Shown here: in pieces, positions 1-64,000 of the stretch
How positions within the stretch are numbered: the first letter of the stretch is position 1
How the letters are laid out: each line of letters begins with the position of its first letter
Source of the DNA: an uncultured candidatus Porisulfidus sp.
Lineage (GTDB): Bacteria > Pseudomonadota > Gammaproteobacteria > Poriferisulfidales > Poriferisulfidaceae
DNA length: 64,000 bases
Direction of reading: 5' to 3'
Assembly (NCBI GenBank): GCA_965116025.1
Contig: OZ220480.1
Coordinates: 1,248,001-1,312,000, forward strand
Translations under genes and position numbers: made by a program
Notes under the pieces: model-generated
Database searches by the model: none
Told to the model about the DNA's origin: nothing
The model's input: only the letters and a program-made list of their open reading frames with translations

Positions 1-52
1 GGCGCTCGGCGTCGTTCTGGCGTACCGCCGGACGTGGAGGGGACGGGCGTGA
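1..52 (+). CDS. lptF: 3' end of upstream gene, probably LPS export permease LptF (partial)
   Basis: Frame ALGVVLAYRRTWRGRA* ends at TGA 50-52, overlapping the GTG start of lptG; lptF-lptG synteny. Confidence 0.55.
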   Translation, partial: ALGVVLAYRRTWRGRA

Positions 53-1155
53 GCGTTTTCGCCCGCTACCTGATCCGTCGCGTGCTGACCGGAATCGCTT
101 TGGTCGCTCTGGTGGCGGTGGCGATCCTCACCTTGGTGGATTTCATCGACGAGGTCCGTCGGGTGCGGCCGGGAGGCTATTCCTTCGTGGACGCGTTGCG
201 CGTGATCGCGCTGACCACGCCGCAACGCGCCTATGAGGCGTTGCCGGTCTCGGTGTTCATCGGTAGCCTGCTGAGTCTCGGGCAGCTGGTCGCGGACAAC
301 GAGATGACGGCGCTGCGAGCGGCCGGGATCGGGATCTGGTGGCTGTCCGGGCGATTGCTCGGGGTGGGGCTGGTCTTGGCGCTGGCGACCATTTTCGTGG
401 GCGAGAAAATCGCGCCGCGAGGGATGGAGCTGGCGTCGGATATCCGCCGCGCGCCGCCGGAGGGGGCATCGGGCGGAGAGGTCCGGGGCCTGTGGATCCG
501 CAAGGGCGACCACTACATCCATCTGCTGCGCGGCGCCCGTCGCGACCACCTGCTCGACGTGCTGGCGTATCGGCTGGACGCGAATGGGGCTCTGGAGCGT
601 GGCCTGCATGCGAAAAGCGCGCAGTTCACGGACCGGGGCTGGCTTCTCCGCGACGTGCGGGAGAGCGTGATTCATCCAGATGGCGGCATCACGAGCGAGC
701 GTCACGCCGAGCGAATCGACGCGATCCTGCCGGACGCCAGCGTGCTTGACGCGATGCTGGTTCCCGCCGAGGAAATGCCGATGGTGCGCCTGGATCGCTA
801 TCTGCGCTATTTCGACGGCGGAGAGACCGATCTGCAGGCCTACCGCTTCGCCTGGTGGCAACGTCTCTCCACGCCGCTCTCCTGCATGGTGGTTTTGCTG
901 CTGACGATCTCGTTCACGTTCACCCAACCGCGCGGCGGGGGGCTTGGCCAGCGCGTTTTCATCGGCGTGGTCAGCGGCATCGGCATCTATCTGTTCAATC
1001 GCGTGGGCGGGCATTTCGGGATGCTGGCCGGCCTGCCTCCCGGGTTGGCCGCGTTCCTGCCGCTGATCCTTCTCTCTCTGCTCGGTTTGGGGGTCCTGGT
1101 GGCGGGGCAGACGAGGGCGCGCCGGATTATCGGCGGCAAACTTCGGGCGCGCTGA
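49..1155 (+). CDS. lptG: LPS export ABC transporter permease LptG
   Basis: YjgP/YjgQ layout: RYL N-terminus, NEMTALRAAG motif, periplasmic domain, C-terminal TM helices; GTG start at 49 in a GTGA overlap. Confidence 0.9.
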   Translation: MSVFARYLIRRVLTGIALVALVAVAILTLVDFIDEVRRVRPGGYSFVDALRVIALTTPQRAYEALPVSVFIGSLLSLGQLVADNEMTALRAAGIGIWWLSGRLLGVGLVLALATIFVGEKIAPRGMELASDIRRAPPEGASGGEVRGLWIRKGDHYIHLLRGARRDHLLDVLAYRLDANGALERGLHAKSAQFTDRGWLLRDVRESVIHPDGGITSERHAERIDAILPDASVLDAMLVPAEEMPMVRLDRYLRYFDGGETDLQAYRFAWWQRLSTPLSCMVVLLLTISFTFTQPRGGGLGQRVFIGVVSGIGIYLFNRVGGHFGMLAGLPPGLAAFLPLILLSLLGLGVLVAGQTRARRIIGGKLRAR

Positions 1156-1167
1156 TTCGCTTCCCGG

Positions 1168-1620
1168 TCACCCTGCCGGCACCAGGCGGGTGGCGCTCCA
1201 ATGGTCGTGCCAGCACAGCCGGCCGGGATCGAGCAGTCCCCACAGAAAACCCAGGCCAAGGCAAGCCCAAGATAGCGCCGAGCCGACTCCTCGGACGAGC
1301 GCGGCGCGCCAGCCGATTCTCCGTCCGTCCCGCGTCTCGACGCGCACCCGCCACGCGCGCATGCCCAGCGTCGCTCCGCGCCCGCGCCAGGAAAGCACGA
1401 AATAGGCCAGCCCGACGGCCAGCAAATACGCTTGATACGCTAGATGCTCCGGGGAGCCGGACGTGGATAGATCCAGCGTCGCGAAGGGGAGGCTGGCGGC
1501 CCACCAGATGGCGATCAGCGCCAAGGCGTCGTAGGCGATGCAGCCGAGACGCCTTGGAAAGCCGATGGTCCTCGCGTCCGGATCGGAGGGCGAGGGTGGC
1601 GGAGAGTCTTTCTTTCTCAA
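1168..1620 (-). CDS. RDD family membrane protein
   Basis: RRLGCIAYD, TLGMRAWRV, WHDHWSAT motifs; usual convergent neighbour of lptG. Confidence 0.85.
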   Translation of the reverse strand: MRKKDSPPPSPSDPDARTIGFPRRLGCIAYDALALIAIWWAASLPFATLDLSTSGSPEHLAYQAYLLAVGLAYFVLSWRGRGATLGMRAWRVRVETRDGRRIGWRAALVRGVGSALSWACLGLGFLWGLLDPGRLCWHDHWSATRLVPAG

Positions 1621-1706
1621 TGTCGCGAGGCGGGCGGCGACCGGTCACTGGAGACGGAGACAGACTCTACCCGAAATCCCCTGTACACTAGCCCGCGGGG
1701 AATCGA

Positions 1707-1830
1707 TGCGCATGAGCACGGAAATGGAGAGGAGAGAAGCGGGCGCCTCGAGCTCGCTTGATCAGATGAGGATGTTTTCCGATGATCAGGCCGCGGCGAG
1801 TTTCCTCAAGGATCCGTGCGGGGTGCCGAG
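1707..1830 (+). pseudogene. Possible remnant of an IS1595-family transposase N-terminus
   Basis: SSLDQMRMFSDDQAAASFL resembles the SL...F.DD.AA...F start of IS1595 transposases; zinc ribbon and DDE domain absent. Confidence 0.3.
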
Positions 1831-1908
1831 CGAGGCTCCATCGGTCAGGCCAAGCAGCTTTCGCTCGATCATGGTTGGCAAGTGGAGACCGTGCGAGAGC
1901 CGGCTGCT

Positions 1909-3132
1909 ATGAGCGTCAAGAATCGCACCATCTTCACGGGCGACTGCCTCGAGATCATGCGGGGCATGGCGGACGAGTGCGTCGACTTGATCTATCTGGA
2001 TCCACCGTTCAATAGCAACGCCAACTACGCCGCTCCGATCGGAAGCGAGGCGGCGGGCGCGGAATTCAAGGATACCTGGGGGCTGTCGGATATCGACCTC
2101 GCATGGTGGGGCGAGATTGAGGAAGGCTATCCCGCGCTATACAAGTTGCTCGCCGCCGCGCGCGAGACGCATTCCAAATCCATGATGGCGTACTTGATTT
2201 ACATGGCTGTGCGGGTCATTGAAATGAAACGGTTGCTGAAAGTCACTGGAAGCATCTATCTGCATTGCGACCAAACGGCCGGACATTACCTGAAACTCAT
2301 GTTAGACGCGATTTTCGGGAAGGCCAATTTCAGGAACGAGATCGTCTGGTGGTATCGCAGGTGGCCAGCGAAGCAAAAGAATTTCCAACGAATGCATGAC
2401 ACGATTTTTCGCTACTCGAATACAGGCGAGTGGGTTTGGAATCAGTTGTACGACGATCTCTCCGAATCGAGTCGGAAGATGTGGAAAGGAAAAGCGCGGG
2501 TTGATGTCACCAATGCGGAAGGGCGTAGGCATAGCGTAACCGGCGAGCAAGAATCTAAAGGCGTCCCAATGCGTGACGTTTGGGAGATCGCCGTTGTCCA
2601 TCCTGGTTCCAAGCAGAGCACTGGCTACCCCACGCAAAAACCCCTTGACCTGCTCCGCCGCATCGTCCAGGCGTCAAGCGACGAAGGCGACATGGTGCTG
2701 GATCCATTTTGCGGGTGCGCGACCGCTTGCGTGGCGGCGGAAGTTGAGCACCGTCAGTGGATAGGGATCGATGTCAGCGAAAAGGCTTACGAACTGGTGA
2801 AGGCGCGCTTGAAGCGCGAGGTCAATATTGGCAAGGGCGCGATGTTCGGCAAGGCGATCCACCGCACGGATATCCCGACCGACCGCGCTGGCAAGCGCTC
2901 CAAGGACATCAAGCACATGCTGTACGGACGGCAGGAAGGAGTGTGCGCAGGTTGCTTGCTATGGTTCCCGTTCCGAAACATGACGCTGGATCACAAGATC
3001 CCGCTCGCGAAGGGTGGCGCGGACACGGACGAAAACCTGCAGCTGCTCTGCGGAGCGTGCAATTCGAAGAAGGGTGGCCGCCCGATGGAAGAGCTGATCG
3101 CCGCGTTGACGGCGGAGGGAACGCGGCGGTAA
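1909..3132 (+). CDS. Beta-class N4/N6 DNA methyltransferase fused to a C-terminal HNH endonuclease
   Basis: GDCL, YLDPPF (motif IV) preceding YPTQKP and LDPFCG (motif I); C-terminal CAGC...DHKIPLAKGG..ENLQLLCGACNSKKG; likely ATG at 1909. Confidence 0.9.
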   Translation: MSVKNRTIFTGDCLEIMRGMADECVDLIYLDPPFNSNANYAAPIGSEAAGAEFKDTWGLSDIDLAWWGEIEEGYPALYKLLAAARETHSKSMMAYLIYMAVRVIEMKRLLKVTGSIYLHCDQTAGHYLKLMLDAIFGKANFRNEIVWWYRRWPAKQKNFQRMHDTIFRYSNTGEWVWNQLYDDLSESSRKMWKGKARVDVTNAEGRRHSVTGEQESKGVPMRDVWEIAVVHPGSKQSTGYPTQKPLDLLRRIVQASSDEGDMVLDPFCGCATACVAAEVEHRQWIGIDVSEKAYELVKARLKREVNIGKGAMFGKAIHRTDIPTDRAGKRSKDIKHMLYGRQEGVCAGCLLWFPFRNMTLDHKIPLAKGGADTDENLQLLCGACNSKKGGRPMEELIAALTAEGTRR

Positions 3133-3222
3133 TTCCTCCTCCGGGCTCCTCGTCCTCTCCTTGGAAGAGTCTCGCGCCGTCGCGGAGTTCCCGATTCGGT
3201 CCTCTGGGGTATACTTGCCCGA

Positions 3223-4119
3223 ATGATGTCCGATGCCGACGCGATCGACGCGTTTCTCGACAGCAGTTGGGCGGAGCAGGGGCTTGCCCACGCCACGATG
3301 AAGGCGTATCGCTCTGATCTTTCAGGGTTTTCTAGTTGGTTGCGCGATCAGGGCGGGGACCTGCGCGGCGCGGGCGGCGACGATATCCAGATGTACTTGG
3401 CCGCCCGGCTCCAGAAAGGCGCGCGCGCCACCAGCGTGGCCCGAGTCCTCTCGGCGATCCGGCTGTTCTATCGCTACGCGAAGCGACATGCCTTGCGCGC
3501 CGACGATCCATGCGCTCGGGTCATCGCCCCGAAGCCGTCCCAATATCTTCCGGCCGTGTTGAGCGAGCAGGAAATCGAGACCTTGCTGGCCGCGCCGGAC
3601 GTGGGCGAGCCCAGGGGCTTGCGAGACCGCGCCATGCTCGAGCTGCTCTACGCTTGCGGGCTCCGGGTCAGCGAGCTCGTCTCTCTCAAGCGGGGCCAGA
3701 TCAACATGGAGAGCGGGGTTCTGCGACTGGTGGGGAAGGGCGGAAAGGAAAGGCTGGCGCCATTCGGCGAATGCGCGTCCGACTGGCTGGCCCGCTATCT
3801 CCGGGACTCCCGGCCCCGACTGCTGAAGGGGCGCTCGCGAACGGAAGATTTCTTCGTCACTCGGCAGGGTCGGGCGATGAGCCGCCAGGCGTTCTGGCAG
3901 ACGCTTCGCCGGATGGCCCGAAAGTCTGGAATTGGCAAGCCCTTGACCCCGCACACGTTGCGGCATACGTTCGCGACGCACCTTCTGAACAATGGCGCGG
4001 ACCTGCGGTCCGTGCAGATGCTGCTGGGCCACAGCGACCTGGCCACGACCCAGATCTACACCCATGTCGCGCAGGACAGGCTCAAGCGCATGCATCGCGT
4101 CCATCATCCTCGTGGCTAG
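3223..4119 (+). CDS. xerD: Tyrosine recombinase XerD
   Basis: RDRAMLELLYACGLRVSEL, HTLRH, LGHSDLATTQIYTHV, HHPRG end; followed by dsbC. Confidence 0.95.
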   Translation: MMSDADAIDAFLDSSWAEQGLAHATMKAYRSDLSGFSSWLRDQGGDLRGAGGDDIQMYLAARLQKGARATSVARVLSAIRLFYRYAKRHALRADDPCARVIAPKPSQYLPAVLSEQEIETLLAAPDVGEPRGLRDRAMLELLYACGLRVSELVSLKRGQINMESGVLRLVGKGGKERLAPFGECASDWLARYLRDSRPRLLKGRSRTEDFFVTRQGRAMSRQAFWQTLRRMARKSGIGKPLTPHTLRHTFATHLLNNGADLRSVQMLLGHSDLATTQIYTHVAQDRLKRMHRVHHPRG

Positions 4120-4822
4120 GCTCGTTCTTCTGCTTGGCGCATGCCTGCTCGCGGTCGCGGCTTCCGCCGAAATGAGCGAGACGCAGCTTCGCGAGCGATT
4201 GCGGGAGTTGAACCCGGACCTTGCTCCCGACCGGATTCGTCCCGCCCCGGTGGCGGGTTTGCGCGAGGTTCTGTACGGGGGCCACGTCCTCTATATCACG
4301 ACCGACGGCAAGCATCTGTTCTCGGGCGGCGAGCTGATTGATCTGGACCGACGGATCAGCCTGACCGAGGTCTCCCGGTCCGCGGCCCGAGCGGAGCTGC
4401 TGGAAGCCTACGGCGCGGACAAGATGCTGGTCTTTCCAGCGACCGCTCCGCCGCGCCACGCCATCGTCGTGGTGACGGACATCGACTGTCCGTACTGCCA
4501 GAAATTCCATGAGCACATGAGGGAGCTCAACGCCGCGGGCGTGGAGGTCCGATATCTTCTGTATCCGCGGGCGGGCGTGGAGAGCGGCAGTTACGAGAAA
4601 TCCGTCAGCGTATGGTGCGCTTTGGACCGCCGGGACGCGTTGACCCGCGCCAAGCTCCAGGAGCCGATTCCGCCGAGGGCTTGCGCCAACCCGGTCGTCG
4701 AGCACATGGATCTGGTGGACAAGATCGGCGTCAGCTCGACGCCTTCCATATTTCTGCCGGATGGCGCGCTGGTTCGAGGCTACCGCCCGCCGGCGGAGCT
4801 TCTGGCGCTGTTGCTCGACTGA
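4112..4822 (+). CDS. dsbC: Thiol:disulfide isomerase DsbC
   Basis: Signal peptide from GTG 4112, TDIDCPYC active site, STP cis-Pro loop; xerD-dsbC synteny. Confidence 0.9.
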   Translation: MARLVLLLGACLLAVAASAEMSETQLRERLRELNPDLAPDRIRPAPVAGLREVLYGGHVLYITTDGKHLFSGGELIDLDRRISLTEVSRSAARAELLEAYGADKMLVFPATAPPRHAIVVVTDIDCPYCQKFHEHMRELNAAGVEVRYLLYPRAGVESGSYEKSVSVWCALDRRDALTRAKLQEPIPPRACANPVVEHMDLVDKIGVSSTPSIFLPDGALVRGYRPPAELLALLLD

Positions 4823-4832
4823 TCCTTGGCGG

Positions 4833-7800
4833 TCAGGCGGACATCTCGCGCAACTGGCGCGCGCGCGTGAACAGCAGGGAGCAGCGAGTCGAGCGGTCCG
4901 GATAGACGAGGCGGATGAAGCGGGCGTACTCGCTCATCTGCGTGGCGTAGCGTTCAGCGATCTCGTTGAGCCGCTTCGGGTCTTCCGTGGCGTGCGACTT
5001 GAAATCGATAATCCATGCTTGGTCCGGCGAGATCAGCAGCCGGTCGATGACGCCATAGCCCTCGCCCGCCTCGGTGTCGCAAAGCACCGGAACTTCCGTG
5101 TAGACGCGGGTTCGCCCGTCGGGTCGGAAAATCGAGTCGAGCGTCGGGTCGCCGACCAGTCGGCGGGCCTCGTCCAGGCAGCCTTGGATCTCGGGATCTT
5201 CTGGCGGGCGACCAAGCCCGCGCGCCAGATTCTCGATCCGGTCTGGACCAGGCTCCCCGGTTTCCAGCGTCTCGATCAGGGCATGAATGAGGACGCCGCG
5301 CTTCAGCGCGCCCGGTCGCGCGTTCCCACTCTCTTGGTCCTCCGGGCGTTCTGACGTACGGGTCGCGCTCGGTGGCATGGTCCCGGCGTCCGGGAGCTTC
5401 AGGGGCTCGTCTAATCCGGCGTGGTTGGGCTCGGGCGTGGCCGGGGGGGTGACGGGGTCGGCGGCCCGCGGCGCCGGCCCTAGCGCCAGACCATCGGTAT
5501 CATCGTCCCCGATGAAGAGACCGAGCGTCGTCTCCCGCAGTTCCTGGTGGAGCTCCTCGTGCTGGCAGAGAATCAGCATCTGCCGAGCGCGGGTGAACGC
5601 GACGTAGGCGCGGTTGATCTCCTCCTCTTTCCTTTTTCGGCGCGCTTCTTCCAGACATTCCCGCGAATGGGAATCCATGTCCTCCTTGCGGGGACGGAAC
5701 AGAAAGCGGCGTGGGCGATCTTGGTCGGCGGGCCAGTCGATCAGGAGCTCGCCAAGCCGGCCTTGCTCCCGGGGCTTGTCGAGGTCCACGTACACGACGA
5801 TCGGCGCTTCCAGCCCCTTGGCCGCGTGCACGGTCAGGATCTGGACGCGATCATCCTGATCGCTCGACTTGAGGCTGACGAGGTCGGGCGCGTCGTAGCC
5901 CTCGATGTGGCCGCGGCGCATCTCCTCGATGAAGTGGACGAAGGCCGCTGTGCTCGGGTAGCGCCCGCTGTCGAACTCCAAAGTCAACTCTATGAAGCGG
6001 GTCAGGTTGCTGACCGCCCGCTCGCCGCGCTCGCCCGGCCAGGCGCCTTGGTAGCGGCGCAAGGCATCCGTCTCGAAGTACACGCGATCCAGCAGGTCAT
6101 GGGTGGGAATGCGCCCGACCAGGGCGCGCCACTCCTGAAAACTTTCCGCCGCGCGGCGCAACGGATGCTCGGGATCTTTCCGCGCGGCCAGGGCCTCCAG
6201 TCGGTCGCGCCAGAGTCCCGAGTCCGTTCTCGTCTCCGCCAGCTCCATCAGCTCCTCGTCCGTCACGCCGTACAGGGGAGAGCGCAGGACCTGCGCCAAA
6301 CTCAGGTCGTCGGCCGGGCGGACCAGGAACTGCAGCAGGGCCTGCATGTCCCGCACCTCCAGATGCTGGAGCAGGGTCTGCCGGGATTGCCGCGCGAAGG
6401 GGATCTCGCGCCGGGCCAGGGCATGCTCGATCTGCGGGACATGGGTGCGACGGTCCACCAGTATCATGCAGTCGCGGAACTGGGCGGCTCGGGGACCCGC
6501 GCCCGGATCCTCGATTCTGGTTCGCTCCTCCACGATTCTCTGGATTCGCTCGGCGATCCGGTCGGCCGTCCGCTCCAGATGGGTGGACTGGGCGCCCGGG
6601 CGTGGCTGGGTCAGGGGGTCGCGCAACGGCTCGCTCGGGTCGGGGGGAACTGGTCGGGCCCGCGGCTTCTTCTCGACCGGCGGCAGCAGCTCGACCCGTC
6701 CCCAGAGATCCTTCTGGAGCGCGTCGTGCGTCGTGAAGCCCGGCAGGGGAAAGACGCCGCCCGCCTGAAACGTGGCGTTGACGAAGTCGATGAGGACGGG
6801 GGCGGAGCGGCGGGACGAGTCCATGGAAATGGGGCCGCCCGCCCGGAGGCGGGACTGGAGGTACGCGCTGGCCTCTTTCTGGATCTCCGGGTTGGCGCGG
6901 CGCCATTGGTAGATGGACTGCTTGGTATCGCCGACGATGAAGGCGGAGCCGTCGCCGGTCTCCTCCAGCGCGTCCAGAAAAACCCGAAGCGTCTGCCAGG
7001 AAAGGGAGTCGGTGTCCTGAAACTCGTCGACCAGGACGTGCCGAAAGCTCTGCCCGAGCTTGTACCGCACCCATTCGACTCCGCCATCCATCAGGCGGTT
7101 CGAGAACCATAGCAGGTCGTCGAAGTCCAGATAGCCCTGGTCCCGCTTGAGGCGCTGGTAGTGGTCGGCCAGCCGCCCGACGAGAGCGTACCAGTGTCCA
7201 TTGATCTCGCGGGACTTCCGGCGCAGCAGCCGGTCCAGGGCGGCGTGGATTTGGGGAGGTATTATGGAGAGAAGCTCCATGAGCTCGTCGATATCTTGGC
7301 CAAGACGTTGCTGGACCTTCTCGGCGGTTGGCCAAAGCGACGAGCGAAGCTCGCCCTCGCCCGGGTCGTGCAGCGCGTCGCTTAGCTGGCGGACCCGCTC
7401 CAGGCTCTCCGGCCCCTCGCGTTCCAGGGCGGCGACCAGTTTAGCGGCGGCCTTGGCTTGGTGGGAGCGGTTAGTCTTCCCGCTTTTTTCGAGAAGGCTC
7501 GCGAGCCGCCGGATGTCCGTCTCCAGATCGGCGATTCGGACTGGCGGCTCCTCGTCCGGGCCGAAGACGTCGTCGCGCAGATGCGCGCGGAGCTGGGCCA
7601 GACCCCGCTCGCCCGCGAAGGCGCGCCATTCCAGGATATGCTCCCGAAACTCCTCCAGGGCGCGTCGCAGCTCCGACAGGCTCGGGTATTCCGCGATGAT
7701 GGCGTTCATGGATGCCGCCAGCTCGCCATCGGGGTCGCGGCGGGCCTCCTCGAACAGAAGGTCCTCGGCCGCCTGATGCAGGCGGGCGGACTGCTCTCTT

Positions 7801-8219
7801 TGCGGGATCGAGAATCCGGCCGGGGCGCCCGCCTCGAGGGGGAAGCGCCGCAACAGCTCCTGGAAGAAGGAGTGGAAGGTCGCGACGCGGACGCCCGGGT
7901 CGGAGAACTGCGCGGTCTCGAACAAGGCGCGAGCGCGGGCTAGATTCTCTTCCGGGGAGGCGACGCCGATTCTCGCCAGCTCTTCCGCCAGCGCGCCGTC
8001 GTCCAAGGACAGCCACTTCTCCAGTCGCTCGACCAGACGCTGCTGGATTTCGGTCGCTGCCTTGCGGGTGAAGGTGATGGCCAGGATGGAATCGGGCTCG
8101 GCGCCGCCCAGTAGCAGGCGCAACAGACGGGCCACCAGCAACCAGGTCTTCCCGGTTCCGGCCGAGGCGAAGACGGCGACGCTTCTCGCCGGGTCAGCGG
8201 GGGCCAGCGGGTCGGTCAT
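4833..8219 (-). CDS. addA: UvrD-type helicase-nuclease AddA (RecB-like)
   Basis: ASAGTGKT, VDEFQDT, GDTKQSIYQWR, TVHAAKGLE, YVAFTRA, C-terminal GVIDRL...IIDFKS nuclease. Confidence 0.85.
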   Translation of the reverse strand: MTDPLAPADPARSVAVFASAGTGKTWLLVARLLRLLLGGAEPDSILAITFTRKAATEIQQRLVERLEKWLSLDDGALAEELARIGVASPEENLARARALFETAQFSDPGVRVATFHSFFQELLRRFPLEAGAPAGFSIPQREQSARLHQAAEDLLFEEARRDPDGELAASMNAIIAEYPSLSELRRALEEFREHILEWRAFAGERGLAQLRAHLRDDVFGPDEEPPVRIADLETDIRRLASLLEKSGKTNRSHQAKAAAKLVAALEREGPESLERVRQLSDALHDPGEGELRSSLWPTAEKVQQRLGQDIDELMELLSIIPPQIHAALDRLLRRKSREINGHWYALVGRLADHYQRLKRDQGYLDFDDLLWFSNRLMDGGVEWVRYKLGQSFRHVLVDEFQDTDSLSWQTLRVFLDALEETGDGSAFIVGDTKQSIYQWRRANPEIQKEASAYLQSRLRAGGPISMDSSRRSAPVLIDFVNATFQAGGVFPLPGFTTHDALQKDLWGRVELLPPVEKKPRARPVPPDPSEPLRDPLTQPRPGAQSTHLERTADRIAERIQRIVEERTRIEDPGAGPRAAQFRDCMILVDRRTHVPQIEHALARREIPFARQSRQTLLQHLEVRDMQALLQFLVRPADDLSLAQVLRSPLYGVTDEELMELAETRTDSGLWRDRLEALAARKDPEHPLRRAAESFQEWRALVGRIPTHDLLDRVYFETDALRRYQGAWPGERGERAVSNLTRFIELTLEFDSGRYPSTAAFVHFIEEMRRGHIEGYDAPDLVSLKSSDQDDRVQILTVHAAKGLEAPIVVYVDLDKPREQGRLGELLIDWPADQDRPRRFLFRPRKEDMDSHSRECLEEARRKRKEEEINRAYVAFTRARQMLILCQHEELHQELRETTLGLFIGDDDTDGLALGPAPRAADPVTPPATPEPNHAGLDEPLKLPDAGTMPPSATRTSERPEDQESGNARPGALKRGVLIHALIETLETGEPGPDRIENLARGLGRPPEDPEIQGCLDEARRLVGDPTLDSIFRPDGRTRVYTEVPVLCDTEAGEGYGVIDRLLISPDQAWIIDFKSHATEDPKRLNEIAERYATQMSEYARFIRLVYPDRSTRCSLLFTRARQLREMSA

Positions 8220-8251
8220 GCGGCGCGGGCGAGGCCCGGGGTCGGTCGGGA

Positions 8252-8337
8252 TGGTGCCGATGGCCGGACTCGAACCGGCACGGCTTTCGCCACTGCCCCC
8301 TCAAGACAGCGTGTCTACCAAATTCCACCACATCGGC
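8252..8337 (-). tRNA. tRNA-Leu(GAG)
   Basis: Reverse complement GCCGATG...TTGAGGG anticodon loop, long variable arm, GGTTCGAGTCC, ends CATCGGCACCA; lies after secG. Confidence 0.95.
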
Positions 8338-8374
8338 ATCCGTCCGCCATGACCCTGGAACGCGGCCGCCGGGA

Positions 8375-8743
8375 CTACTCGGGAATCTCCGCCGCTGGAC
8401 CCGTTTTCGTTTCCGTTTCCATGGCGGCCGGCAACTCTATCGTTTCCGTCTCGGGGAGAGCGGGCTCGATCGCTGGCTCGACGATCCTTCCCATGATGCT
8501 CTCCTCCGGCGGCATGGTCTTCACGACCCACGCCAGCGCCAGGCAGTTGGCGAAGAACAGGGCGACCACGACGGCGGTGGCCCGGCTGAGGAAGGTCGCG
8601 CTTCCGCGCGCGCCGAAGACGGAGCCGGAGGCGCCTCCGCCGAACGCGGCGCCGGTGTCGGCGCCCCGGCCGTGCTGCAACAGCACCAAGGCGATGATGC
8701 TCAGCGACAGCAGCAACGCGGTAACTACGAGAAGGGTATGCAT
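8375..8743 (-). CDS. secG: Preprotein translocase subunit SecG
   Basis: LVLLQHGRGADTGAAFGGGASGSVFGARGS motif. Confidence 0.95.
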   Translation of the reverse strand: MHTLLVVTALLLSLSIIALVLLQHGRGADTGAAFGGGASGSVFGARGSATFLSRATAVVVALFFANCLALAWVVKTMPPEESIMGRIVEPAIEPALPETETIELPAAMETETKTGPAAEIPE

Positions 8744-8747
8744 GGGT

Positions 8748-9521
8748 CTATTTTCGCACGGCCCGGCAAATGCCCAGGAATTCGTCAGCGGACAGGGACG
8801 CGCCGCCGACCAGGCCGCCGTCGATGTCCGGCATGGCGAATAGGTCGGGGGCGTTGCGCGTGTTGACGCTGCCGCCGTACAGCAAAACGGTGTCCCGCGC
8901 CGCGGACCCGATTTCCCGTTCCAGTCGCGCGCGGATGGCGGCGTGGGCCTCTTGCGCCAGGTCCGGGGTGGCGGCGACGCCGGAACCGATGGCCCAGACC
9001 GGCTCGTAGGCGATCATCACGCGCGGGAACGCTTCAGGAATCTCCCGAACCGCCTCCAGCTGCCGGTGGAGCGCGTCCAGAGTCCGGCCCGCCTCGCGCT
9101 CCTCCCAGGTCTCCCCGACGCACAGGATGGTCTGGATGTCTCCCGGGGCGTCCGCCAGCGCTGGCGGATTCAGGAGCGCGAGCTTCCGCTGGATCATCTC
9201 GTCGGACTCGCCGTACGCGTGACGGCGCTCGGAATGTCCGATGAGGACGTGCGAGCACCCGAGATCGGCCAGCATGGCGGCGGACACCTCGCCGGTGCAG
9301 GCGCCGTCGGGCTGGTCGCAGACGTTTTGGGCCCCGACCCCCACCGCTCCTCCCTTGGTTCGCTCAAGAACGTCGGGCAGGTGGACGAATGGGGGAAAGA
9401 TCAGGATCTTCCGGTCGACGAGGTCTTCGGCTCCGCGCGCGACGGCGTGGGCTAGAGCCCGAGCGGAATCTCGCGTGCCGTGCATCTTCCAGTTGCCGGC
9501 GATGACGGTTGGGCGGGTCAT
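8748..9521 (-). CDS. tpiA: Triosephosphate isomerase
   Basis: AGNWKM, GHSERR, AYEPVWAIG, YGGSV, GGLVGGASL; start ATG 9521. Confidence 0.97.
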   Translation of the reverse strand: MTRPTVIAGNWKMHGTRDSARALAHAVARGAEDLVDRKILIFPPFVHLPDVLERTKGGAVGVGAQNVCDQPDGACTGEVSAAMLADLGCSHVLIGHSERRHAYGESDEMIQRKLALLNPPALADAPGDIQTILCVGETWEEREAGRTLDALHRQLEAVREIPEAFPRVMIAYEPVWAIGSGVAATPDLAQEAHAAIRARLEREIGSAARDTVLLYGGSVNTRNAPDLFAMPDIDGGLVGGASLSADEFLGICRAVRK

Positions 9522-9573
9522 GAGGGAGGCCTGGCGAGACGCGGTGAGGACGCGGCGCGCATTATACGGGGCG

Positions 9574-10905
9574 TCAGACGCTCGCGGCGACCGAATCGGC
9601 GATGGATCGCGCCAAGGCCTCGACTCTGCCTTGGTCTTCTCCCTCGACCATGACGCGCAGTACGGGCTCCGTTCCCGAAGGGCGCAGAAGCACTCGGCCG
9701 CGCTCGCCGAGCTCCGCGCGCGCGTTCCGCAGGGCCGTGTCCGTGGCGGGACCGGGCTCATGGTCGCGCGGGCACCGCACGTTGATCATGGTTTGCGGAT
9801 ACTTTCGCAGGTCCGCGCGGATCCGGCACAGAGGCTGATCGAGCGCGCGCGCGGCCTCCAGCGCTTGCAGAGCCGCGACCATCGCGTCGCCCGCGCGGGC
9901 CCGGTCGCGGCAGACGATGTGCCCGGACGTCTCTCCGCCAATCCACCAGTCGAGGGCGAGCAGGCGCTCCTGGACGTAGCGGTCGCCGACCGCGGCGCGC
10001 TCGAACGGGATGTCCAGGGCGGCGAGCGCCCGCTCCAGGCCCAGGTTGCTCATTTGGGTGCCGACCACGCCGCCGCGCAGGGCGCCGCGGGCCTTCCGAG
10101 CGCGGGCGATGACGTACAGCAGATCGTCGCCGTCCGCGATCTCTCCCTCCTCGTCGACCATGATCAGGCGGTCGGCGTCGCCGTCCACGGCCAGGCCGAG
10201 GTCGGCGCCGTGGCGGCGCGTCTGGTCGCGCAGAAACTCCGGGCAAGTCGCGCCGCATCCGTCGTTGATGTTCGTTCCGTCGGGCTCGACCCCAACCGCC
10301 GTCACGCGCGCGCCCAACTCCTCGAACAACCTCGGAGCGATCCGATAGGCGGCTCCATGCGCGCAGTCGACCACGAGGCGCAGGCCATCCAGACGGAAGC
10401 CTTCGGGCACGGTTCTCTTGCAGAAATCGAGGTAGCGGCGTCCGGCGTCGCCGATCCGGCGGGCCTTGCCGGGAAGCGACCGGGGGTCGATCTCCATCGG
10501 CCGTTCCAGCTCCGCCTCGACGCGCCGCTCGACCTCGTCGGGCAGCTTGTCGCCGTTCGCGTCGAACAGCTTGATGCCGTTGTCGTGATGCGGGTTGTGC
10601 GAGGCGCTGATGACGATGCCGGCGCAGGCTCCGAGGTCCCGCGTCAACAGAGCGACGGCGGGGGTTGGTTGCGGACCTAGCAGCAGGACGTTGACGCCGG
10701 CCGCGGACAGTCCGGCCTCCAGCGCCGATTCGAACATGTAGCCCGAGCGGCGGGTGTCCTTGCCGATCAAGATCCGCGGCGCGGCGGTCTCGCGCCCGAG
10801 CGCGCGCCCGATGGCCCAGCCCAGACGGAGCACGAAGTCCGGGGTCATCGGAGGGATCCCGACCCGACCGCGGACGCCGTCGGTTCCGAAATAGGCGCGG
10901 GACAT
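9574..10905 (-). CDS. glmM: Phosphoglucosamine mutase
   Basis: YFGTDGVRG, SASHNP, DGDADR, RPSGTEP. Confidence 0.97.
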   Translation of the reverse strand: MSRAYFGTDGVRGRVGIPPMTPDFVLRLGWAIGRALGRETAAPRILIGKDTRRSGYMFESALEAGLSAAGVNVLLLGPQPTPAVALLTRDLGACAGIVISASHNPHHDNGIKLFDANGDKLPDEVERRVEAELERPMEIDPRSLPGKARRIGDAGRRYLDFCKRTVPEGFRLDGLRLVVDCAHGAAYRIAPRLFEELGARVTAVGVEPDGTNINDGCGATCPEFLRDQTRRHGADLGLAVDGDADRLIMVDEEGEIADGDDLLYVIARARKARGALRGGVVGTQMSNLGLERALAALDIPFERAAVGDRYVQERLLALDWWIGGETSGHIVCRDRARAGDAMVAALQALEAARALDQPLCRIRADLRKYPQTMINVRCPRDHEPGPATDTALRNARAELGERGRVLLRPSGTEPVLRVMVEGEDQGRVEALARSIADSVAASV

Positions 10906-10927
10906 GCGCGGGAGAGCCGCGACGGGA

Positions 10928-12865
10928 TCAGTGCTGCTCGGCGGCGCCGCCGATCGGGGAATCCGAGTCGCTCTTCTTCTCTGGGGGTTCCGTGGGGGTC
11001 GAGGACGCGCCGGGGTCGCTGTCCGGCGGGGTGTCCTCCCAGTCCTGAGGCGGGCGGACCGGCTGGCCCGCCATGATGTCGTCGATCTGCTCGCCGTCGA
11101 TGGTCTCGTACTTGATCAGGGCGTCGGCCATGCTATGCAATTTGTCGAGATTTTCGGTCAGAATCTCGCGCGCGCGCCGGTAGTTCTGGTCTATGATCCG
11201 GCGCACCTCCTCATCGATCGCCCGGGCGGTTCGGTCGGACATGGTCTTGTGCTGGGTCACGGAGTGCCCGAGGAACACCTCGCCGGCCTCCTCGCTGTAG
11301 GCCAGCGGCCCCAGCTTCTCGGACAGTCCCCATTTGGTGACCATGCTGCGGGCCAGCTCGGTGGCGCGCTCGATGTCGTTCTGCGCTCCGGTGGTGACCT
11401 TCTCCTCGCCGAAGATGATCTCCTCGGCCATGCGCCCGCCATACAGGGTGCAGATCTGGCTTTCGATGCGCTGCCGGGTGTTGCTGTAGCGGTCGTCCTC
11501 AGGCAGAAACATGGTCACGCCGAGGGCCCGCCCGCGCGGGATGATGGTGACCTTGTGCACCGGGTCGTGCTCGGGGACGGCGCGCCCGATGATCGCGTGG
11601 CCGGACTCGTGGTAGGCGGTCAGGCGCTTCTCCTCCTCGCTCATCACCATGGAGCGGCGCTCCGAGCCCATCATGATCTTGTCCTTGGCGTGCTCGAAGT
11701 CCTGCATGTCCACTTCTTTCTTGTTGTGGCGCGCCGCGTACAGGGCCGCCTCGTTAACCAGGTTCGCGAGATCGGCGCCGGAGAACCCCGGGGTTCCGCG
11801 GGCGATCACCTTCACCTTGACGTTCGATGTGGTCGGCACTTTGGCCATATGCACCTGGAGGATCTGCCCGCGTCCCCGAATGTCCGGCAACGGCACGACC
11901 ACTTGGCGATCGAAGCGCCCGGGGCGGAGCAGGGCCGGGTCCAGCACGTCGGGGCGGTTCGTGGCGGCGATGACGATAGTGCCCTCGTTGCCTTCGAAGC
12001 CGTCCATCTCCACCAGCAACTGGTTGAGCGTTTGCTCCCGCTCGTCGTGGCCGCCGCCGAGCCCGGCGCCGCGGTGGCGACCGACCGCGTCGATCTCGTC
12101 GATGAAGATGATGCTCGGTCCGTGCTTCTTGGCCTGGGTGAACATGTCGCGCACGCGCGACGCGCCGACCCCGACGAACATCTCGACGAAGTCGGAGCCG
12201 GAGATGCTGAAGAACGGCACCTTGGCCTCGCCGGCGATCGCCTTGGCCAGCAGGGTCTTGCCGGTCCCCGGCGAGCCGACCATCAGCACGCCGCGCGGGA
12301 TCTTGCCGCCGAGCTTCTGGAACTTCTCGGGGTCGCGCAGGAAGTCGACCAGCTCCTTGACCTCCTCCTTGGCCTCCTCGATGCCCGCGACGTCCTTGAA
12401 CGTGACCTTGTTCTCGTCCTCGGACATCAGGCGCGCCCGGCTCTTGCCGAACGACAGCGCGCCGCGACCTTGTCCGCCGCCCTGCATCTGCCGCATGAAG
12501 AAGATCCATACCCCGATCAGGAGCAGGAGCGGGAACCAGTGGATCAGGATCTCAAGAAAAAGCGATGGCTTCTCGCGCGGAATGCCGGTGACCTCGACGT
12601 TGTTCGCCAGCAGGTCGTCCATCAGCCTGGGATCCTGCAGGGCGGTAGTGGCGAACTCGCGGCCGTCAAGGAGCTCGCCGGTGATGGAGCGCTCGTCCGG
12701 ATCGATGTTGACGGAGCGGACCTGTCCAGACTTGACGCTGGCGATGAATTCGGAGTAGGCCAGCGAGGACGGCTTCTGCGAGACCGGAGCGAGGTTGTTG
12801 AACACCGACATGAGGACCGCGGCGATCGCGATCCACAGAATCAGGTTCTTCATCATGTTGCTCAT
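10928..12865 (-). CDS. ftsH: ATP-dependent zinc metalloprotease FtsH
   Basis: KNLILW N-terminus, [22 protein letters not shown] zinc motif; start ATG 12865. Confidence 0.98.
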
Positions 12866-13031
12866 GCGCGCGCGCTCCGCGAGTCCAAGTCCGCCCAAGC
12901 GCTAGGATAGCAGATACCGCGCGCGGCGGCGAGGCTCGCGCCCCTCATAATAACGGATATGGGGGAGAGGGCGAGGAGTTCCAAGCCTGCCGCGAGCTTC
13001 CGCGAGATTTGGGAGCGCGCCGGCGTGGGTT

Positions 13032-13080
13032 TATAATGCCCGTCTATCTGAACGCTAGGACCTATCCCGTATAGGAGGAG
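13032..13080 (+). promoter_or_regulatory. Putative sigma70 -10 box and strong RBS of autotransporter 1
   Basis: TATAAT at 13032-13037; AGGAGGAG at 13073-13080, 4 nt before ATG 13085. Confidence 0.55.
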
Positions 13081-13084
13081 AATA

Positions 13085-16000
13085 ATGACCAAGAACCTTT
13101 CCGTTTTCGAGATTCGCGCCGCGCTTCGCGTCGCCTCGTCGTCTTCCCGCCTAGGGGGGGGGGGGGGGGGGGCATAGCCTCCGTTTCCTGACCGTTCTGG
13201 CCGGATTCACGGCCTTTCTCGCGGTTCCGCACTCCGCCGTCGCGGTGAACGAGTGCGGCGCTACCAGCCCGGTCACCTGCGGCGACGCGAGCTACGGCGG
13301 CAGCAGCGCCACTCCCACTCCCATCGAGTACACGGGTGAGACGGGGGGCCTGACGCTGACCGTGAGGCCTTCGGGAGAGATGACGACCATCAAGTCGTTC
13401 CTTCCTCCCGAGAATCCCGCCACCTCTCCCACCGATATCACCCAGGGCCGGAATTCCGGGATCGCCGTGATCGGCGCCGGGGCGCTGACGGTCCATCTGG
13501 AAAGCAAGGTGCGGATCGTGAACGAGGCCGGTGGGTGGGCTTCGCCCGTCCAGGCCACGTATACCACTGCTGGGCTCAGAGGGACCTTCATTGATCCCGA
13601 GTATGCTCGGGGTAGCAGAAACTACGGGATCTATGTCGGGAACGACCAAGCCGGCGACGCCAACAGAGCGGACAAGATCGAGATCGTGGTCGGGACCGAG
13701 ACAATGATCGGCGCTGATGACGCGCCCGTGGGGCTTTATGGCGTGATGGCGGAATACAGCCAAGATTCCGCTGATGGCGACGTGTCCATCGTGAACCGGG
13801 GCGAGATCTACGGGTACTACCGGGGAATCCACGTGCTTCATAAAGGCTCTGGAGACATCGCCGTCGAGACGGCGAAGGGCAGCGTGACCAGCAAGGGAAT
13901 CAATGTCCGCAACAGATCCGGGAAAGCGGGCGACATCACCATCACGAACCACGGGACGCTCACGAGCCTGAGGCAGTGGCCTCGCTACGCGAGCGCGATC
14001 TCGAGCGGGGTGGCCACGCTCCTTGATAATGACACGATTTTAGCTAGCGGCAACGACTTCACCCAAGACGGCATAAACGTCAACCATGAGGTCACGACCG
14101 CGCCGGCTTCCGGCGAGGATTCCAGCAGCGTGATCACGATCACCTCGAGCGGCGACATCACCGCCCTCAAGCATGCCATGGCCATCAGCACGTGGGGGAG
14201 CGACGATGCTTCGATCGTTCCGGTGATGATCGACGTGACGGGGGGCGTCCTCACGGCGGGCGATCGGAAAAAGACGCGTTATGGAGATGGGGTTTACGTT
14301 TATTCCGTCTACCACAAAGGCGGGCTCATCAAGGTGGACTTCGCCGGTGAGGTCGCCTGGACGGGGAGCGACGGGAAGGGGATCTACGTCTACCGATTCA
14401 GTTCGCCCGATCCCGATCCCGACGACCCGGTCAATCGGGACGTCGAGGTGACGCTGAAATCCGGCGCGCGGATTGGCGTGGACGGGGATGAGCCGACCAT
14501 AGCCAGGCACGGCGTCGAGATTAAGCAGGTCACCAGCGGGGGGACGATAAAGGTAGGCATCTCCGAGGGGGCGAGGATCGGGACCACGGAGACTCCGGTC
14601 GGCGGGTACGGCGCGTTCGCCCAGACCCTCAACTCTGATGACGGGAACGACATGACGATCACCAACGAGGGCTTCGTTCACGCGAGAGGCTCCGGACTGG
14701 TCGCTTGGAACTATGGCTGGGGAAACGCGGTGGTGAAGCACTTGGCGGGTAAGATCGTCGCGGGCGACGCGCCCAACCCGTTCGACGATCTGTTGGATGA
14801 TCACAAGACGGAGCTGGCGGACCTGAAGCCGCGGACGGCCGGCGTCTTCGCTTTCCACGGAGGCTCGAGACCCAAGACGCGCGATGGCGAGACGTTCGAC
14901 GGCAACGACCCCTCCACCTACGATGCCGAGATCGGGGAGATCGAGATCGAGTCGAAAGCGGACATCACGTCGAAGGGGGACGGGATTCTGGCCTACGTGA
15001 AGGACATGCAGGACACTCCGGGGCAGAGTCACGGCGCCGAGATGATCATCCCGATCACGATCAACGCGTCGGGCGGGATGATCACGGCGGACGGGCATGG
15101 GGTGCACGCGGAGACCGCCACCGTCTACGAGGACGAGGACGCGCCGAAAGCCGGGAAGATCAAGGTCACGGTGGGGGAGATGGCGACGATCCGAGCCAAG
15201 AAGGACGGCGTTCACGTCAAGGGCAAGCGGACGTTCGCCGCCAGCCACGCCCGGGCGGGGCAATACGACCAGACGGTCACGATCAACGGCAAGGTGTTGG
15301 GTGGCGACGGAGATTACGCCGGCGTTCGGATGGTGAAGGGCGGAACGCTGGTGGTCGGGCCGAAGGCGAAGGTGGAGGCTGCATCTGGAACCGCGGTGAA
15401 GTCGGACGGGGGGCTGACCATCACCATGAAGAAGGACGCGGTCGGACGCATTGGCTACGTCAAGGGGAAGATGCTCAACAGCGGAACGACGACTTTCGCG
15501 GGGGTGAAGGTGGACGGGGAATACATGCTCAGCCCGGGTCTCGAGACGCGCGGCGTGTACGACGTCTCCAGGGTCACCCTGAAGACGATCGAGGGCGGGC
15601 ACCAGTTCGAGGAATCGGGGCGGGCGTACCATGATCGGGCTCGAGTGTACGAGGCGTTGCCGTCGGTGCTGCTGGAGATGAGCGCTCCGGGCGGTCGTCA
15701 GGCGCGGCTGTCGGCGACGCGTGACGGCGGAGGGGTTTGGGCGCGAGTCATGGCGAGCGATGGCGAGCGCGAGGCGGAGACGTCCACGACGGCGATGGAC
15801 ACGACCGGACATGATTTGTCTTGGGACTTCGAGCGCTGGGGCGTGGAGACGGGCATCGTCGTTCCCACGGACCTGCCGGGCGTGACGCTGGGCGCGAGCG
15901 CGCATTACCGGGATGGCGAGGCGGACGTCAAGCGTGGCGGGAAGATCGATGTCTCGGGCGTGGGCGTCGGGGCTTCGGCGACTTGGCGAGGAGAGGACGG

Positions 16001-16532
16001 CTGGCACGCGGACGGGGAGCTCTCGTACACGCGTTTCGAGGACATTGACTTAAGTTCGGATGCGCGCGGGATGGTGGCGTCCGGTCTGGACGGAGACGGC
16101 CACGCGATCGGCGTGGAGGTCGGCAAGCGAATGGAGATGGACGGCATGACGGTGATCCCTCGTGGTGGGTTGACCTGGTCGTCGGTGGACATTGATGGCT
16201 TCGCCGACGTGTCGGGCGTTATGGGCAGCGGTCGGGTGGAGTCCAGTTCGGAGGACAGCCTCAAGGCGCGGGTCGGGGCGTTGCTGGAGAACGGCCAGAC
16301 GTACGCCTCATTGGACGTGGAGCATGAGCTCTCGGAGGATCGGGAGGTCATGGCGTCGGGAGAGCGCCTGCGCTCGGAGGCGGAATCGACGTGGGCGCGT
16401 TTGGGCGTCGGGGGCGTGATGGTCCTGGACGCGAAGGGGGAGTCGACGCTATCGGCGGACGCGCACTACGCGGCGTCGGGTGGCGATAATCACGATTATG
16501 GCGCGAGCGTCCTGCTGAAGGTTCGCTTCTGA
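13085..16532 (+). CDS. Autotransporter (type Va) surface protein 1, frameshifted at a poly-G tract
   Basis: ATG 13085 with RBS; 23 codons, G19, then HSLRFLTVLAGFTAFLAVPHSAVA signal-peptide end in frame with ORF 13245..16532; Gly/Thr/Val-rich beta-helix-like passenger; barrel ending LKVRF. Confidence 0.85.
13154..13172 (+). repeat. G19 homopolymer in the signal-peptide coding region
   Basis: Direct count of 19 G; out of frame, giving GCA TAG immediately after. Confidence 0.9.
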
Positions 16533-16544
16533 TCGGCAAGTGAT

Positions 16545-16575
16545 CGCGGCCCCGGCGTTTCAAGCCGGGGCCGCG
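16545..16575 (+). terminator. GC-rich hairpin after autotransporter 1
   Basis: 12-bp stem CGCGGCCCCGGC / GCCGGGGCCGCG with GTTTCAA loop; no U-tract on + strand. Confidence 0.6.
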
Positions 16576-16673
16576 TCAAAACCGGCGCGGCTCGCGAAAT
16601 AGTCGCCTCCGGGCGGCCAGCAAGCGGGCGCTCATATGGGCGAATCCTATAATCTCCCGCGGGAGACAGTCCG

Positions 16674-17399
16674 ATGAGTCCGTTCACCCTGTTCGTGTCC
16701 GACCTGCACCTCGATGCCGCCCGCCCGGCTCTGGTGCGGGAGTTCGTCCGATTCCTCCGAAGCGAGGCGCACCGGGCGGAGGCCCTGTATATTCTCGGCG
16801 ATCTGTTCGAGTTCTGGATTGGCGACGACGATCCGGTCGAAGGCCTGGACGAGGTCATCGACGCCTTGCGGGAGTTGCGCGCGCGGGGGGTCGCGGCGCG
16901 GTTCCAGCATGGAAACCGGGACTTTCTTCTAGGGGAGCGTTTCGCTCGACGCGCCGGGATCGAGATTCTGCCGGAGCGCCAAGTCATCGACCTGCATGGT
17001 CGGGCGACCTTGATCGAGCATGGCGATTTGCTGTGCACCGACGACCGGGCCTATCAGCGCTATCGCCGCCGCATTCGTCATCCGATCAGCCGAGCGTTGC
17101 TCAGCCGATTGCCGCGCTCGCTTCGACTGATGATGGGCCAGCGTTTGCGTCGAGCCAGCGCGGAGGCGGTGGCCGGAAAGCCACCGGAGATCATGGACGT
17201 GAGCGAGGCGACGGTCCGCGCGGTTCTGCGCTCGACCGGGACGCGCGCGATGATTCACGGTCATACGCACCGCCCCGCCGTTCACCGCTTCGACCTGGAC
17301 GGAAAGCCCGCCGTGCGGGCCGTGCTGGGGGACTGGTATGAGCGGGGCAGCTGGCTTGTGGCGGACCGCGACGGGTTCCATCCGCGCGAGGCGGCTTGA
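16674..17399 (+). CDS. lpxH: UDP-2,3-diacylglucosamine hydrolase
   Basis: SDLHL, GDLFEFWIGDD, GNRDFL, HGDLLCTDD, HGHTHRP, LGDW. Confidence 0.95.
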   Translation: MSPFTLFVSDLHLDAARPALVREFVRFLRSEAHRAEALYILGDLFEFWIGDDDPVEGLDEVIDALRELRARGVAARFQHGNRDFLLGERFARRAGIEILPERQVIDLHGRATLIEHGDLLCTDDRAYQRYRRRIRHPISRALLSRLPRSLRLMMGQRLRRASAEAVAGKPPEIMDVSEATVRAVLRSTGTRAMIHGHTHRPAVHRFDLDGKPAVRAVLGDWYERGSWLVADRDGFHPREAA

Positions 17400-17409
17400 G
17401 CGGGAGAGG

Positions 17410-18651
17410 TCAGCCAGCGCGGTCTCCGTCGTCCTTGAGCGCGAGAACCAGGTCCATGACGTTGGTGCCGGTCGGCCCGGTGGTGATGAGCGCGTCCACA
17501 GCGGCTAGGTAGCTTCCCGCGTCGGCGCGCGCGAGCGAGCTCCGGGCGTCCAGGCCGAGCGCGCTCCCGCGCTCTAGAGTCTTCCCGTCGACTTCCCCTC
17601 CGGCATCCTCGGTCGGGCCATCCGTGCCATCCGTGCCGCAGGCGAGCAAGCGAACGCCCTCGAAGCCGTCCAGCCGCGTCGCCGCCGCCAAGGCGAGGTG
17701 CTGGTTGCGTCCACCTCGCCCCGGGTTTTCGGGCAAGAGGACGGTGGTCTCGCCGCCCCAGACGTGCAGGCCCGCGGGCGTGTCGCTCCGCTTCAGTCGC
17801 TCGGCCAGCGCGATCCCGATTTTCTCCGCCTCTCCGTCCAGAAATTCCGGGTGCATGCGCGCGGTCAGTCCGAGCTCTTCGGCCCGTCGTGCCGCCGCTT
17901 CTTTCGCGTGGTCCAGAGTGGCGATGATATGGGAGCGCAGGTTTCGAAACGCCTCTGGGGGCGGCGTCGGCGCGCGTCCGGCTTTCTCGATTAACTTACG
18001 GGTCTCCTCGGACAGGGACGCGGGCAGGGTCTCGTCGGGCGCCGGGGTTAGCGGGCCGGACCCGATCACCGCGGGGTCGTCGCCGGGCACGTCCGAGATC
18101 ATCAGGGCGCAGGTCTGGCGCCCTTCCAGATAATGAGCGAGGCGGCCACCCTTGACGAGGGACACGGCGCGGCGCGCCGCGTTCATCTCGGTAATGGTCA
18201 GTCCCTCAGCCAGCATTCGCTCGGTGATCTCGCTCAAGCCGCGCAGGTCCAGGTTGGGCGCCAACGCTTCGACCAGGCTGGATGCGCCGCCCGAGATCAG
18301 CGCGAGAAAGCGGGCGTCCGCCGGCGCCTCGCCCAGAAAATCCAGCAGTCCGCGGCCAGCCCGGAGGCTCGCCTCTCCGGGAACCGGATGGTCCGACTCG
18401 ACGCGCTCGATCTGCGGGAACCCTTTCAACTCGTCACCCAGGTGGCCGCGCTTGGTGATGACCAGGCCGCGCCGGGGCGCTGGCCGGACGCGCAACGCCC
18501 CGAGCGTCATCGCCGAGGCCGCCTTTCCGAACGCGATCAGATGGTCGTACTCGACTTCCCGGTGACTCTCGAGCCATCGGGCCACGGCCTTGGCCCCGCT
18601 CACCCGGGCTAAAGCGGCTTCCAGAACGTCGCGGAGCGGGTGAGCGCTCAT
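17410..18651 (-). CDS. Glycerate 2-kinase, MOFRL/TtuD family
   Basis: GKAA, LISGGASSL, SDVPGDD...IGSGP, GGETTV, GGRNQ, GTDGTDGPT, TGTNVMD; start ATG 18651. Confidence 0.9.
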   Translation of the reverse strand: MSAHPLRDVLEAALARVSGAKAVARWLESHREVEYDHLIAFGKAASAMTLGALRVRPAPRRGLVITKRGHLGDELKGFPQIERVESDHPVPGEASLRAGRGLLDFLGEAPADARFLALISGGASSLVEALAPNLDLRGLSEITERMLAEGLTITEMNAARRAVSLVKGGRLAHYLEGRQTCALMISDVPGDDPAVIGSGPLTPAPDETLPASLSEETRKLIEKAGRAPTPPPEAFRNLRSHIIATLDHAKEAAARRAEELGLTARMHPEFLDGEAEKIGIALAERLKRSDTPAGLHVWGGETTVLLPENPGRGGRNQHLALAAATRLDGFEGVRLLACGTDGTDGPTEDAGGEVDGKTLERGSALGLDARSSLARADAGSYLAAVDALITTGPTGTNVMDLVLALKDDGDRAG

Positions 18652-19220
18652 GGCAGGATCAGCACCATGGTGCCGACGGAGACCTGATCGAATAGCTCGA
18701 CCACGTCGTCTCCTCGCATGCGCACGCAACCGATCGAGGCGGGCTGGCCGATCAACCCTTCCTCGTGAGTCCCGTGTATATAGATGTAACGGCGGTAGGA
18801 GTCCGTGCTCCCGCCTTGGTTGACGCCAGGCTCGAGTCCGTCCAGCCACAGGATCCGGGTCGTGACGCGATCCAGTCCGGTCGCGCGCGGCTTGGTCTCG
18901 ACTTCGGCCCGCTCCGCTTGCGCGATCCGGCCTCGGAAGATGGTGTGCAGGGCGGAGCCGTCGCCGATACGCTCCGCGATCCGGTGCGCTCCGGGTGGCG
19001 TCTTTCCGCTACCTTCCTGTCCCCCGACGCCGTGGCGGGAAGTCGAGACGGGCCAGGACTGGCGCGGCCGGCCTTCTCCGAGCAGGTGCAGGGATTGCCT
19101 TGGAACGCTGATCAGGCACATCGGGGGGTAGGGACACCGCGGGAAGCGCGCGCGCGCGGTGGCGGCCCGCGCCAGGTCTTCGGGCGTGGGGAAGGCTTCG
19201 GGAGATGGGCCCGGACGCAC
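18648..19220 (-). CDS. YkuD-family L,D-transpeptidase
   Basis: KTPPG, YIYIHGT...ASIGCVRM catalytic His/Cys motif. Confidence 0.85.
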   Translation of the reverse strand: MRPGPSPEAFPTPEDLARAATARARFPRCPYPPMCLISVPRQSLHLLGEGRPRQSWPVSTSRHGVGGQEGSGKTPPGAHRIAERIGDGSALHTIFRGRIAQAERAEVETKPRATGLDRVTTRILWLDGLEPGVNQGGSTDSYRRYIYIHGTHEEGLIGQPASIGCVRMRGDDVVELFDQVSVGTMVLILP

Positions 19221-19224
19221 GGAA

Positions 19225-20718
19225 TCAGGCGGCCTGATTCCGGGATCCAGAGACGCGGGGGGCGGTCTTGGCGTGGCGGCGCTGGGCCAGCTCGTCGAGA
19301 TATCCGTCCGGCATGCCGGTCACGTAGTCGCCGGTGAACACGGAGCAGTCGAAGTCTCGCAGATCCGGGTTTCCGTCCTGAACGGCGGCGATGAGGTCCG
19401 CTAGATCTTGGTAGATCAAGCGGTCGGCGCCGATGGCCTCGCACACTTCCGGGATATCGCGGTCGTGCGCGATCAGCTCCTCGCAGCTGGGCATGTCGAT
19501 GCCGTAGACGTTGGGATGGCGGATGGGTGGCGAGGCGGAGCAGAAATAGACCTTTCGGGCTCCGGCGTCCCGCGCCATCCGCACGATCTCGCGCGAGGTC
19601 GTGCCGCGCACGATAGAGTCGTCGACCAGCAGCACGTTGGCTCCTTCGTATTCGTTGCGGATCGGATTGAGCTTGCGCCGCACGGACTGGCGGCGGACTC
19701 GCGCCTCGGGCATGATGAACGTGCGCCCGATGTAGCGATTCTTGATGAAGCCCTCGCGGTAGGGTCGGTTCAGTCGGTAGGCCATCTCCAGCGCCGCGGT
19801 GCGGCTGGTGTCGGGGATCGGGATGACCACGTCGATATCGTGGTCCGGCCATTCGCGCAGGATCTTGTTCGCCAGGCGCTTGCCCATGCGCATTCGCGAG
19901 CGTTGCACCGACACCCCGTTCATCACCGAGTCCGGTCGAGCGAAGTAGACGTACTCGAAGATGCACGGCGAGCGGGTCTCGCGGCCGCAGATCTCGCTAT
20001 GCACGGATCCGTCCAAGCCGATGAGCAGGGCCTCGCCCGGCTCAAGCTCGCGCTCCAGGGTGAAGCCCAGCATGTCCATCGCCACGCTCTCCGACGCGAC
20101 GATGCGCTCCGGTCCCTCTCCAGTGTCTCGAACGCCGTACGCCAGCGGGCGGATCCCGTGCGGGTCACGGAACGCCAGCACGCCCCAGTCCGCGATCAGG
20201 CATACCGCCGCGTACGCGCCGACGCAACGCTGGTTGACTCCGCGCACGGCCTGGAACAGTTCCCGGGGGTCGCGCGCGTCGGACTCGGGGCGCGCCAGCA
20301 GCTCGTGCGCGAGGACATTGAGCAGGATCTCGGAGTCGGACTCGGTGTTGATGTGGCGCCGGTCCTCGCGGAACAGCTCCCGGCGCAACGCCTCGGCGTT
20401 CACCAGGTTTCCGTTGTGTCCGAGCGCGATGCCGTATGGAGAGTTGACGTACAGAGGTTGGGCCTCCTCGGACTTCTCGGTGCCGGCGGTGGGGTAGCGC
20501 AGGTGACCGATGCCGGCCTCGCCGCGCAGGCGCGCCAGTCGCTTGCCGCGAAACACGTCGCGCACCAGGCCATTGCCCCGCACCTGGTGCAATCGTCCCT
20601 CGCGGTCGCAGGTGGTCAGTCCTGCCGCGTCCTGCCCCCGGTGCTGCAGCACGTTCAGCCCCTCGTGCAGGTCCTGCGCGACGGGTCCACGCCCCACGAT
20701 GCCGATCAAGCCGCACAC
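19225..20718 (-). CDS. purF: Amidophosphoribosyltransferase
   Basis: GTG start then CGLIG (N-terminal Cys), QHRGQDAAG, VDDSIVRGTT. Confidence 0.97.
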   Translation of the reverse strand: MCGLIGIVGRGPVAQDLHEGLNVLQHRGQDAAGLTTCDREGRLHQVRGNGLVRDVFRGKRLARLRGEAGIGHLRYPTAGTEKSEEAQPLYVNSPYGIALGHNGNLVNAEALRRELFREDRRHINTESDSEILLNVLAHELLARPESDARDPRELFQAVRGVNQRCVGAYAAVCLIADWGVLAFRDPHGIRPLAYGVRDTGEGPERIVASESVAMDMLGFTLERELEPGEALLIGLDGSVHSEICGRETRSPCIFEYVYFARPDSVMNGVSVQRSRMRMGKRLANKILREWPDHDIDVVIPIPDTSRTAALEMAYRLNRPYREGFIKNRYIGRTFIMPEARVRRQSVRRKLNPIRNEYEGANVLLVDDSIVRGTTSREIVRMARDAGARKVYFCSASPPIRHPNVYGIDMPSCEELIAHDRDIPEVCEAIGADRLIYQDLADLIAAVQDGNPDLRDFDCSVFTGDYVTGMPDGYLDELAQRRHAKTAPRVSGSRNQAA

Positions 20719-20723
20719 GACCG

Positions 20724-21413
20724 CTACTCGGGGAATTCCTCCAGCGCTTCGGGAACCAGCTCGAGATCCTCTTCCGAAACGCCTTCCATCAGGGTTTCGG
20801 TCATCTCCTCGTCGGGAAGCGTCTCCGTGATGGTCTCGGAGAGATCCTCGACCAGCTCCTCGGCGCGTGGGTAGTGGAAGTGGCCGCGCCAATGCTCGGG
20901 CATCCAGTCGATGGTCATCTCGGCGGCCTCCACGAAGTGGGGGGTTAGCCGCGATTCCCGCCAGAACCCGGCCTCGCTTACGGAGGGAAGGGTGCCGACG
21001 ATCAGCGTCAGGGCCAGCACCAGGACCCAGCCGCGAAACAGTCCGAATAGCAACCCCATGACCCGATCGCCTCGCCGCAGAACGTTGCTATCCCTTTCCT
21101 TGACCCTTCGGGTGAACATCCGGTGCAGCTGCGACACCGCGACGAAGGTGAGCAGGAACAGAATGACCCCGGAGATCGGGGCGTGGAACTCGGTCAGGCC
21201 GTAGGAGCGCTCGCCCAGGGTGATTTCGTTGAACATCTCGGGCACGAACCGCGTCCCGAATTCGGCGAACTGGATGGCGACGAAAAGGCCCGCCGCCCAA
21301 GCCAGGATGGTGACGAACTCCTCGGCGAAGCCGCGCGACCAGCTCAGAACGCCGGAAGCCAGCACGATCAGCGCGATCGTCAGGTCCAGCATGGTGGCGC
21401 CGAAACTCGTCAT
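20724..21413 (-). CDS. cvpA: CvpA family membrane protein
   Basis: RGFAEE, DRVMGLLFGLFRG, ESRLTP; directly upstream of purF. Confidence 0.85.
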   Translation of the reverse strand: MTSFGATMLDLTIALIVLASGVLSWSRGFAEEFVTILAWAAGLFVAIQFAEFGTRFVPEMFNEITLGERSYGLTEFHAPISGVILFLLTFVAVSQLHRMFTRRVKERDSNVLRRGDRVMGLLFGLFRGWVLVLALTLIVGTLPSVSEAGFWRESRLTPHFVEAAEMTIDWMPEHWRGHFHYPRAEELVEDLSETITETLPDEEMTETLMEGVSEEDLELVPEALEEFPE

Positions 21414-21889
21414 GGTCGCCGGACGACCCAGCCCTCTTCCGCGTTCGTGAGGCTTTTCTTGGCCTTGATTCCCTCCAGCGCGTATTCGGCCTCCCGCTGG
21501 CTATAGTAGGGGCCGACCCAAACGCGCTGGTCCGTCTTTCCGTCGGCGGATTGGTCGGCGAACAGATTCGTGGGGTAGCCCGCTTCGCGCATGGCGTCGC
21601 GGATCTTGGAGGCCCCGCTCGCGTTGCGAAACCGGCCGACCTGGACGTACCATTTCTCTCTTGGTTCCAGGGAGAGAGGCTCTTGGACGCCAGGCCCCGG
21701 AGCGACGTGGGCATCCGGGTCGATCGGGAGCGCCTCGTAGGTGAACGTCAGCTCTTTCGGGTCCGCGACCTCCGGCAGGGGCTGGACCAGATCGGGGCGA
21801 CGCGTGTCCAGAAGCATGGGTATCACGAGCACCCCGAGGAAAATCAACAAAATGGCGCCGAGGAGCCGTTGTTTGAGTGCAATTTCCAA
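21410..21889 (-). CDS. dedD: SPOR-domain cell division protein, DedD-like
   Basis: KQRLLGAILL TM anchor, WYVQVGRF...RVWVGPY SPOR domain; folC-dedD-cvpA-purF synteny. Confidence 0.8.
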   Translation of the reverse strand: MEIALKQRLLGAILLIFLGVLVIPMLLDTRRPDLVQPLPEVADPKELTFTYEALPIDPDAHVAPGPGVQEPLSLEPREKWYVQVGRFRNASGASKIRDAMREAGYPTNLFADQSADGKTDQRVWVGPYYSQREAEYALEGIKAKKSLTNAEEGWVVRRP

Positions 21890-21973
21890 TGTCAGGATCG
21901 CGCCGCGCCCGCCCGCGCCATTATAGCGTCAAGCCGCGCGCTTCCAGGCGAGAAATCCACGTTCGCGCCATCG

Positions 21974-23269
21974 CTACCGAGCTGGAAAGGCCAAGGACTC
22001 GGGCTCCAGCTCGTCCGGGTGGCGCAACAGGATCTCCCCAACCGCGAACACTGAGCCGAACGCCACCACGGTTCCGTCCCGTCCGGCTCTCGCGGTGGCT
22101 TCCTGGTAGGCCCGCGTGACGGAGGAATGAGTCTGGACATTGGACAAATTGCCGGCTTCCGCGAGCACGCGCAGGGTTCGCAGGGGCATCGCCCGGGGCG
22201 ATTCCACCTCGCACAGGTGCCAGCTCTGGACCAGCGGCGCCAGCGGGGCGAGCATGTTCGCCACGTCCTTCTCTCGCGCCGCGGAGAATACCGCGCGCAG
22301 AGGGCGCCCGGCGCGGTAGCGGCGGAGGTTGCGAGCCAAATTGACGGCGCCTTCCGGATTGTGCGCGATGTCCAGCACGGTGTCCACTGGCTCGTCCAGA
22401 ATCTGGAAGCGACCGGTCAAGCGGACGTTCTCGAGCGCGGCGCGAACGGTTTCTGGATCGATCTCGCCCAAATGCCCCAGCACGGTTAGCGCGCTGGCGG
22501 CGTTGTTTAGCTGCACCCTTCCGGGTAGCTGGCGCGGAATTGGCAGATCCAGGGCCATTCCGTCGCGATGGCGGTATCGCCACCGCGACGGGCTCAGGGG
22601 CAGCGCGAGAAAATCCTGTCCGATGCGTTGCAGCGGGGCGCCCAGGCGGCGCGCCTGATCGGCCAGACTGAGCGGGGGATCCGGCTCTCCGCACACGACC
22701 TGCCGCCCGGGCCGCATGATCCCGGCTTTCTCGCGGCCGATCGATTCCCGGGTCTGGCCCAACCATTCGGCGTGGTCGATGCTGATGCTGGTGATCAGGG
22801 CGACGTCGGCGTCCCACAGGTTGACCGCGTCCATCCGCCCGCCGAGGCCGACCTCGAGGATCGCGTAGTCTAGGCCTCGCTCGCGGAAGATCGCCATCAT
22901 GGCTAGGGTGCCGTACTCGAAGAACGACAGGCTGGTGTCGCCGCGGGCCCGTTCGACCCGCTCGAAGGCGGCGCACAGCGTCTCGTCGTCGACCTCCTTC
23001 CCGTCGACGCGGACGCGCTCGTTGTAGCGGAGGAAGTGCGGCGAGGTGTAGGCGCCGACCCGCCCGCGCGGACGCAGCATGGCTTCCAGCAAGGCGACGC
23101 TGGAGCCTTTTCCGTTGGTGCCGGCGACGGTGATGATCTTGAATTCTGGCGCCTCGAGCAGGTTCATGCGCCGGGCCACCACCCGGATGCGCTCCAGCCC
23201 CAGGTCGATGCCGCTGCTGTGCAGGCGCTGCTGCCAGTCGATCCATTCGGACAGGGAGGAGAATCGCAT
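21974..23269 (-). CDS. folC: Dihydrofolate/folylpolyglutamate synthase
   Basis: VAGTNGKGS, YTSPH, EVGLGGRMDAVN, DIAHNP. Confidence 0.95.
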   Translation of the reverse strand: MRFSSLSEWIDWQQRLHSSGIDLGLERIRVVARRMNLLEAPEFKIITVAGTNGKGSSVALLEAMLRPRGRVGAYTSPHFLRYNERVRVDGKEVDDETLCAAFERVERARGDTSLSFFEYGTLAMMAIFRERGLDYAILEVGLGGRMDAVNLWDADVALITSISIDHAEWLGQTRESIGREKAGIMRPGRQVVCGEPDPPLSLADQARRLGAPLQRIGQDFLALPLSPSRWRYRHRDGMALDLPIPRQLPGRVQLNNAASALTVLGHLGEIDPETVRAALENVRLTGRFQILDEPVDTVLDIAHNPEGAVNLARNLRRYRAGRPLRAVFSAAREKDVANMLAPLAPLVQSWHLCEVESPRAMPLRTLRVLAEAGNLSNVQTHSSVTRAYQEATARAGRDGTVVAFGSVFAVGEILLRHPDELEPESLAFPAR

Positions 23270-23275
23270 CGGCGA

Positions 23276-24148
23276 CTATTCGGCCCGCGGCCGGGCCGGG
23301 AGTTTCGTCATCAGCGCCAGCAGGTCGGCGATGACGTCGCGCATCTCGTGGCGGTGCACCAGCATGTCGATGGCTCCATGCTCCAACAGGAACTCGCTGC
23401 GCTGGAAGCCTTCCGGAAGGGTCTCGCGCACGGTCTGCTCGATCACGCGCGGCCCGGCGAAGCCGATCAGCGCGCCCGGTTCCGCGATCTGGATGTCGCC
23501 GAGCATGCCGAGCGAGGCGGAGACCCCGCCCATGGTCGGGTCGGTCAGCACCGAGATGTAGGGCAGGTTTCGCTTGCGCATCCGCGCCAGCGCGGCCGCG
23601 GTCTTGGACATCTGGAACAGGGACGTCAGGGCCTCCTGCATGCGCGCGCCGCCGCTGGCGGAGAAGCACACCAAGGGAACGCGCCGCCGCGCGCAGACCG
23701 CGGCCGCGCGCGCGAACTTCTCGCCCACGACCGAGCCCATGGAGCCGCCCATGAAGCCGAATTCGAAAGCCGCGCAGACCAGCGGCTGGCCGTGCAGCTT
23801 CCCTTGCATGATGATCAGCGCGTCCTTCTCCTTCGTCGCCTTCTGCGCTTGGCTGATGCGGTCCCGGTAGCGCTTGCTGTCCCGAAACCGCAGAAAGTCC
23901 CGGGGCGCGAGTTCCGAGAGCAGCTCCTCGCGCGGCGTCTCGTCGAGGAACATGCCGAGCCGCTCGCGGGCCGACACGCGCATGTGACTCTGGCACTTCG
24001 GGCACACATGAAGGTTCCGCTCCAGCTCGGACCGATACAGCGGGGCGCCGCAGCTCGGACATTTGATCCACAAGCCTTGGGGAACCTTCCGGGAGTTGCC
24101 GCTCTCGATCCGGATTTGCGGCGGCACCAGACGCTTGTACCAGCTCAC
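23276..24148 (-). CDS. accD: Acetyl-CoA carboxylase carboxyltransferase beta subunit
   Basis: CPSC/CPKC zinc finger, [19 protein letters not shown]. Confidence 0.97.
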
Positions 24149-24956
24149 GTCGCGCTCCCCGCCGCGCGCGCCGCGTCCATGGCGCCGCGCAGCTCCCGCA
24201 TCAGCCCAGTCGCGGCGGCGCAGGGGTCCGCGGCCGCCGCGACGCGCTCCACCAGCGCGCTGCCGACGACGACCGCGTCGGCGATTTCCGCGGCGCGGGC
24301 CGCGGTGGCCGCGTCCTTGATGCCGAAGCCGATGCCGACGGGCAGGGAGGTCTCGGCTCGGACGCGCGCGACGCGCCGCGCCGCGTCTTCCATGTCCAGG
24401 CGGTCCGCGCCGGTCGTCCCGCGCAACGACACGTAGTACAGAAATCCGCTCGCCTGATCGCGGATCTTCCGCGCTCGCTCCTCGCTGGTAGTGGGGGCGA
24501 TCAGGAATATCTCGTCCAGTCCGTGAGCGGCCAGGGCCTGGCGCAGCGCGGGCGCCTCTTCTGGAGGCAGGTCGACCACCAGCGCGCCGTCGATGCCGGC
24601 GCGGGCGGCCTCGCGCGCGAAGACGTCCGCGCCCATGGCCGAGATGGGGTTGGCGTAGCCCATCAGGATCAATGGCGTCCGCGCGTCCTCGGCGCGGAAC
24701 TCGGTAGCCATGTCGAGGACGTCGCGCAGGCGGACGCGATGCGCCAGCGCTCGCGCGCAGGCGGCCTGGATCACGGGCCCGTCGGCCATCGGGTCCGTGA
24801 ACGGGACCCCGATCTCGATGAGATCGGCGCCGGCGCGCGTCAGCGCGCGCAACAGTGGCACGGTGGCGGCGGGCTCCGGGTCGCCCGCGGTCAGGTAGGG
24901 GATCAGGGCGGCGCGTCCTTCCGCGCGCAGCTCGGCGAAGCGCTGGGCGACGCGGC

Positions 24957-24960
<4 letters not shown>
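24145..24960 (-). CDS. trpA: Tryptophan synthase alpha chain
   Basis: [28 protein letters not shown]; GTG start at 24960 overlaps trpB stop. Confidence 0.95.
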
Positions 24961-26160
<1,200 letters not shown>

Positions 26161-26174
<14 letters not shown>

Positions 26175-26790
26175 GGCTCACCTCTCGCAGAAACGCTTCA
26201 ACCTTGTCGGGATCCTTGCGTCCGGGGCGGGTCTCGACGCCGCTGCTGACGTCCACGCCCCAAGGCCGGACCGTCCGGATCGCCTCGCCGACGTTGTCTG
26301 GCGTCAGTCCGCCCGCCAGGATCAGCGGGCGCGGGTCCTCGGGGCGAACCCGCGTCCAGTCGAAGGTCTCGCCCTGGCCCCCGGCCTCTCCGGCCGCGTG
26401 GCCGTCCAGCAGGAAGCCGCGCGCCGCGCGGTAGCGCCGCGGGTAGTCGGCCAAGGCGTTGGGCTCGCTCATCGGCACGGTCTTGATCCAGCGCCCCGGA
26501 AACCGCGCGCACAGTTCCGGATCCTCTTGGCCATGGTACTGCAGGCCGTCGACCGGTGCCCGGTCGATCAGATCGTCCAGGAACTCCGGGTCGGGATTGA
26601 GCACGACCGCGTAGGCGTTGACGAACGGCGGCAGGGCATCGATGATGGCGCGCGCGGCGTCGATGCTGACGTCGCGCGGGCTAGGGGGATGGAACACCAA
26701 GCCGATGGCGTCGGCCCCGGCCGCGGCGGCGAGGCGGGCGTCGTCCGGGTTCGTGACGCCGCAGATTTTGACGCGAACGCGCGGGGTCAT
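26161..26790 (-). CDS. trpF: Phosphoribosylanthranilate isomerase
   Basis: [23 protein letters not shown]; start ATG 26790. Confidence 0.95.
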
Positions 26791-27584
26791 GAAGAGCTCG
26801 GGCTGTAATGGGGGGTCCAAAGAGGCGGTGGGATCGCGCATTCCGGGGGATAGTGTACGCGCGTCAGGTACAGTCCGTCCGGCGGGGCGGTGACGCCGCC
26901 GGCCGCGCGGTCGCGCAGCGCGAGCAGCTCGCCCGGCCATTCCAGGGAGCGCTTGCCGATTCCGACCTCCATCAGGCAGCCCGCCAGGATGCGCACCATG
27001 TGGTGCAGGAAGCCATCGGCCTCCGCGTCGATGTGGACGAACGGGCCATGGGTGGTGACCTCCAGCCGGTGAAGGGTGCGCCGGGGGTGGCGCGCCTGGC
27101 ATTCCGCGGCGCGGAAGCTGGTGAAATCGCGCTCGCCTGGCAGGGTCCAGGCCGCTTGGCGCATCCGGTCGGCGTCCAAAGTCTCGGGCGCCCGGGCGAC
27201 CTTGCCGGCGAGCAGACCGGCGGAGGCGGCGTCGCGGCGCAGAAAGATATAGCGATAGCGCCGGCGGACCGCCGAATGGCGCGCGTGGAAATCGTCCGCG
27301 ACCTCCCGCGCCCAGGAGACGCTGACTCCGGGAGGCAGATGCGAGCCGGCGCCGCGCTGCCAAGCGCGCGCGGGGCGAATCGCGGATGTGTCGAAGTGGA
27401 TGACCTGGCCGGTCGCGTGAACCTTGGCGTCGGTGCGTCCGGCGGCGACGGCTTGGACCGGGTGGTCGGCGACCCGGGACAGCGCGCGCTCGATCGCGTC
27501 CTGCGCGCTTGGGGCGTGGCTCTGGCGTTGCCAGCCGTGGAAGAGGGCGCCATCGTACTCGAGACCGCAGGCTAGTCGGGGCAT
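26787..27584 (-). CDS. truA: tRNA pseudouridine(38-40) synthase
   Basis: EYDG..FHGWQRQ, AGRTDAKVHA, FLHHMVR. Confidence 0.95.
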   Translation of the reverse strand: MPRLACGLEYDGALFHGWQRQSHAPSAQDAIERALSRVADHPVQAVAAGRTDAKVHATGQVIHFDTSAIRPARAWQRGAGSHLPPGVSVSWAREVADDFHARHSAVRRRYRYIFLRRDAASAGLLAGKVARAPETLDADRMRQAAWTLPGERDFTSFRAAECQARHPRRTLHRLEVTTHGPFVHIDAEADGFLHHMVRILAGCLMEVGIGKRSLEWPGELLALRDRAAGGVTAPPDGLYLTRVHYPPECAIPPPLWTPHYSPSSS

Positions 27585-27587
27585 GGA

Positions 27588-28868
27588 TCAGGACGAGGAG
27601 ATCCGGCGTTCCAGCTTCTTCGCCTCCTCGCGCTCTCGTCTCGTTCCTTCCGCGCGGACCAGCCGGAGCAGGGAGCGCGCTTCCTCGCGCTGGTTCGTCT
27701 CGACTCGCGCGTACGCCAGGTCCAGCGCGGAACTGGCGCGGCGGGCGGGGTCCGGGATGTCGCCCACGCTTTGGCGAATGATCCGGTCGTGGCGGGCGCG
27801 GCGCAGGACGAGCGCGAGCAGGTAGGCCAAGAGCAGAAGGCCGGTGGCGGCGAGAATCCCGGGCCACGGCGGCGCGAGAGGCGCGGCCGCGCGGTCCGGC
27901 GAGCTGGGCGCCCCGACGGCCAGCGACGCCAGCCCTTCGCTCTCGATCTCCATCATGGCGGGTGGCGTCTCGCGTTCATCGGTTCGGGCTCGTTCGGTCT
28001 CGCCTTCTTCCATCGGAGCGGAGGGCGGCTCGGACGCGGCGGCGTCCGCCACCGTCTCCGTCGCGGAAAACTCGTCCGGCGCGGCTCGCGTCGGCTTGGG
28101 CGCTGGCGGAGAGGGCGGTTCCAGCTTCGCCGTCGCGGAATCGGCCGGCTCCTCGATAGGCATGAGCCGCAATCGCCGTTCTCGCAGGGTTGGACTCTCG
28201 GGTGGGATCGTACCGTCCTGGCGCCATTTCCTCCACCACTCGTTCTGGAAACGGACTTCGTCGATCATCCACTGGCGGGAAAGCTCCAGAAGCGCGACCT
28301 CGGTCGGGCTCGGGATATACAGCTCGGCGCCCGCGCGCACCAGGTTGATGTTGTCGTGGATGAAGGCGTGCCGGTTATGCAACTGGATCGCCAGCATCAG
28401 AGCGTAGGGATCGACTTTCTGGCCGCGGGCGCTGTCCAGCGCGATCTCGAGCAGCGTGTCCCCCCGGACCACCTCGCGCGTCGCGCCGGCGGGGACGCAG
28501 GATGGAAGATTCAGAGTGTAGAACACGGGAAGCTCGTGACCCTCGCTGATAACCAGCACCAGATCGCTGGGGTGGGGCGGGAGCGGCTCCTCGCCGCGGA
28601 TCCGGACTCGCTCCTCGCCATCGTTCCGAATTCGCTCCAGTTTCGCCGACCCGACCCAAGGGGGATAGGCTTTCCCGATCTTCCGATAGGTCGGTGGGGA
28701 CGCGATCTCCACGCGCGCCCGCTCTGGATCGATGGCGGGTTCCGTGGCCACGCGCAGCGTGAGCAGGGCGGAGCAGTCCGGCTCGAAGTGGATATCCGGC
28801 TCGCCGACCTCCAGGGCCTGGGCCGGAGCGATCAGCGCGACGGCGAGAAGCGCGAGCCGCGCGATCAT
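27588..28868 (-). CDS. fimV: FimV/HubP-like polar landmark protein, short form
   Basis: Signal peptide, LysM-like VVRGDTLLEIA..NINLVRAGAEL, TM helix, C-terminal LDLAYA..EAR; asd-fimV-truA synteny. Confidence 0.75.
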   Translation of the reverse strand: MIARLALLAVALIAPAQALEVGEPDIHFEPDCSALLTLRVATEPAIDPERARVEIASPPTYRKIGKAYPPWVGSAKLERIRNDGEERVRIRGEEPLPPHPSDLVLVISEGHELPVFYTLNLPSCVPAGATREVVRGDTLLEIALDSARGQKVDPYALMLAIQLHNRHAFIHDNINLVRAGAELYIPSPTEVALLELSRQWMIDEVRFQNEWWRKWRQDGTIPPESPTLRERRLRLMPIEEPADSATAKLEPPSPPAPKPTRAAPDEFSATETVADAAASEPPSAPMEEGETERARTDERETPPAMMEIESEGLASLAVGAPSSPDRAAAPLAPPWPGILAATGLLLLAYLLALVLRRARHDRIIRQSVGDIPDPARRASSALDLAYARVETNQREEARSLLRLVRAEGTRREREEAKKLERRISSS

Positions 28869-29887
28869 GGCCCGAACCGCTCCAGCCATCGCTCGGCGAT
28901 CTGGATGCTGTTGGTCGCGGCGCCCTTGCGCAGGTTGTCGCTGACGATCCAGAGGTCCAGTCCGCGCGGGTGGGACAAGTCCTGGCGGACGCGCCCGACG
29001 AACACCTCGTCGCGGCCGGCCGCCTCCGTCACCGCCGTGGGATAGCCGCCGTCCGCCATCTCGTCCACGACCACCACCCCGGGGGCGTCTTCCAACAACG
29101 CGCGCGCGGTCCGCGCGTCCAACGGCTCGCGGGTTTCCAGGTGCACGGCTTCGGAATGGCCGCGGTACACCGGCACGCGGACCGTGGTCGGGTTCACGCC
29201 AATGCTCTCGTCCTCCAGGATTTTCCGGGTCTCCCAGACCATTTTCATCTCCTCGCGGGTGTAGCCGTTTTCTTGGAAGCGGTCGATCTGCGGCAGGACG
29301 TTGAACGCGATCGGGCGCGGGTAGACCTCGCCGGGACTCTCGCGACCGTCGAGCGAGTCCGCCGTTTGCTGGTGAAGCTCTCGGATCGCGGCCTGCCCGG
29401 TGCCGGAGACCGCCTGGTACGTCGCGACGTTGACGCGCGCGACGCCGGCGGCGTCGTGCAGGGGCTTGAGCGCCACCACCATCTGGATGGTCGAGCAGTT
29501 GGGGTTGGCGATGATGCCACGGGCGCGCCAGTCGGCGATGCGTTCCAGGTTGCACTCCGGCACCACCAGCGGGACATCCGGCTCGTAGCGAAAGCAGGAC
29601 GTGTTGTCGACCACCAAGCAGCCGGCCTCGGCGGCGCGCGGCGCGAACTGGCGCGAGGGCTCGGAGCCCGCGGAGAACAGGGCGATCCGCGCCTGCCGAA
29701 AATCGAATTCCTCCAGCGCTTGGACCTCGATTTCCCGTCCGCGAAATGGCAGGCGCTGGCCCCGCGAGCGCTGGCTCGCCACCAGGTGCAGGGCGCCGAG
29801 CGGAAAGTCGCGCTCTTCCAGGACCCGGCGCATCACGTCGCCCACGGCGCCGGTGGCGCCGACGATCACCACGTCCGGGCCGCTCAT
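28865..29887 (-). CDS. asd: Aspartate-semialdehyde dehydrogenase
   Basis: [26 protein letters not shown]. Confidence 0.96.
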
Positions 29888-30966
29888 GGGCGCAGGCGCG
29901 CCTCCAGCGCGCGGGCCACCGCGTCTCCCATCCGCGCGGCGCCGACGGTCGCGCCGCCGTCCGCGAGGTCGGCGGTCCGGAGGCCTTGCCGCAAGACGTC
30001 GCGCGCGGCCTCCTCCACCGCGTCGGCGGCGTCGGCGCGGCGAAGGGAATGGCGCAGCATCATGCCGACCGACAGAATCATGGCGAGCGGGTTGGCTCGC
30101 CCGGTTCCGGCCAGCTCTGGCGCCGAGCCGTGCACTGGCTCATAAAGGCCCTGTCCCTTCTCGTTGAGCGAGGCCGAGGGCAGCAGGCCGATCGAGCCGG
30201 TCAGTTGCGCGGCGACGTCGGACAGGATGTCGCCGAACAGGTTGCCGGTGACGATCACGTCGAACTGGGCGGGGCGGGCGACGAGCTGCATGGCGGCGTT
30301 GTCCACGTAGAGGTGCGACAGCTCGATGTCCGGATAGTCGCGCGCGACCTCGCCGACCACCGCGCGCCACAGCTCGGAGACCTCAAGGACGTTGGCCTTG
30401 TCCACGGAGCAGACCCGCTTGCGCCGACTCCGCGCGGCCTCGAAGGCGACGCGCGCGACGCGCGCGATCTCGTCCTCGTCGTAGATCATGGTGTTCACGC
30501 CCCGCCGGCGGCCGTTTCGCTCGTCCAGCGAGCGCGGCTCGCCGAAGTAGAGCCCGCCGGTGAGCTCGCGCGCGATCAGAAGATCCATTCCCTCCAGCCG
30601 GTCAGGCTTGAGACTCGACGCATGCGCCATGCCCGGCATCAGCGTCGCGGGACGCAGGTTCGCGTACAGGCCGAGCTCCTTGCGCAACCGGAGCAGGCCG
30701 GTCTCGGGGCGCAGCGACCGGTTCGGCGTGTCGTGGCGCGGCGAGCCGACCGCCGCCAGCAGCACGGCGTCGGCGGCGCGGGCGGCGCGCAGGGTCTCGG
30801 GCGGCAGGGGATCACCCTCGGCGTCGACGGCCGCGCCCCCGATCAGCCCCTCTTCGATCTCCAGCGCGAGGCCGCCGTGGCGGACGAGACAATCTAGCGT
30901 CTTGCGCGCCTCGGCCATGATTTCCGGGCCGATGCCGTCGCCGGGCAGAAGCAGGACGCGCGACAT
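29884..30966 (-). CDS. leuB: 3-isopropylmalate dehydrogenase
   Basis: [36 protein letters not shown]; start ATG 30966. Confidence 0.97.
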
Positions 30967-31619
30967 CACGGGCCTCCGAAACGGTTGAACAGCCAAGGCG
31001 CGCGCGCGCGCCGCGCCGCCTCGAATTTCCGGATCCGGTCCACGTGGCGCAGGGTCAGCGCGATGTCGTCGAGGCCCTCGACGAGACATCGCTTTCGTTG
31101 CGGATCGATGCGAAACGTCCAGCTCGCGCCGGAATCGTCCACCACCGTCTGCTCCGGCAGGTCGATCTCCAGCCGATAGCCCTCGGTTCGCTCGATCCGT
31201 CCGAGAATCTCCCGCGTGACGTTCTCTGGAAGACGGATGGTCAGCAGGCCGTTCTTGGCGGCGTTGGTGTCGAAGATATCGGCGAAGCTCGGCGCGATGA
31301 TGGCCCGGAAGCCGGCGTCCAGGAGCGCCCAGACCGCATGCTCGCGCGAGGAGCCGCAGCCGAAGTTGGCGCCGGTGACCAGGATGGACGCGTCCTGGTA
31401 GCGGTGCCGGTTCAGCACGAAATCCGGGTTTTGGGGGCGCTTGGCATGGTCGCTCTCCAGGTCGCCGGGCGCCAGGTAGCGCCAGCTGTCGAACAGATTC
31501 GGGCCGAAGCCGTCGCGCCGAACCGATTTCAGATATTGCTTGGGAATGATCACGTCGGTGTCGACGTTGTCGCGGTCGAGCGGCGCGGCGGTCCCGCGAT
31601 GGTCCGTGAACGGTATCAC
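30966..31619 (-). CDS. leuD: 3-isopropylmalate dehydratase small subunit
   Basis: [22 protein letters not shown]; GTG start at 31619. Confidence 0.96.
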
Positions 31620-33025
31620 GCCAGTATCTCCCGCGCGTCGACGAAATGTCCGGCGCAAGCCGCCGCCGCGGCCATCGCCGGGCTGACCAGGTGAGTGCGT
31701 CCCCCTTCGCCTTGGCGTCCCTCGAAGTTGCGGTTGGAGGTGGAGGCGCAGCGCTCTCCGGGCTCCAGTCGATCAGAGTTCATGGCGAGGCACATCGAGC
31801 AGCCGGGCTCCCGCCATTCGAACCCTGCTTCCATGAAGATCCGGTCCAGTCCTTCCGATTCGGCCTGCGCCTTGACGCGCCCGGAGCCGGGGACGACCAG
31901 CGCCTGACGGACGCGGTCCGCCCGGCGGCGTCCGCGGACGACCGTGGCCGCTTCCCGCAGATCCTCGATTCGGGCGTTGGTGCAGGAGCCGATGAAGACC
32001 CGGTCCAACTCGATGTCGGTGATCGCCTCGCCTCCCTTGAGGCCCATGTAGTCCAACGCCGCTCTCATGCCGCCCGCGCGGGTCTCGTCCGCCGCTTCCT
32101 CCGGGCGGGGGACGAAGGCGTCGACCGGCGCCACCATGTCCGGAGACGTGCCCCAGGTCACCTGGGGCGCCACCGCGTCCGCTCGCAACGTCACGGCGCG
32201 CTCGAACGCGGCGTCATCGTCCGAGCGCAACGCGCGCCACTGCCGCTCGGCCGCTTCCTGGTCGGCGCCCTCCGGGGCGTAGGTCCGCCCACGGACGTAG
32301 TCAAGAGTCACATCGTCGACCGCGACCAGGCCGGAGCGCGCGCCCGCCTCGATCGCCATATTGCACAAGGTCATGCGGCCCTCCATGCTCATCTCCTCGA
32401 CCGCCCGCCCAGCGAACTCGATCGCGCAGCCCGCGCCGCCCGCCGCGCCCACGTTTCCGATCAGCGCCAGCGCCAGATCCTTGGCGCCGACGCCGGGCGC
32501 GGGGCGCCCCTCCAGGCGCGCTAGCATGCCGGAAGGCTTTCGCGCTGGCAGGCATTGGGTGGCCAGGACGTGCTCCACTTGCGAGGTGCCGACGCCGAAC
32601 GCCAATGCCGCTAGCGCGCCGTGCGTGGACGTGTGCGAATCGCCGCACACCACGGTCATGCCCGGCAGGGTGACGCCCTGCTCCGGACCGATCACGTGCA
32701 CGATGCCTTGGCGCGGGTCCCCCATCCGGAACTCCAGCAGGCCGTATTCCGCGCAGTTGGCGTCCAGCGTCTCTATCTGGCGACGCGAGATCGGGTCCGG
32801 AACGCTCCCGAGCCCTGGCTCGGTCGGGACGTTATGATCGGCGACCGCGATGACGCTGTCGGGTCGCCACGGAGCGCGGCCAGCCAGCCGCAACCCCGCG
32901 AAAGCCTGCGGAGAGGTGACTTCATGGACCAAATGGCAGTCGATGTACAGCAGGGTGACGCCATCCTCGTCGACGCGCACCGCGTGCTCTTCCCAAAGCT
33001 TGTCGTGCAGGGTCCGTCCGGACAT
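31616..33025 (-). CDS. leuC: 3-isopropylmalate dehydratase large subunit
   Basis: [43 protein letters not shown]. Confidence 0.98.
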
Positions 33026-33105
33026 GATCGTTCGTTTTCGCTACGCGCCTGATGCGAAAGCGATTATAGAGGACGGGGAGGAGCGCGGGGCGCTCTCGAG
33101 AGCGG

Positions 33106-33783
33106 CTACCGGGCGCTTTCCGAGCTGAATTCTGCTCGGGCCCCGGCCAGGCGCGCGGCGGTGCCGATGTCCGCCCACCGCCCGCGATATCGCTCGCCGC
33201 TCACCCGGCCGTCACGGATGGCGGCCCGCAGCAAGGGCGCTAGCGGAAAGCGTCCCGGCGCCTGTTCCTCGAACAGGCGGGGACGGTAGAAGCCAATCCC
33301 GGCGTACGTCAGGCGCGTCCCGGACGCTTCCCGAACTCGATCACCGTCAAGGCGAAAGTCTCCCTCTGGATGGTGCGCGGGGTTGTCGACCAGAATCAGG
33401 CGCGCGTCGTCGCCACCGGCCAGCGCCGGGAGAGAAAACCGGTAGTCAGCGCGCACGTCCGCGTTGACCACCCAGAACGGTTCCGGTCCCAGCAACGGAA
33501 GCGCTCGAAGGATTCCACCCCCGGTCTCCAGCGGAGGGGATGGTTCGGGCGAATAGCGAATCCGCACTCCGAACTCCTCCCCGTTTCCCAAGGCTTCCCG
33601 GATCTTTTCGCCTAGATGCGAAAGGTTGACGACCACGTTCTCGATTCCGGCGCTCCGCAGGGCCTGGAGGTGGCGCGCGATCAGGGTCTCTCCAGCGACC
33701 TCCAGCAAGGCTTTCGGGGTGGAGTCCGTCAGTGGGCGCAGGCGTTCCCCGCGTCCGGCCGCTAGAATCATGGCCGAGGGCAT
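33106..33783 (-). CDS. murU: N-acetylmuramate alpha-1-phosphate uridylyltransferase
   Basis: [32 protein letters not shown]; downstream of amgK. Confidence 0.88.
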
Positions 33784-33784
33784 G

Positions 33785-34765
33785 TCAGGGTTCCGGCAGT
33801 CGCGCCACCAGATCCGCAAGCGGGCGCAGCGAGGGGTGTTTGGCGCAGACGTCCTGGACGTAGCGCAGGACTCGCGGCACGTCCCGCAGAAAAGAAGGCT
33901 TGCCATCTCGGTGGCATAGGCGGGCGAAAATTCCGATCGCCTTCAGGTGGCGCTGGACCCCCATGCGGTCGAACCACTCCAGAAAGAGCGCGGAATCCAC
34001 GCTCGCGTCCAGAATTCCGCGCTGGCGCGCGCGCAGGCGGTATCGCTCCGCCCATCCGCGCGCCCGGACCTCGGGCCAGGCGATATAGCAGTCCCGTAGC
34101 AAGGAGACCAGATCGTAGGTGACGGGGCCCCACATCGCGTCCTGATGGTCCAGGATTCCCGGATTGGGGTCGGTGACCATCAGGTTCCGCGAATGGTAGT
34201 CGCGGTGCGTCACGACGCGCGGTTGCTCAAGCGCGTGGTCGATCAGCTCGCGCCACGTCTCCTCTAGCATGCTCCGGTCCTCCTCGCTGACGCTCCAGTC
34301 GAGGTGTCGGGCAAGATACCAGTCGGTGAATCGGTCGAGTTCCAGACGCAACTGCTTCTCGTCGTATAGCGGCAACGGACCGCGCGGCAACGCTTGGACG
34401 CGCAACAGGGCATCGATGGCGTCGCTATATAGAGAATCCGCGGATTCGTCGTTCAGGCGGGACAGGTACTGCTCGTCTCCAAGATCCTCGAGCAGAAGGA
34501 ATCCGTCCGTCTCGTTTTTCGCTCGGATCTCCGGGACGTGAACGTCCGCCTTTCGCAGGTGCGCGTTGACCGAAAGGAAAGCCTGTAGCGGCTCATTCTC
34601 GGGAGGGGCGTCCATCGCGATCCAGCTGCCTGCGCCAGCCGCGCCGCTCGTTCGGAAGTAACGCCGGAAGCTCGCGTCACCGGCCACCGGTCGTAACTCC
34701 AGCGCGGGGTCCTGCAGGATCTGGCGCGTCCAGTCCCGTAAACGCTCCCGCCTCGCATTTCCCAC
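33785..34765 (-). CDS. amgK: MurNAc/GlcNAc anomeric kinase, APH-like
   Basis: [40 protein letters not shown]. Confidence 0.88.
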
Positions 34766-34906
34766 GGTTGATCCTTGTGTGGGTCCCGTTATAGTTTGCC
34801 CGGAGACATGGTCTTATCGTACTCGCTAATGATTTCGCTGGTGCGCCAGAATTCCTTAGGGTGTCGCTTGGTCTCGCCCAGCGTTAGATTTCACCGAGAG
34901 TCAGTC

Positions 34907-35662
34907 TTACTTTTCGGGAAACTCAGGGCGATTCAATCGCAGTATCTCGACCCAGTCTGACCCGAATTGCACCCACTTGAGAACACGTTTCACCTCAAGC
35001 ACATTCTTAGGTTTTCGGGTGATACGAAAGCACGTAGCACCTTCCGGTATTGGCTCGATAATGGTGAACTGCGAACCATGTGGTTGCCAAGTAAAGACAT
35101 GTCGAGCTCCATCGTATCCCTCTAGGTTTTGACGGTTATTCACTTTCCACTGATAGTTGTTGACTACTATTGGGGTAATCGGGCACTCAAAAATGGTGAA
35201 TTCTTGTGTTTCCATGTTTCTTGCCAAAGCCACAAGCCGCGTATCTTTATGATCCGATTTAGCCTTCTCAATCCGGTTGTTGTAAATGTCCAGCACAGAT
35301 TGTCCTGTAGCCTGAACGTTAGCGAAAGGATCATTGATGCCGGACGAGTATGACGGACTGTTGCGCCCGCTTATCAATCTGATAGTTTTCGCTTTGTGGG
35401 GATTGTTGTTCTTGACTGTTTTGACGGACCAGCAACAGCCGTTCCATGCAACATCAGCAATCCCAATAGGTCTCTCGAAAGATACCCCGGAAATGGAATC
35501 AGCGAATATTTGGCTCCATTCGTCGCCAGTCATATCGATCCTGCCCAAGGCTTTCAGGTGGACGATTCGCCCGCAAATTTCTTCAATAACCGAATCTGGA
35601 AATTCGTTTATGGGATAAGGCTCATGTTTCGTGACTCCGTCCCGCGTCTTGACTTGCCGCAC
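34907..35662 (-). CDS. Probable type II restriction endonuclease
   Basis: Lower-GC ORF overlapping the end of a C5 MTase; ADV...WSVKT fits a PD-(D/E)xK-like site; specificity unknown. Confidence 0.6.
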   Translation of the reverse strand: MRQVKTRDGVTKHEPYPINEFPDSVIEEICGRIVHLKALGRIDMTGDEWSQIFADSISGVSFERPIGIADVAWNGCCWSVKTVKNNNPHKAKTIRLISGRNSPSYSSGINDPFANVQATGQSVLDIYNNRIEKAKSDHKDTRLVALARNMETQEFTIFECPITPIVVNNYQWKVNNRQNLEGYDGARHVFTWQPHGSQFTIIEPIPEGATCFRITRKPKNVLEVKRVLKWVQFGSDWVEILRLNRPEFPEK

Positions 35663-36605
35663 TCATCACCTCCCGAATTACTGCTCGCACCATCGGAACG
35701 GGTACGGCATTTCCTGTTTGCTTCCGTATTTGTGCATCATTGCAAACATTCTTGAAACTCTCTGGAAAGCCCTGCAGGCGCAATTGCTCGCGTGGCGTTA
35801 GCCTGCGCTCACCATTAACTAGCAGGTAATTGTAACTGGCGTTCGCGCGCAGGGCACAGGAATATGGGTGAGAGCTGATATTGCCGCCCTTGTTCTCGTG
35901 CCATACTGAAGGCGTGACTTTGGGCGTGTGGTCCGCCCATCGCTTGCTCTTGATTCTCGCGCTTACGTAGTAGCGTTTTTCTGGATTTTTCTCTAGTATT
36001 CGCGCTAGCGGCGCGCGCTTCGCGCTAATATCAGGCCATTGATAGCGGTCAATGGCATCGCTGTCCTGAAATCCGACCAGTATGATTCGCTCTCGCTTTT
36101 GCGGCAAGCCGAAATCCAGGGCGTTCAGGATGCGCCACTCGCAATCGTAGCCTAGCGAGGCGAGACCTCGCGAAATCTCTTTGAGCGGCTTGCCTTGGGC
36201 TATGGTGGCGAACTGGCGCACGTTCTCCAAAACTAAAGCTCTTGGCCGCTTGGTGTCGAGCACGCGCAAGATTTCATGGAACAGCGTTCCTCGCTTGTCG
36301 CGCAGGCCATTCATGTCGCCAATGATCGAGAAAGGCTGGCAGGGAAAGCCTGCGAAAAGAATGTCGTGATCCGGCACGTCCTCCGCATTGACCCGGGTGA
36401 TGTCGGCCGCTGGGTCGATGCCGAAGTTTTCCCGGTACTGCTCTCGGCACGAGTCGTCGATATCGCAAGCGAATACGCACCGTAGTCCCAAGTCGTGAGC
36501 GGCTAGGTGAAACCCGCCAATCCCGCAGAACAGGTCCGCGAACGTTTCTATGCTCGCGCTCACTGGTGCCTCGGAGATATCTGGCTGAATTTTCAACTCA
36601 GTCAT
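35622..36605 (-). CDS. DNA (cytosine-5) methyltransferase
   Basis: DLFCGIGG, GFPCQPFS, ENV, PQKRER, RLQGFP, GNAV. Confidence 0.95.
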   Translation of the reverse strand: MTELKIQPDISEAPVSASIETFADLFCGIGGFHLAAHDLGLRCVFACDIDDSCREQYRENFGIDPAADITRVNAEDVPDHDILFAGFPCQPFSIIGDMNGLRDKRGTLFHEILRVLDTKRPRALVLENVRQFATIAQGKPLKEISRGLASLGYDCEWRILNALDFGLPQKRERIILVGFQDSDAIDRYQWPDISAKRAPLARILEKNPEKRYYVSARIKSKRWADHTPKVTPSVWHENKGGNISSHPYSCALRANASYNYLLVNGERRLTPREQLRLQGFPESFKNVCNDAQIRKQTGNAVPVPMVRAVIREVMSAASQDAGRSHET

Positions 36606-37568
36606 TCCTCCACTCCTCGTGCTGGGGACTCTACCAGCAGATTCGTGACGAGATGAATCATCGCATTCTTGCTCTTTGGCGCGCTCTCGGCGATCAACAG
36701 CGTGAGCGCGGTCAACGTCCGGGCATCAAGGCGGTGCTCCATGCCTTCCTGCGCCAAGTAGAGCAGGAATAGGAGAGCGCCGATCCGCTTGTTGCCATCG
36801 GTGAAAGGGTGGTCCTTGACGATGAAGTAAAGAAGGTGCGCTGCCTTCTCCTCACGGCTACGGTAGAGCGATTCGCCCAGCATGGTCTGCTCAATGCTCG
36901 CGAGGATGGACTCCAAGGCATTGTCTTGTTGCTTGCCGAAGAGCGACGATGCCTCGCCTCTCGTCGCGAGATCGCGTTTCAACGTCTCAATCGCGTGGAC
37001 CGCGCGGTCCGCGTCAAGTGCGCCAATCGCCGGTTGCGCGCTGGACGGTTTGTCCAGCCGGTTCTCGTCGTATTCTAGAAGAAGGCGCCATGTGCTAGCG
37101 TAGCCCGCGATAAGGTCGAGGGCGACCTTGTCGGTGGTGTTCATCAGCGGCTGGTTCCGTAGGGTTGGGGCCAGGCGACCAAGCGTTTCGCCAATCACCG
37201 CTCGTTCAGCGTATGGCCGCGGGCGAAATGCTCGCGTAGCAGATGGATCGCCCATTGTCGGAAGTGTGCGCCGCGTTCCGATTAACTCGGTCGCTGACGA
37301 AAATAAGAGCACTTAGGGTGTCGTGCCAGACGCAACGCTGGACCCTCCTCTCGCCTTCAGTTTGCCCTACCAAAAAACCCTCGGTTGTTGCTCCAGTAAA
37401 CCACCCGCTATCGCCGCAAATATTTTTCAGATGAAGCCCCACGTTATCGGCTGACGTATCAAACTCCTCCGCCATTTGACACCGCGTTAGCCAGATGCTC
37501 TCGCGTTCTAAGCGCGAACCCACTCGCGCGTCACCGCCTAGACTTGCGATCAGGATATCACCAGTCAT
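36602..37568 (-). pseudogene. RhuM-Fic/DOC fusion, frameshifted
   Basis: N-terminal IWLT..MAE.FDTSADNVGLHLKNI..QTEG (RhuM-like) in ORF 37206..37568; Fic motif HPFTDGNKRIG in a different frame (36602..37312). Confidence 0.75.
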
Positions 37569-37659
37569 GGGGGCTCGCTTTATCGCTCCAAAGCCCGACG
37601 GCCAGAGCGAGGATGAACGCCCCGACCATCGACACGATCACGATGTCCGCGTCCGTCAT
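37558..37659 (-). CDS. 33-aa single-TM small protein, not in ORF track
   Basis: MTDADIVIVSMVGAFILALAVGLWSDKASPHDW*; ATG overlaps the TGA of the upstream ORF (ATGA). Confidence 0.45.
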   Translation of the reverse strand: MTDADIVIVSMVGAFILALAVGLWSDKASPHDW

Positions 37660-38057
37660 GGAGTAGGGCAGGCGATCTTCTGTTCATATCGGAGACATTC
37701 GAGTAGGATCGCCCCCGGCGGCTCCACACAGCCCGCGTCCACAATCTCCGGGGCGTTCCGCCAATTCGCCACGCCCTGTTCTCTACATAACTGTTTCATC
37801 TCCTTCTCGTAATACCTGGTGGAACCCAAGTAGTAACGAAATCCGGCTCCTGTTTCGTAGTGAGAACGCGTTGGCCAGATTTCCCTACGGATCATCACGG
37901 GACCGAATAGCCAATACCGCTTTCCGATTATCTTCGTATGGACGGACGGGGTATCGTCGTGAACATGTCTAGGCTCGATGTCGCTACCTTTCCGCCACGG
38001 ATGCGCTCCCGCGCTCCCCGCGACCGAGACGGCCAAAGCGAATAGCAACGCTCTCAT
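37656..38057 (-). CDS. Hypothetical secreted protein
   Basis: Signal peptide MRALLFALAVSVAGSAGA, four Cys in C-terminal part, ATGA overlaps at both ends. Confidence 0.6.
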   Translation of the reverse strand: MRALLFALAVSVAGSAGAHPWRKGSDIEPRHVHDDTPSVHTKIIGKRYWLFGPVMIRREIWPTRSHYETGAGFRYYLGSTRYYEKEMKQLCREQGVANWRNAPEIVDAGCVEPPGAILLECLRYEQKIACPTP

Positions 38058-38232
38058 TTTGCGTCTTCCCGCGTTGCCAGTTTCGCGACTGCATCGAGGA
38101 GATATCGGATCAGTTGATCGTATGAGAGAGACGCGACGGGGTGGCCTTGCTCCCGCGCCGCGTCTCTGGCCTCCGATAGGCTTTTCATGTCTTGTCCGAG
38201 ACGCGGATCGTCTTGTACGTTCGTTTCTTCAT
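38054..38232 (-). pseudogene. Frameshifted ribbon-helix-helix-like small protein
   Basis: GGGAGA RBS, MKKRTYKTIRVSDKT then a 1-nt shift to KSLSEARDAAREQGHPVASLSYDQLIRYLLDAVAKLATREDAK*; stop overlaps next ATG. Confidence 0.45.
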
Positions 38233-38243
38233 GCAGTCTCCCG

Positions 38244-38627
38244 TCAATGTAGCATGCTTGGGCAGAAGGCAGGGGAGTCGGGATAATTCCGTTCGAGGAT
38301 GTCCTCCTCCTCCTCCCGTTCGATGGCCTTGCTCTCCTCGTCTGTCAGGTACAAAGCGCAGACGCGACCAAGCGCGCGCGACAGATGATATTCGAGATTA
38401 AAGTTCCGATCGGACGCGCGCTCCCACTCCAAGTCGTCCTCAATAGTGTCCGCGATCCCGCGAACAACGTAGTCCGTCACGTCCATGTCGTCGCGCATCT
38501 TCGCTTCCGCGTGCGCCTTTCCCCACGCCTCGAACGAGGCCTCGATGTCCGCCTTCAACTTCCGATTCCAAACGGGATCGTCTGGCTTGGCCGTCGCAAG
38601 TCGTTTCCAATCTCTATCTGTCATCAT
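38244..38627 (-). CDS. Hypothetical acidic protein
   Basis: GGAGA RBS upstream, natural-looking composition, first ORF of a co-directional run. Confidence 0.6.
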   Translation of the reverse strand: MMTDRDWKRLATAKPDDPVWNRKLKADIEASFEAWGKAHAEAKMRDDMDVTDYVVRGIADTIEDDLEWERASDRNFNLEYHLSRALGRVCALYLTDEESKAIEREEEEDILERNYPDSPAFCPSMLH

Positions 38628-38808
38628 GTCATCGTCTCCAAAATCGAGAGGGGGAACGGCTCAAACATTTCCCCTCCCAGTGTAGCGGCTAGTCCTTCGT
38701 CGAACGTCCATCCTCACGCGGCCATGCGTTCCGCACCGGTTCTCCGTCAACCTGTTTCCGCTCGTTTGGCATAGTTACCGCCATCATAATACAGCCTCGA
38801 ATTATTTA

Positions 38809-40275
38809 GTCGTTGCTGAAGTATCCGCCTCCGGTCATGCGGGACGGAGAGAAAATCGCCTCGAGAGGCCGAGCGTCCGGCCTCGGAGGAGAAATTCCCG
38901 GAATTTTCTCCAGGCGCGGGAAAACCCGGCCAGAAGCTTGGCGAAGTTGTACCCGGCCGCCGCCAGAACCGCGTTGGCGCGGTCGCCGGAGCGGCCTTTC
39001 AGCCGATTCCGATGCAGCCGGTGATCCGATTTCAGATGGCCGATGGTCGGCTCGATCGCCGCCCGCCGCTTCATCCACTTCCGCGCCGTTCGGGTCGCCG
39101 TCTTCGGGATCTTCCCCACCACATGCGCCCGCGTCTCTCCCGACACCCCGTGCCCCCGATACCCCTGGTCGCAGTAGACCCGCTTCGGCCGCTGGCCCGC
39201 CAGCCGCTCGATCCGCTCCAGCGCGGCGGCCAGCGTGTGCCCGTCATACGGGTTCCCCGCCAGACTCATCGCCGACACCAGCCAGTTCCCCTTCGAGGTC
39301 GTCGCGAACGAGACCTTGCACCCGAACTCGTAACGCCGATGCGGCTTGCCCTTGGCGACGCGCTCCACCTCCGGCGCATGCACGCTGTACAGCTTGCCCT
39401 TGTCCTCGCGCTTCTGTTTCAGCAGGCGCTCGGATCGCTCCAGCAGCGTCTCCAGCGCCGCGTCCGGGCTCGGAACCTTCCGCCGAATGTCCCGCACCAC
39501 CCGCCCGAGCATGGTCTTCAAGGCGCGCGTCTGGCGCGCCGCGCGCTTCATCTGGCGCGCGTACCCATAACGCCCGCACAGGATCAGCGCCTTCTTCCCG
39601 ACCCGCTGGTAGCTCTGCCGCAGAGCCACGCCGCGCTTCCGCGCCTCCCGAACCAGCGCCGCCCGCGCCTTGTGATACAGCCGCGCGTCGGTCGGGAACG
39701 CCACCGCCTTCTCCTGCACCGTCGTGTCCACGTTCACCCGCTCCAGCTCGCGCGCGCCCATGAGCCCTTCCCGCCGCGCCACCCGGATCGTCTGCGTCAG
39801 CAAGCAGTCCAGGCGCTCCCCCACTCGCTCGCGCCAGCGCGTCATGCTGCTCGAGTGCAGAGGCGCCTTCATCTGCATGCGCTCATAACCGCAGAACGCC
39901 TGCCAGTACGGGTTCTGCCGCCAGATCTCGACCACCCGCTCGTCGCTCATGTCATGCGCGTACTTCAGAAAGTGGAGACCCGCCATCAGCCGGGTCGGCA
40001 ACGGCGGCTGTCCTGGTCCAGGAGCGTGCAGGCCGCCGAGCTCCTCCTCCATCTCCTCCCAGTCGATCTTCTCGCCCAGAATCAGCAGGGGCTCCTTCGG
40101 GTCCAGCATCTGGGACAGGCGGGCGCGGAACAGGTCGGCGTGAGTATCGGGCTTCTTCGGTTTCATGTTTCGCAAGGAATCGGCGCTCAAGCGCGGGAAA
40201 ACTTGCGATGCAGCATACCCGAAAACTGATTCTATGTCAAGTGATTCAAACAGTTAGGAATACTTCAGCAACGAC
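38809..40275 (-). mobile_element. IS5-family (IS1478-like) insertion sequence, 1467 bp
   Basis: Perfect 16-bp terminal IRs GTCGTTGCTGAAGTAT (38809-38824 / 40260-40275) flanked by direct repeat TATTTA (38803-38808 / 40276-40281). Confidence 0.92.
38835..40166 (-). CDS. IS5-family DDE transposase
   Basis: NPYWQAFCG, VDTTVQEKAVAFPTD, YEFGCKVS, NPYDG, DQGYRG, RAAIEPTIGHLK; likely start ATG 40166. Confidence 0.93.
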   Translation of the reverse strand: MKPKKPDTHADLFRARLSQMLDPKEPLLILGEKIDWEEMEEELGGLHAPGPGQPPLPTRLMAGLHFLKYAHDMSDERVVEIWRQNPYWQAFCGYERMQMKAPLHSSSMTRWRERVGERLDCLLTQTIRVARREGLMGARELERVNVDTTVQEKAVAFPTDARLYHKARAALVREARKRGVALRQSYQRVGKKALILCGRYGYARQMKRAARQTRALKTMLGRVVRDIRRKVPSPDAALETLLERSERLLKQKREDKGKLYSVHAPEVERVAKGKPHRRYEFGCKVSFATTSKGNWLVSAMSLAGNPYDGHTLAAALERIERLAGQRPKRVYCDQGYRGHGVSGETRAHVVGKIPKTATRTARKWMKRRAAIEPTIGHLKSDHRLHRNRLKGRSGDRANAVLAAAGYNFAKLLAGFSRAWRKFREFLLRGRTLGLSRRFSLRPA

Positions 40276-40442
40276 TATTTATATTCTATTCGTATTCGCG
40301 AACGCGATTTGGGTGCGGCTTTTCACTCCAGTTTTTAAGATTCTGGCGCGAGGGAGTGTCGAAATCTCGAGCGGACAATGCCCCTATGATATTGGAGATT
40401 ACCCAAATAAGGCACTAAAATGCTCATTATGGGTATCTCGCT

Positions 40443-41081
40443 ATGAGTTCGGCTATTCGCGAAATGGTCACGGAAAGTCCAGGCGTTCCCATTGGCCTTG
40501 CCGACGCCTTGTTCGCCAAAACCCGGAAGAAAGTTTTGGCGCTCCTTTTTGGGCAACCGGAGCGAAGCTTCTATACCAAGGAGCTTATCGCGCTGGTTGG
40601 TTCCGGCTCTGGGGCGGTGCAGCGAGAGCTGCGACGCTTGACTTCCAGTGGATTGGCCAAGATGACTCCCATCGGAACGAGGAAGCACTACCGGGCGAAT
40701 CCCGATTGCCCCGTGTATGCCGAGCTCGTTGGTCTCATGCGGAAGACGGTCGCGGTGGCGGAACCGATCCGCCACGCGCTGAATCCGATCGCCAGTCGCG
40801 TCAGGCTCGCCATGATCTACGGTTCCGTCGCGCGGGGCGCGGATACGGCGGCCAGCGATATCGATCTGCTCGTCGTCGCTGACGACCTGACTCTGGAGGA
40901 GGTCTACGCCGCGCTCGCTCCAGTCGAGGCGCGCTTGGGCCGCAAGATCAGTCCCGCGCTGTATACGCGGCGGGAATTCGACGCTCGCCGGTCGTCCGGG
41001 AATTCTTTCCTGTCCAGAGTATTCGCGAGCGAGCGTTTGGTTATTGTTGGAGAGGAAGGTAGCGCGTCCGCGGCTGGATAA
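40443..41081 (+). CDS. Winged-HTH plus minimal nucleotidyltransferase (MNT) protein
   Basis: DALF..R.KVLALLF..GAVQRELRRL HTH; YGSVARG.D..SDIDLLVV nucleotidyltransferase motif. Confidence 0.85.
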   Translation: MSSAIREMVTESPGVPIGLADALFAKTRKKVLALLFGQPERSFYTKELIALVGSGSGAVQRELRRLTSSGLAKMTPIGTRKHYRANPDCPVYAELVGLMRKTVAVAEPIRHALNPIASRVRLAMIYGSVARGADTAASDIDLLVVADDLTLEEVYAALAPVEARLGRKISPALYTRREFDARRSSGNSFLSRVFASERLVIVGEEGSASAAG

Positions 41082-41253
41082 TCTGGCGCGGGTAAGGAAA
41101 CTCGAAACTCAAGTGCGGAGCTACCCGTCGCGGGAGAAGTCTTCGCGCGAGCGAGGGATTGATCCGCCGCGGTAAGGGGCCACTTTGACAAATCAGTTAC
41201 AATACGCGCCTGGCGAGGCCCTGGGCGTCGCCGCGCTTATCGAGGAAATCCGA

Positions 41254-41460
41254 ATGGCTGTCCAGAAAAGCCGAAAGAGTCGCTCCAAGCGCGACATGCG
41301 TCGCTCGCACCATGCGCTGAAAAGCGCCACGGTGTCGGAGGATCCGCGCACGGGCACGCGCCACCGCCGGCACCACATCGCCGCCGACGGCTATTACCGG
41401 GGCCGAAAGATTCTCGAGGTCAAGCAACCGAAGAAAGACCCGGTCGAAACGGAAACCTGA
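41254..41460 (+). CDS. rpmF: 50S ribosomal protein L32
   Basis: [30 protein letters not shown]; precedes plsX. Confidence 0.95.
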
Positions 41461-41496
41461 CCGGGCTTCCGCCTCCGCCGCCGCGCGGATCCGCAC

Positions 41497-42534
41497 ATGA
41501 CCGACGACGTCACCATCGCGCTGGATGTGATGGGCGGCGACCATGGCGTGGACAGCGCGTTGCCGGCCGCGGTCTCCCGGCTCAAGGCCGATCCGGACCT
41601 GCGTCTGATCCTGGTTGGCGACGAGCCTCTGATCCGCGAGCGGCTTCGGACGCTGGATCCGGCGTCGGAGGACCGCTTGCTCGTGCATCACGCCTCGGAG
41701 CGGATCGAGATGGGCGAGCCTCCTCTGCAGGCGTTGCGCGGAAAGCCGGACTCGTCGATGCGGGTCGGTCTCAATCTGTTGCGCGACGGAGAGGCGCAGG
41801 CGTTCGTGAGCGCTGGCAACACTGGCGCCTTGGTGGCGCTGTCTCATTTCGTGGTGCGGATGCTTCCGGGAATCGATCGTCCCGCCATCCAGTCGACCGT
41901 TCCGTCTCTGGAGGGGAGCACGCACGTGCTGGACCTGGGCGGCAACGTGGACTCGCGCGCGGAGCATCTCCTGCAGTTCGCCGTGATGGGGTCCGTGCTT
42001 TCGCAAGTGCTCGACGACAAGGAGCGGCCCCGGGTCGGATTGCTTAACGTCGGCGAGGAGAACATCAAGGGCAACCGCCAAGTGCAGGAGGCGAACGCCC
42101 TGTTGCGCGAGAGCCGGCTGAACTATATCGGCTATGTCGAGGGCGACGACATTTACTGTGGAGACGTCGACGTCGTGGTGTGCGACGGTTTCGTCGGCAA
42201 CATTTCGCTGAAGACCACCGAGGGCGTGGCTCGGATGCTGATCACGTTCCTCAAGGAGGAGTTCCAGCGCAACCTTTACCGACGCGCGGCGATGGCCATG
42301 TCCGCGCCGATTCTCACGGGATTCCGCCGTCTTTTCGATCCGCGCCGCTATAATGGAGCCAGCCTGCTGGGCCTTCGTCACGTGGTTATCAAGAGTCACG
42401 GAAGCGCCGACGCGTTCGCGTTCGAGCAGGCCATCGTCCGCGCGCAGCAGGAGGCGCGCCGGGATCTGCCGATGCGGATAGACCGGAACATCGACACCTT
42501 GCTGGCCGGTCGCGCCGAAACGAACGAATCATGA
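41497..42534 (+). CDS. plsX: Phosphate acyltransferase PlsX
   Basis: IALDVMGGD, SAGNTGAL, GIDRPA, DGFVGN, KSHG. Confidence 0.96.
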   Translation: MTDDVTIALDVMGGDHGVDSALPAAVSRLKADPDLRLILVGDEPLIRERLRTLDPASEDRLLVHHASERIEMGEPPLQALRGKPDSSMRVGLNLLRDGEAQAFVSAGNTGALVALSHFVVRMLPGIDRPAIQSTVPSLEGSTHVLDLGGNVDSRAEHLLQFAVMGSVLSQVLDDKERPRVGLLNVGEENIKGNRQVQEANALLRESRLNYIGYVEGDDIYCGDVDVVVCDGFVGNISLKTTEGVARMLITFLKEEFQRNLYRRAAMAMSAPILTGFRRLFDPRRYNGASLLGLRHVVIKSHGSADAFAFEQAIVRAQQEARRDLPMRIDRNIDTLLAGRAETNES

Positions 42535-43472
42535 TTCACGCGGCGATCGCCGGGACCGGCTCTTGCCTTCCCGAGCGGGTGGTGACCAACCGGGAATTGG
42601 AGAAGACGGTCGACACCACGGACCAGTGGATTCGCGAGCGAACTGGCATCTTGCAGCGGCATATCGCGGGCGACGGCGAGACCACGGCCTCGATGGGCGC
42701 CCGGGCGGCCCGGGAGGCGCTGGCGGCGGCGGATTTAACGCCGGACGACATCGATATGATCGTGCTGGCGACGACCACCCCCGACCGAATCTTCCCGAGC
42801 ACGGCCTGCCATATTCAGCGAGATCTAGGGGCCCGGGACTGTCCGGCGTTCGACGTTCAGGCCGTATGCAGCGGCTTCATCTACGGATTGGACATCGCTC
42901 GGCGGTTCATCGTGACCGAAGGCGGCGGCGCGGCGCTGGTGATCGGCTCCGAAGTGCTTTCGCGCATCGTCGATTGGAGCGATCGCAGCACTTGCGTGCT
43001 GTTTGGCGATGGCGCGGGCGCCGTGGTCCTACAGGCGCGCGACGAGCCTGGCATCCTGTCGACTCACTTGCATGCGGACGGGCGCTACGATCACTTGCTG
43101 CAAGTTTCGCCGGAGGCCAACGGGGCCTTTATCGAGATGAAGGGCAACGAGGTCTTCCGAATGGCGGTGAACACCTTGGGGCGGATCGTGGACGAGACCC
43201 TTGAGGCTAACGAGATGGGTCGGCGCGAGGTGGACTGGCTGGTTCCGCATCAGGCCAATCACCGAATCATCGCGGCCACCGCGCGCAAGCTGGATCTGTC
43301 CATGGAACGGGTGGTCGTCACCGTCGACCAGCATGGCAACACCTCGGCCGCCTCGGTGCCCCTGGCGTTGAATCAAGCCGTGCGCGATGGCCGGATCCGG
43401 CCGGGCGACGTGCTTATGCTGGAAGCCTTCGGCGGCGGCTTCACCTGGGGCTCCGCGCTGATCCGATATTAG
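42531..43472 (+). CDS. fabH: 3-oxoacyl-ACP synthase III
   Basis: AVCSGF, FGDGAGA, PHQAN, GNTSAAS, GGGFTWG. Confidence 0.96.
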   Translation: MIHAAIAGTGSCLPERVVTNRELEKTVDTTDQWIRERTGILQRHIAGDGETTASMGARAAREALAAADLTPDDIDMIVLATTTPDRIFPSTACHIQRDLGARDCPAFDVQAVCSGFIYGLDIARRFIVTEGGGAALVIGSEVLSRIVDWSDRSTCVLFGDGAGAVVLQARDEPGILSTHLHADGRYDHLLQVSPEANGAFIEMKGNEVFRMAVNTLGRIVDETLEANEMGRREVDWLVPHQANHRIIAATARKLDLSMERVVVTVDQHGNTSAASVPLALNQAVRDGRIRPGDVLMLEAFGGGFTWGSALIRY

Positions 43473-43481
43473 GTCTTCCCG

Positions 43482-45320
43482 ATGGTCTCGCGCGCCGACC
43501 GGGCTTTCGACGCCGAGGGATTCGTGAAGACCCTCACCCACGCCCCGGGCGTGTACCGCATGCTGGATTCGTCTGGCGACATCCTGTACGTCGGCAAGGC
43601 GCGCGATCTGAAGAAGCGCGTGTCCAGCTACTTCCGAAAAAGCTCTCTAGGCCCGCGCGTTTGCCGGATGATCGCCCAGACCAAGCGAATGGAGGTGACG
43701 GTCACGTCCACCGAGGCGGAGGCCCTGCTGTTGGAGAACACCCTGATCAAGCGATACCATCCGCGCTACAACATTTTGCTACGTGACGACAAGAGCTACC
43801 CTTACATTTACGCCTCGTCCCATCAAACCTATCCGGGACTTTCGTTCTACCGCGGGCGCCGAAGACGCGCGGGCCGGACGTTCGGTCCCTACGCTAGCGT
43901 CGGGGCCGTGCGGGACACGTTGAATATCCTGCAGAAGCTGTTCCGGATCCGGCAGTGCCCGGACAGTTTCTTTCACAACCGCAGCCGTCCGTGCCTGCAG
44001 TATCAGATCAAGCGGTGCACCGCTCCGTGCGTGGGCTACATCACGCCAGAAGACTATCGCGAGGATGTCGATCTGACGTTGCGCTTTTTGGAAGGGCGGA
44101 ACGAGGAGGTGGTGCGCGACCTGACGGCGCGGATGGACCAAGCGGCGGAGCGTCAGGACTATGAGCGGGCGGCGGAGTGGCGGGATCGGATCCAGTCGCT
44201 CCAGGAGATATGCAGGCATTATCGGACCGGCGTGGCGGCCGGGCACTTCGACGTGGTCGCCGCCGTCCGCGAGAGCGGGCTGCACTGCGTGCAGGTATGC
44301 TCTTTCCGCGGAGGGGCCAGTCACGGAAATCGCAGCTATTTCCCGGTGGTGAACGACGTGGAGGTCGACGCTCCGGATTTGTTGCGAGGATTTCTGGGGC
44401 AGTACTATTTGGAGCGCGCGGCCCCGCCGGAGATCCTGCTGAACCATCCGGTCCCGGATCAGGACGCGCTGGAGGAGTGGCTGAGCGAAAAGTCTCCCGG
44501 CCGGGTCCGCTTGCGCGCGAGCGCGCGAGGGCGCCGCCGCGCTCAAGTGGAACTGATGGAGCTCAACGCCCGGCAGTCCATCGCCACTCGGGCTCAGTCC
44601 CGTGGCGGGATACGAGAGCGCCTGGACGCGCTGGCGGAAGTCTTGCTCCTGGACGCGATGCCGGCCCGGCTAGAATGCTTCGATGTCAGTCACACCCGTG
44701 GCGAGGCGACGGTGGCGTCGTGCGTGGTCTATACCACGGAAGGGCCGAGTCGCCAGGAGTTTCGACGTTTCAATATCTCCGGCATCACTCCGGGCGATGA
44801 CTACGCCGCGCTCCGGGAGGCGCTGACGCGCCGCTACGCGCGGGTTCGCGAGGGCGAGTATCCGGCTCCGGACGTGTTGCTCATTGATGGCGGCAAGGGA
44901 CAGTTGCGCGTCGCGCGCGAGACGCTGATGACTCTCGACGTGCACAAGGTCGTCGTGGCCAGCGTGGCCAAGGGGGAAGGACGCAAGCCCGGGACGGAGA
45001 CCGTCCACGCCGACACTTTGGAGGAGCCTTTGCGATTGCCTATGCGCTCCGTGGCGTTTCACCTGATCCAGCAGCTCCGCGACGAGGCGCACAGATTCGC
45101 CATCACGGGACATCGCCGCCGTCGCGCGAAGCGCCGGCTGGAATCTCCGCTGGAGGAGATTCCCGGCGTGGGGCCGCAACGTCGGCAAAACCTGTTACGC
45201 TACTTCGGGGGCTGGCAGGGCGTTCGCGACGCGCCTGCCGCCGATCTGGCCCGGGTGCCCGGCGTCGGGGCGGGCCTCGCGCGGGAAATTTACGACTATC
45301 TGCACGAAGAGAGCGCATGA
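43482..45320 (+). CDS. uvrC: Excinuclease ABC subunit C
   Basis: PGVYRM, YVGKA, LRDDKSYPY, ECFDVSH, IDGGKGQ, RDEAHRFA. Confidence 0.97.
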   Translation: MVSRADRAFDAEGFVKTLTHAPGVYRMLDSSGDILYVGKARDLKKRVSSYFRKSSLGPRVCRMIAQTKRMEVTVTSTEAEALLLENTLIKRYHPRYNILLRDDKSYPYIYASSHQTYPGLSFYRGRRRRAGRTFGPYASVGAVRDTLNILQKLFRIRQCPDSFFHNRSRPCLQYQIKRCTAPCVGYITPEDYREDVDLTLRFLEGRNEEVVRDLTARMDQAAERQDYERAAEWRDRIQSLQEICRHYRTGVAAGHFDVVAAVRESGLHCVQVCSFRGGASHGNRSYFPVVNDVEVDAPDLLRGFLGQYYLERAAPPEILLNHPVPDQDALEEWLSEKSPGRVRLRASARGRRRAQVELMELNARQSIATRAQSRGGIRERLDALAEVLLLDAMPARLECFDVSHTRGEATVASCVVYTTEGPSRQEFRRFNISGITPGDDYAALREALTRRYARVREGEYPAPDVLLIDGGKGQLRVARETLMTLDVHKVVVASVAKGEGRKPGTETVHADTLEEPLRLPMRSVAFHLIQQLRDEAHRFAITGHRRRRAKRRLESPLEEIPGVGPQRRQNLLRYFGGWQGVRDAPAADLARVPGVGAGLAREIYDYLHEESA

Positions 45321-45886
45321 TCGAACCAACCATTCCGAACGTCCTGACGGGGTTGCGAATCGCTTTGATTCCGGTATTCTCCGTGGCGTTCTTCATTCCC
45401 GGGTGGGGGCCCCAGGCTTCGGCCGTGTTGTTCGCGCTCGCCAGTCTGACGGACTGGGCGGATGGGTATCTGGCACGGAAACTCGGCCAGCATTCCGTGT
45501 TCGGCGCCTTCCTGGATCCGGTCGCGGACAAGCTGATCGTGTGCGTGGCCCTGGTGTTGCTGGTGTCGCGCGACGGCAGCTTATGGCTGGTCGCGCCAGC
45601 CTGCGTGATCATCGGGCGGGAGATCGCGATCTCCGCCTTGCGCGAATGGCTGTCCGGCACCCGGGCGCGGGCGCGGGTCTCGGTATCATGGCTTGGCAAG
45701 GTCAAAACCTTGCTGCAGCTGGCCTCGCTGGTCCTGCTTCTGTGGGCGGCGCCCGAATGGTCCGACCCGCTGTACCGGTATGGCCTGAGCTTGCTGGGGA
45801 TGGCGGCCGCGATGACGTTGGTGTCGATGGGGTACTACTTGCGGTTGGCGGCGCGGTCCGATTCGACTGGGGTCGCGCGAGACTGA
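45317..45886 (+). CDS. pgsA: Phosphatidylglycerophosphate synthase
   Basis: PNVLT..R, TDWADGYLAR...GAFLDPVADK; uvrC-pgsA synteny. Confidence 0.95.
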   Translation: MIEPTIPNVLTGLRIALIPVFSVAFFIPGWGPQASAVLFALASLTDWADGYLARKLGQHSVFGAFLDPVADKLIVCVALVLLVSRDGSLWLVAPACVIIGREIAISALREWLSGTRARARVSVSWLGKVKTLLQLASLVLLLWAAPEWSDPLYRYGLSLLGMAAAMTLVSMGYYLRLAARSDSTGVARD

Positions 45887-46019
45887 GCTACTAGGGATTC
45901 CTGAAAGTTGGATGGCTTCAGGCACCTTGGGCTGATCCTTAGGGTTTTGTCTTGCCTGACTTCGATTGCTGCAGCTATTGGCTTTTTTTTTTCGCTGCAC
46001 ATTTCTGGCTGATGTCTAG

Positions 46020-46434
46020 CTTGGAATCGCTGGAGCGATTTTCTTGACGGGATGCGCGAGCATCATGGACGAGGAGACGCAGATCGTTAACGTGTGAGAC
46101 TCCGTTTTGCCCGGGTGCTCAATGCTTGCTCGAAAATTCGAACGGAAAATTCATCGTCAAAAATGCGCCGGAGACATTGACTATCCATAAATCCGCTGGC
46201 GATCTCATGGTGAAATGCACCAAAGACGAACACGTCCAGGTCGACGTGTTCGAGTCATCGGCTAACACGGCCATGTGGGGAAACCTCCTTTTTGGTGGAA
46301 TTATTGGGGCCGCGATTGATTGGCAGGATTCTGGCTTCGATTGTGAGAGCGTGATAGTGAATTCTTTGATGTGTGGAGACGAAGAAGCGGAAAAGGTCGC
46401 TGTGTTCGTAAAAGCCGAGAGTTCGAACCAGTGA
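46020..46434 (+). pseudogene. Decayed lipoprotein gene
   Basis: LGIAGAIFLTG-CASIM lipobox (Cys codon at 46053) with in-frame TAG just upstream and a frameshift near 46095 into the frame of ORF 46126..46434 (GNLLFGGIIGAAID). Confidence 0.55.
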
Positions 46435-46541
46435 AGCAGAAGCGACAAAGGGTGAAAGGCTGGATAGCTACGAACAATGTAGAGAAAAGATTAGCGGGAG
46501 GGTGCCGGACGAGTGGTGTGAAGGGTACAAATAGTCCTTAC

Positions 46542-46569
46542 GGAAAGCCTCCATCCGGGAGGGTTTTCG
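46542..46569 (+). terminator. Hairpin upstream of the rpsO promoter region
   Basis: GAAAGCCTCC-ATCC-GGGAGGGTTTTC imperfect inverted repeat. Confidence 0.4.
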
Positions 46570-46750
46570 CATGAATTTCCCGGCGCGATTGATCTGTATG
46601 CTGTCTGCAGGGGGAGGATCTCTTCACGATGAGGCTGAAAGAGGGAGTCTTCCGGTTCGAGGCCTTGTGCTACAATTCGCCCCCGCTTTGAAGGTGCCCG
46701 CGCGCGCCGTTTTCGCTCACCCCGCAACAGAGAGTTTTTTTCTCTAGATC

Positions 46751-47020
46751 ATGTCACTTACCGCGCAAGAAAAGTCCGAGATCATAGAAAAGCACCAGCG
46801 CGCGTCGAATGATGTCGGCTCGCCCGAGGTGCAGGTCGCGTTGCTGACCTCTCGGATCAACCAGATGATGGAGCACTTCGAGACCCATCCGAAGGACCGG
46901 CACTCGCGCCATGGCCTGATGAAGATGGTCCACGCGCGCCGGGGATTGCTCAAATACCTGCGGGGCCAGGACCATGAGCGCTACGCGGCTCTGATCCAGT
47001 CTTTGGGGCTTCGCCGCTGA
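46751..47020 (+). CDS. rpsO: 30S ribosomal protein S15
   Basis: [25 protein letters not shown]; extended -10 TGCTACAAT near 46668-46676. Confidence 0.97.
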
Positions 47021-47110
47021 TCTCTTCTCGCGAGCTCCCGATTTTGAACCACTACCCCCGCCGGTCCTGATTGGGATCGGCCTCTCACATTTCACAGGAT
47101 TTCCCATTTT

Positions 47111-49207
47111 ATGAACCCGATTACCCAGACTTTCCAGTACGGCGACCATGAGGTCACCCTAGAGACGGGCGAGATCGCCCGGCAGGCTTCCGGCGCGGTG
47201 CTGGTGCGCATGGCCGAGACCGCGGTGCTGGTCACCGCCGTCGGCCGCAAGGGCGCCGATTCCGGCAAGGATTTCTTTCCTCTGACCGTCAATTACCAGG
47301 AAAAAACCTATTCGGCGGGGCGCATCCCCGGCGGGTTCTTCAAGCGGGAGGGGCGGCCCAGCGAGAAGGAGATCCTGACCTCGCGCCTGATTGATCGGCC
47401 GATCCGGCCCATGTTCCCGAAGGGTTACAACCAGGAAGTCCAGATTATCGCCAATGTGCTGTGTCTGAACAAGGATCTGGACCCGGACATTCCGGCTCTG
47501 CTCGGCGCCTCGGCGGCGCTGGCGGTCTCGGGGATGCCGTTCCAGGGTCCGATCGCGGCGGCCCGGGTGGGCTACCGGGATGGCGAATACCTGCTCAACC
47601 CCACCGCTCAGGAATTGCAGCAAAGCCGGCTGGACCTAGTGGTGGCGGGAACCCGCGGCGCGGTGTTGATGGTCGAGTCCCAGGCGGACTTGCTACCGGA
47701 GCAGACGATGCTGGACGCCGTGCTGTTCGGCCATGAGCGCATGCAGGTGGCGATCGATGCCATCGAGAAGCTACGCGACGCCGCCAATCCCCCGGACTGG
47801 GGATGGGCGCCTCCTCCTCCGGACGAGGACCTGTCCGCCCGCATGGAGTCCCTATGCCGGGAAAGCCTGACCTCCGCCTACCAGATCGCCGAGAAGGTGG
47901 AGCGTCTCGACCGGGTCGCGGAAATCCGGGAGCATGCGATGGGAGAGCTGGTTTCCGAGGATGAGGGCCGTGACGAGGGCGCGGTCAAGGACGCTTTCAA
48001 GAGTCTGGAGAAATCGATCGTTCGCCAGCGCGTGCTGTCTGGAGAGTCGCGCATCGACGGGCGCGAGCGCGCGGCCGTGCGACCGATCTCGGCGCGCACC
48101 GGATTGTTTCCGCGCACCCACGGGAGCGCCCTGTTCACGCGCGGCGAGACCCAGGCGATGGTGATGACCACGCTGGGCACGACCCGTGATGCGCAGATCA
48201 TCGACGCTCTGGAAGGAGAGTACCGGGACCCGTTCCTGCTGCACTACAACTTCCCACCGTTCTCAGTGGGCGAGGTGAGCATGATGCTGGCGCCGAAGCG
48301 GCGCGAGATCGGGCACGGAAAGCTGGCGAAGCGCGGCATGATGGCCGTGATGCCGGACCCGGAGGAGTTTCCTTACGTCATCCGCGTGGTGTCGGAGGTC
48401 ACCGAGTCGAACGGGTCCAGCTCGATGGCCACGGTCTGCGGCAGCAGTTTGTCGCTGATGGACGCGGGAGTGCCGATCAAGTCCGCGGTGGCGGGCATCG
48501 CCATGGGCCTGATCAAGGAAGGCGACGAGTTCGCGGTGCTCAGCGACATCCTGGGCGACGAGGACCACTTGGGTGACATGGACTTCAAGGTGGCGGGCAC
48601 CCGCGAGGGCGTCACCGCGTTGCAGATGGATATCAAGATCGACGGCATCACCCGGGAGATCATGGAGCGGGCCCTGTCCCAGGCGAGGGACGGGCGGTTG
48701 CATATCCTCGGAGAGATGGACAAGGCGCTGGCCTCCCCGCGGGAGACGATGTCGGATTACGCGCCGCGCTTCCTGACCCTGCGCATCAACCCGGAGAAGA
48801 TCCGAGACGTGATCGGCAAGGGTGGGGCGACCATCCGCGCTCTCACCGAGGAGACCGGCACCACGATCGATATCGATGACGATGGTCTGGTGCGGATCGC
48901 CTCGACCGAGAACGCGGCGGCGGAGAAGGCGCGCGAGCGCATCGAGCTGCTGACCAGCGAGGTGGAGATCGGCAAGATCTATACGGGCAAGGTGGTCCGG
49001 ATCATGGATTTCGGCGCGTTCGTCGGCATCCTGCCCGGCAAGGACGGCTTGGTGCATATCTCGCAGATCTCGGAGCATCGCGTGAAGAGCGTCGACTCGG
49101 AGCTGTCCGAGGGGCAGGTGGTCAACGTCAGGGTGCTGGATGTCGACAAGCTCGGTCGGGTCAAGCTGACCATGAAAGAAGTCCGGCAACCGCGGCCTGG
49201 CGAATGA
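47111..49207 (+). CDS. pnp: Polyribonucleotide nucleotidyltransferase
   Basis: [36 protein letters not shown] and S1 domains. Confidence 0.98.
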
Positions 49208-49297
49208 TCGCTGTGCTAACATTAAGCGGAAGGGCGAGGGCCGATTTTCCGGCGCGAGCCCACCGACAACAAGAACCTCACTGGAAGGAGAACCAAA

Positions 49298-49477
49298 ATG
49301 CAAGTTACCTGGGATGAGAGCGTGTGCATTCACGCGGGCAAGTGCGTGGCAGGCGCGCCGGAAGTTTTCAAGGTCGAGGACGGACAATTCAAGATTGACG
49401 TGACCGCGGCGCCGGAAGAGAAGGTGCGAGACGTGGTCGCGCAATGCCCGTCCGGAGCCCTGAAGATCGAAGAATAA
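49298..49477 (+). CDS. 59-aa divergent 4Fe-4S mono-cluster ferredoxin (YjdI-like), not in ORF track
   Basis: MQVTWDESVCIHAGKCVAGAPEVF...VAQCPSGALKIEE*; GAAGGAG RBS. Confidence 0.88.
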   Translation: MQVTWDESVCIHAGKCVAGAPEVFKVEDGQFKIDVTAAPEEKVRDVVAQCPSGALKIEE

Positions 49478-49506
49478 CACCCGAGAATACCTGAAAGGAG
49501 GCAATT

Positions 49507-50160
49507 ATGATTGGCGACAAACTCGCGAATGCCATGAGCCTCTTCGGCCACCCGAGCTGCGTCAACACCGCGAAGTGTTTGCAGACGGCGGGCGAGAAGG
49601 GTGTCGATGTCGAGGCGCACGTGATCCAAGGGCCCGAGGACGTCACGTCCATGTCTCCGCTGGGGAGCGCCCCGGTGCTGAGGGACCTAGACAACGTCGT
49701 GTACGGGACGATCGCGATCATGTCCTATCTGGACGACAAGGGGTTCGGTCCCTCGCTGGTTCCTCGCAACGGAGTGTTGCGGGCGCAGATGTATCAATGG
49801 GCGCATATCGTGATCGATTATGTCCAGCCGGCCGCGGGTGATGGCGGTTCGGACCGAGATCAGTTGACCAAGCTGTACGATTTGCTGGAGCAACGGCTCC
49901 AGTCCCCGCCTAAGCAAGGCGGGTTCATCTGCGGGGAGTTTTCCTTGGCGGACATTCACTGGAGCGCCTGCACCAACATGCTGGTGAACTCGGGGGCGTC
50001 CGATCTGGTGGATTCGCGCGGCGCGGTCAAGAACTGGTGGGACGCGGTCAAGTCGCATCCCAGCACCAGCAAGGAGAAGTTGACTCCGTTCGACGTGCTG
50101 CCGACTAAGGCGGACATGGATTCCGGCACGTTGCGTAACGTCGCGATCAACGTCCTCTGA
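49507..50160 (+). CDS. Glutathione S-transferase family protein
   Basis: SPLGSAPVL, AIMSYLDD, FICGEFSLADI; AAGGAGG RBS. Confidence 0.8.
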   Translation: MIGDKLANAMSLFGHPSCVNTAKCLQTAGEKGVDVEAHVIQGPEDVTSMSPLGSAPVLRDLDNVVYGTIAIMSYLDDKGFGPSLVPRNGVLRAQMYQWAHIVIDYVQPAAGDGGSDRDQLTKLYDLLEQRLQSPPKQGGFICGEFSLADIHWSACTNMLVNSGASDLVDSRGAVKNWWDAVKSHPSTSKEKLTPFDVLPTKADMDSGTLRNVAINVL

Positions 50161-50220
50161 CAAGGCGGCACGGCTCCCCCGCGCCTGGGCCTGAAGAAGT
50201 CTGCGGAGACGGACAGGCCG

Positions 50221-51312
50221 ATGCTGTGGGGGTTGTTTGGCGGGAAGCGGGATCATCAGGCCCGAATCAATGATGATCCATCCCCGCTCACCGTGCGGGC
50301 GGGACAGGATCTTCTTTCCGCCGCGCTGGAAGCGGGTCTCGCGTGGCCTCACGATTGCCGGCAGGGAACCTGCAGCACCTGCCGGTGCCAGATTATTTCC
50401 GGCAAGATCAAGGCTCGGACCGATTTCGAGACCGTTCTAACTCCCGCTGAGTTGAAAGAAGGCTGGGTCCTCGCTTGTCAAAGCGAGTTGCGCCGCGATA
50501 TCGAGGTGCGAGTCGAGCTGAGTTCCCAGCAACCCCAAGCCGCCGTCGCCCATTATTCGGGAGCCATACTCAAGCTGACTTCGTTGACCCACGACATCGT
50601 GGACCTGACCGTGCGCGTGCCGGGCCTTCAGCGCGCTGGCGTGGCTGGACAATACGCGGAATTAGAGTATTCTGGCTTGAGCGTGCCGCGTTCCTATTCG
50701 TTCGCCAAGGCGCCGAGCAACGAGCGCGGCGACGAGCTCACGTTCTATATCCGAAAAGTCCCAGGCGGGGAATTCACTGAATGGCTGTTCGCCGAGGATC
50801 GAACTGGAGCGGAGTTAAAGATTTCGCTGCCGTACGGAGGATTTCGCTACCACCCGGACCCGGGCCCCATGATCTGCATCGCCGGAGGGTCTGGCATGAG
50901 CGCGATCAAGGCGGTACTGGAGCAGGCCGTAATCGAGCGGGCTCCGCGCGACGCGCTGTTCTTGTTTGGCGCGCGGACGCAGGAGGATCTGTACGGAAAG
51001 GACGCGATGGAGGCGATTCGAGACCAGTGGCATCCCGACCACTCATTCGAATACGTCGAGGTCCTGAATATGGAGCCAGAGGATAGTGGGTGGAGCGGTC
51101 CACGCGGGCTGGTGACCGATCACCTCAAGGAAGCCTATGTTGCGCCGAAGACATTCGATATGGCCGCCTGCCAAGGCTATCTGTGCGGCCCTCCACCAAT
51201 GATCGATGCCGCCGTCGAGGCGCTCAAGGCTGAAGGCATGAGCGGCGATCAGATCTTCTTCGACAAGTTCCTGGACGCTAGTTCCATGCCGGGAGGGCGT
51301 CCCGGGACATGA
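50221..51312 (+). CDS. 2Fe-2S ferredoxin:FAD/NAD reductase, XylA/DmpP-like monooxygenase electron-transfer component
   Basis: CRQGTCSTC...LACQ, RSYSFA, IAGGSG, YLCGPPPM, FFDKF. Confidence 0.88.
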   Translation: MLWGLFGGKRDHQARINDDPSPLTVRAGQDLLSAALEAGLAWPHDCRQGTCSTCRCQIISGKIKARTDFETVLTPAELKEGWVLACQSELRRDIEVRVELSSQQPQAAVAHYSGAILKLTSLTHDIVDLTVRVPGLQRAGVAGQYAELEYSGLSVPRSYSFAKAPSNERGDELTFYIRKVPGGEFTEWLFAEDRTGAELKISLPYGGFRYHPDPGPMICIAGGSGMSAIKAVLEQAVIERAPRDALFLFGARTQEDLYGKDAMEAIRDQWHPDHSFEYVEVLNMEPEDSGWSGPRGLVTDHLKEAYVAPKTFDMAACQGYLCGPPPMIDAAVEALKAEGMSGDQIFFDKFLDASSMPGGRPGT

Positions 51313-51353
51313 TGTAAAATGCCTCCCGGCTGACAGACCTGAAGGAGAATACG

Positions 51354-51578
51354 ATGCGGCTCAAGGAAATATTCGGCTTAGTTTGCATGGCTGCGTGGAT
51401 CGCCGCCGGGGTTTGGGCGATGAACTGGTTCGGCTTTCAAGACCACCTCCACGAACCGTTGTGGAGCCTAGGCGCGGCGATCGCGTTGTTAACCATCATC
51501 GTGATCGGGGTCGCGATATTCTTCGCCGTCGCGAAGGAAAGCCCATGGGTTTGGTTCGGCGAGTCGGATTCGAGCTGA
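51354..51578 (+). CDS. 74-aa two-TM membrane protein
   Basis: GAAGGAG RBS; two hydrophobic helices linked by QDHLHEP. Confidence 0.7.
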   Translation: MRLKEIFGLVCMAAWIAAGVWAMNWFGFQDHLHEPLWSLGAAIALLTIIVIGVAIFFAVAKESPWVWFGESDSS

Positions 51579-51638
51579 TCCCGTTTCCCCGCGATTTTTT
51601 GGTAAGCCCGTCGCCTTGAGCGGCAGGTCGCCACGCTG

Positions 51639-52415
51639 ATGCCGGCAGAGGCTATTCCGGCGTTCCAAGACAATTATCTGTGGTTGTTGTCCAGCCACGG
51701 GAGAGGCGTGATCGTGGATCCGGGAGATGCCGGACCCGTCATGGACGCCTTGGGATCTCGGCAACTGGATCTGTCCGCCATCTTGATTACCCACCACCAT
51801 GCGGACCACATTGGAGGGGTCGCCGAACTTCGCTCAGCTTGGTCGAGCGCTACGGTATATGGGCCGGAGGATTCTAGGATCCCGGCCGATATTCGCGTTT
51901 CCGAAGGAGATGACGTAGACTTGAGGGCGATGGGCCTTGGCACGTTCAAGGTCCTCGACGTGCCAGGGCATACCCGTAGCCATATCGCCTACCACGGAGG
52001 AGGCGACCTCTACTGCGGCGACACGGTGTTCGTCTGCGGATGCGGGCGCCTGTTCGAGGGAACTCCGAAACAGATGCACTCTTCCCTATCCAAGCTTCGT
52101 TCTCTGCCGGACGAGACCCGGGTGTATTGCGCGCATGAATACACGCTGGACAACGTGGAATTCGCTCTTTGGGTGGAGCCGGATAACGAGGACCTGAGAT
52201 CCTACCGGGAAGAGGCAAAGAAGTTGCGCGAGAAAAACGAGCCGACCGTTCCCTCCACGCTTGGCTTGGAGAAACGGCGTAATCCGTTTTTACGCTTCGA
52301 CGCGCCCGCGGTGGTGGAGGCGGCGCGCCAGCGCGCGGGGCGGAAAGATTTGGCCGCTTGGGAAGTGTTCGGGGAAATCCGTCGTTGGAAGGATAGCGAA
52401 TTCGATAAAGTATAA
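51639..52415 (+). CDS. gloB: Hydroxyacylglutathione hydrolase (glyoxalase II)
   Basis: AFQDNYLW, THHHADH, PGHT, GCGRLFEG, CAHEYT, NPFLR. Confidence 0.93.
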   Translation: MPAEAIPAFQDNYLWLLSSHGRGVIVDPGDAGPVMDALGSRQLDLSAILITHHHADHIGGVAELRSAWSSATVYGPEDSRIPADIRVSEGDDVDLRAMGLGTFKVLDVPGHTRSHIAYHGGGDLYCGDTVFVCGCGRLFEGTPKQMHSSLSKLRSLPDETRVYCAHEYTLDNVEFALWVEPDNEDLRSYREEAKKLREKNEPTVPSTLGLEKRRNPFLRFDAPAVVEAARQRAGRKDLAAWEVFGEIRRWKDSEFDKV

Positions 52416-52472
52416 TACCGCCCGCTTGATGATTACCATCCGACAACTTCTTCTTGAATAGGTAGCAAAACA

Positions 52473-55400
52473 ATGACCAAGAGCCTTTCCGTTTTCGAGA
52501 TTCGCGCCGCGCTTCGCGGGGCCTCGTCGTCTTCCTGCATAGGGGGGGGGGGGGGGGGGGGGGGGGCATAGCCTCCGTTTCCTGACCGTTCTGGCCGGAT
52601 TCACGGCCTTTCTCGCGGTTCCGCACACCGCCGTCGCGGTAGATGAGTGCGGTGCTACCAGCGCGGTCACCTGCGGCGACGCGAGTTACACGTCCACCAG
52701 CGACTCCCCGATCAAGTATCAGGATAAGACCGGGGGTCTGACCTTGACCGTGAAGCCTACCGGGGCGGGCACGGTCACCATCACCGCCTCGGCGCTTCCC
52801 ACGAGCGCGAGCGCGGCGTTCCCGGGGATCCACCTGAACGGACACGGAACCCTGAAAGTCGTTCTGGATGGCGCCGTGAAAGTCGTGAACGGGGCGACCC
52901 GTACGACGGTGGAGGCCACGTTTGGGGACGGGAAGGAGACGTTCATCGACCCGGCTTACAAGCGCGGCTCGCAAAACGACGGGGTGTACGTGGCGTACGA
53001 CAAGGACGACGAGACGGCGACGGGCATGGTGGAGGTGATGGTGGGGAAGGACGCGATGATCGGGAGCGCGACGGCGCCGGCGGGACGGTACGGGGTTCAC
53101 GCCGCGTTCGTGGACGCGGACGGCGGCGGTACCAATTATCCGGCCGGGAAGATCAAGGTGACGAACGCGGGGGAGGTTTACGGACATTACGCGGGGATTT
53201 ACGCGAAGCACGAAGGAAAGGGCGATATCGAGATCGAGACGTTGGAGGGGAGCGTGACGTCGATGGGGATCCGGGCGATCTCGAACACGGATGATCGGAA
53301 CGGTCGGGGCGGGAATATCACCATTCGTCATCATGGCACGATCATGGTCAAGAATCCGGTTCGGTACGCGAAGCTGATCACGGCGGGCGTGGCCACGCCG
53401 CTGGATGAAGACTTGGCGACCAGCAGTAGCCGGAACAGAGGCGGGATATTCGTTTGGCATCGAGACAAGACGAGGAACACCGTCGCGAAGGAGGTCAGCA
53501 GCTCGATCCTGATCGAGTCGAGCGGCGACATCGATGTCGTCGCCGATCCGGTGCATAGCATTGACGTGAACGGGATCATGGTGGTGACGTATGGGAACGA
53601 AAATCCCAACGAAAATTCCGTGGTTCCGGTGACGGTCGACGTGACGGGAGGGACGATCACGGCGGGCGACCAGGGAGGAACCAAGCCGGGGTCTGGAGTT
53701 TACGTTTATTCCTATGGTCACGCCGGCGGGCTCATCAAGGTGGACTTCGCGGGCGAGATCGCCCGGACGGGCGGTGCGGGAGACGGGATCCGCATTTACC
53801 ATGAAAGCGATATCGCCGATGTCAATGGGGATGTCGAGGTGACGCTGAAGTCCGGGGCGCGGATCGGGATGGAGGGGGACGAGCCGACCGTGGGCCGGCA
53901 TGGCGTGTCGGTTGATCAGAGAGTTGATGGCGGGGCGACCAAGGTGACGGTTTCCGAAGGGGCGCGGATCGGAACCGAGGGGACTCCGGTCGGCGGGCAC
54001 GGCGTGTACGCCATATCCGACTCCCCTGACGATGAGGGCGCCATCACGATCACCAACGAGGGCTTCATCCACGCGAAGGGCTCGGGAGTGGCCACCTTGC
54101 ATCTGGGCTGGGACGATATGGTCGTGATGCACCTGAAAGGGGAGATCGTCGCGGGCGACGGGCCCGATATCCTTGATCCGTTCAAGGGGGATGACAAGAC
54201 GAAGCTGGCGGACCTGAAAGGCAGGACCGCCGGCATCCTCGCCGTTCATTTGAGCTCGCAGCCCAAGCCGCTTCCCGGCAAGAGTATCAGCAATACCGAT
54301 CCCTCCACCTACGAGTCCGACATTGGGGAGATCAAGATCACGTCGAAGGCGGACATCACGTCGAAGGGCGACGGGATTCTCGCCTACGTGAAAGACTTTG
54401 ACGATGTGGGGGCCAGGAGCCCCAAGATGAGAGTCCCGATCACGATCGACGTTGCGGGCGGGACGATCACGGCGGACGGGCATGGCGTCTACGCGGAGAC
54501 GGCCACCATCTACCAGGGCACCTACGCGGGGACGGAGACCACCTACGACGACGCGACGAAAGCCGGGAGGATCGAGGTCACGGTAGGCGAGATGGCGACG
54601 ATCCGGGCCAAGAAGGACGGGGTGCATGTCAAGGGGATGCGGACGTTCGCGTCCGACCACGCCAGGAAGGGGCAATACGACCAGACGGTCACCATCAACG
54701 GCAAGGTGATGGGCGGCGCTGGCGAGCATGCTGGCGTTCGGATGGTGAATGGCGGGACGCTGGTGATCGGGCCGAAGGCGGAGATCGGCGCGATGTCGGG
54801 GATCGCGGTGAGCGCGGACAAGGCGCTGCAGGTCACTCTGAAGGAGAACGAGCATGGGCAGATCGCGTTCGTCATGGGGAAATTCCTGAACAGTGGAGAG
54901 GACGCGCCGAACGTCTTCCAGCGCGAGTCGACGGCCGGCATGGCGAAGACGATAGCCGTGGGGGACGCGGTGAAGGCGACGTCGGGGAAGACGGGGACGC
55001 ATGGGGTGTATGACGCGGTGTTCGAGCGGATGGTCACGCTGAAGTCGATCACGGGGGGGCACCAGTTCGAGGCGGGCGCGGAGAAGGAGATCAGCCGGAC
55101 GTACCATGCCCGGGCTCGGGTGTACGAGGCGTTGCCGTCGGTGCTGCTGGAGATGAGCGCGCCGGGTGGTCGTCAGGCGCGTTTGTCGGCGACGCGAGAC
55201 GGCGGGGGCGCGTGGGCTCGGGTCTTGGCGAGCGACGGCGAGCGGGAGGCGGATATGTCCACGACGGAGATGGACGATGCGGGTCGCGCGCTGTCTTGGG
55301 ACTTCGAGCGCTGGGGCGTGGAGACGGGCTTCGTCGTTCCCACGGACGCGCCGGGGCTGATGCTGGGCGTGAGCGCGCATTACCGCGACGGCGAGGCGGA

Positions 55401-56007
55401 CGTCGCGCGTGGCGGGAAGATCGAGGTCTCGGGCGTGGGCGTCGGGGCATCGGCGACCTGGCGGGGGGAGGACGGCTGGTACGCGGACGGGGAGCTCTCG
55501 TACACGCGTTTCGAGGATGTCGATTTGAGCTCGGAGACTCGGGGGATGGTGGCGTCCGGTCTGGACGGAGAGGGTCACGCGATCGGCGTGGAGATCGGCA
55601 GGCGCATGGAGATGGACGGCCTGGCGGTGATCCCGCGCGGGGGGCTGACCTGGTCGTCGGTGGACATGGACGATTTCGCCGACGTGTCGGGCGTGGCCGG
55701 AAGCGGTCGAGTGGAGTTCAGCTCGGAGGACAGCCTCAGGGCGCGGATCGGGGCGTTATTGGAGAACGGCCAGACGTACGCGTCTTTGGACGTGGAGCAT
55801 GAATTGTCGGAGGATCGCGCCGTGATGGCGTCGGGGACGCGGCTGGTATCGGAGGCGGAGTCGACGTGGGCGCGAGTTGGCGTTGGGGGCGTGATGACGC
55901 TGGACGCGCAAGGGGAGTCGACGCTATCGGGGGAGGCGCATTACGCGGCGTCGGATGGCGATAATCACGATTACGGCGCGAGCGTTCTGCTGAAGGTTCG
56001 CTTCTGA
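52473..56007 (+). CDS. Autotransporter (type Va) surface protein 2, frameshifted at a poly-G tract
   Basis: ATG 52473, 23 codons, G25, then HSLRFLTVLAGFTAFLAVPHTAVA in frame with ORF 52744..56007; paralogue of 13085..16532; ends LKVRF. Confidence 0.85.
52542..52566 (+). repeat. G25 homopolymer in the signal-peptide coding region
   Basis: Direct count of 25 G; out of frame, giving GCA TAG immediately after. Confidence 0.9.
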
Positions 56008-56019
56008 CCGACTTGTGAT

Positions 56020-56065
56020 CGCGGCCCCGGCGTTCAAGCCGGGGCCGCGCGCCTTTTCTTATTTC
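56020..56065 (+). terminator. Rho-independent terminator after autotransporter 2
   Basis: 12-bp stem identical to that at 16545, GTTCAA loop, followed by CCTTTTCTTATTT. Confidence 0.75.
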
Positions 56066-56162
56066 GCTAGTAACCGATTGGATCTTTCTGTGGGTTCAAC
56101 AGAGATGGCGAGATTCCCAACTCTCTCCCGCGAGCGTTCGCGGTTCGTTTCCCGTTGATGCA

Positions 56163-57836
56163 TCAAGTCCGTCTTCGGATTTTCTCCCAAGCGTCCCGCA
56201 GGTTCACCGTGCGATTGAAAATTAGATGATCCGGGGCGGATTCCGTGTCTTGGCAAAAATAGCCCTGTCTCTCGAACTGGACCCGCGCGCGCGTTGGCAG
56301 GCGACGAATCTCCGGCTCGATTCGACACCCGAGCATATCGATTCGGGAGTGTTCATTAAGCGCGGCCGTCAGGTCGGCTTCGGCCGCCGGGTCGGGAACT
56401 TTGAACAAGCGGTCGTATAACCGAATCTCGGAGGGCACGGCATGCTCGACCGCAACCCAATGTAGCGTTCCGCGAACCTTGCGTCCATCCGGCGAATCTC
56501 CCCCGCGCGTTTCCGGGTCGTAGACGCAGCGCAGGGCGACGATATCGCCATTGGCGTTCCGCTCGACTTCTTGGCAGGTGATGAAATAGGCGTATCGCAG
56601 GCGGACCTCCCGGCCCGGCGCGAGGCGGAAGAATTTCTTCGGCGGATTCTCCAGAAAATCGGATCGCTCGATGTAAATCTCGCGCCCGAACGGAATCTTG
56701 CGTACGCCCATGGCGGGATCGTTCGGGTGGTTGGGCGCCGTCAGCATTTCGGTCTCGCCCTCTGGGTAGTTGGTCAGAACGACTCGAATCGGGTCAAGAA
56801 CCGCCATCAGGCGCCGCGCTCGTGCGTTCAAGGCATGCCGTATGCTGTCTTCCAGCACGTTCATGGCGATCCGGCTGTCTTTCTTGGTCACGCCGATCGC
56901 CTCGCAGAAGTTCCGGATCGATTCCGGCGTGTAACCGCGGCGGCGAAGGCCACGCAGAGTTGGCAAGCGCGGGTCGTCCCAGCCATCCACATGTCCGTCT
57001 TGGACCAGTCGCTGCAACAGGCGCTTGCTGACCACGGTGTACTCCAGAGACAGGCGAGAAAACTCGATCTGCTGGGGGTGGCAAGGAACGTCCAGATGGT
57101 CGAGGATCCAGTCGTATAGCAGGCGGTGATCCTCGAACTCAAGCGTGCACAGGGAATGGGTTATGCCCTCCAGAGAATCGGATAGACAGTGGGTGAAGTC
57201 GTACATAGGATAGATCGACCAGGCGTTCCCTGTTCGATGATGCCGTTGCCGGCGGATTCGGTACAGAACAGGATCACGCATATTGATGTTGTCGGAGTCC
57301 ATGCTGATGCGCGCCCGTAGCACATGCGCTCCCTCAGGAAACTCGCCCGCTCGCATGCGCGCGAACAGATCCAGATTTTCCTTGACGCCGCGACCGCGAT
57401 AAGGGCTTTCAATCCCCGGCTCCGTCAACGTGCCACGGGTTTTCCGGATGGTCTCGCCGTCTTGGCTGTCGATATAGGCGTGCCCGTTGCGGATCAGGTC
57501 CACCGCGTATTCGTGCAGCTGGTCGAAATAGTCCGAGGCGTGGAGCAGATTCCGCCATTCGTAGCCCAGCCAGCGCACGTCCTCCTCAATCGCGTAGGCG
57601 TATTCGGCTTCTTCTTTTTCGGGATTGGTGTCGTCGAAACGCAAGTTGCAGTGTCCGTCGAAAGACTCCGCCATGTCGAAGTTCAGGCAGATGGACTTGG
57701 CGTGTCCAATATGCAGGTATCCGTTCGGCTCCGGTGGGAACCGGGTGACGACTCGCGCGCATTCGCCCGAGTCCAAGTCTTCTTTGATAAGCCGCCGGAT
57801 GAAGTGGGTTTTCGACGGGGATTCCGATTCTGGCAT
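56163..57836 (-). CDS. glnS: Glutamine--tRNA ligase
   Basis: TRFPPEPNGYLHIGHAK, RFDDTNP, CTLEF, GWDDPR; likely start ATG 57836. Confidence 0.97.
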   Translation of the reverse strand: MPESESPSKTHFIRRLIKEDLDSGECARVVTRFPPEPNGYLHIGHAKSICLNFDMAESFDGHCNLRFDDTNPEKEEAEYAYAIEEDVRWLGYEWRNLLHASDYFDQLHEYAVDLIRNGHAYIDSQDGETIRKTRGTLTEPGIESPYRGRGVKENLDLFARMRAGEFPEGAHVLRARISMDSDNINMRDPVLYRIRRQRHHRTGNAWSIYPMYDFTHCLSDSLEGITHSLCTLEFEDHRLLYDWILDHLDVPCHPQQIEFSRLSLEYTVVSKRLLQRLVQDGHVDGWDDPRLPTLRGLRRRGYTPESIRNFCEAIGVTKKDSRIAMNVLEDSIRHALNARARRLMAVLDPIRVVLTNYPEGETEMLTAPNHPNDPAMGVRKIPFGREIYIERSDFLENPPKKFFRLAPGREVRLRYAYFITCQEVERNANGDIVALRCVYDPETRGGDSPDGRKVRGTLHWVAVEHAVPSEIRLYDRLFKVPDPAAEADLTAALNEHSRIDMLGCRIEPEIRRLPTRARVQFERQGYFCQDTESAPDHLIFNRTVNLRDAWEKIRRRT

Positions 57837-57883
57837 GGAAAGCAAGGGCTGGGGTTTGGCTATTTTAGCGGCAGGGCGCGCGA

Positions 57884-59239
57884 TCACTTCGTCGCGTCCG
57901 TCGGTTTGGCATCGGTCACTTTCGCCGAGATCGAGCCGTCGGCAACGCGCAGATCAAAAGCGTCGCCGACGCGGGCTTGCCCGGCCTCGCGAATTATCTT
58001 AGGGCCGTTTGGAGTCTTCAGGGTGGCGATCGCGTAGCCGCGCTCAAGCGTCCGTAATGGACTGACGGCTTCCAGCGTTCCGCTGGCCTGATCCAGTCTC
58101 GCCCGCAAGGCCTGACGCAGATTTCTCGATGCCGCGTCGAGTCGCCATTGGTATTGCTGGGCAGCGCGCTCCAATTCGTCGAGACGAGTCTTTGGCGAGC
58201 AGGAGAGCAAGCGGCGATGAGACAGGGTCAATCGATGTGATCGTCGTTCCACATGTCGCCGCGGCGCCTGGACCAGGCGTTCGAAGATTTCATCCAGTCG
58301 TTGCTGGTGTCCTTGAATTTTGGCCGCCGGGTGGGCTAGGTCAAGCCGGTGGGATAGATGGTCCAAGGCTTGTTGGGCCTGCTTTAATCGCGCACTGAGA
58401 AGGCTGTGGATCCGTGCCAGAAATCGCTCGCTTCGCTGTTTCAGCGCAGCGACGTCTGGGCTCGCCAGTTCGGCCGCGGCGGTCGGGGTGGCGGCCCGGA
58501 CATCGGCCGCGAGATCTGCCAGCGAAGTGTCGGTCTCGTGGCCGACTCCGGTAATCAGTGGAATCTCGCAGGCGGCCACCGCTCGTACGACCATCTCGTC
58601 GCTGAACGCCAGCAAATCCTCAAGACTGCCGCCGCCGCGAGCCAGAATCAGCACATCGCAACGATTGTCCCGACAAGCGAGATTCAAGGCCCGGACCAGA
58701 GTGGCGGGAGCTCCTTCTCCTTGGACTCTCGACGGGTACACAAGGAGCCGGGCGACCGGCCAGCGACGCCGCAAGGCTCGCGCCACATCCCGCAAGGCCG
58801 CGCCATCGCTGGAAGTGACCACACCAATCGTCATGGGGTAGGGGGGAAGAGGGAGTTTTCGATCCGAATCGAACAGCCCCTCATCCCTAAGCCTGATCCT
58901 CATCTCTTCCAGGCGCCGTAGCAACTCTCCCCGTCCCTCCGGCTTCATGTCCTCAATGACGAGCTGGTAGGTGCCTCGCTGCACATACAGATCGACCCGA
59001 GCCATCACCTGGACGGCATCCCCATCCTTAGGGTCGAACGCAACCCGCTGATTCTGGGTCTGGAACATGGCGCAACGGATCTCCGAGGCCGAGTCCTTAA
59101 GGGTGAAATACCAGTGGCCGGACGCGTATCGCCTTAGGCCGCTGATTTCCCCGCGCACGACGACCTCCGAGAAGTTTTCCAGCAATAACGCGCGAACCCG
59201 CTGGTTTATTTCTGCGACGGTATAGACGGAATCGGACAT
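57884..59239 (-). CDS. xseA: Exodeoxyribonuclease VII large subunit
   Basis: SGHWYFTLKD, ARGGGSLEDL, GVGHETD, TPTAAAE, LERGYA. Confidence 0.96.
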   Translation of the reverse strand: MSDSVYTVAEINQRVRALLLENFSEVVVRGEISGLRRYASGHWYFTLKDSASEIRCAMFQTQNQRVAFDPKDGDAVQVMARVDLYVQRGTYQLVIEDMKPEGRGELLRRLEEMRIRLRDEGLFDSDRKLPLPPYPMTIGVVTSSDGAALRDVARALRRRWPVARLLVYPSRVQGEGAPATLVRALNLACRDNRCDVLILARGGGSLEDLLAFSDEMVVRAVAACEIPLITGVGHETDTSLADLAADVRAATPTAAAELASPDVAALKQRSERFLARIHSLLSARLKQAQQALDHLSHRLDLAHPAAKIQGHQQRLDEIFERLVQAPRRHVERRSHRLTLSHRRLLSCSPKTRLDELERAAQQYQWRLDAASRNLRQALRARLDQASGTLEAVSPLRTLERGYAIATLKTPNGPKIIREAGQARVGDAFDLRVADGSISAKVTDAKPTDATK

Positions 59240-59301
59240 GGAAGGAGGGCTTTTCTTTCAGGGAATTGTAGGCCATATGCTAAAATTCTCACCCGAAATG
59301 A

Positions 59302-59378
<77 letters not shown>

Positions 59379-59552
59379 CCGAGGCTAGCCTTTGACGATG
59401 GGGCACCGATTTCCCCGCTCCCGGTTCATAGCGGAGAGGGACGGTCGCTGACACATTGCCCAGTTGGCGACGACGGCATGGGAAACGCCCCTGATGGCTA
59501 TGATTGCCGTGATATGCTTCGTGCGGCGTAGCGCAAAGATGGACATACCATC

Positions 59553-60899
59553 ATGGATCTGATCAGTCTCAAGAACTTTCGTTGCTTTCACGACGAACAG
59601 GAAGCTCGCCTCGCGCCGCTGACCTTGCTCGTCGGCGACAACAGCACGGGAAAAACGTCCTTGATGGCCATGATTCGGGTGCTTTGCGAAGTGGCCTACT
59701 CGGACAGGATTCCCAATTTCAAGGAAGAACCCTACGATCTTGGAGGTTTTGACGATATCGTCCACTACCGTGGACCGCGAGGCGGACGAACTGATTCGTT
59801 CAAAGCGGGGTTTGAGACGAAACCCAATCATTCCCGTGGCAGTTCGTTCCGCTTCTCTGTCGTCTTTAAGCGCGGTGAGGGAGGTCCTATTCCTGTTCGG
59901 CGGCATCTGTTACGGAACGGTATTTGGTTCGAGGAGAACCAGGAAAAGAAAGAATTTTTGGAGTTTCGAATCGGAACCTCCAGGGGCTCATGGAAATTCG
60001 CGCTCCCGGCAAGGTATGCTTCCTCGTCTTCGAACCTTTCCGTAATGTGGCCGTTTGGTTTCGCGTTACGGTATTACAGATATCGGGATGATAATGGCCT
60101 GCGATGTACGCCTTTGAAAGGCTCTCCCGAATTCACTGAACAGGATTTGAATGAAGCCAGAAAAGTAGTCGCTGGATCCGTTAGTAGCGTGTATCGCCCT
60201 CACTTTCTCAGGGTGCCTTACGCGAGCGCGCCGGTCCGTTCTAAACCGCGTCGCACGTATGATCCGGCGCAGGTCGTATCTGATCCCCAAGGCGATTATG
60301 TCCCGATGTATCTCGCGAACATGTACATTCGGGACAAGGATCGGTGGCTGTCTCTGAAGAATGCGCTGGAGGGCTTTGGACGCGCCTCTGGCTTGTTCGA
60401 CGAAATTGATATCAAGCAATTAGGGAAGAGAGAGAACGAGCCTTTTCAGTTGCAGATCAGAAAATTCAGCGGGAGATTGAAAGGTCCTCCGCGCAATATG
60501 ATTGATGTTGGCTATGGCATAAGCCAAGTGTTGCCAGTGATTACCGAATTGTTGCGTCCTGACGCGCCATCAATGTTTCTTCTGCAACAACCTGAGGTTC
60601 ACCTCCACCCAAGCGCTCAAGCTGCCCTCGGGAGCTTTTTCTGCGAGATCGCTCAACCAAACCGTCAAATTTTCGTCGAGACCCATAGCGATCATCTGCT
60701 GGATCGCGTGCGTACGGACGTGCGCGATGGAAAGGGAAAGCTGAAGCCTGACGATGTGTCGATTCTCTACTTCGAGCGCAATAAGCTGGATGTTCGTATC
60801 CATTCGCTGATGCTGGATCAAGAAGGAAACGTTCTGAACGCGCCGCAAGGCTATCGCAGGTTTTTCTTGGAAGAAACGAAACGGTCGTTGGGCCTCTGA
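59553..60899 (+). CDS. ABC-type ATPase (AAA_21/DUF3696-like)
   Basis: Walker A GDNSTGKTS, VGYGISQVLP signature, FLLQQPEVHLHP, VETHSDH. Confidence 0.88.
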   Translation: MDLISLKNFRCFHDEQEARLAPLTLLVGDNSTGKTSLMAMIRVLCEVAYSDRIPNFKEEPYDLGGFDDIVHYRGPRGGRTDSFKAGFETKPNHSRGSSFRFSVVFKRGEGGPIPVRRHLLRNGIWFEENQEKKEFLEFRIGTSRGSWKFALPARYASSSSNLSVMWPFGFALRYYRYRDDNGLRCTPLKGSPEFTEQDLNEARKVVAGSVSSVYRPHFLRVPYASAPVRSKPRRTYDPAQVVSDPQGDYVPMYLANMYIRDKDRWLSLKNALEGFGRASGLFDEIDIKQLGKRENEPFQLQIRKFSGRLKGPPRNMIDVGYGISQVLPVITELLRPDAPSMFLLQQPEVHLHPSAQAALGSFFCEIAQPNRQIFVETHSDHLLDRVRTDVRDGKGKLKPDDVSILYFERNKLDVRIHSLMLDQEGNVLNAPQGYRRFFLEETKRSLGL

Positions 60900-60901
60900 T
60901 C

Positions 60902-61375
60902 GTGTGCGCCATCGTCGACGCGAATGTGGTCGGGGAGATGTTTGGGCATGATAAATCAGAGGCGGGCAGGAAATTTTTCGAGTGGCTTGACAGTGGCAAG
61001 GGGATTTTGGTTGCTGGTGGCAAAGTATCCGAGGAACTCGGTCAATCAGAACAGTTTCGGGAATGGGCGCGAAGCGCGCTTCTTGCAGGACAGGGACAAT
61101 TGCGGATTATGGATAAGGAGGCTGTGGTAAGGCGGACAGAAGAGATCAAGAAAGAGGGCACGTGCCGGTCTGATGGCCCGCACGTTCTCGCCTTGGCGCA
61201 AATCAGCGGGGCTCGTTTGCTGTACTCGAACGACCGGGACCTGCACCAAGACTTCAGGGACAAGGCTTTGGTAGACAATCCGCGCGGAAAAATTTATTCG
61301 ACGCTGAATAGTGGAGCACTGACGAAATCCCATAGGGAGTTGCTCGCGAAAAAAGATCTTTGCCGCTCCAAATGA
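60902..61375 (+). CDS. PIN-like domain protein
   Basis: CAIVDAN N-terminus, SD.PHVLALA, LYSNDRDL; 2 nt after the ATPase stop. Confidence 0.7.
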   Translation: MCAIVDANVVGEMFGHDKSEAGRKFFEWLDSGKGILVAGGKVSEELGQSEQFREWARSALLAGQGQLRIMDKEAVVRRTEEIKKEGTCRSDGPHVLALAQISGARLLYSNDRDLHQDFRDKALVDNPRGKIYSTLNSGALTKSHRELLAKKDLCRSK

Positions 61376-61468
61376 TGTGTGGGTCCTCGCTATTGGAAAA
61401 GGCGAAGCCCGTCGACCAAGCGGATGCGGAATTCAAGCGTGATCATTGAGCGAGAAGCAGGCGCTCGG

Positions 61469-62704
61469 GTGAGCGCATATGCAGTGGAATCCTCCTTTGG
61501 CTGGCTGGATCTAGACGAGAATGCCAGCGAACGAGTGAGCGAGTTGCTCCGCTCGCTCGAAGAGCCGACGACTCTCGACGTTCTTGGCTTGGGCGTTATT
61601 CGCGACGTTTTCTCGACGAAGCTGAGTCCGGGCACGTCGACGATCCAGACCCGGCTCCGTTATTTTATTTTTCTGCCGTGGATCTTCCGACGGATCGAGA
61701 TCGAGCGCGTCGCTCCGGGCGATTTCACCGACAGGCTCCACCGCGATGAGGCAAGGCTCATAGATCGTCTCCGGCATCTCGGCCAAAATCAAGGGGTGAT
61801 TGGTTACAGCGCGGGAAGGAGCCTCAAGCGAATGCCGAGCGCGGTCTATTGGGGCGGACTGGGCTCTTGGGGCGTTCGAAGGCTTGACCTCAGTCTCACC
61901 GAGTATGGCAAGCGAGCGTTCGCTGTCGGGCGAATCCGGGACGAGCGCGATGACGATGGAGACGTAACGAAGCGACCCGTGTCAATGTGGTCGGCCAGCC
62001 CTCCATTACCTGAGGATTTTCTGTGGGAGGACCTCACCTTTGATCTTGAGCGCGAAGAGGCTTGGTTCTTGGCTGACCATATCCGGCGGCACCATCCTGA
62101 TTCCTTGCTAGCGGCCTTGTGCGGCATATCGAGCCGAGAATGCGACGTTCCCTATCCGTGGGATTTGTCGACGCGCGTGCTGTCCGCGCTACCCAATTCT
62201 CTCACGGAGACACTGCGCCACGCCCGTTGTTTTTCGGAATTAACCCTTGGACCTCAACTCGTCTACAACATGCTTCTCGCGCGAAAGGCGAGAAACGAGC
62301 TCGGATGGGACACGGATGCCTTGGAAGTGGACCAGCGTGACGGTCTCCACGAATGGGGACTGTTGATTCGCGACCGACATGAAGCGCTACGCTCTTGGGT
62401 TGACGACCTCCCAGAGTTTTGGCGTATCTTGGCTGGGTGCCGCGTCGGGGCCGCTACCAGGGATTTCGTGGGGGAAATGGTCCGACGCGCTGTGGACGAT
62501 CCAGATGGATTTCCTGAAGACCGTCGGGTCCATGTGCTGATCCGCCATCGTGAGCTTTTGCTCAAGGGGAAGCGAGCCCGGCTGACCCAACGGACGGCAT
62601 TGGAAAAATGGAACCAAAAGCCTATGGGGCTTCAGCTTGACTACCGATGGCCCATCACCAAAAGCTATCTCGCGGATCTCGCCGCGGCTGGATTGGAAGC
62701 TTGA
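61469..62704 (+). CDS. DUF6361-like protein
   Basis: SSFGWLD, DVLGLG.IRD.F...L.PGTSTIQTRLRYF.F.PW, PS.VYW.GL, LDYRW; start uncertain (61379/61469/61484). Confidence 0.75.
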   Translation: MSAYAVESSFGWLDLDENASERVSELLRSLEEPTTLDVLGLGVIRDVFSTKLSPGTSTIQTRLRYFIFLPWIFRRIEIERVAPGDFTDRLHRDEARLIDRLRHLGQNQGVIGYSAGRSLKRMPSAVYWGGLGSWGVRRLDLSLTEYGKRAFAVGRIRDERDDDGDVTKRPVSMWSASPPLPEDFLWEDLTFDLEREEAWFLADHIRRHHPDSLLAALCGISSRECDVPYPWDLSTRVLSALPNSLTETLRHARCFSELTLGPQLVYNMLLARKARNELGWDTDALEVDQRDGLHEWGLLIRDRHEALRSWVDDLPEFWRILAGCRVGAATRDFVGEMVRRAVDDPDGFPEDRRVHVLIRHRELLLKGKRARLTQRTALEKWNQKPMGLQLDYRWPITKSYLADLAAAGLEA

Positions 62705-64000
62705 TGCTTCATCCTGCGAACCGGCTCGTCCTCACCGACGTGATACGGCCGCCGGAGGCTTTCCGTCTTGAGTCGGCCATGGCCGTGACGTTCACGCTGG
62801 ATCTCCGGGCGCTTTTGTTCGCGCCTGCCGCGATGGCGTTCTCCGAATCCTCTGATATCGCTTCCGACGGTAGTTCGAGCGAGTCGGTCGAATTGCTTCA
62901 TGCCTTGCGTTCCCACGTGAGCAAAATCACCGTGTTCAGCCAGGTGGGCGAGATCGCGTTGCCTCCTTCGCGTCGAGTCTTCGCCTTCCTGGAGCGGACC
63001 GTCGTTCCGGTTGACGCGCCGCGTGGCGGGATCGTTCATCCCAAGGCGTGGGTGTTGCGGTACGAGTCTGTCGATGAGTCGGTGGATCGCTCGCGACCGG
63101 AACGGCGACTCCGCGTGCTCATCGCGAGCCGGAATCTCACGTTCGATACGAGTTGGGATACGGTGGTCCGCCTTGACGAGGTGGTGGACGGGCCCGGAGC
63201 CTCGCTGGAGTCTGTTGGAGAGCTGTTCAGGGGGCTTCTCGATACCGCGGTCGATAAGGTCTCGGCTGATCATAGTGATCGCGTGCGCTCGTTGTCGGAC
63301 GCGCTTGGGGTCGCTCGTTTCGCGTTGCCTGCGGGAGTGGACGATTTGCGGATTCACGTTTTGGGCTTGGACGACGAGCCCTCTCCACTTCCAGACACGG
63401 CTGATCGGTCGCTGATCATCTCTCCCTTCGTGAGTGATGATTTTTTCACGACGAGAGCATGTCCGCCGCCGGTGAACGAGCTCGCCAGCCGATCCGGGTC
63501 GCTTGACCAACTCAAGCCGGAAACGTTGACCAAAATAGAGAGAGGCTATGTCTTCGGTGATGAAAGCGTTCCCAATGTTGACGCGAAGAACGACGCGTCC
63601 TCCATGGATGATCCTGGTCGGCCTCTTATTGGGTTGCATGCCAAGGTCTTCGCGTTCGAGGAAAATGGCCGGGCACGCTTGTTTCTTGGTTCAGCCAACG
63701 CGACTGGCGCCGCTTTCCATCGCAACGTGGAAATCCTCGTGGAACTCAAGGGGTCCGCGACGGTATTGGGCATTGATCGGTTTTGGAGTGGAACGGAGGA
63801 TCCGGGTCTCCGCAGCTTGTTTTACGAATACGACGGATCCGACGCGCTTGATGACATTGACGAGGGCCCGTCCCTGGATCGAGCGAGACGCGAGATCGCC
63901 CGGCTACCGCTCAGGGGCTTTGTCGAGGAGAGTGGCTCCGAGTGGGCGACCACCTACCGATCAAGTCAGCCGGTGCCCAGCATCGATGGCATCAAAGAGA
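62704..64000 (+). CDS. Phospholipase D-superfamily nuclease-like protein, partial, not in ORF track
   Basis: TGATG overlap with upstream gene; MLHPANR..RPP..TFTLDL, two HxK motifs (VHPKAW..SRNLT and LHAKVF..GSANAT); open to window end. Confidence 0.85.
   Translation, partial: MLHPANRLVLTDVIRPPEAFRLESAMAVTFTLDLRALLFAPAAMAFSESSDIASDGSSSESVELLHALRSHVSKITVFSQVGEIALPPSRRVFAFLERTVVPVDAPRGGIVHPKAWVLRYESVDESVDRSRPERRLRVLIASRNLTFDTSWDTVVRLDEVVDGPGASLESVGELFRGLLDTAVDKVSADHSDRVRSLSDALGVARFALPAGVDDLRIHVLGLDDEPSPLPDTADRSLIISPFVSDDFFTTRACPPPVNELASRSGSLDQLKPETLTKIERGYVFGDESVPNVDAKNDASSMDDPGRPLIGLHAKVFAFEENGRARLFLGSANATGAAFHRNVEILVELKGSATVLGIDRFWSGTEDPGLRSLFYEYDGSDALDDIDEGPSLDRARREIARLPLRGFVEESGSEWATTYRSSQPVPSIDGIKE

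Follow-up and report, generated by a model that had tools for sequence, protein, structure and literature searches.

A poly-G tract within the presequence of a multi-copy type Va autotransporter as a candidate slipped-strand switch in an uncultured gammaproteobacterium

A run of 19 guanines (G19) divides the presequence of a predicted autotransporter gene of an uncultured candidatus Porisulfidus species, and we propose, with a probability of roughly 70%, that this tract is a slipped-strand contingency switch within the presequence of a type Va autotransporter. The window analysed, a stretch of 64,000 nucleotides, contains two such genes. The original prediction considered a single locus; as judged from the sequence, the G19 locus belongs to a family with at least 24 members, and the pattern found in this family and in its relatives is the signature of slipped-strand contingency loci and not of dead genes or of a fixed recoding signal.

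Results

Organization of the G19 locus

The features of the two window copies are as follows.

13009..13037, + strand: sigma-70-like promoter candidate (TTGGGA, 17 nt, TATAAT), consensus scan
13073..13078, + strand: Shine-Dalgarno sequence AGGAGG, read from the sequence
13085..13153, + strand: leader, presequence codons 1-23 (MTKNLSVFEIRAALRVASSSSRL), from the sequence, the second copy and in-frame paralogs
13152..13154, + strand: TAG closing the autotransporter frame upstream, from the sequence and the open reading frame (ORF) listing
13154..13172, + strand: G19, proposed slippage tract, poly-Gly if in frame, run count
13173..13244, + strand: putative second half of the presequence (HSLR / FLTVLAGFTAFLAV / PHSAVA), translation and inspection
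13175..13177, + strand: TAG terminating the leader frame as assembled, ORF listing
13189..13191, + strand: TGA terminating the third phase, sequence and frame arithmetic
13245..15632, + strand: passenger domain, predicted to be beta-rich, AlphaFold2 model
15633..15683, + strand: predicted alpha-helical linker, model residues 827-843, AlphaFold2 model
15735..16532, + strand: autotransporter beta-barrel (translocator) with stop codon, PF03797, TIGR01414 and Foldseek
52473..52541, + strand: leader of the second copy (MTKSLSVFEIRAALRGASSSSCI), sequence and alignment
52542..52566, + strand: G25 tract of the second copy, run count
52567..56007, + strand: second half of the signal peptide and intact autotransporter 2, translation and PF03797

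The sequence itself and the ORF listing place an ATG at 13085-13087, 6 nt downstream of the Shine-Dalgarno sequence AGGAGG (13073-13078). It opens a leader of 23 codons whose last base is 13153, and the homopolymer follows directly at 13154-13172, its exact length being, as in any assembly, the least reliable number in this description. From base composition, 4e-5 runs of at least 19 guanines would be expected by chance in the window, and the longest G run found there with both autotransporter genes left out is 7. The promoter candidate, which rests on a consensus match, agrees with the consensus at 10 of 12 positions (one site, against 0.1 expected in shuffled sequences). A scan for a terminator 3' of the autotransporter 1 gene found none.

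The locus thus combines a repeat of a hypermutable kind, placed 23 codons past the ATG, with premature stops in both wrong registers (TAG 13175 and TGA 13189), which lie 2 and 7 codons past the tract. Read from the ATG, the tract gives six GGG codons, followed by GCA and TAG 13175-13177, which makes an ORF of 30 aa (13085..13177); the remaining wrong phase reads TCC and then reaches TGA 13189-13191. The leader frame is one base out of register with the downstream autotransporter frame (+1 offset). The rule put forward in the original prediction, by which a tract of 3n guanines fuses both halves, 3n+1 stops at GCA TAG and 3n+2 at TCC TGA, is arithmetically right for frames that differ by +1. 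The anatomy that it described (a strong ribosome-binding site, ATG 13085, 23 codons, G19, a half ending in AxA and an ORF of 1095 aa) is correct base for base, and its reading of the gene as OFF agrees with the end of the leader frame at TAG 13175-13177, a result that depends on the assembled tract length. Homopolymers as long as G19 and G25 are those that assemblies reproduce least reliably, and the register assigned to this copy may therefore be wrong.

Upstream, a stop codon, TAG 13152-13154, blocks the autotransporter frame, and its G already belongs to the tract as the first base; read in the +1 frame, the leader ends with ...LPA*. Across the tract it reads Gly6-HSLRFLTVLAGFTAFLAVPHSAVA and continues with VNECG..., and its first ATG, GTG or TTG is GTG 13245, which lies exactly at the predicted cleavage site and begins the listed 1095-aa ORF (13245..16532). 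The claim that there is no alternative upstream start was thereby borne out for ATG, GTG and TTG; the only non-canonical candidates in this frame are two CTG codons, at 13188 and 13197. Translation of the second half of the presequence gives an n-region HSLR, an h-region FLTVLAGFTAFLAV and a c-region PHSAVA, in which AVA precedes the cleavage site; these labels were assigned to the putative signal peptide by eye against the textbook layout. The halves of the signal peptide share a frame with a start codon only in the correct register.

The gene product is predicted to be a type Va autotransporter

Autotransporter 1 matched the Pfam autotransporter beta-domain (PF03797) at residues 861-1092 with E 6.6e-28 and TIGR01414 at residues 848-1125 with E 2.8e-25, and its C-terminus is ...KVRF. 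In Foldseek searches the barrel, which has low pLDDT in the AlphaFold2 model, resembled those of BrkA, EspP, NalP and Hbp (best E 4.7e-5), including a structural match to the NalP translocator (1uyn, E 2.6e-3). PF03797, TIGR01414 and Foldseek thus all point to the C-terminal 12-stranded translocator barrel that defines type Va, and the helical linker and long passenger of this type were found as well, with a model helix (residues 827-843) directly preceding the barrel strands. The passenger is modelled mainly as strands, with pLDDT of 80-98 in the majority of 10-residue blocks from residue 100 to residue 800. It matched no Pfam family at E<=0.001 and no NCBIfam family, and its fold matches to beta-helix proteins were weak and non-significant (E >= 7e-3, TM <= 0.28). 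Past the tract, autotransporter 1 is open for 1119 codons and autotransporter 2 (PF03797, E 6.8e-28) for 1146 codons, both with the usual aromatic C-terminus. From these sequence and model features we conclude that the predicted gene product is a type Va (classical) autotransporter and that the register is the sole lesion in both window copies.

Two possible memberships were examined and rejected. The presequence resembles the extended signal peptide region (ESPR) in being long (23 + 6 to 8 + 24 residues) and two-part, yet it is not a member by sequence: in six in-frame relatives scanned at E<=1, the N-terminal regions matched nothing, the ESPR sequence (a Pfam family) included. Beyond the beta-domain, the same scan returned OMP_b-brl in the barrel region of P0029 (E 1.6e-5) and P0030 (E 2e-6) and two further weak matches downstream in the protein, outside the N-terminal region. 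Membership in the chlamydial Pmp proteins was rejected since no Pmp repeat or middle-domain Pfam match was found in P0001, P0002 and six paralogs and relatives.

A second copy in the window carries a G25 tract

The second copy has the same architecture and the same phase offset as the G19 locus, with G25 at 52542-52566, a TAG (52540-52542) that closes the downstream frame and a TAG (52569-52571) that terminates the leader frame. The two copies share 64 of 69 nt in the leader and are identical over the first 30 nt past the tract. All five leader differences are non-synonymous, and leader conservation is therefore weak evidence for selection. In the alignment TATAAT is also conserved 5' of the second copy, where a promoter scan found no full site.

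The overall dN/dS of the two copies is 0.47. The barrel has a pN of 0.06-0.12 and a pS of ~0.3, and in parts of the passenger pN is close to pS. Sequence comparison thus indicates that the barrel is under purifying selection, and the low barrel pN together with the passenger values fits a functional, diversifying surface protein.

Registers among the paralogs and in a second genome

On a single contig of 2,018,984 bp, a protein search identified 24 paralogs with lengths of 618 aa or more, which make up 3.9% of the contig. Four of the 24 (P0016, P0017, P0019 and P0021) are annotated in frame, with the leader, Gly5-8 and HSLRFLTV...; their Gly runs are 5, 7, 7 and 8 residues long. In P0014 the leader is in the +2 frame and in the two window copies it is in the +1 frame, so that all three phases occur among the paralogs of one genome. 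The remaining 17 of 24 have annotated starts at or past the signal peptide; for these, which were available as predicted proteins, register and presence of a tract are deduced from the truncated N-termini. Under random registers 8 in-frame paralogs would be expected instead of 4 (binomial P = 0.06), and there may be some decay or selection for OFF among the paralogs. The chance that both window copies share one register is ~1/3; this could be chance or a hint of something systematic.

The same arrangement was found in the distantly related metagenome-assembled genome (MAG) record OZ220486.1, labelled Paracoccaceae, where G9-G14 occupies the equivalent position in 19 of 22 loci. A script assigned 5 of them to the in-frame register, 6 to +1 and 8 to +2, a near-uniform distribution. 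Thirteen of the 14 out-of-register copies are open for 894-984 codons up to a C-terminal FRF, as are 4 of the 5 in-register copies; the fifth, L018, is in frame at the tract and broken 16 codons further on. In a set of 146 representatives of more distant relatives, 10 have a run of at least four Gly or at least five Pro directly before the signal-peptide core, and in one relative (L015) a C19 at this place is read as poly-Pro. Repeat number therefore varies within conserved flanks (G19 against G25, Gly5-8, G9-G14), as compared between paralogs and not between alleles.

Relatives of the autotransporter come from MAG records, among them one that belongs to a sponge-named family. By polynucleotide phosphorylase (PNPase), the closest named relatives of the bacterium reach only ~70% identity.

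Alternative explanations

Instead of a switch in the DNA, the frame might be restored in a fraction of the products, either by RNA polymerase slipping on the very long G run or by ribosomes shifting frame on the GGG codons. Long homopolymers are well known to cause transcriptional slippage, and such recoding would mean low constitutive expression in any DNA register; it could also coexist with DNA slippage. The lengths of G19 and G25, which far exceed what DNA-level switching needs, and the +1 offset common to both window copies are in line with this explanation, and the repeated GGG codons would permit perfect re-pairing of a slipped tRNA. A dedicated signal, however, predicts one conserved offset, whereas three registers occur in the same genome and again in OZ220486.1. 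Folding of 13100-13200 and 52488-52594 gave no RNA structure more stable than shuffled sequences (z = +1.34 and +0.52), and we therefore propose none; Rfam gave zero matches above the gathering threshold at the locus, a tRNA being the only match in the window. Since in-frame paralogs exist, recoding is not needed for these. With three registers and no stimulatory RNA structure, a programmed frameshift or transcriptional-slippage site was rejected, and we regard recoding in general as unlikely.

The frameshift at the tract might also be a one-way inactivation, the copy being a young pseudogene of a decaying family in a shrinking genome. This agrees with the annotation of 20 of the 24 paralogs without the leader and with the breaks that L010 and L018 of OZ220486.1 carry elsewhere too. 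However, register is the only lesion of the window copies, the promoter-like site, the Shine-Dalgarno sequence and the leader are all kept, and the OFF copies appear intact and under selection, as judged from the open ORFs, those of 13 of the 14 out-of-register OZ220486.1 copies included, and from barrel pN/pS. Decay of this kind is quite improbable.

Long homopolymers are the main source of indel errors in sequencing, and the true tract might be fixed and in frame, encoding a constant poly-Gly linker in a constitutive gene. Indeed, the same pmp genes of Chlamydia psittaci came out in frame from one sequencing project and with frameshifts from another, a discrepancy for which artefact and slippage could not be told apart by the authors (PMC3323650). 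Here an artefact is the least probable of the three explanations, as it would need errors in most copies of two independent assemblies, as the shorter G9-G14 tracts of OZ220486.1 should assemble better and yet 14 of 19 are out of frame, in both wrong registers, and as the Gly runs of the in-frame paralogs differ in length, so that no constant length is conserved.

Sequence comparison supports the original prediction in all its elements, namely the OFF register as assembled, the lack of an alternative upstream start and a contingency locus whose tract is very long. The support comes from the G25 copy, the in-frame Gly5-8 paralogs and the three phases, and also from the intact out-of-frame ORFs and the purifying selection on the barrel.

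Discussion

If the G19 tract acts as a slipped-strand switch, transcription would probably start from the promoter-like site near 13037 and translation from ATG 13085 behind the strong Shine-Dalgarno sequence. The in-register product would begin with the 23-residue leader and a poly-Gly spacer, continue with a Sec signal peptide made up of HSLR, a hydrophobic core and AVA, and end with a passenger of ~800 residues and the C-terminal barrel; it would be exported and displayed. In the two other registers, in one of which the gene appears as assembled (OFF), the ribosome would terminate 2 or 7 codons beyond the tract, and since the downstream frame has no usable start before the cleavage site, no exportable protein would be expected. 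Gain or loss of G at replication would flip the register reversibly and presumably at high frequency. With at least 24 paralogs that carry the same cassette, independent flipping would produce a population mosaic of cells showing different subsets of diversified surface proteins. The benefit, presumably, would be that surface structures are varied or hidden in a host-associated life.

A bolder extension, which we consider doubtful, is that tracts of 15-25 G allow no stable ON or OFF state. At least 24 genes might then be re-randomised every few generations, perhaps also by polymerase slippage, so that in this bacterium, which has a small genome and probably lives in association with invertebrates, each cell would carry a mosaic coat of its own that is continually reshuffled. 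In Gamma- and Alphaproteobacteria from similar MAG collections, the layout might have been retained over time or passed on by gene transfer, as an ancient selected mutability module of symbionts and not a trait of pathogens.

To our knowledge, simple-repeat phase variation has been worked out almost entirely in vertebrate pathogens. If the switching is real, surface-coat lotteries belong to the life of non-pathogenic, host-associated marine bacteria, and the annotation of such genomes would contain a systematic error, since gene calling gives most copies a truncated N-terminus or a wrong start. Pseudogene calls for such genes should await tract-aware annotation and read-level tract histograms. 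Our search of the Creative Commons part of PubMed Central and of bioRxiv yielded no publication that describes autotransporters switched by repeats in symbionts of sponges or in other marine symbionts.

A close analogy in organization is the Opa outer-membrane family of Neisseria, in which many independent loci have CTCTT repeats in the region coding for the signal peptide. Like the family described here, Opa is a multi-copy surface family with its own repeat per copy inside the presequence, a register that sets ON or OFF, and combinatorial expression. It differs in using a pentamer instead of a homopolymer, in its small eight-stranded barrels in place of autotransporters, in its number of loci (about a dozen against at least 24) and in belonging to a human-adapted pathogen.

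Among autotransporters, NalP and MspA of Neisseria meningitidis are switched by homopolymeric tracts in the coding sequence (PMC3723659). They share type Va and this kind of switch with the present family, and are single genes with protease passengers, not a paralog family. The Pmp proteins, of which C. trachomatis has 9 and C. pneumoniae 21 (PMC8326573), are likewise autotransporters that form a large family of paralogs in a small genome. Long poly-G tracts occur in several pmp genes, and sequencing efforts disagree on their register (PMC3323650); that account speaks of tracts in 'a number of' pmp genes, whereas the cassette here appears family-wide. The proteins studied here gave no Pmp-type Pfam match, and Pmp proteins belong to an obligate intracellular pathogen. 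In Campylobacter, the CapC/CapD autotransporter family has a poly-G tract at a conserved position, in capD within the coding sequence as here, and the tracts upstream of capC range from G4 to G10 or more, most commonly G9; in contrast to the present family, there are few copies per genome (PMC7168839). In Bordetella pertussis, the autotransporter genes tcfA and bapC have coding-region homopolymeric tracts, as in our case, which were the most variable among those assayed (PMC1891110), but these are single genes. In Bartonella, mononucleotide repeats early in the ORF of the adhesin badE act as contingency loci during host passage (PMC11466379); badE encodes a type Vc trimeric adhesin with two short repeats in one gene, and its switching is described as demonstrated experimentally, whereas ours is inferred from sequence.

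The type of switch is thus already known from Neisseria, Chlamydia Pmp, Campylobacter CapD and Bordetella, and what is unusual here is the tract length, the family size and the non-pathogen setting. Here the same logic seems to be at work on a larger scale: in the 2-Mb genome of this uncultured gammaproteobacterium, at least 24 paralogs occupy ~4% of the contig and tracts reach up to 25 G.

Poly-G tract in the first autotransporter gene

The first autotransporter gene carries a long poly-G tract within the region coding for its signal peptide. By direct reading of the sequence and from the ORF listing, we found all the elements described in the original prediction, i.e., a ribosome-binding site, ATG 13085, 23 codons (the leader), G19 and the second half of a signal peptide.

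13009-13037, plus strand: promoter-like TTGGGA, 17 nt, TATAAT (consensus match)
13073-13078, plus strand: AGGAGG, 6 nt ahead of ATG 13085
From ATG 13085, plus strand: leader of 23 codons, MTKNLSVFEIRAALRVASSSSRL (sequence reading)
13154-13172, plus strand: G19, unbroken (homopolymer scan)

In the frame of the ATG, the tract is read as six GGG codons followed by GCA and TAG (13175-13177), giving a 30-aa ORF, and the third frame is terminated by TGA at 13189-13191; these are the two wrong-frame stops that had been predicted. Upstream, the large ORF's frame runs into TAG 13152-13154; the G of this stop codon is also the first G of the tract. From 13155 this frame encodes Gly6-HSLRFLTVLAGFTAFLAVPHSAVA, then VNECG..., with 1119 open codons beyond the tract and a stop at 16530-16532. 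Its earliest ATG, GTG or TTG is GTG 13245, in agreement with the earlier statement that there is no alternative upstream start. This codon is located at the predicted cleavage site (the signal peptide was assigned by eye from the translation), and a start there would result in a protein without an export signal.

The base composition of the window predicts 4e-5 G runs of at least 19 nt, and the longest G run apart from the two autotransporter tracts is 7 nt. The sole further homopolymer of at least 10 nt is T10 at 45983-45992, between ORFs ending at 45705 and starting at 47111. The first copy lies in an ordinary chromosomal context, with ftsH (minus strand, 10928-12898) and lpxH (16674-17399) as neighbours. 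A 668-aa open frame opposite ftsH (10904-12910, plus strand) had no family match; the likeliest explanation is a shadow ORF opposite a GC-rich gene. The tRNA genes called in the window were as follows.

8252-8337: tRNA-Leu (ARAGORN)
29846-29937: tRNA-Ser (ARAGORN)
59302-59375: tRNA-Met (Rfam at gathering thresholds; the only tRNA listed by Rfam)

Identity of the gene product

The Pfam autotransporter beta-domain (E 6.6e-28) and TIGR01414 both match at the C-terminus, over 230-280 residues. An AlphaFold2 model built from an 18-sequence family alignment (mean pLDDT 72.8) has a long beta-rich passenger, well modelled at about residues 100-800, a helix at 827-843 and then the barrel, and its significant PDB matches are the translocator domains of BrkA, EspP, NalP and Hbp. 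We therefore conclude that the gene product is a classical type Va autotransporter. The passenger had no Pfam or NCBIfam family match and only a weak fold resemblance to beta-helix proteins in a structure search with the model.

Second copy in the window

The same leader/poly-G/signal-peptide cassette is present in a second gene, 39 kb from the first and flanked by gloB and glnS.

52473-56007, plus strand: second autotransporter copy (ATG 52473)
52542-52566, plus strand: G25, tract of the second copy

The leaders of the two copies are identical at 64 of 69 nt, as are the first 30 nt past the tract throughout; the tracts differ in length (G19 and G25) and share the +1 register. Nucleotide identity climbs again (to 84%) across the first 58 codons past the tract, a sign that the 5' cassette may be evolving in concert. 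Overall dN/dS between the copies is 0.47. In barrel windows pN is 0.06-0.12 versus a pS of about 0.3, whereas in several passenger windows pN is near pS (e.g., 0.46/0.46 and 0.44/0.55; 13245-15600 compared with 52639-55100). A constrained translocator combined with an exposed part that diversifies is the pattern expected if the surface protein family is functional, not if the genes are dead.

Paralogs in the same genome

The protein search identified 24 paralogs of at least 618 aa (P0003-P0025 and P0027) on one contig of 2,018,984 bp, of which they occupy 79,257 nt (3.9%), and relatives on three further large contigs. In four of the 24, the annotated protein runs in frame from the conserved leader through Gly5, Gly7, Gly7 or Gly8 into HSLRFLTV.... 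A fifth (P0014), with a start further upstream, contains the leader as read in the +2 frame, and two more, the window copies, are at +1, so all three registers are present within one genome. The remaining 17 were called from starts inside or past the signal peptide, as expected of a gene caller faced with an out-of-frame leader (these are predicted proteins; DNA was read for two of the 24). Since the sister genomes (PNPase 91-92% identical; contigs of 1.73 and 1.85 Mb) were absent from the autotransporter matches, the expansion may be lineage-specific.

Distant relatives

A genome scan returned 39 related loci from MAG records other than the window's own genome. Twenty-two are on OZ220486.1, labelled Paracoccaceae, and are about 40% identical to the query; 19 of them have a short conserved leader, then G9-G14, then the signal-peptide core. 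According to a script anchored on the leader and the downstream peptide, 5 of these 19 are in register, 6 at +1 and 8 at +2. The frame is open for 894-984 codons to the C-terminal FRF in 13 of 14 out-of-register and 4 of 5 in-register copies; L010 and L018 are broken elsewhere. In locus L015 the equivalent place is taken by C19, which encodes poly-Pro. Since a tract is lacking in L001 (a Candidatus Poriferihabitaceae MAG) and L002 (a 2.09-Mb gammaproteobacterial MAG), family members can do without it. Among 146 more distant representatives from an exhaustive profile-free search, 10 had a Gly run of at least 4 or a Pro run of at least 5 just ahead of the signal-peptide core.

Some copies (same-genome paralogs P0007 and P0027; L019 at about 1819; L004, L008, L009 and L014 just upstream of their tracts) have either a Met right past the tract position (MSRFLT..., MSHKS...) or a second ATG in another frame shortly ahead of the tract. 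These copies might make an exportable protein from more than one register. More G or C runs of 9-19 nt, which may mark other repeat-controlled genes, occur in the flanks of related loci.

L012: 474-486, 571-581, 1986-2001
L017: 486-497, 6159-6168, 7418-7426
L013: 5452-5461
L015: 6591-6601
L027: 5380-5391
L035: 3809-3824
L039: 243-261

Proposed mechanism and alternatives

The original prediction of a contingency locus is retained as the best reading of the paralog family, the three registers and the intact out-of-register ORFs. While the anatomy of the locus, the family, the registers and the intact ORFs come directly from the sequences, we infer that slipped-strand mispairing at the homopolymer switches leader and remaining presequence in and out of register, and the same holds for its rate and biological pay-off. 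In register, a two-part presequence of 23 + 6 to 8 + 24 residues would be formed and the protein presumably exported, with poly-Gly as a length-tolerant spacer preceding an ordinary Sec signal. In either wrong register, the ribosome would stop within 2 or 7 codons and no exportable product would result. In having two parts, the presequence is similar to the extended signal peptides known from large autotransporters. By sequence it falls outside that family: six in-frame relatives had no N-terminal match at E<=1, where they gave barrel-region matches and two weak matches elsewhere.

An assembly error can have led to a wrong register call for the first copy; it fails to explain the out-of-frame G9-G14 in 14 of 19 loci of a separate assembly (OZ220486.1) and the unequal Gly runs of the in-frame paralogs. 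Pseudogene decay does not fit the constrained barrel or the intact ORFs of the window copies and the out-of-register OZ220486.1 copies. The low in-frame share (4/24; P = 0.06 versus one third) and two truly broken loci (L010, L018) show that some decay occurs. A fixed recoding site at the tract does not fit, since all three registers are present and no RNA structure stands out near the tract. On runs this long, some slippage during transcription may well make the proposed switch leaky.

Organism and comparison with known systems

The window PNPase is 92% identical to a gammaproteobacterial MAG protein and about 70% to Ectothiorhodospira and Halorhodospira proteins, and its close relatives are on contigs of 1.6-1.9 Mb. 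The organism is an uncultured gammaproteobacterium that has a small genome and is not a known pathogen. Any hint of host association is indirect only. One bacterium carrying a related autotransporter is from a family whose name refers to sponges, and the same name is found in one sponge genome note.

In logic, the nearest system is the Opa family of Neisseria, where repeats lie within the signal-peptide coding region of many loci. Repeat-controlled autotransporters are already well documented, and the present case adds to that class. Described examples are NalP and MspA (PMC3723659), tcfA and bapC (PMC1891110), capD (PMC7168839) and badE (PMC11466379), as well as chlamydial Pmp families of 9-21 paralogs (PMC8326573), several of whose genes have long poly-G tracts (PMC3323650). 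We found no comparable repeat-switched autotransporters of marine symbionts in the openly licensed PubMed Central and bioRxiv literature. Distinctive here are the tract length, a cassette common to essentially the whole family, the size of this family relative to the genome, and a setting outside vertebrate pathogens.

Follow-up and report, generated by a model that had tools for sequence, protein, structure and literature searches.

Poly-G tracts within the signal-peptide code of an autotransporter gene family: probable phase variation in a 23-gene set

Introduction

The two genes described here, AT1 and AT2, would join known kinds of phase variation, for which opa, pmpG, capD and nanH3 are close precedents. 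In Neisseria opa, CTCTT repeats lie within the code for the leader peptide (PMC3960869; summarized in bioRxiv 10.1101/2020.09.16.300947), an arrangement like that proposed for the AT family: the repeat falls in the code for a cleaved leader, whole-codon changes are harmless while other changes switch the gene OFF, and the products are outer-membrane paralogues that switch independently. The opa repeat is, however, a pentamer rather than a homopolymer, and the two families have no sequence relationship. Opa proteins are small eight-strand barrels, not autotransporters.

Autotransporters themselves provide two further parallels. Chlamydia PmpG has polyG tracts of 8–19 and polyC tracts of 13–24, and on the tree its frameshifted copies are interspersed among intact ones (PMC6740158); like the AT genes, these are autotransporter genes that have multiplied within a small genome, with many copies frameshifted at the tract. 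Unlike the AT genes, they belong to another phylum, and most of their tracts fall within the passenger, separated from either end by hundreds of bases. Pfam detected no Pmp repeat domains in the AT family, its sole hit being PF03797, apart from OMP_b-brl in two relatives. In Campylobacter capD/CapA, a poly-G tract lies within the autotransporter coding sequence at a position conserved across the genus (PMC7168839), but there the tracts are described as about G4 to G10 or more, one or a few genes occur per genome, and decay is favoured for capC.

The separation of an export signal from the body of a protein by a homopolymer beside the signal-peptide code is described for Gardnerella nanH3 and for pilin genes of Bifidobacterium breve, where tract lengths are mixed within cultures (bioRxiv 10.1101/2020.09.16.300947; PMC9187656). 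The nanH3 preprint further describes how an out-of-frame tract causes automated annotation to lose the signal peptide. In contrast to the AT family, these are single loci encoding Gram-positive cell-wall proteins, with reported tracts of 8–14. The AT signal peptide, about 55 residues long when in frame, also resembles the ESPR of type V proteins in carrying an N-terminal extension before a normal n-h-c unit. We take the AT leader to be unrelated in sequence to the ESPR motif, and Pfam ESPR had no match at E <= 0.1 in any of six in-frame proteins (P0006, P0009, P0020, P0021, P0029, P0031). The mechanism that we propose is a textbook one, so that what the finding offers is a catalogue entry and tracts of unusual length rather than a new principle.

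Results

Two G tracts at the same codon position

The window (the whole 64-kb stretch of DNA analysed) contains only two runs of G or C longer than 7, the G25 tract of AT2 and the G19 tract of AT1 (Table 1); 15 runs of length 6 and two of length 7 were counted, and one each of 19 and 25. The 12-G word was observed 22 times, always within these two tracts, against 0.03 expected from dinucleotide-preserving shuffles. From the ATGs at 52473 (AT2) and 13085 (AT1), both tracts start exactly 69 nt (23 codons) downstream, and the original prediction of two long G tracts, 25 against 19, at an equal codon position therefore proved exact. It had also described near-identical leaders and homologous flanks as a sign that the tracts are real, which holds: the two leaders agree at 64 of 69 nt and at 19 of 23 residues, and over the first 60 nt past the tract AT1 and AT2 show no difference. 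The 23-nt word that follows the tract has just two sites in the window, those of AT1 and AT2, even at three mismatches.

An artefact of two-colour-chemistry sequencing was considered as a source of the poly-G and rejected, given poly-Gly at the equivalent site in paralogues and in other assemblies.

Table 1. Positions of the features of AT1 and AT2 in the window.
Feature	Coordinates	Strand	Basis or remark
AT2 TATAAT hexamer, possible -10 element	52411..52416	+	57 nt upstream of start; overlaps gloB stop codon
AT2 leader, ATG + 22 codons, MTKSLSVFEIRAALRGASSSSCI	52473..52541	+	N-terminal extension of long signal peptide
AT2 G25 homopolymer tract	52542..52566	+	Proposed slipped-strand switch; poly-Gly code when in frame
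AT2 signal-peptide h-/c-regions: HSLR, core FLTVLAGFTAFLAV, PHTAVA	52567..52638	+	Body (+1) frame
TAG closing AT2 leader frame	52569..52571	+	Leader-frame translation
AT2 passenger, starts VDECG...TC	52639..55107	+	All-beta short strands, AlphaFold2 model
AT2 linker helix, 12-strand beta-barrel translocator and stop	55108..56007	+	PF03797, model, Foldseek
Intrinsic-terminator-like hairpin after AT2	56020..56049	+	12 G-C pairs, then T-rich tail
Promoter-like TTGGGA-17-TATAAT upstream of AT1	13009..13037	+	10/12 matches, consensus match only
AT1 leader, MTKNLSVFEIRAALRVASSSSRL	13085..13153	+	Translation and leader alignment
AT1 G19 homopolymer tract	13154..13172	+	Run-length count and word search
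AT1 body: signal-peptide core, passenger, autotransporter barrel	13173..16532	+	+1 frame
TAG closing AT1 leader frame	13175..13177	+	Leader-frame translation

Reading frames and signal peptide

As assembled, the AT2 leader frame reads MTKSLSVFEIRAALRGASSSSCI-G8-A-stop, a 32-residue peptide, and that of AT1 reads MTKNLSVFEIRAALRVASSSSRL-G6-A-stop, in agreement with the earlier statement that both tract lengths are 3n+1 and that both frames end in GCA TAG. The body frames, counted from the first post-tract base, are open to 56007 in AT2 (1146 codons) and to 16532 in AT1 (1119 codons), each at +1 relative to its own ATG. It is in this frame that the signal peptide of AT2 continues, with a hydrophobic core whose Kyte–Doolittle 9-residue means are 1.5–2.2 and, by the -3/-1 rule, a putative cleavage-type site between AVA and VDE.

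The G19 and G25 tracts are repeats of a hypermutable type at a frame-critical point, with the start codon on one side and the signal-peptide core on the other. In the assembled register the core of AT1 and AT2 is linked to no start codon, while in 4 of the 23 paralogues described below it is so linked. Along the body frame, the earliest ATG, GTG or TTG comes at 52744 in AT2 and 13245 in AT1, both past the hydrophobic core, and internal re-initiation after the tract was rejected for the window copies since none occurs in that frame before these positions. Both window copies are OFF as assembled, homopolymer lengths in assemblies being uncertain.

The autotransporter body

AT1 and AT2 are 60% identical over 1172 columns, and PF03797 (autotransporter beta-domain) is found in both bodies (6.7e-28 in AT2, 6.6e-28 in AT1), the AT2 match spanning residues 899–1113. 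The AlphaFold2 model (mean pLDDT 75.7) has a helix at residues 848–864, the linker helix in the numbering of P0001, followed by 12 long strands, and with the barrel Foldseek matched EstA, EspP, BrkA, NalP and AIDA-I (E 1.5e-9 to 1.7e-7). On the predicted barrel and linker helix, AT1 and AT2 are probably classical (type Va) autotransporters. The modelled passenger, which may be beta-helical, consists of short repeated strands (pLDDT mostly 75–97) and contains a cysteine pair, C28 and C36, that is invariant in a 17-sequence family alignment. It had no match in Pfam, and none among PDB sequences at E <= 0.01; an Atlas feature search placed it near pectate-lyase-like and pertactin clusters at 0.82–0.88, values all below 0.9 that serve as leads only.

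Between AT1 and AT2, dN/dS is 0.47 over 1093 codons and 0.17–0.31 in the barrel, and GC3 is 0.83–0.84. Each gene is interrupted once, exactly at the tract, and nowhere else. The TATAAT upstream of AT2 aligns with that of the AT1 locus, but the promoter scan passed over it because of its poor -35, and it is at most weakly suggestive of a promoter.

A family of 23 paralogues in mixed registers

The family comprises 23 proteins of 57–100% identity, each with one member sequence and one contig, and all are assigned to what appears to be a single contig of 2,018,984 bp. The source organism is apparently represented by a single genome.

Outside the window, registers were taken from annotated protein N-termini rather than from DNA, and on this basis they could be inferred for seven of the 23: four in frame, two at +1 (the window copies) and one at +2. 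Leader, poly-Gly and HSLRF follow one another in frame in P0006 (G5), P0009 (G7), P0020 (G7) and P0021 (G8), with an AT2-type leader fused in frame to the body in P0009 and P0021, while P0004 reads through the tract in what is the +2 frame of the window leaders (...FRFQYRPRRASRGSVVFPHRGGGGGG). For 18 of the 23, the window's two included, the annotated start falls within reach of the tract's first base or beyond it: gene callers restart past the tract, and the deposited proteins are therefore truncated at the N-terminus and have no signal peptide. The +2 frame of the window copies contains a stop and has no start codon just upstream, so that annotated N-termini cannot separate +1 from +2. Annotated short leader ORFs were sought by comparing residues 1–60 of P0009 with shorter proteins (at least 40 residues, the leader itself having 32), and none was found at E <= 10 among 82 candidates.

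Tract length and register therefore differ between homologous copies, which are paralogues rather than cells: the window pair has 19 and 25 G, poly-Gly numbers 5, 7, 7 and 8 residues among the in-frame copies, and P0004 is in another frame. On the 23-leaf clade the four in-frame copies are unclustered, occupying four separate positions and needing four state changes. Their share, 4 of 23, is below the one-third expected from random registers, a difference that is not significant (binomial P = 0.076).

Mixed registers and scatter on the tree fit independent slipped-strand phase variation. The common 3n+1 register of the window pair is best read as chance, a 1-in-3 event, and the caveat to that effect in the original prediction stands. 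That prediction had further suggested independently switching adhesin genes that are mostly OFF; a family with 4 of 23 copies in frame at four tree positions supports this, but 'adhesin' was an assumption, the passenger being without a Pfam or PDB match.

Relatives in other genomes

Poly-Gly of 6–8 residues occurs in the corresponding position in 4 of 11 relatives from other genomes. A contig search with the 17-sequence family profile found 16 distant loci from MAGs, at 32–40% identity. At locus L013, from a 6.0-Mb MAG, the leader is joined in frame to the hydrophobic core through a G16. In six of 144 further 50%-cluster representatives, G4–G7 stands directly ahead of the hydrophobic core.

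Discussion

Proposed mechanism

We consider it probable that AT1 and AT2 are type Va autotransporter genes phase-varied by a hypermutable poly-G tract within the signal-peptide code, and that they belong to a family of 23 genes that switch independently. The tract would stand between the start of translation, with its N-terminal leader, and the remainder of the signal peptide, and strand slippage during replication would alter its length. Only where ATG and body share a continuous frame would the start codon be joined to the full long signal peptide (leader, poly-Gly, HSLR and core), the passenger and the barrel; in other registers the ribosome would halt after 30–32 residues, or slightly later in the third register. 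Out-of-frame copies should not be exported because the body offers no separate start codon before the hydrophobic core, and whole-codon changes should be harmless to the mature protein, affecting only a poly-Gly spacer, because the tract lies in the part that is cleaved. We infer a high frequency of length change, replication slippage as its mechanism and an action of the proteins on hosts or surfaces. With members of this lineage-specific family switching independently, as we propose, the mixture of surface proteins would change. Tracts of 19–25 come close to the greatest lengths documented for switches, and other processes may also act.

Alternative readings

It is possible, though we think it somewhat unlikely, that the register seen stems from the assembly, with true or majority lengths that differ from 19 and 25 through miscalls or through the consensus of a mixed population, in which case the OFF call would be unreliable. 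For example, error-corrected sequencing of Bifidobacterium breve is described as giving about 37% G11 and 60% G12 where the database record has G11, and the authors caution about G-tract lengths in databases (PMC9187656), as does the nanH3 preprint (bioRxiv 10.1101/2020.09.16.300947). The single 2.0-Mb contig, which suggests a long-read assembly, points the same way. Against this, the tracts remain real, since relatives that were assembled independently have poly-Gly in the same position, and such uncertainty about the register is compatible with phase variation rather than opposed to it.

A second reading, which we regard as rather unlikely, is that the OFF state is leaky: RNA polymerase slipping on runs of 19–25 nt would produce a share of in-frame transcripts and a low-level mosaic, adding to DNA switching without replacing it. 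Tracts of G19 and G25 far exceed the RNA–DNA hybrid of the transcription complex, which favours such slippage; known cases are mostly on A or T runs, which counts against it, and nothing in the sequence demands it. Transcriptional slippage on homopolymers is nonetheless described as an established route of expression (PMC3711429).

We put forward only with considerable doubt a broader view, in which leader, G tract and signal peptide form an old and portable 5′ cassette of a proteobacterial autotransporter clade, kept uniform within a genome by gene conversion, and the 23 genes, whose tracts of 17–25 G would be extremely unstable in DNA and RNA alike, act as a continuously reshuffled and partly leaky surface-protein mosaic and not as binary switches. 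The arrangement ranges from the 64% G+C, 2-Mb genome of the window to the 70% G+C, 6-Mb MAG, and a single synonymous difference was counted over 43 codons beside the tract (35.4 synonymous sites), compared with 0.40 per site for the whole gene.

That structure is the main route by which the G run acts, as a G-quadruplex in DNA or mRNA that modulates transcription, translation or recombination, appears very unlikely. The earlier suggestion that such runs could form quadruplexes is borne out by the energy model, in that the ViennaRNA quadruplex option lowers the MFE at both loci, from -71.6 to -119.4 kcal/mol (5 layers) in the G25 5′ region and from -68.7 to -100.0 kcal/mol (4 layers) in the G19 5′ region. 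This is, however, a model prediction expected of any long G run and shows no function, and it leaves unexplained the coding, frame-critical location of the tract and the in-frame poly-Gly of the paralogues.

We consider programmed recoding in a fixed register, in which ribosomes shift by +1 on the G run or transcription realigns there in a defined way, to be extremely improbable. Both window copies are 3n+1 and read GGG GCA TAG, and a run of GGG codons lets tRNA-Gly re-pair perfectly in any frame, which would favour it. At an RF2-type site, however, the stop is adjacent to the slippery codon, unlike in AT1 and AT2, where GCA separates TAG from the last GGG. A programmed +1 shift in a common register, as raised in the original prediction, is contradicted on that prediction's own terms by the mixture among the seven readable paralogues (four in frame, two at +1, one at +2); the L013 relative is in frame, and the register shared by two loci would arise by chance one time in three. 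Equally improbable is a family of decaying pseudogenes under loss whose frameshifts are permanent lesions, for while 18 of the 23 annotated proteins lack a complete N-terminus and lineage-specific decay rather than phase variation is the conclusion given for Campylobacter capC (PMC7168839), each window copy has a single lesion, exactly at the tract, with more than 1100 open codons beyond it, purifying selection in the barrel and the scarcity of synonymous difference around the tract noted above.

Significance

Independently slipping poly-G tracts, the reading that we prefer, carry a practical warning for annotation, as localization predictions and family counts drawn from the truncated records will be wrong. 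For the organism, the 23 genes, which occupy at least 76 kb or about 3.8% of its small genome, would form a bank of stochastically expressed surface proteins, and such a bank points to a host- or surface-associated life under changing selection.

G tracts and reading frames of the two autotransporter genes

The two autotransporter genes of the window, AT1 (ATG at 13085) and AT2 (ATG at 52473), each carry a long G tract (G19 and G25, respectively) that starts 69 nt (23 codons) from the ATG. These are the only two G/C runs of more than 7 bases in the window (64.2% G+C overall), and all 22 overlapping occurrences of a 12-G word fall within them, vs 0.03 expected from shuffles. Just one further homopolymer of at least 8 bases occurs in the window, a T10 run at 45983–45992 in the gap after pgsA. 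The leaders agree at 64 of 69 nt and at 19 of 23 residues, the 60 nt 3′ of the tract are identical, and in both loci the ATG frame ends in GGG GCA TAG, yielding peptides of 30 (AT1) and 32 (AT2) residues. As the frame from the first post-tract base is open for 1119 and 1146 codons, respectively, both bodies (the post-tract signal-peptide core, passenger and barrel) lie at +1 relative to the start codon, and each tract length is 3n+1. Sequence reading at both loci thus confirmed the original prediction of near-identical 23-codon leaders, 19 and 25 G, a shared 3n+1 register and a GCA TAG end.

The body N-terminus (HSLR-FLTVLAGFTAFLAV-PHTAVA/VDECG) has a basic residue followed by a hydrophobic core (mean hydropathy 1.5–2.2 over 9-residue windows) and a small-x-small site, and by its sequence would correspond to signal-peptide h- and c-regions. 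The body frame lacks a start codon (ATG, GTG or TTG) before 13245 (AT1) and 52744 (AT2), so the tract would split a long signal peptide into a start codon with a 23-residue extension and an export-competent core. By profile, the leader is not an ESPR (no match at E ≤ 0.1 in six in-frame family members).

Pfam matched the autotransporter beta-domain in both bodies (6.6e-28 and 6.7e-28) and no other domain. For the AT2 body, AlphaFold2 was run on an alignment of 17 of the 36 close family proteins; the model (mean pLDDT 75.7, pTM 0.69) predicts a passenger with many short strands, a helix at 848–864 and then twelve long strands, and Foldseek aligned this model with the EstA, EspP, BrkA, NalP and AIDA-I translocators in the PDB (E 1.5e-9 to 1.7e-7). 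The passenger had no match among PDB sequences and every match in an Atlas feature search scored <0.9, so the label 'adhesin' is an assumption.

Coordinates of features in the window
Feature	Position	Strand	Basis or context
G19 tract, AT1	13154–13172	+	homopolymer run count
G25 tract, AT2	52542–52566	+	homopolymer run count
Promoter-like TTGGGA-17-TATAAT, AT1	13009–13037		motif match
TATAAT of AT2, aligned with AT1 TATAAT			alignment of two loci
Strong terminator-like hairpin, AT2	56020–56049		predicted
N6/N4 DNA methyltransferase, fused C-terminal HNH nuclease domain	1816–3129
Cytosine-5 DNA methyltransferase	35625–36605	−	cluster 34910–40190
Fic/Doc-family protein	36605–37312	−	cluster 34910–40190
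IS5-family transposase	38838–40190	−	cluster 34910–40190

The best NCBIfam matches of neighbouring genes (LpxH, GlnS, FimV/HubP core, DsbC) are typical of Gammaproteobacteria. A mobile/defence cluster on the minus strand (34910–40190) includes several ORFs without a family match. The region 59302–63999 holds a tRNA-Met (59302–59378) and, adjoining it, ORFs of lower GC3 (an AAA_21/AAA_15 ATPase with DUF3696, a small ORF of unknown type, a DUF6361 protein and one with a weak PLD-like match), together resembling a defence-type island integrated at the tRNA gene. ARAGORN also called tRNA-Leu(GAG) at 8252–8337 and tRNA-Ser(GGA) at 29846–29937, the latter overlapping the 3′-end of a long leuB ORF; at the gathering threshold Rfam found only the tRNA at 59302.

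Paralogues and their registers

A search of ~5.8 billion proteins returned 49 matches, 23 of which (57–100% identical, AT1 and AT2 among them) are each listed on a contig of 2,018,984 bp, and which we infer to belong to one genome; as annotated they total 25,428 residues, equivalent to 3.8% of the contig. Registers are readable for seven: four have leader, poly-Gly and HSLRF in a single frame in their annotated N-termini (P0006 with 5 Gly, P0009 and P0020 with 7, P0021 with 8), AT1 and AT2 are at +1, and the body of P0004 is at +2, as its tract is read through and the preceding residues (...FRFQYRPRRASRGSVVFPHR) correspond to the window leaders read in the +2 frame. In 18 of the 23, both window copies included, the annotated start lies at or after the tract, and +1 and +2 copies look alike in annotation because, immediately upstream at both window loci, the +2 frame contains a stop but lacks a start codon. 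Four in-frame copies are fewer than the one third expected, but not significantly so (P = 0.076).

In a quick tree (maximum likelihood, C-terminal 700 residues, 31 rows comprising the 23 paralogues and eight relatives from other genomes, with P0030, P0032, P0033 and all more distant matches left out), the paralogues form a single clade with 100% support. The in-frame state requires four changes for four copies, which are thus scattered on the tree, and AT1 and AT2 fall in separate subclades. A switching family mostly held out of frame, as originally proposed, is supported by these counts and this scatter.

In two of the 18, P0024 and P0028, the annotated N-terminus is MSRFLTV, at the tract position, where other copies read HSLRFLTV after the tract; by sequence each would have its own signal peptide, short but complete. 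Should that start codon be real and the upstream G run be Shine–Dalgarno-like, both could be expressed at any tract length.

The tract in other genomes

Relatives from other assemblies (n = 11, 43–58% identity) have 6–8 Gly between leader and core in four cases (P0022, P0029, P0031, P0035), and the remaining seven have an annotated start further downstream. A profile scan of genome contigs found 16 loci (32–40% identity), none from the window's genome; the gene start was included only in L013, from a 6.0-Mb MAG, where an in-frame G16 (2794–2809) lies between MENPAMLREREGNIRHRSCGI and the hydrophobic core. It sits in the leader of the second of two tandem autotransporter genes there (2731–3900). 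At another of these loci, L012, a G12 (4281–4292) sits within a Gly/Pro-rich repeat in the passenger-linker region. Searched with a profile, 1.84 billion cluster representatives yielded 1532 matches at E ≤ 0.001; among the best 150 examined, 144 were new, and seven of these have at least 4 Gly within the first 150 residues, directly before the hydrophobic core in six and inside the passenger in P0120. This is an undercount, as annotation of an out-of-frame copy would leave the tract out. Its recurrence at the same place in other genomes argues that the tract is a clade trait and not an assembly accident.

Selection and conservation of the 5′-end

AT1 and AT2 are not in decay. A single lesion is present in each, precisely at the tract; the proteins are 60% identical, with dN/dS of 0.47 over 1093 aligned codons and 0.17–0.31 in the barrel. 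Around the tract, 43 codons (23 leader and 20 post-tract; 13085–13232 and 52473–52626) contain one synonymous difference in 35.4 synonymous sites, vs 0.40 per site gene-wide; simple arithmetic puts the chance of this on the order of 1e-7. Such similarity suggests gene conversion of a 5′ cassette among paralogues, or nucleotide-level constraint.

Proposed mechanism and similar systems

These data are best read as ordinary slipped-strand phase variation, in which slippage would operate a translational switch situated in the cleaved leader. The register shared by AT1 and AT2 had raised the idea of a programmed +1 mechanism. Its test, one register common to the paralogues, fails on the seven readable copies, whose registers are mixed, and the stop codon is not next to the slippery codons; a meaning in the common register is not supported. 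The assembled tract lengths may differ from the true lengths or not be the sole ones; in Bifidobacterium breve a database G11 turned out to be a mix of ~37% G11 and 60% G12 (PMC9187656). RNA-polymerase slippage on runs so long may also make out-of-frame copies leaky, and energy modelling gives predicted quadruplexes of 4 and 5 layers in the mRNA.

Several described systems resemble this one. Neisseria opa is likewise a multigene family with a repeat within the leader-peptide code (PMC3960869), Campylobacter capD also contains poly-G in its coding sequence (PMC7168839), and Gardnerella nanH3 similarly lacks its signal peptide in annotation if out of frame (bioRxiv 10.1101/2020.09.16.300947). 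Among Chlamydia PmpG autotransporters, whose tracts are polyG of 8–19 and polyC of 13–24, frameshifted and intact copies are also mingled on the tree (PMC6740158); by domain content, the present family is not a Pmp. Limited searches of the literature on phase-variable poly-G autotransporters found no description of this family, which does not establish its absence. The design itself is already known, and the family stands out by its tract length (16–25) and its size.
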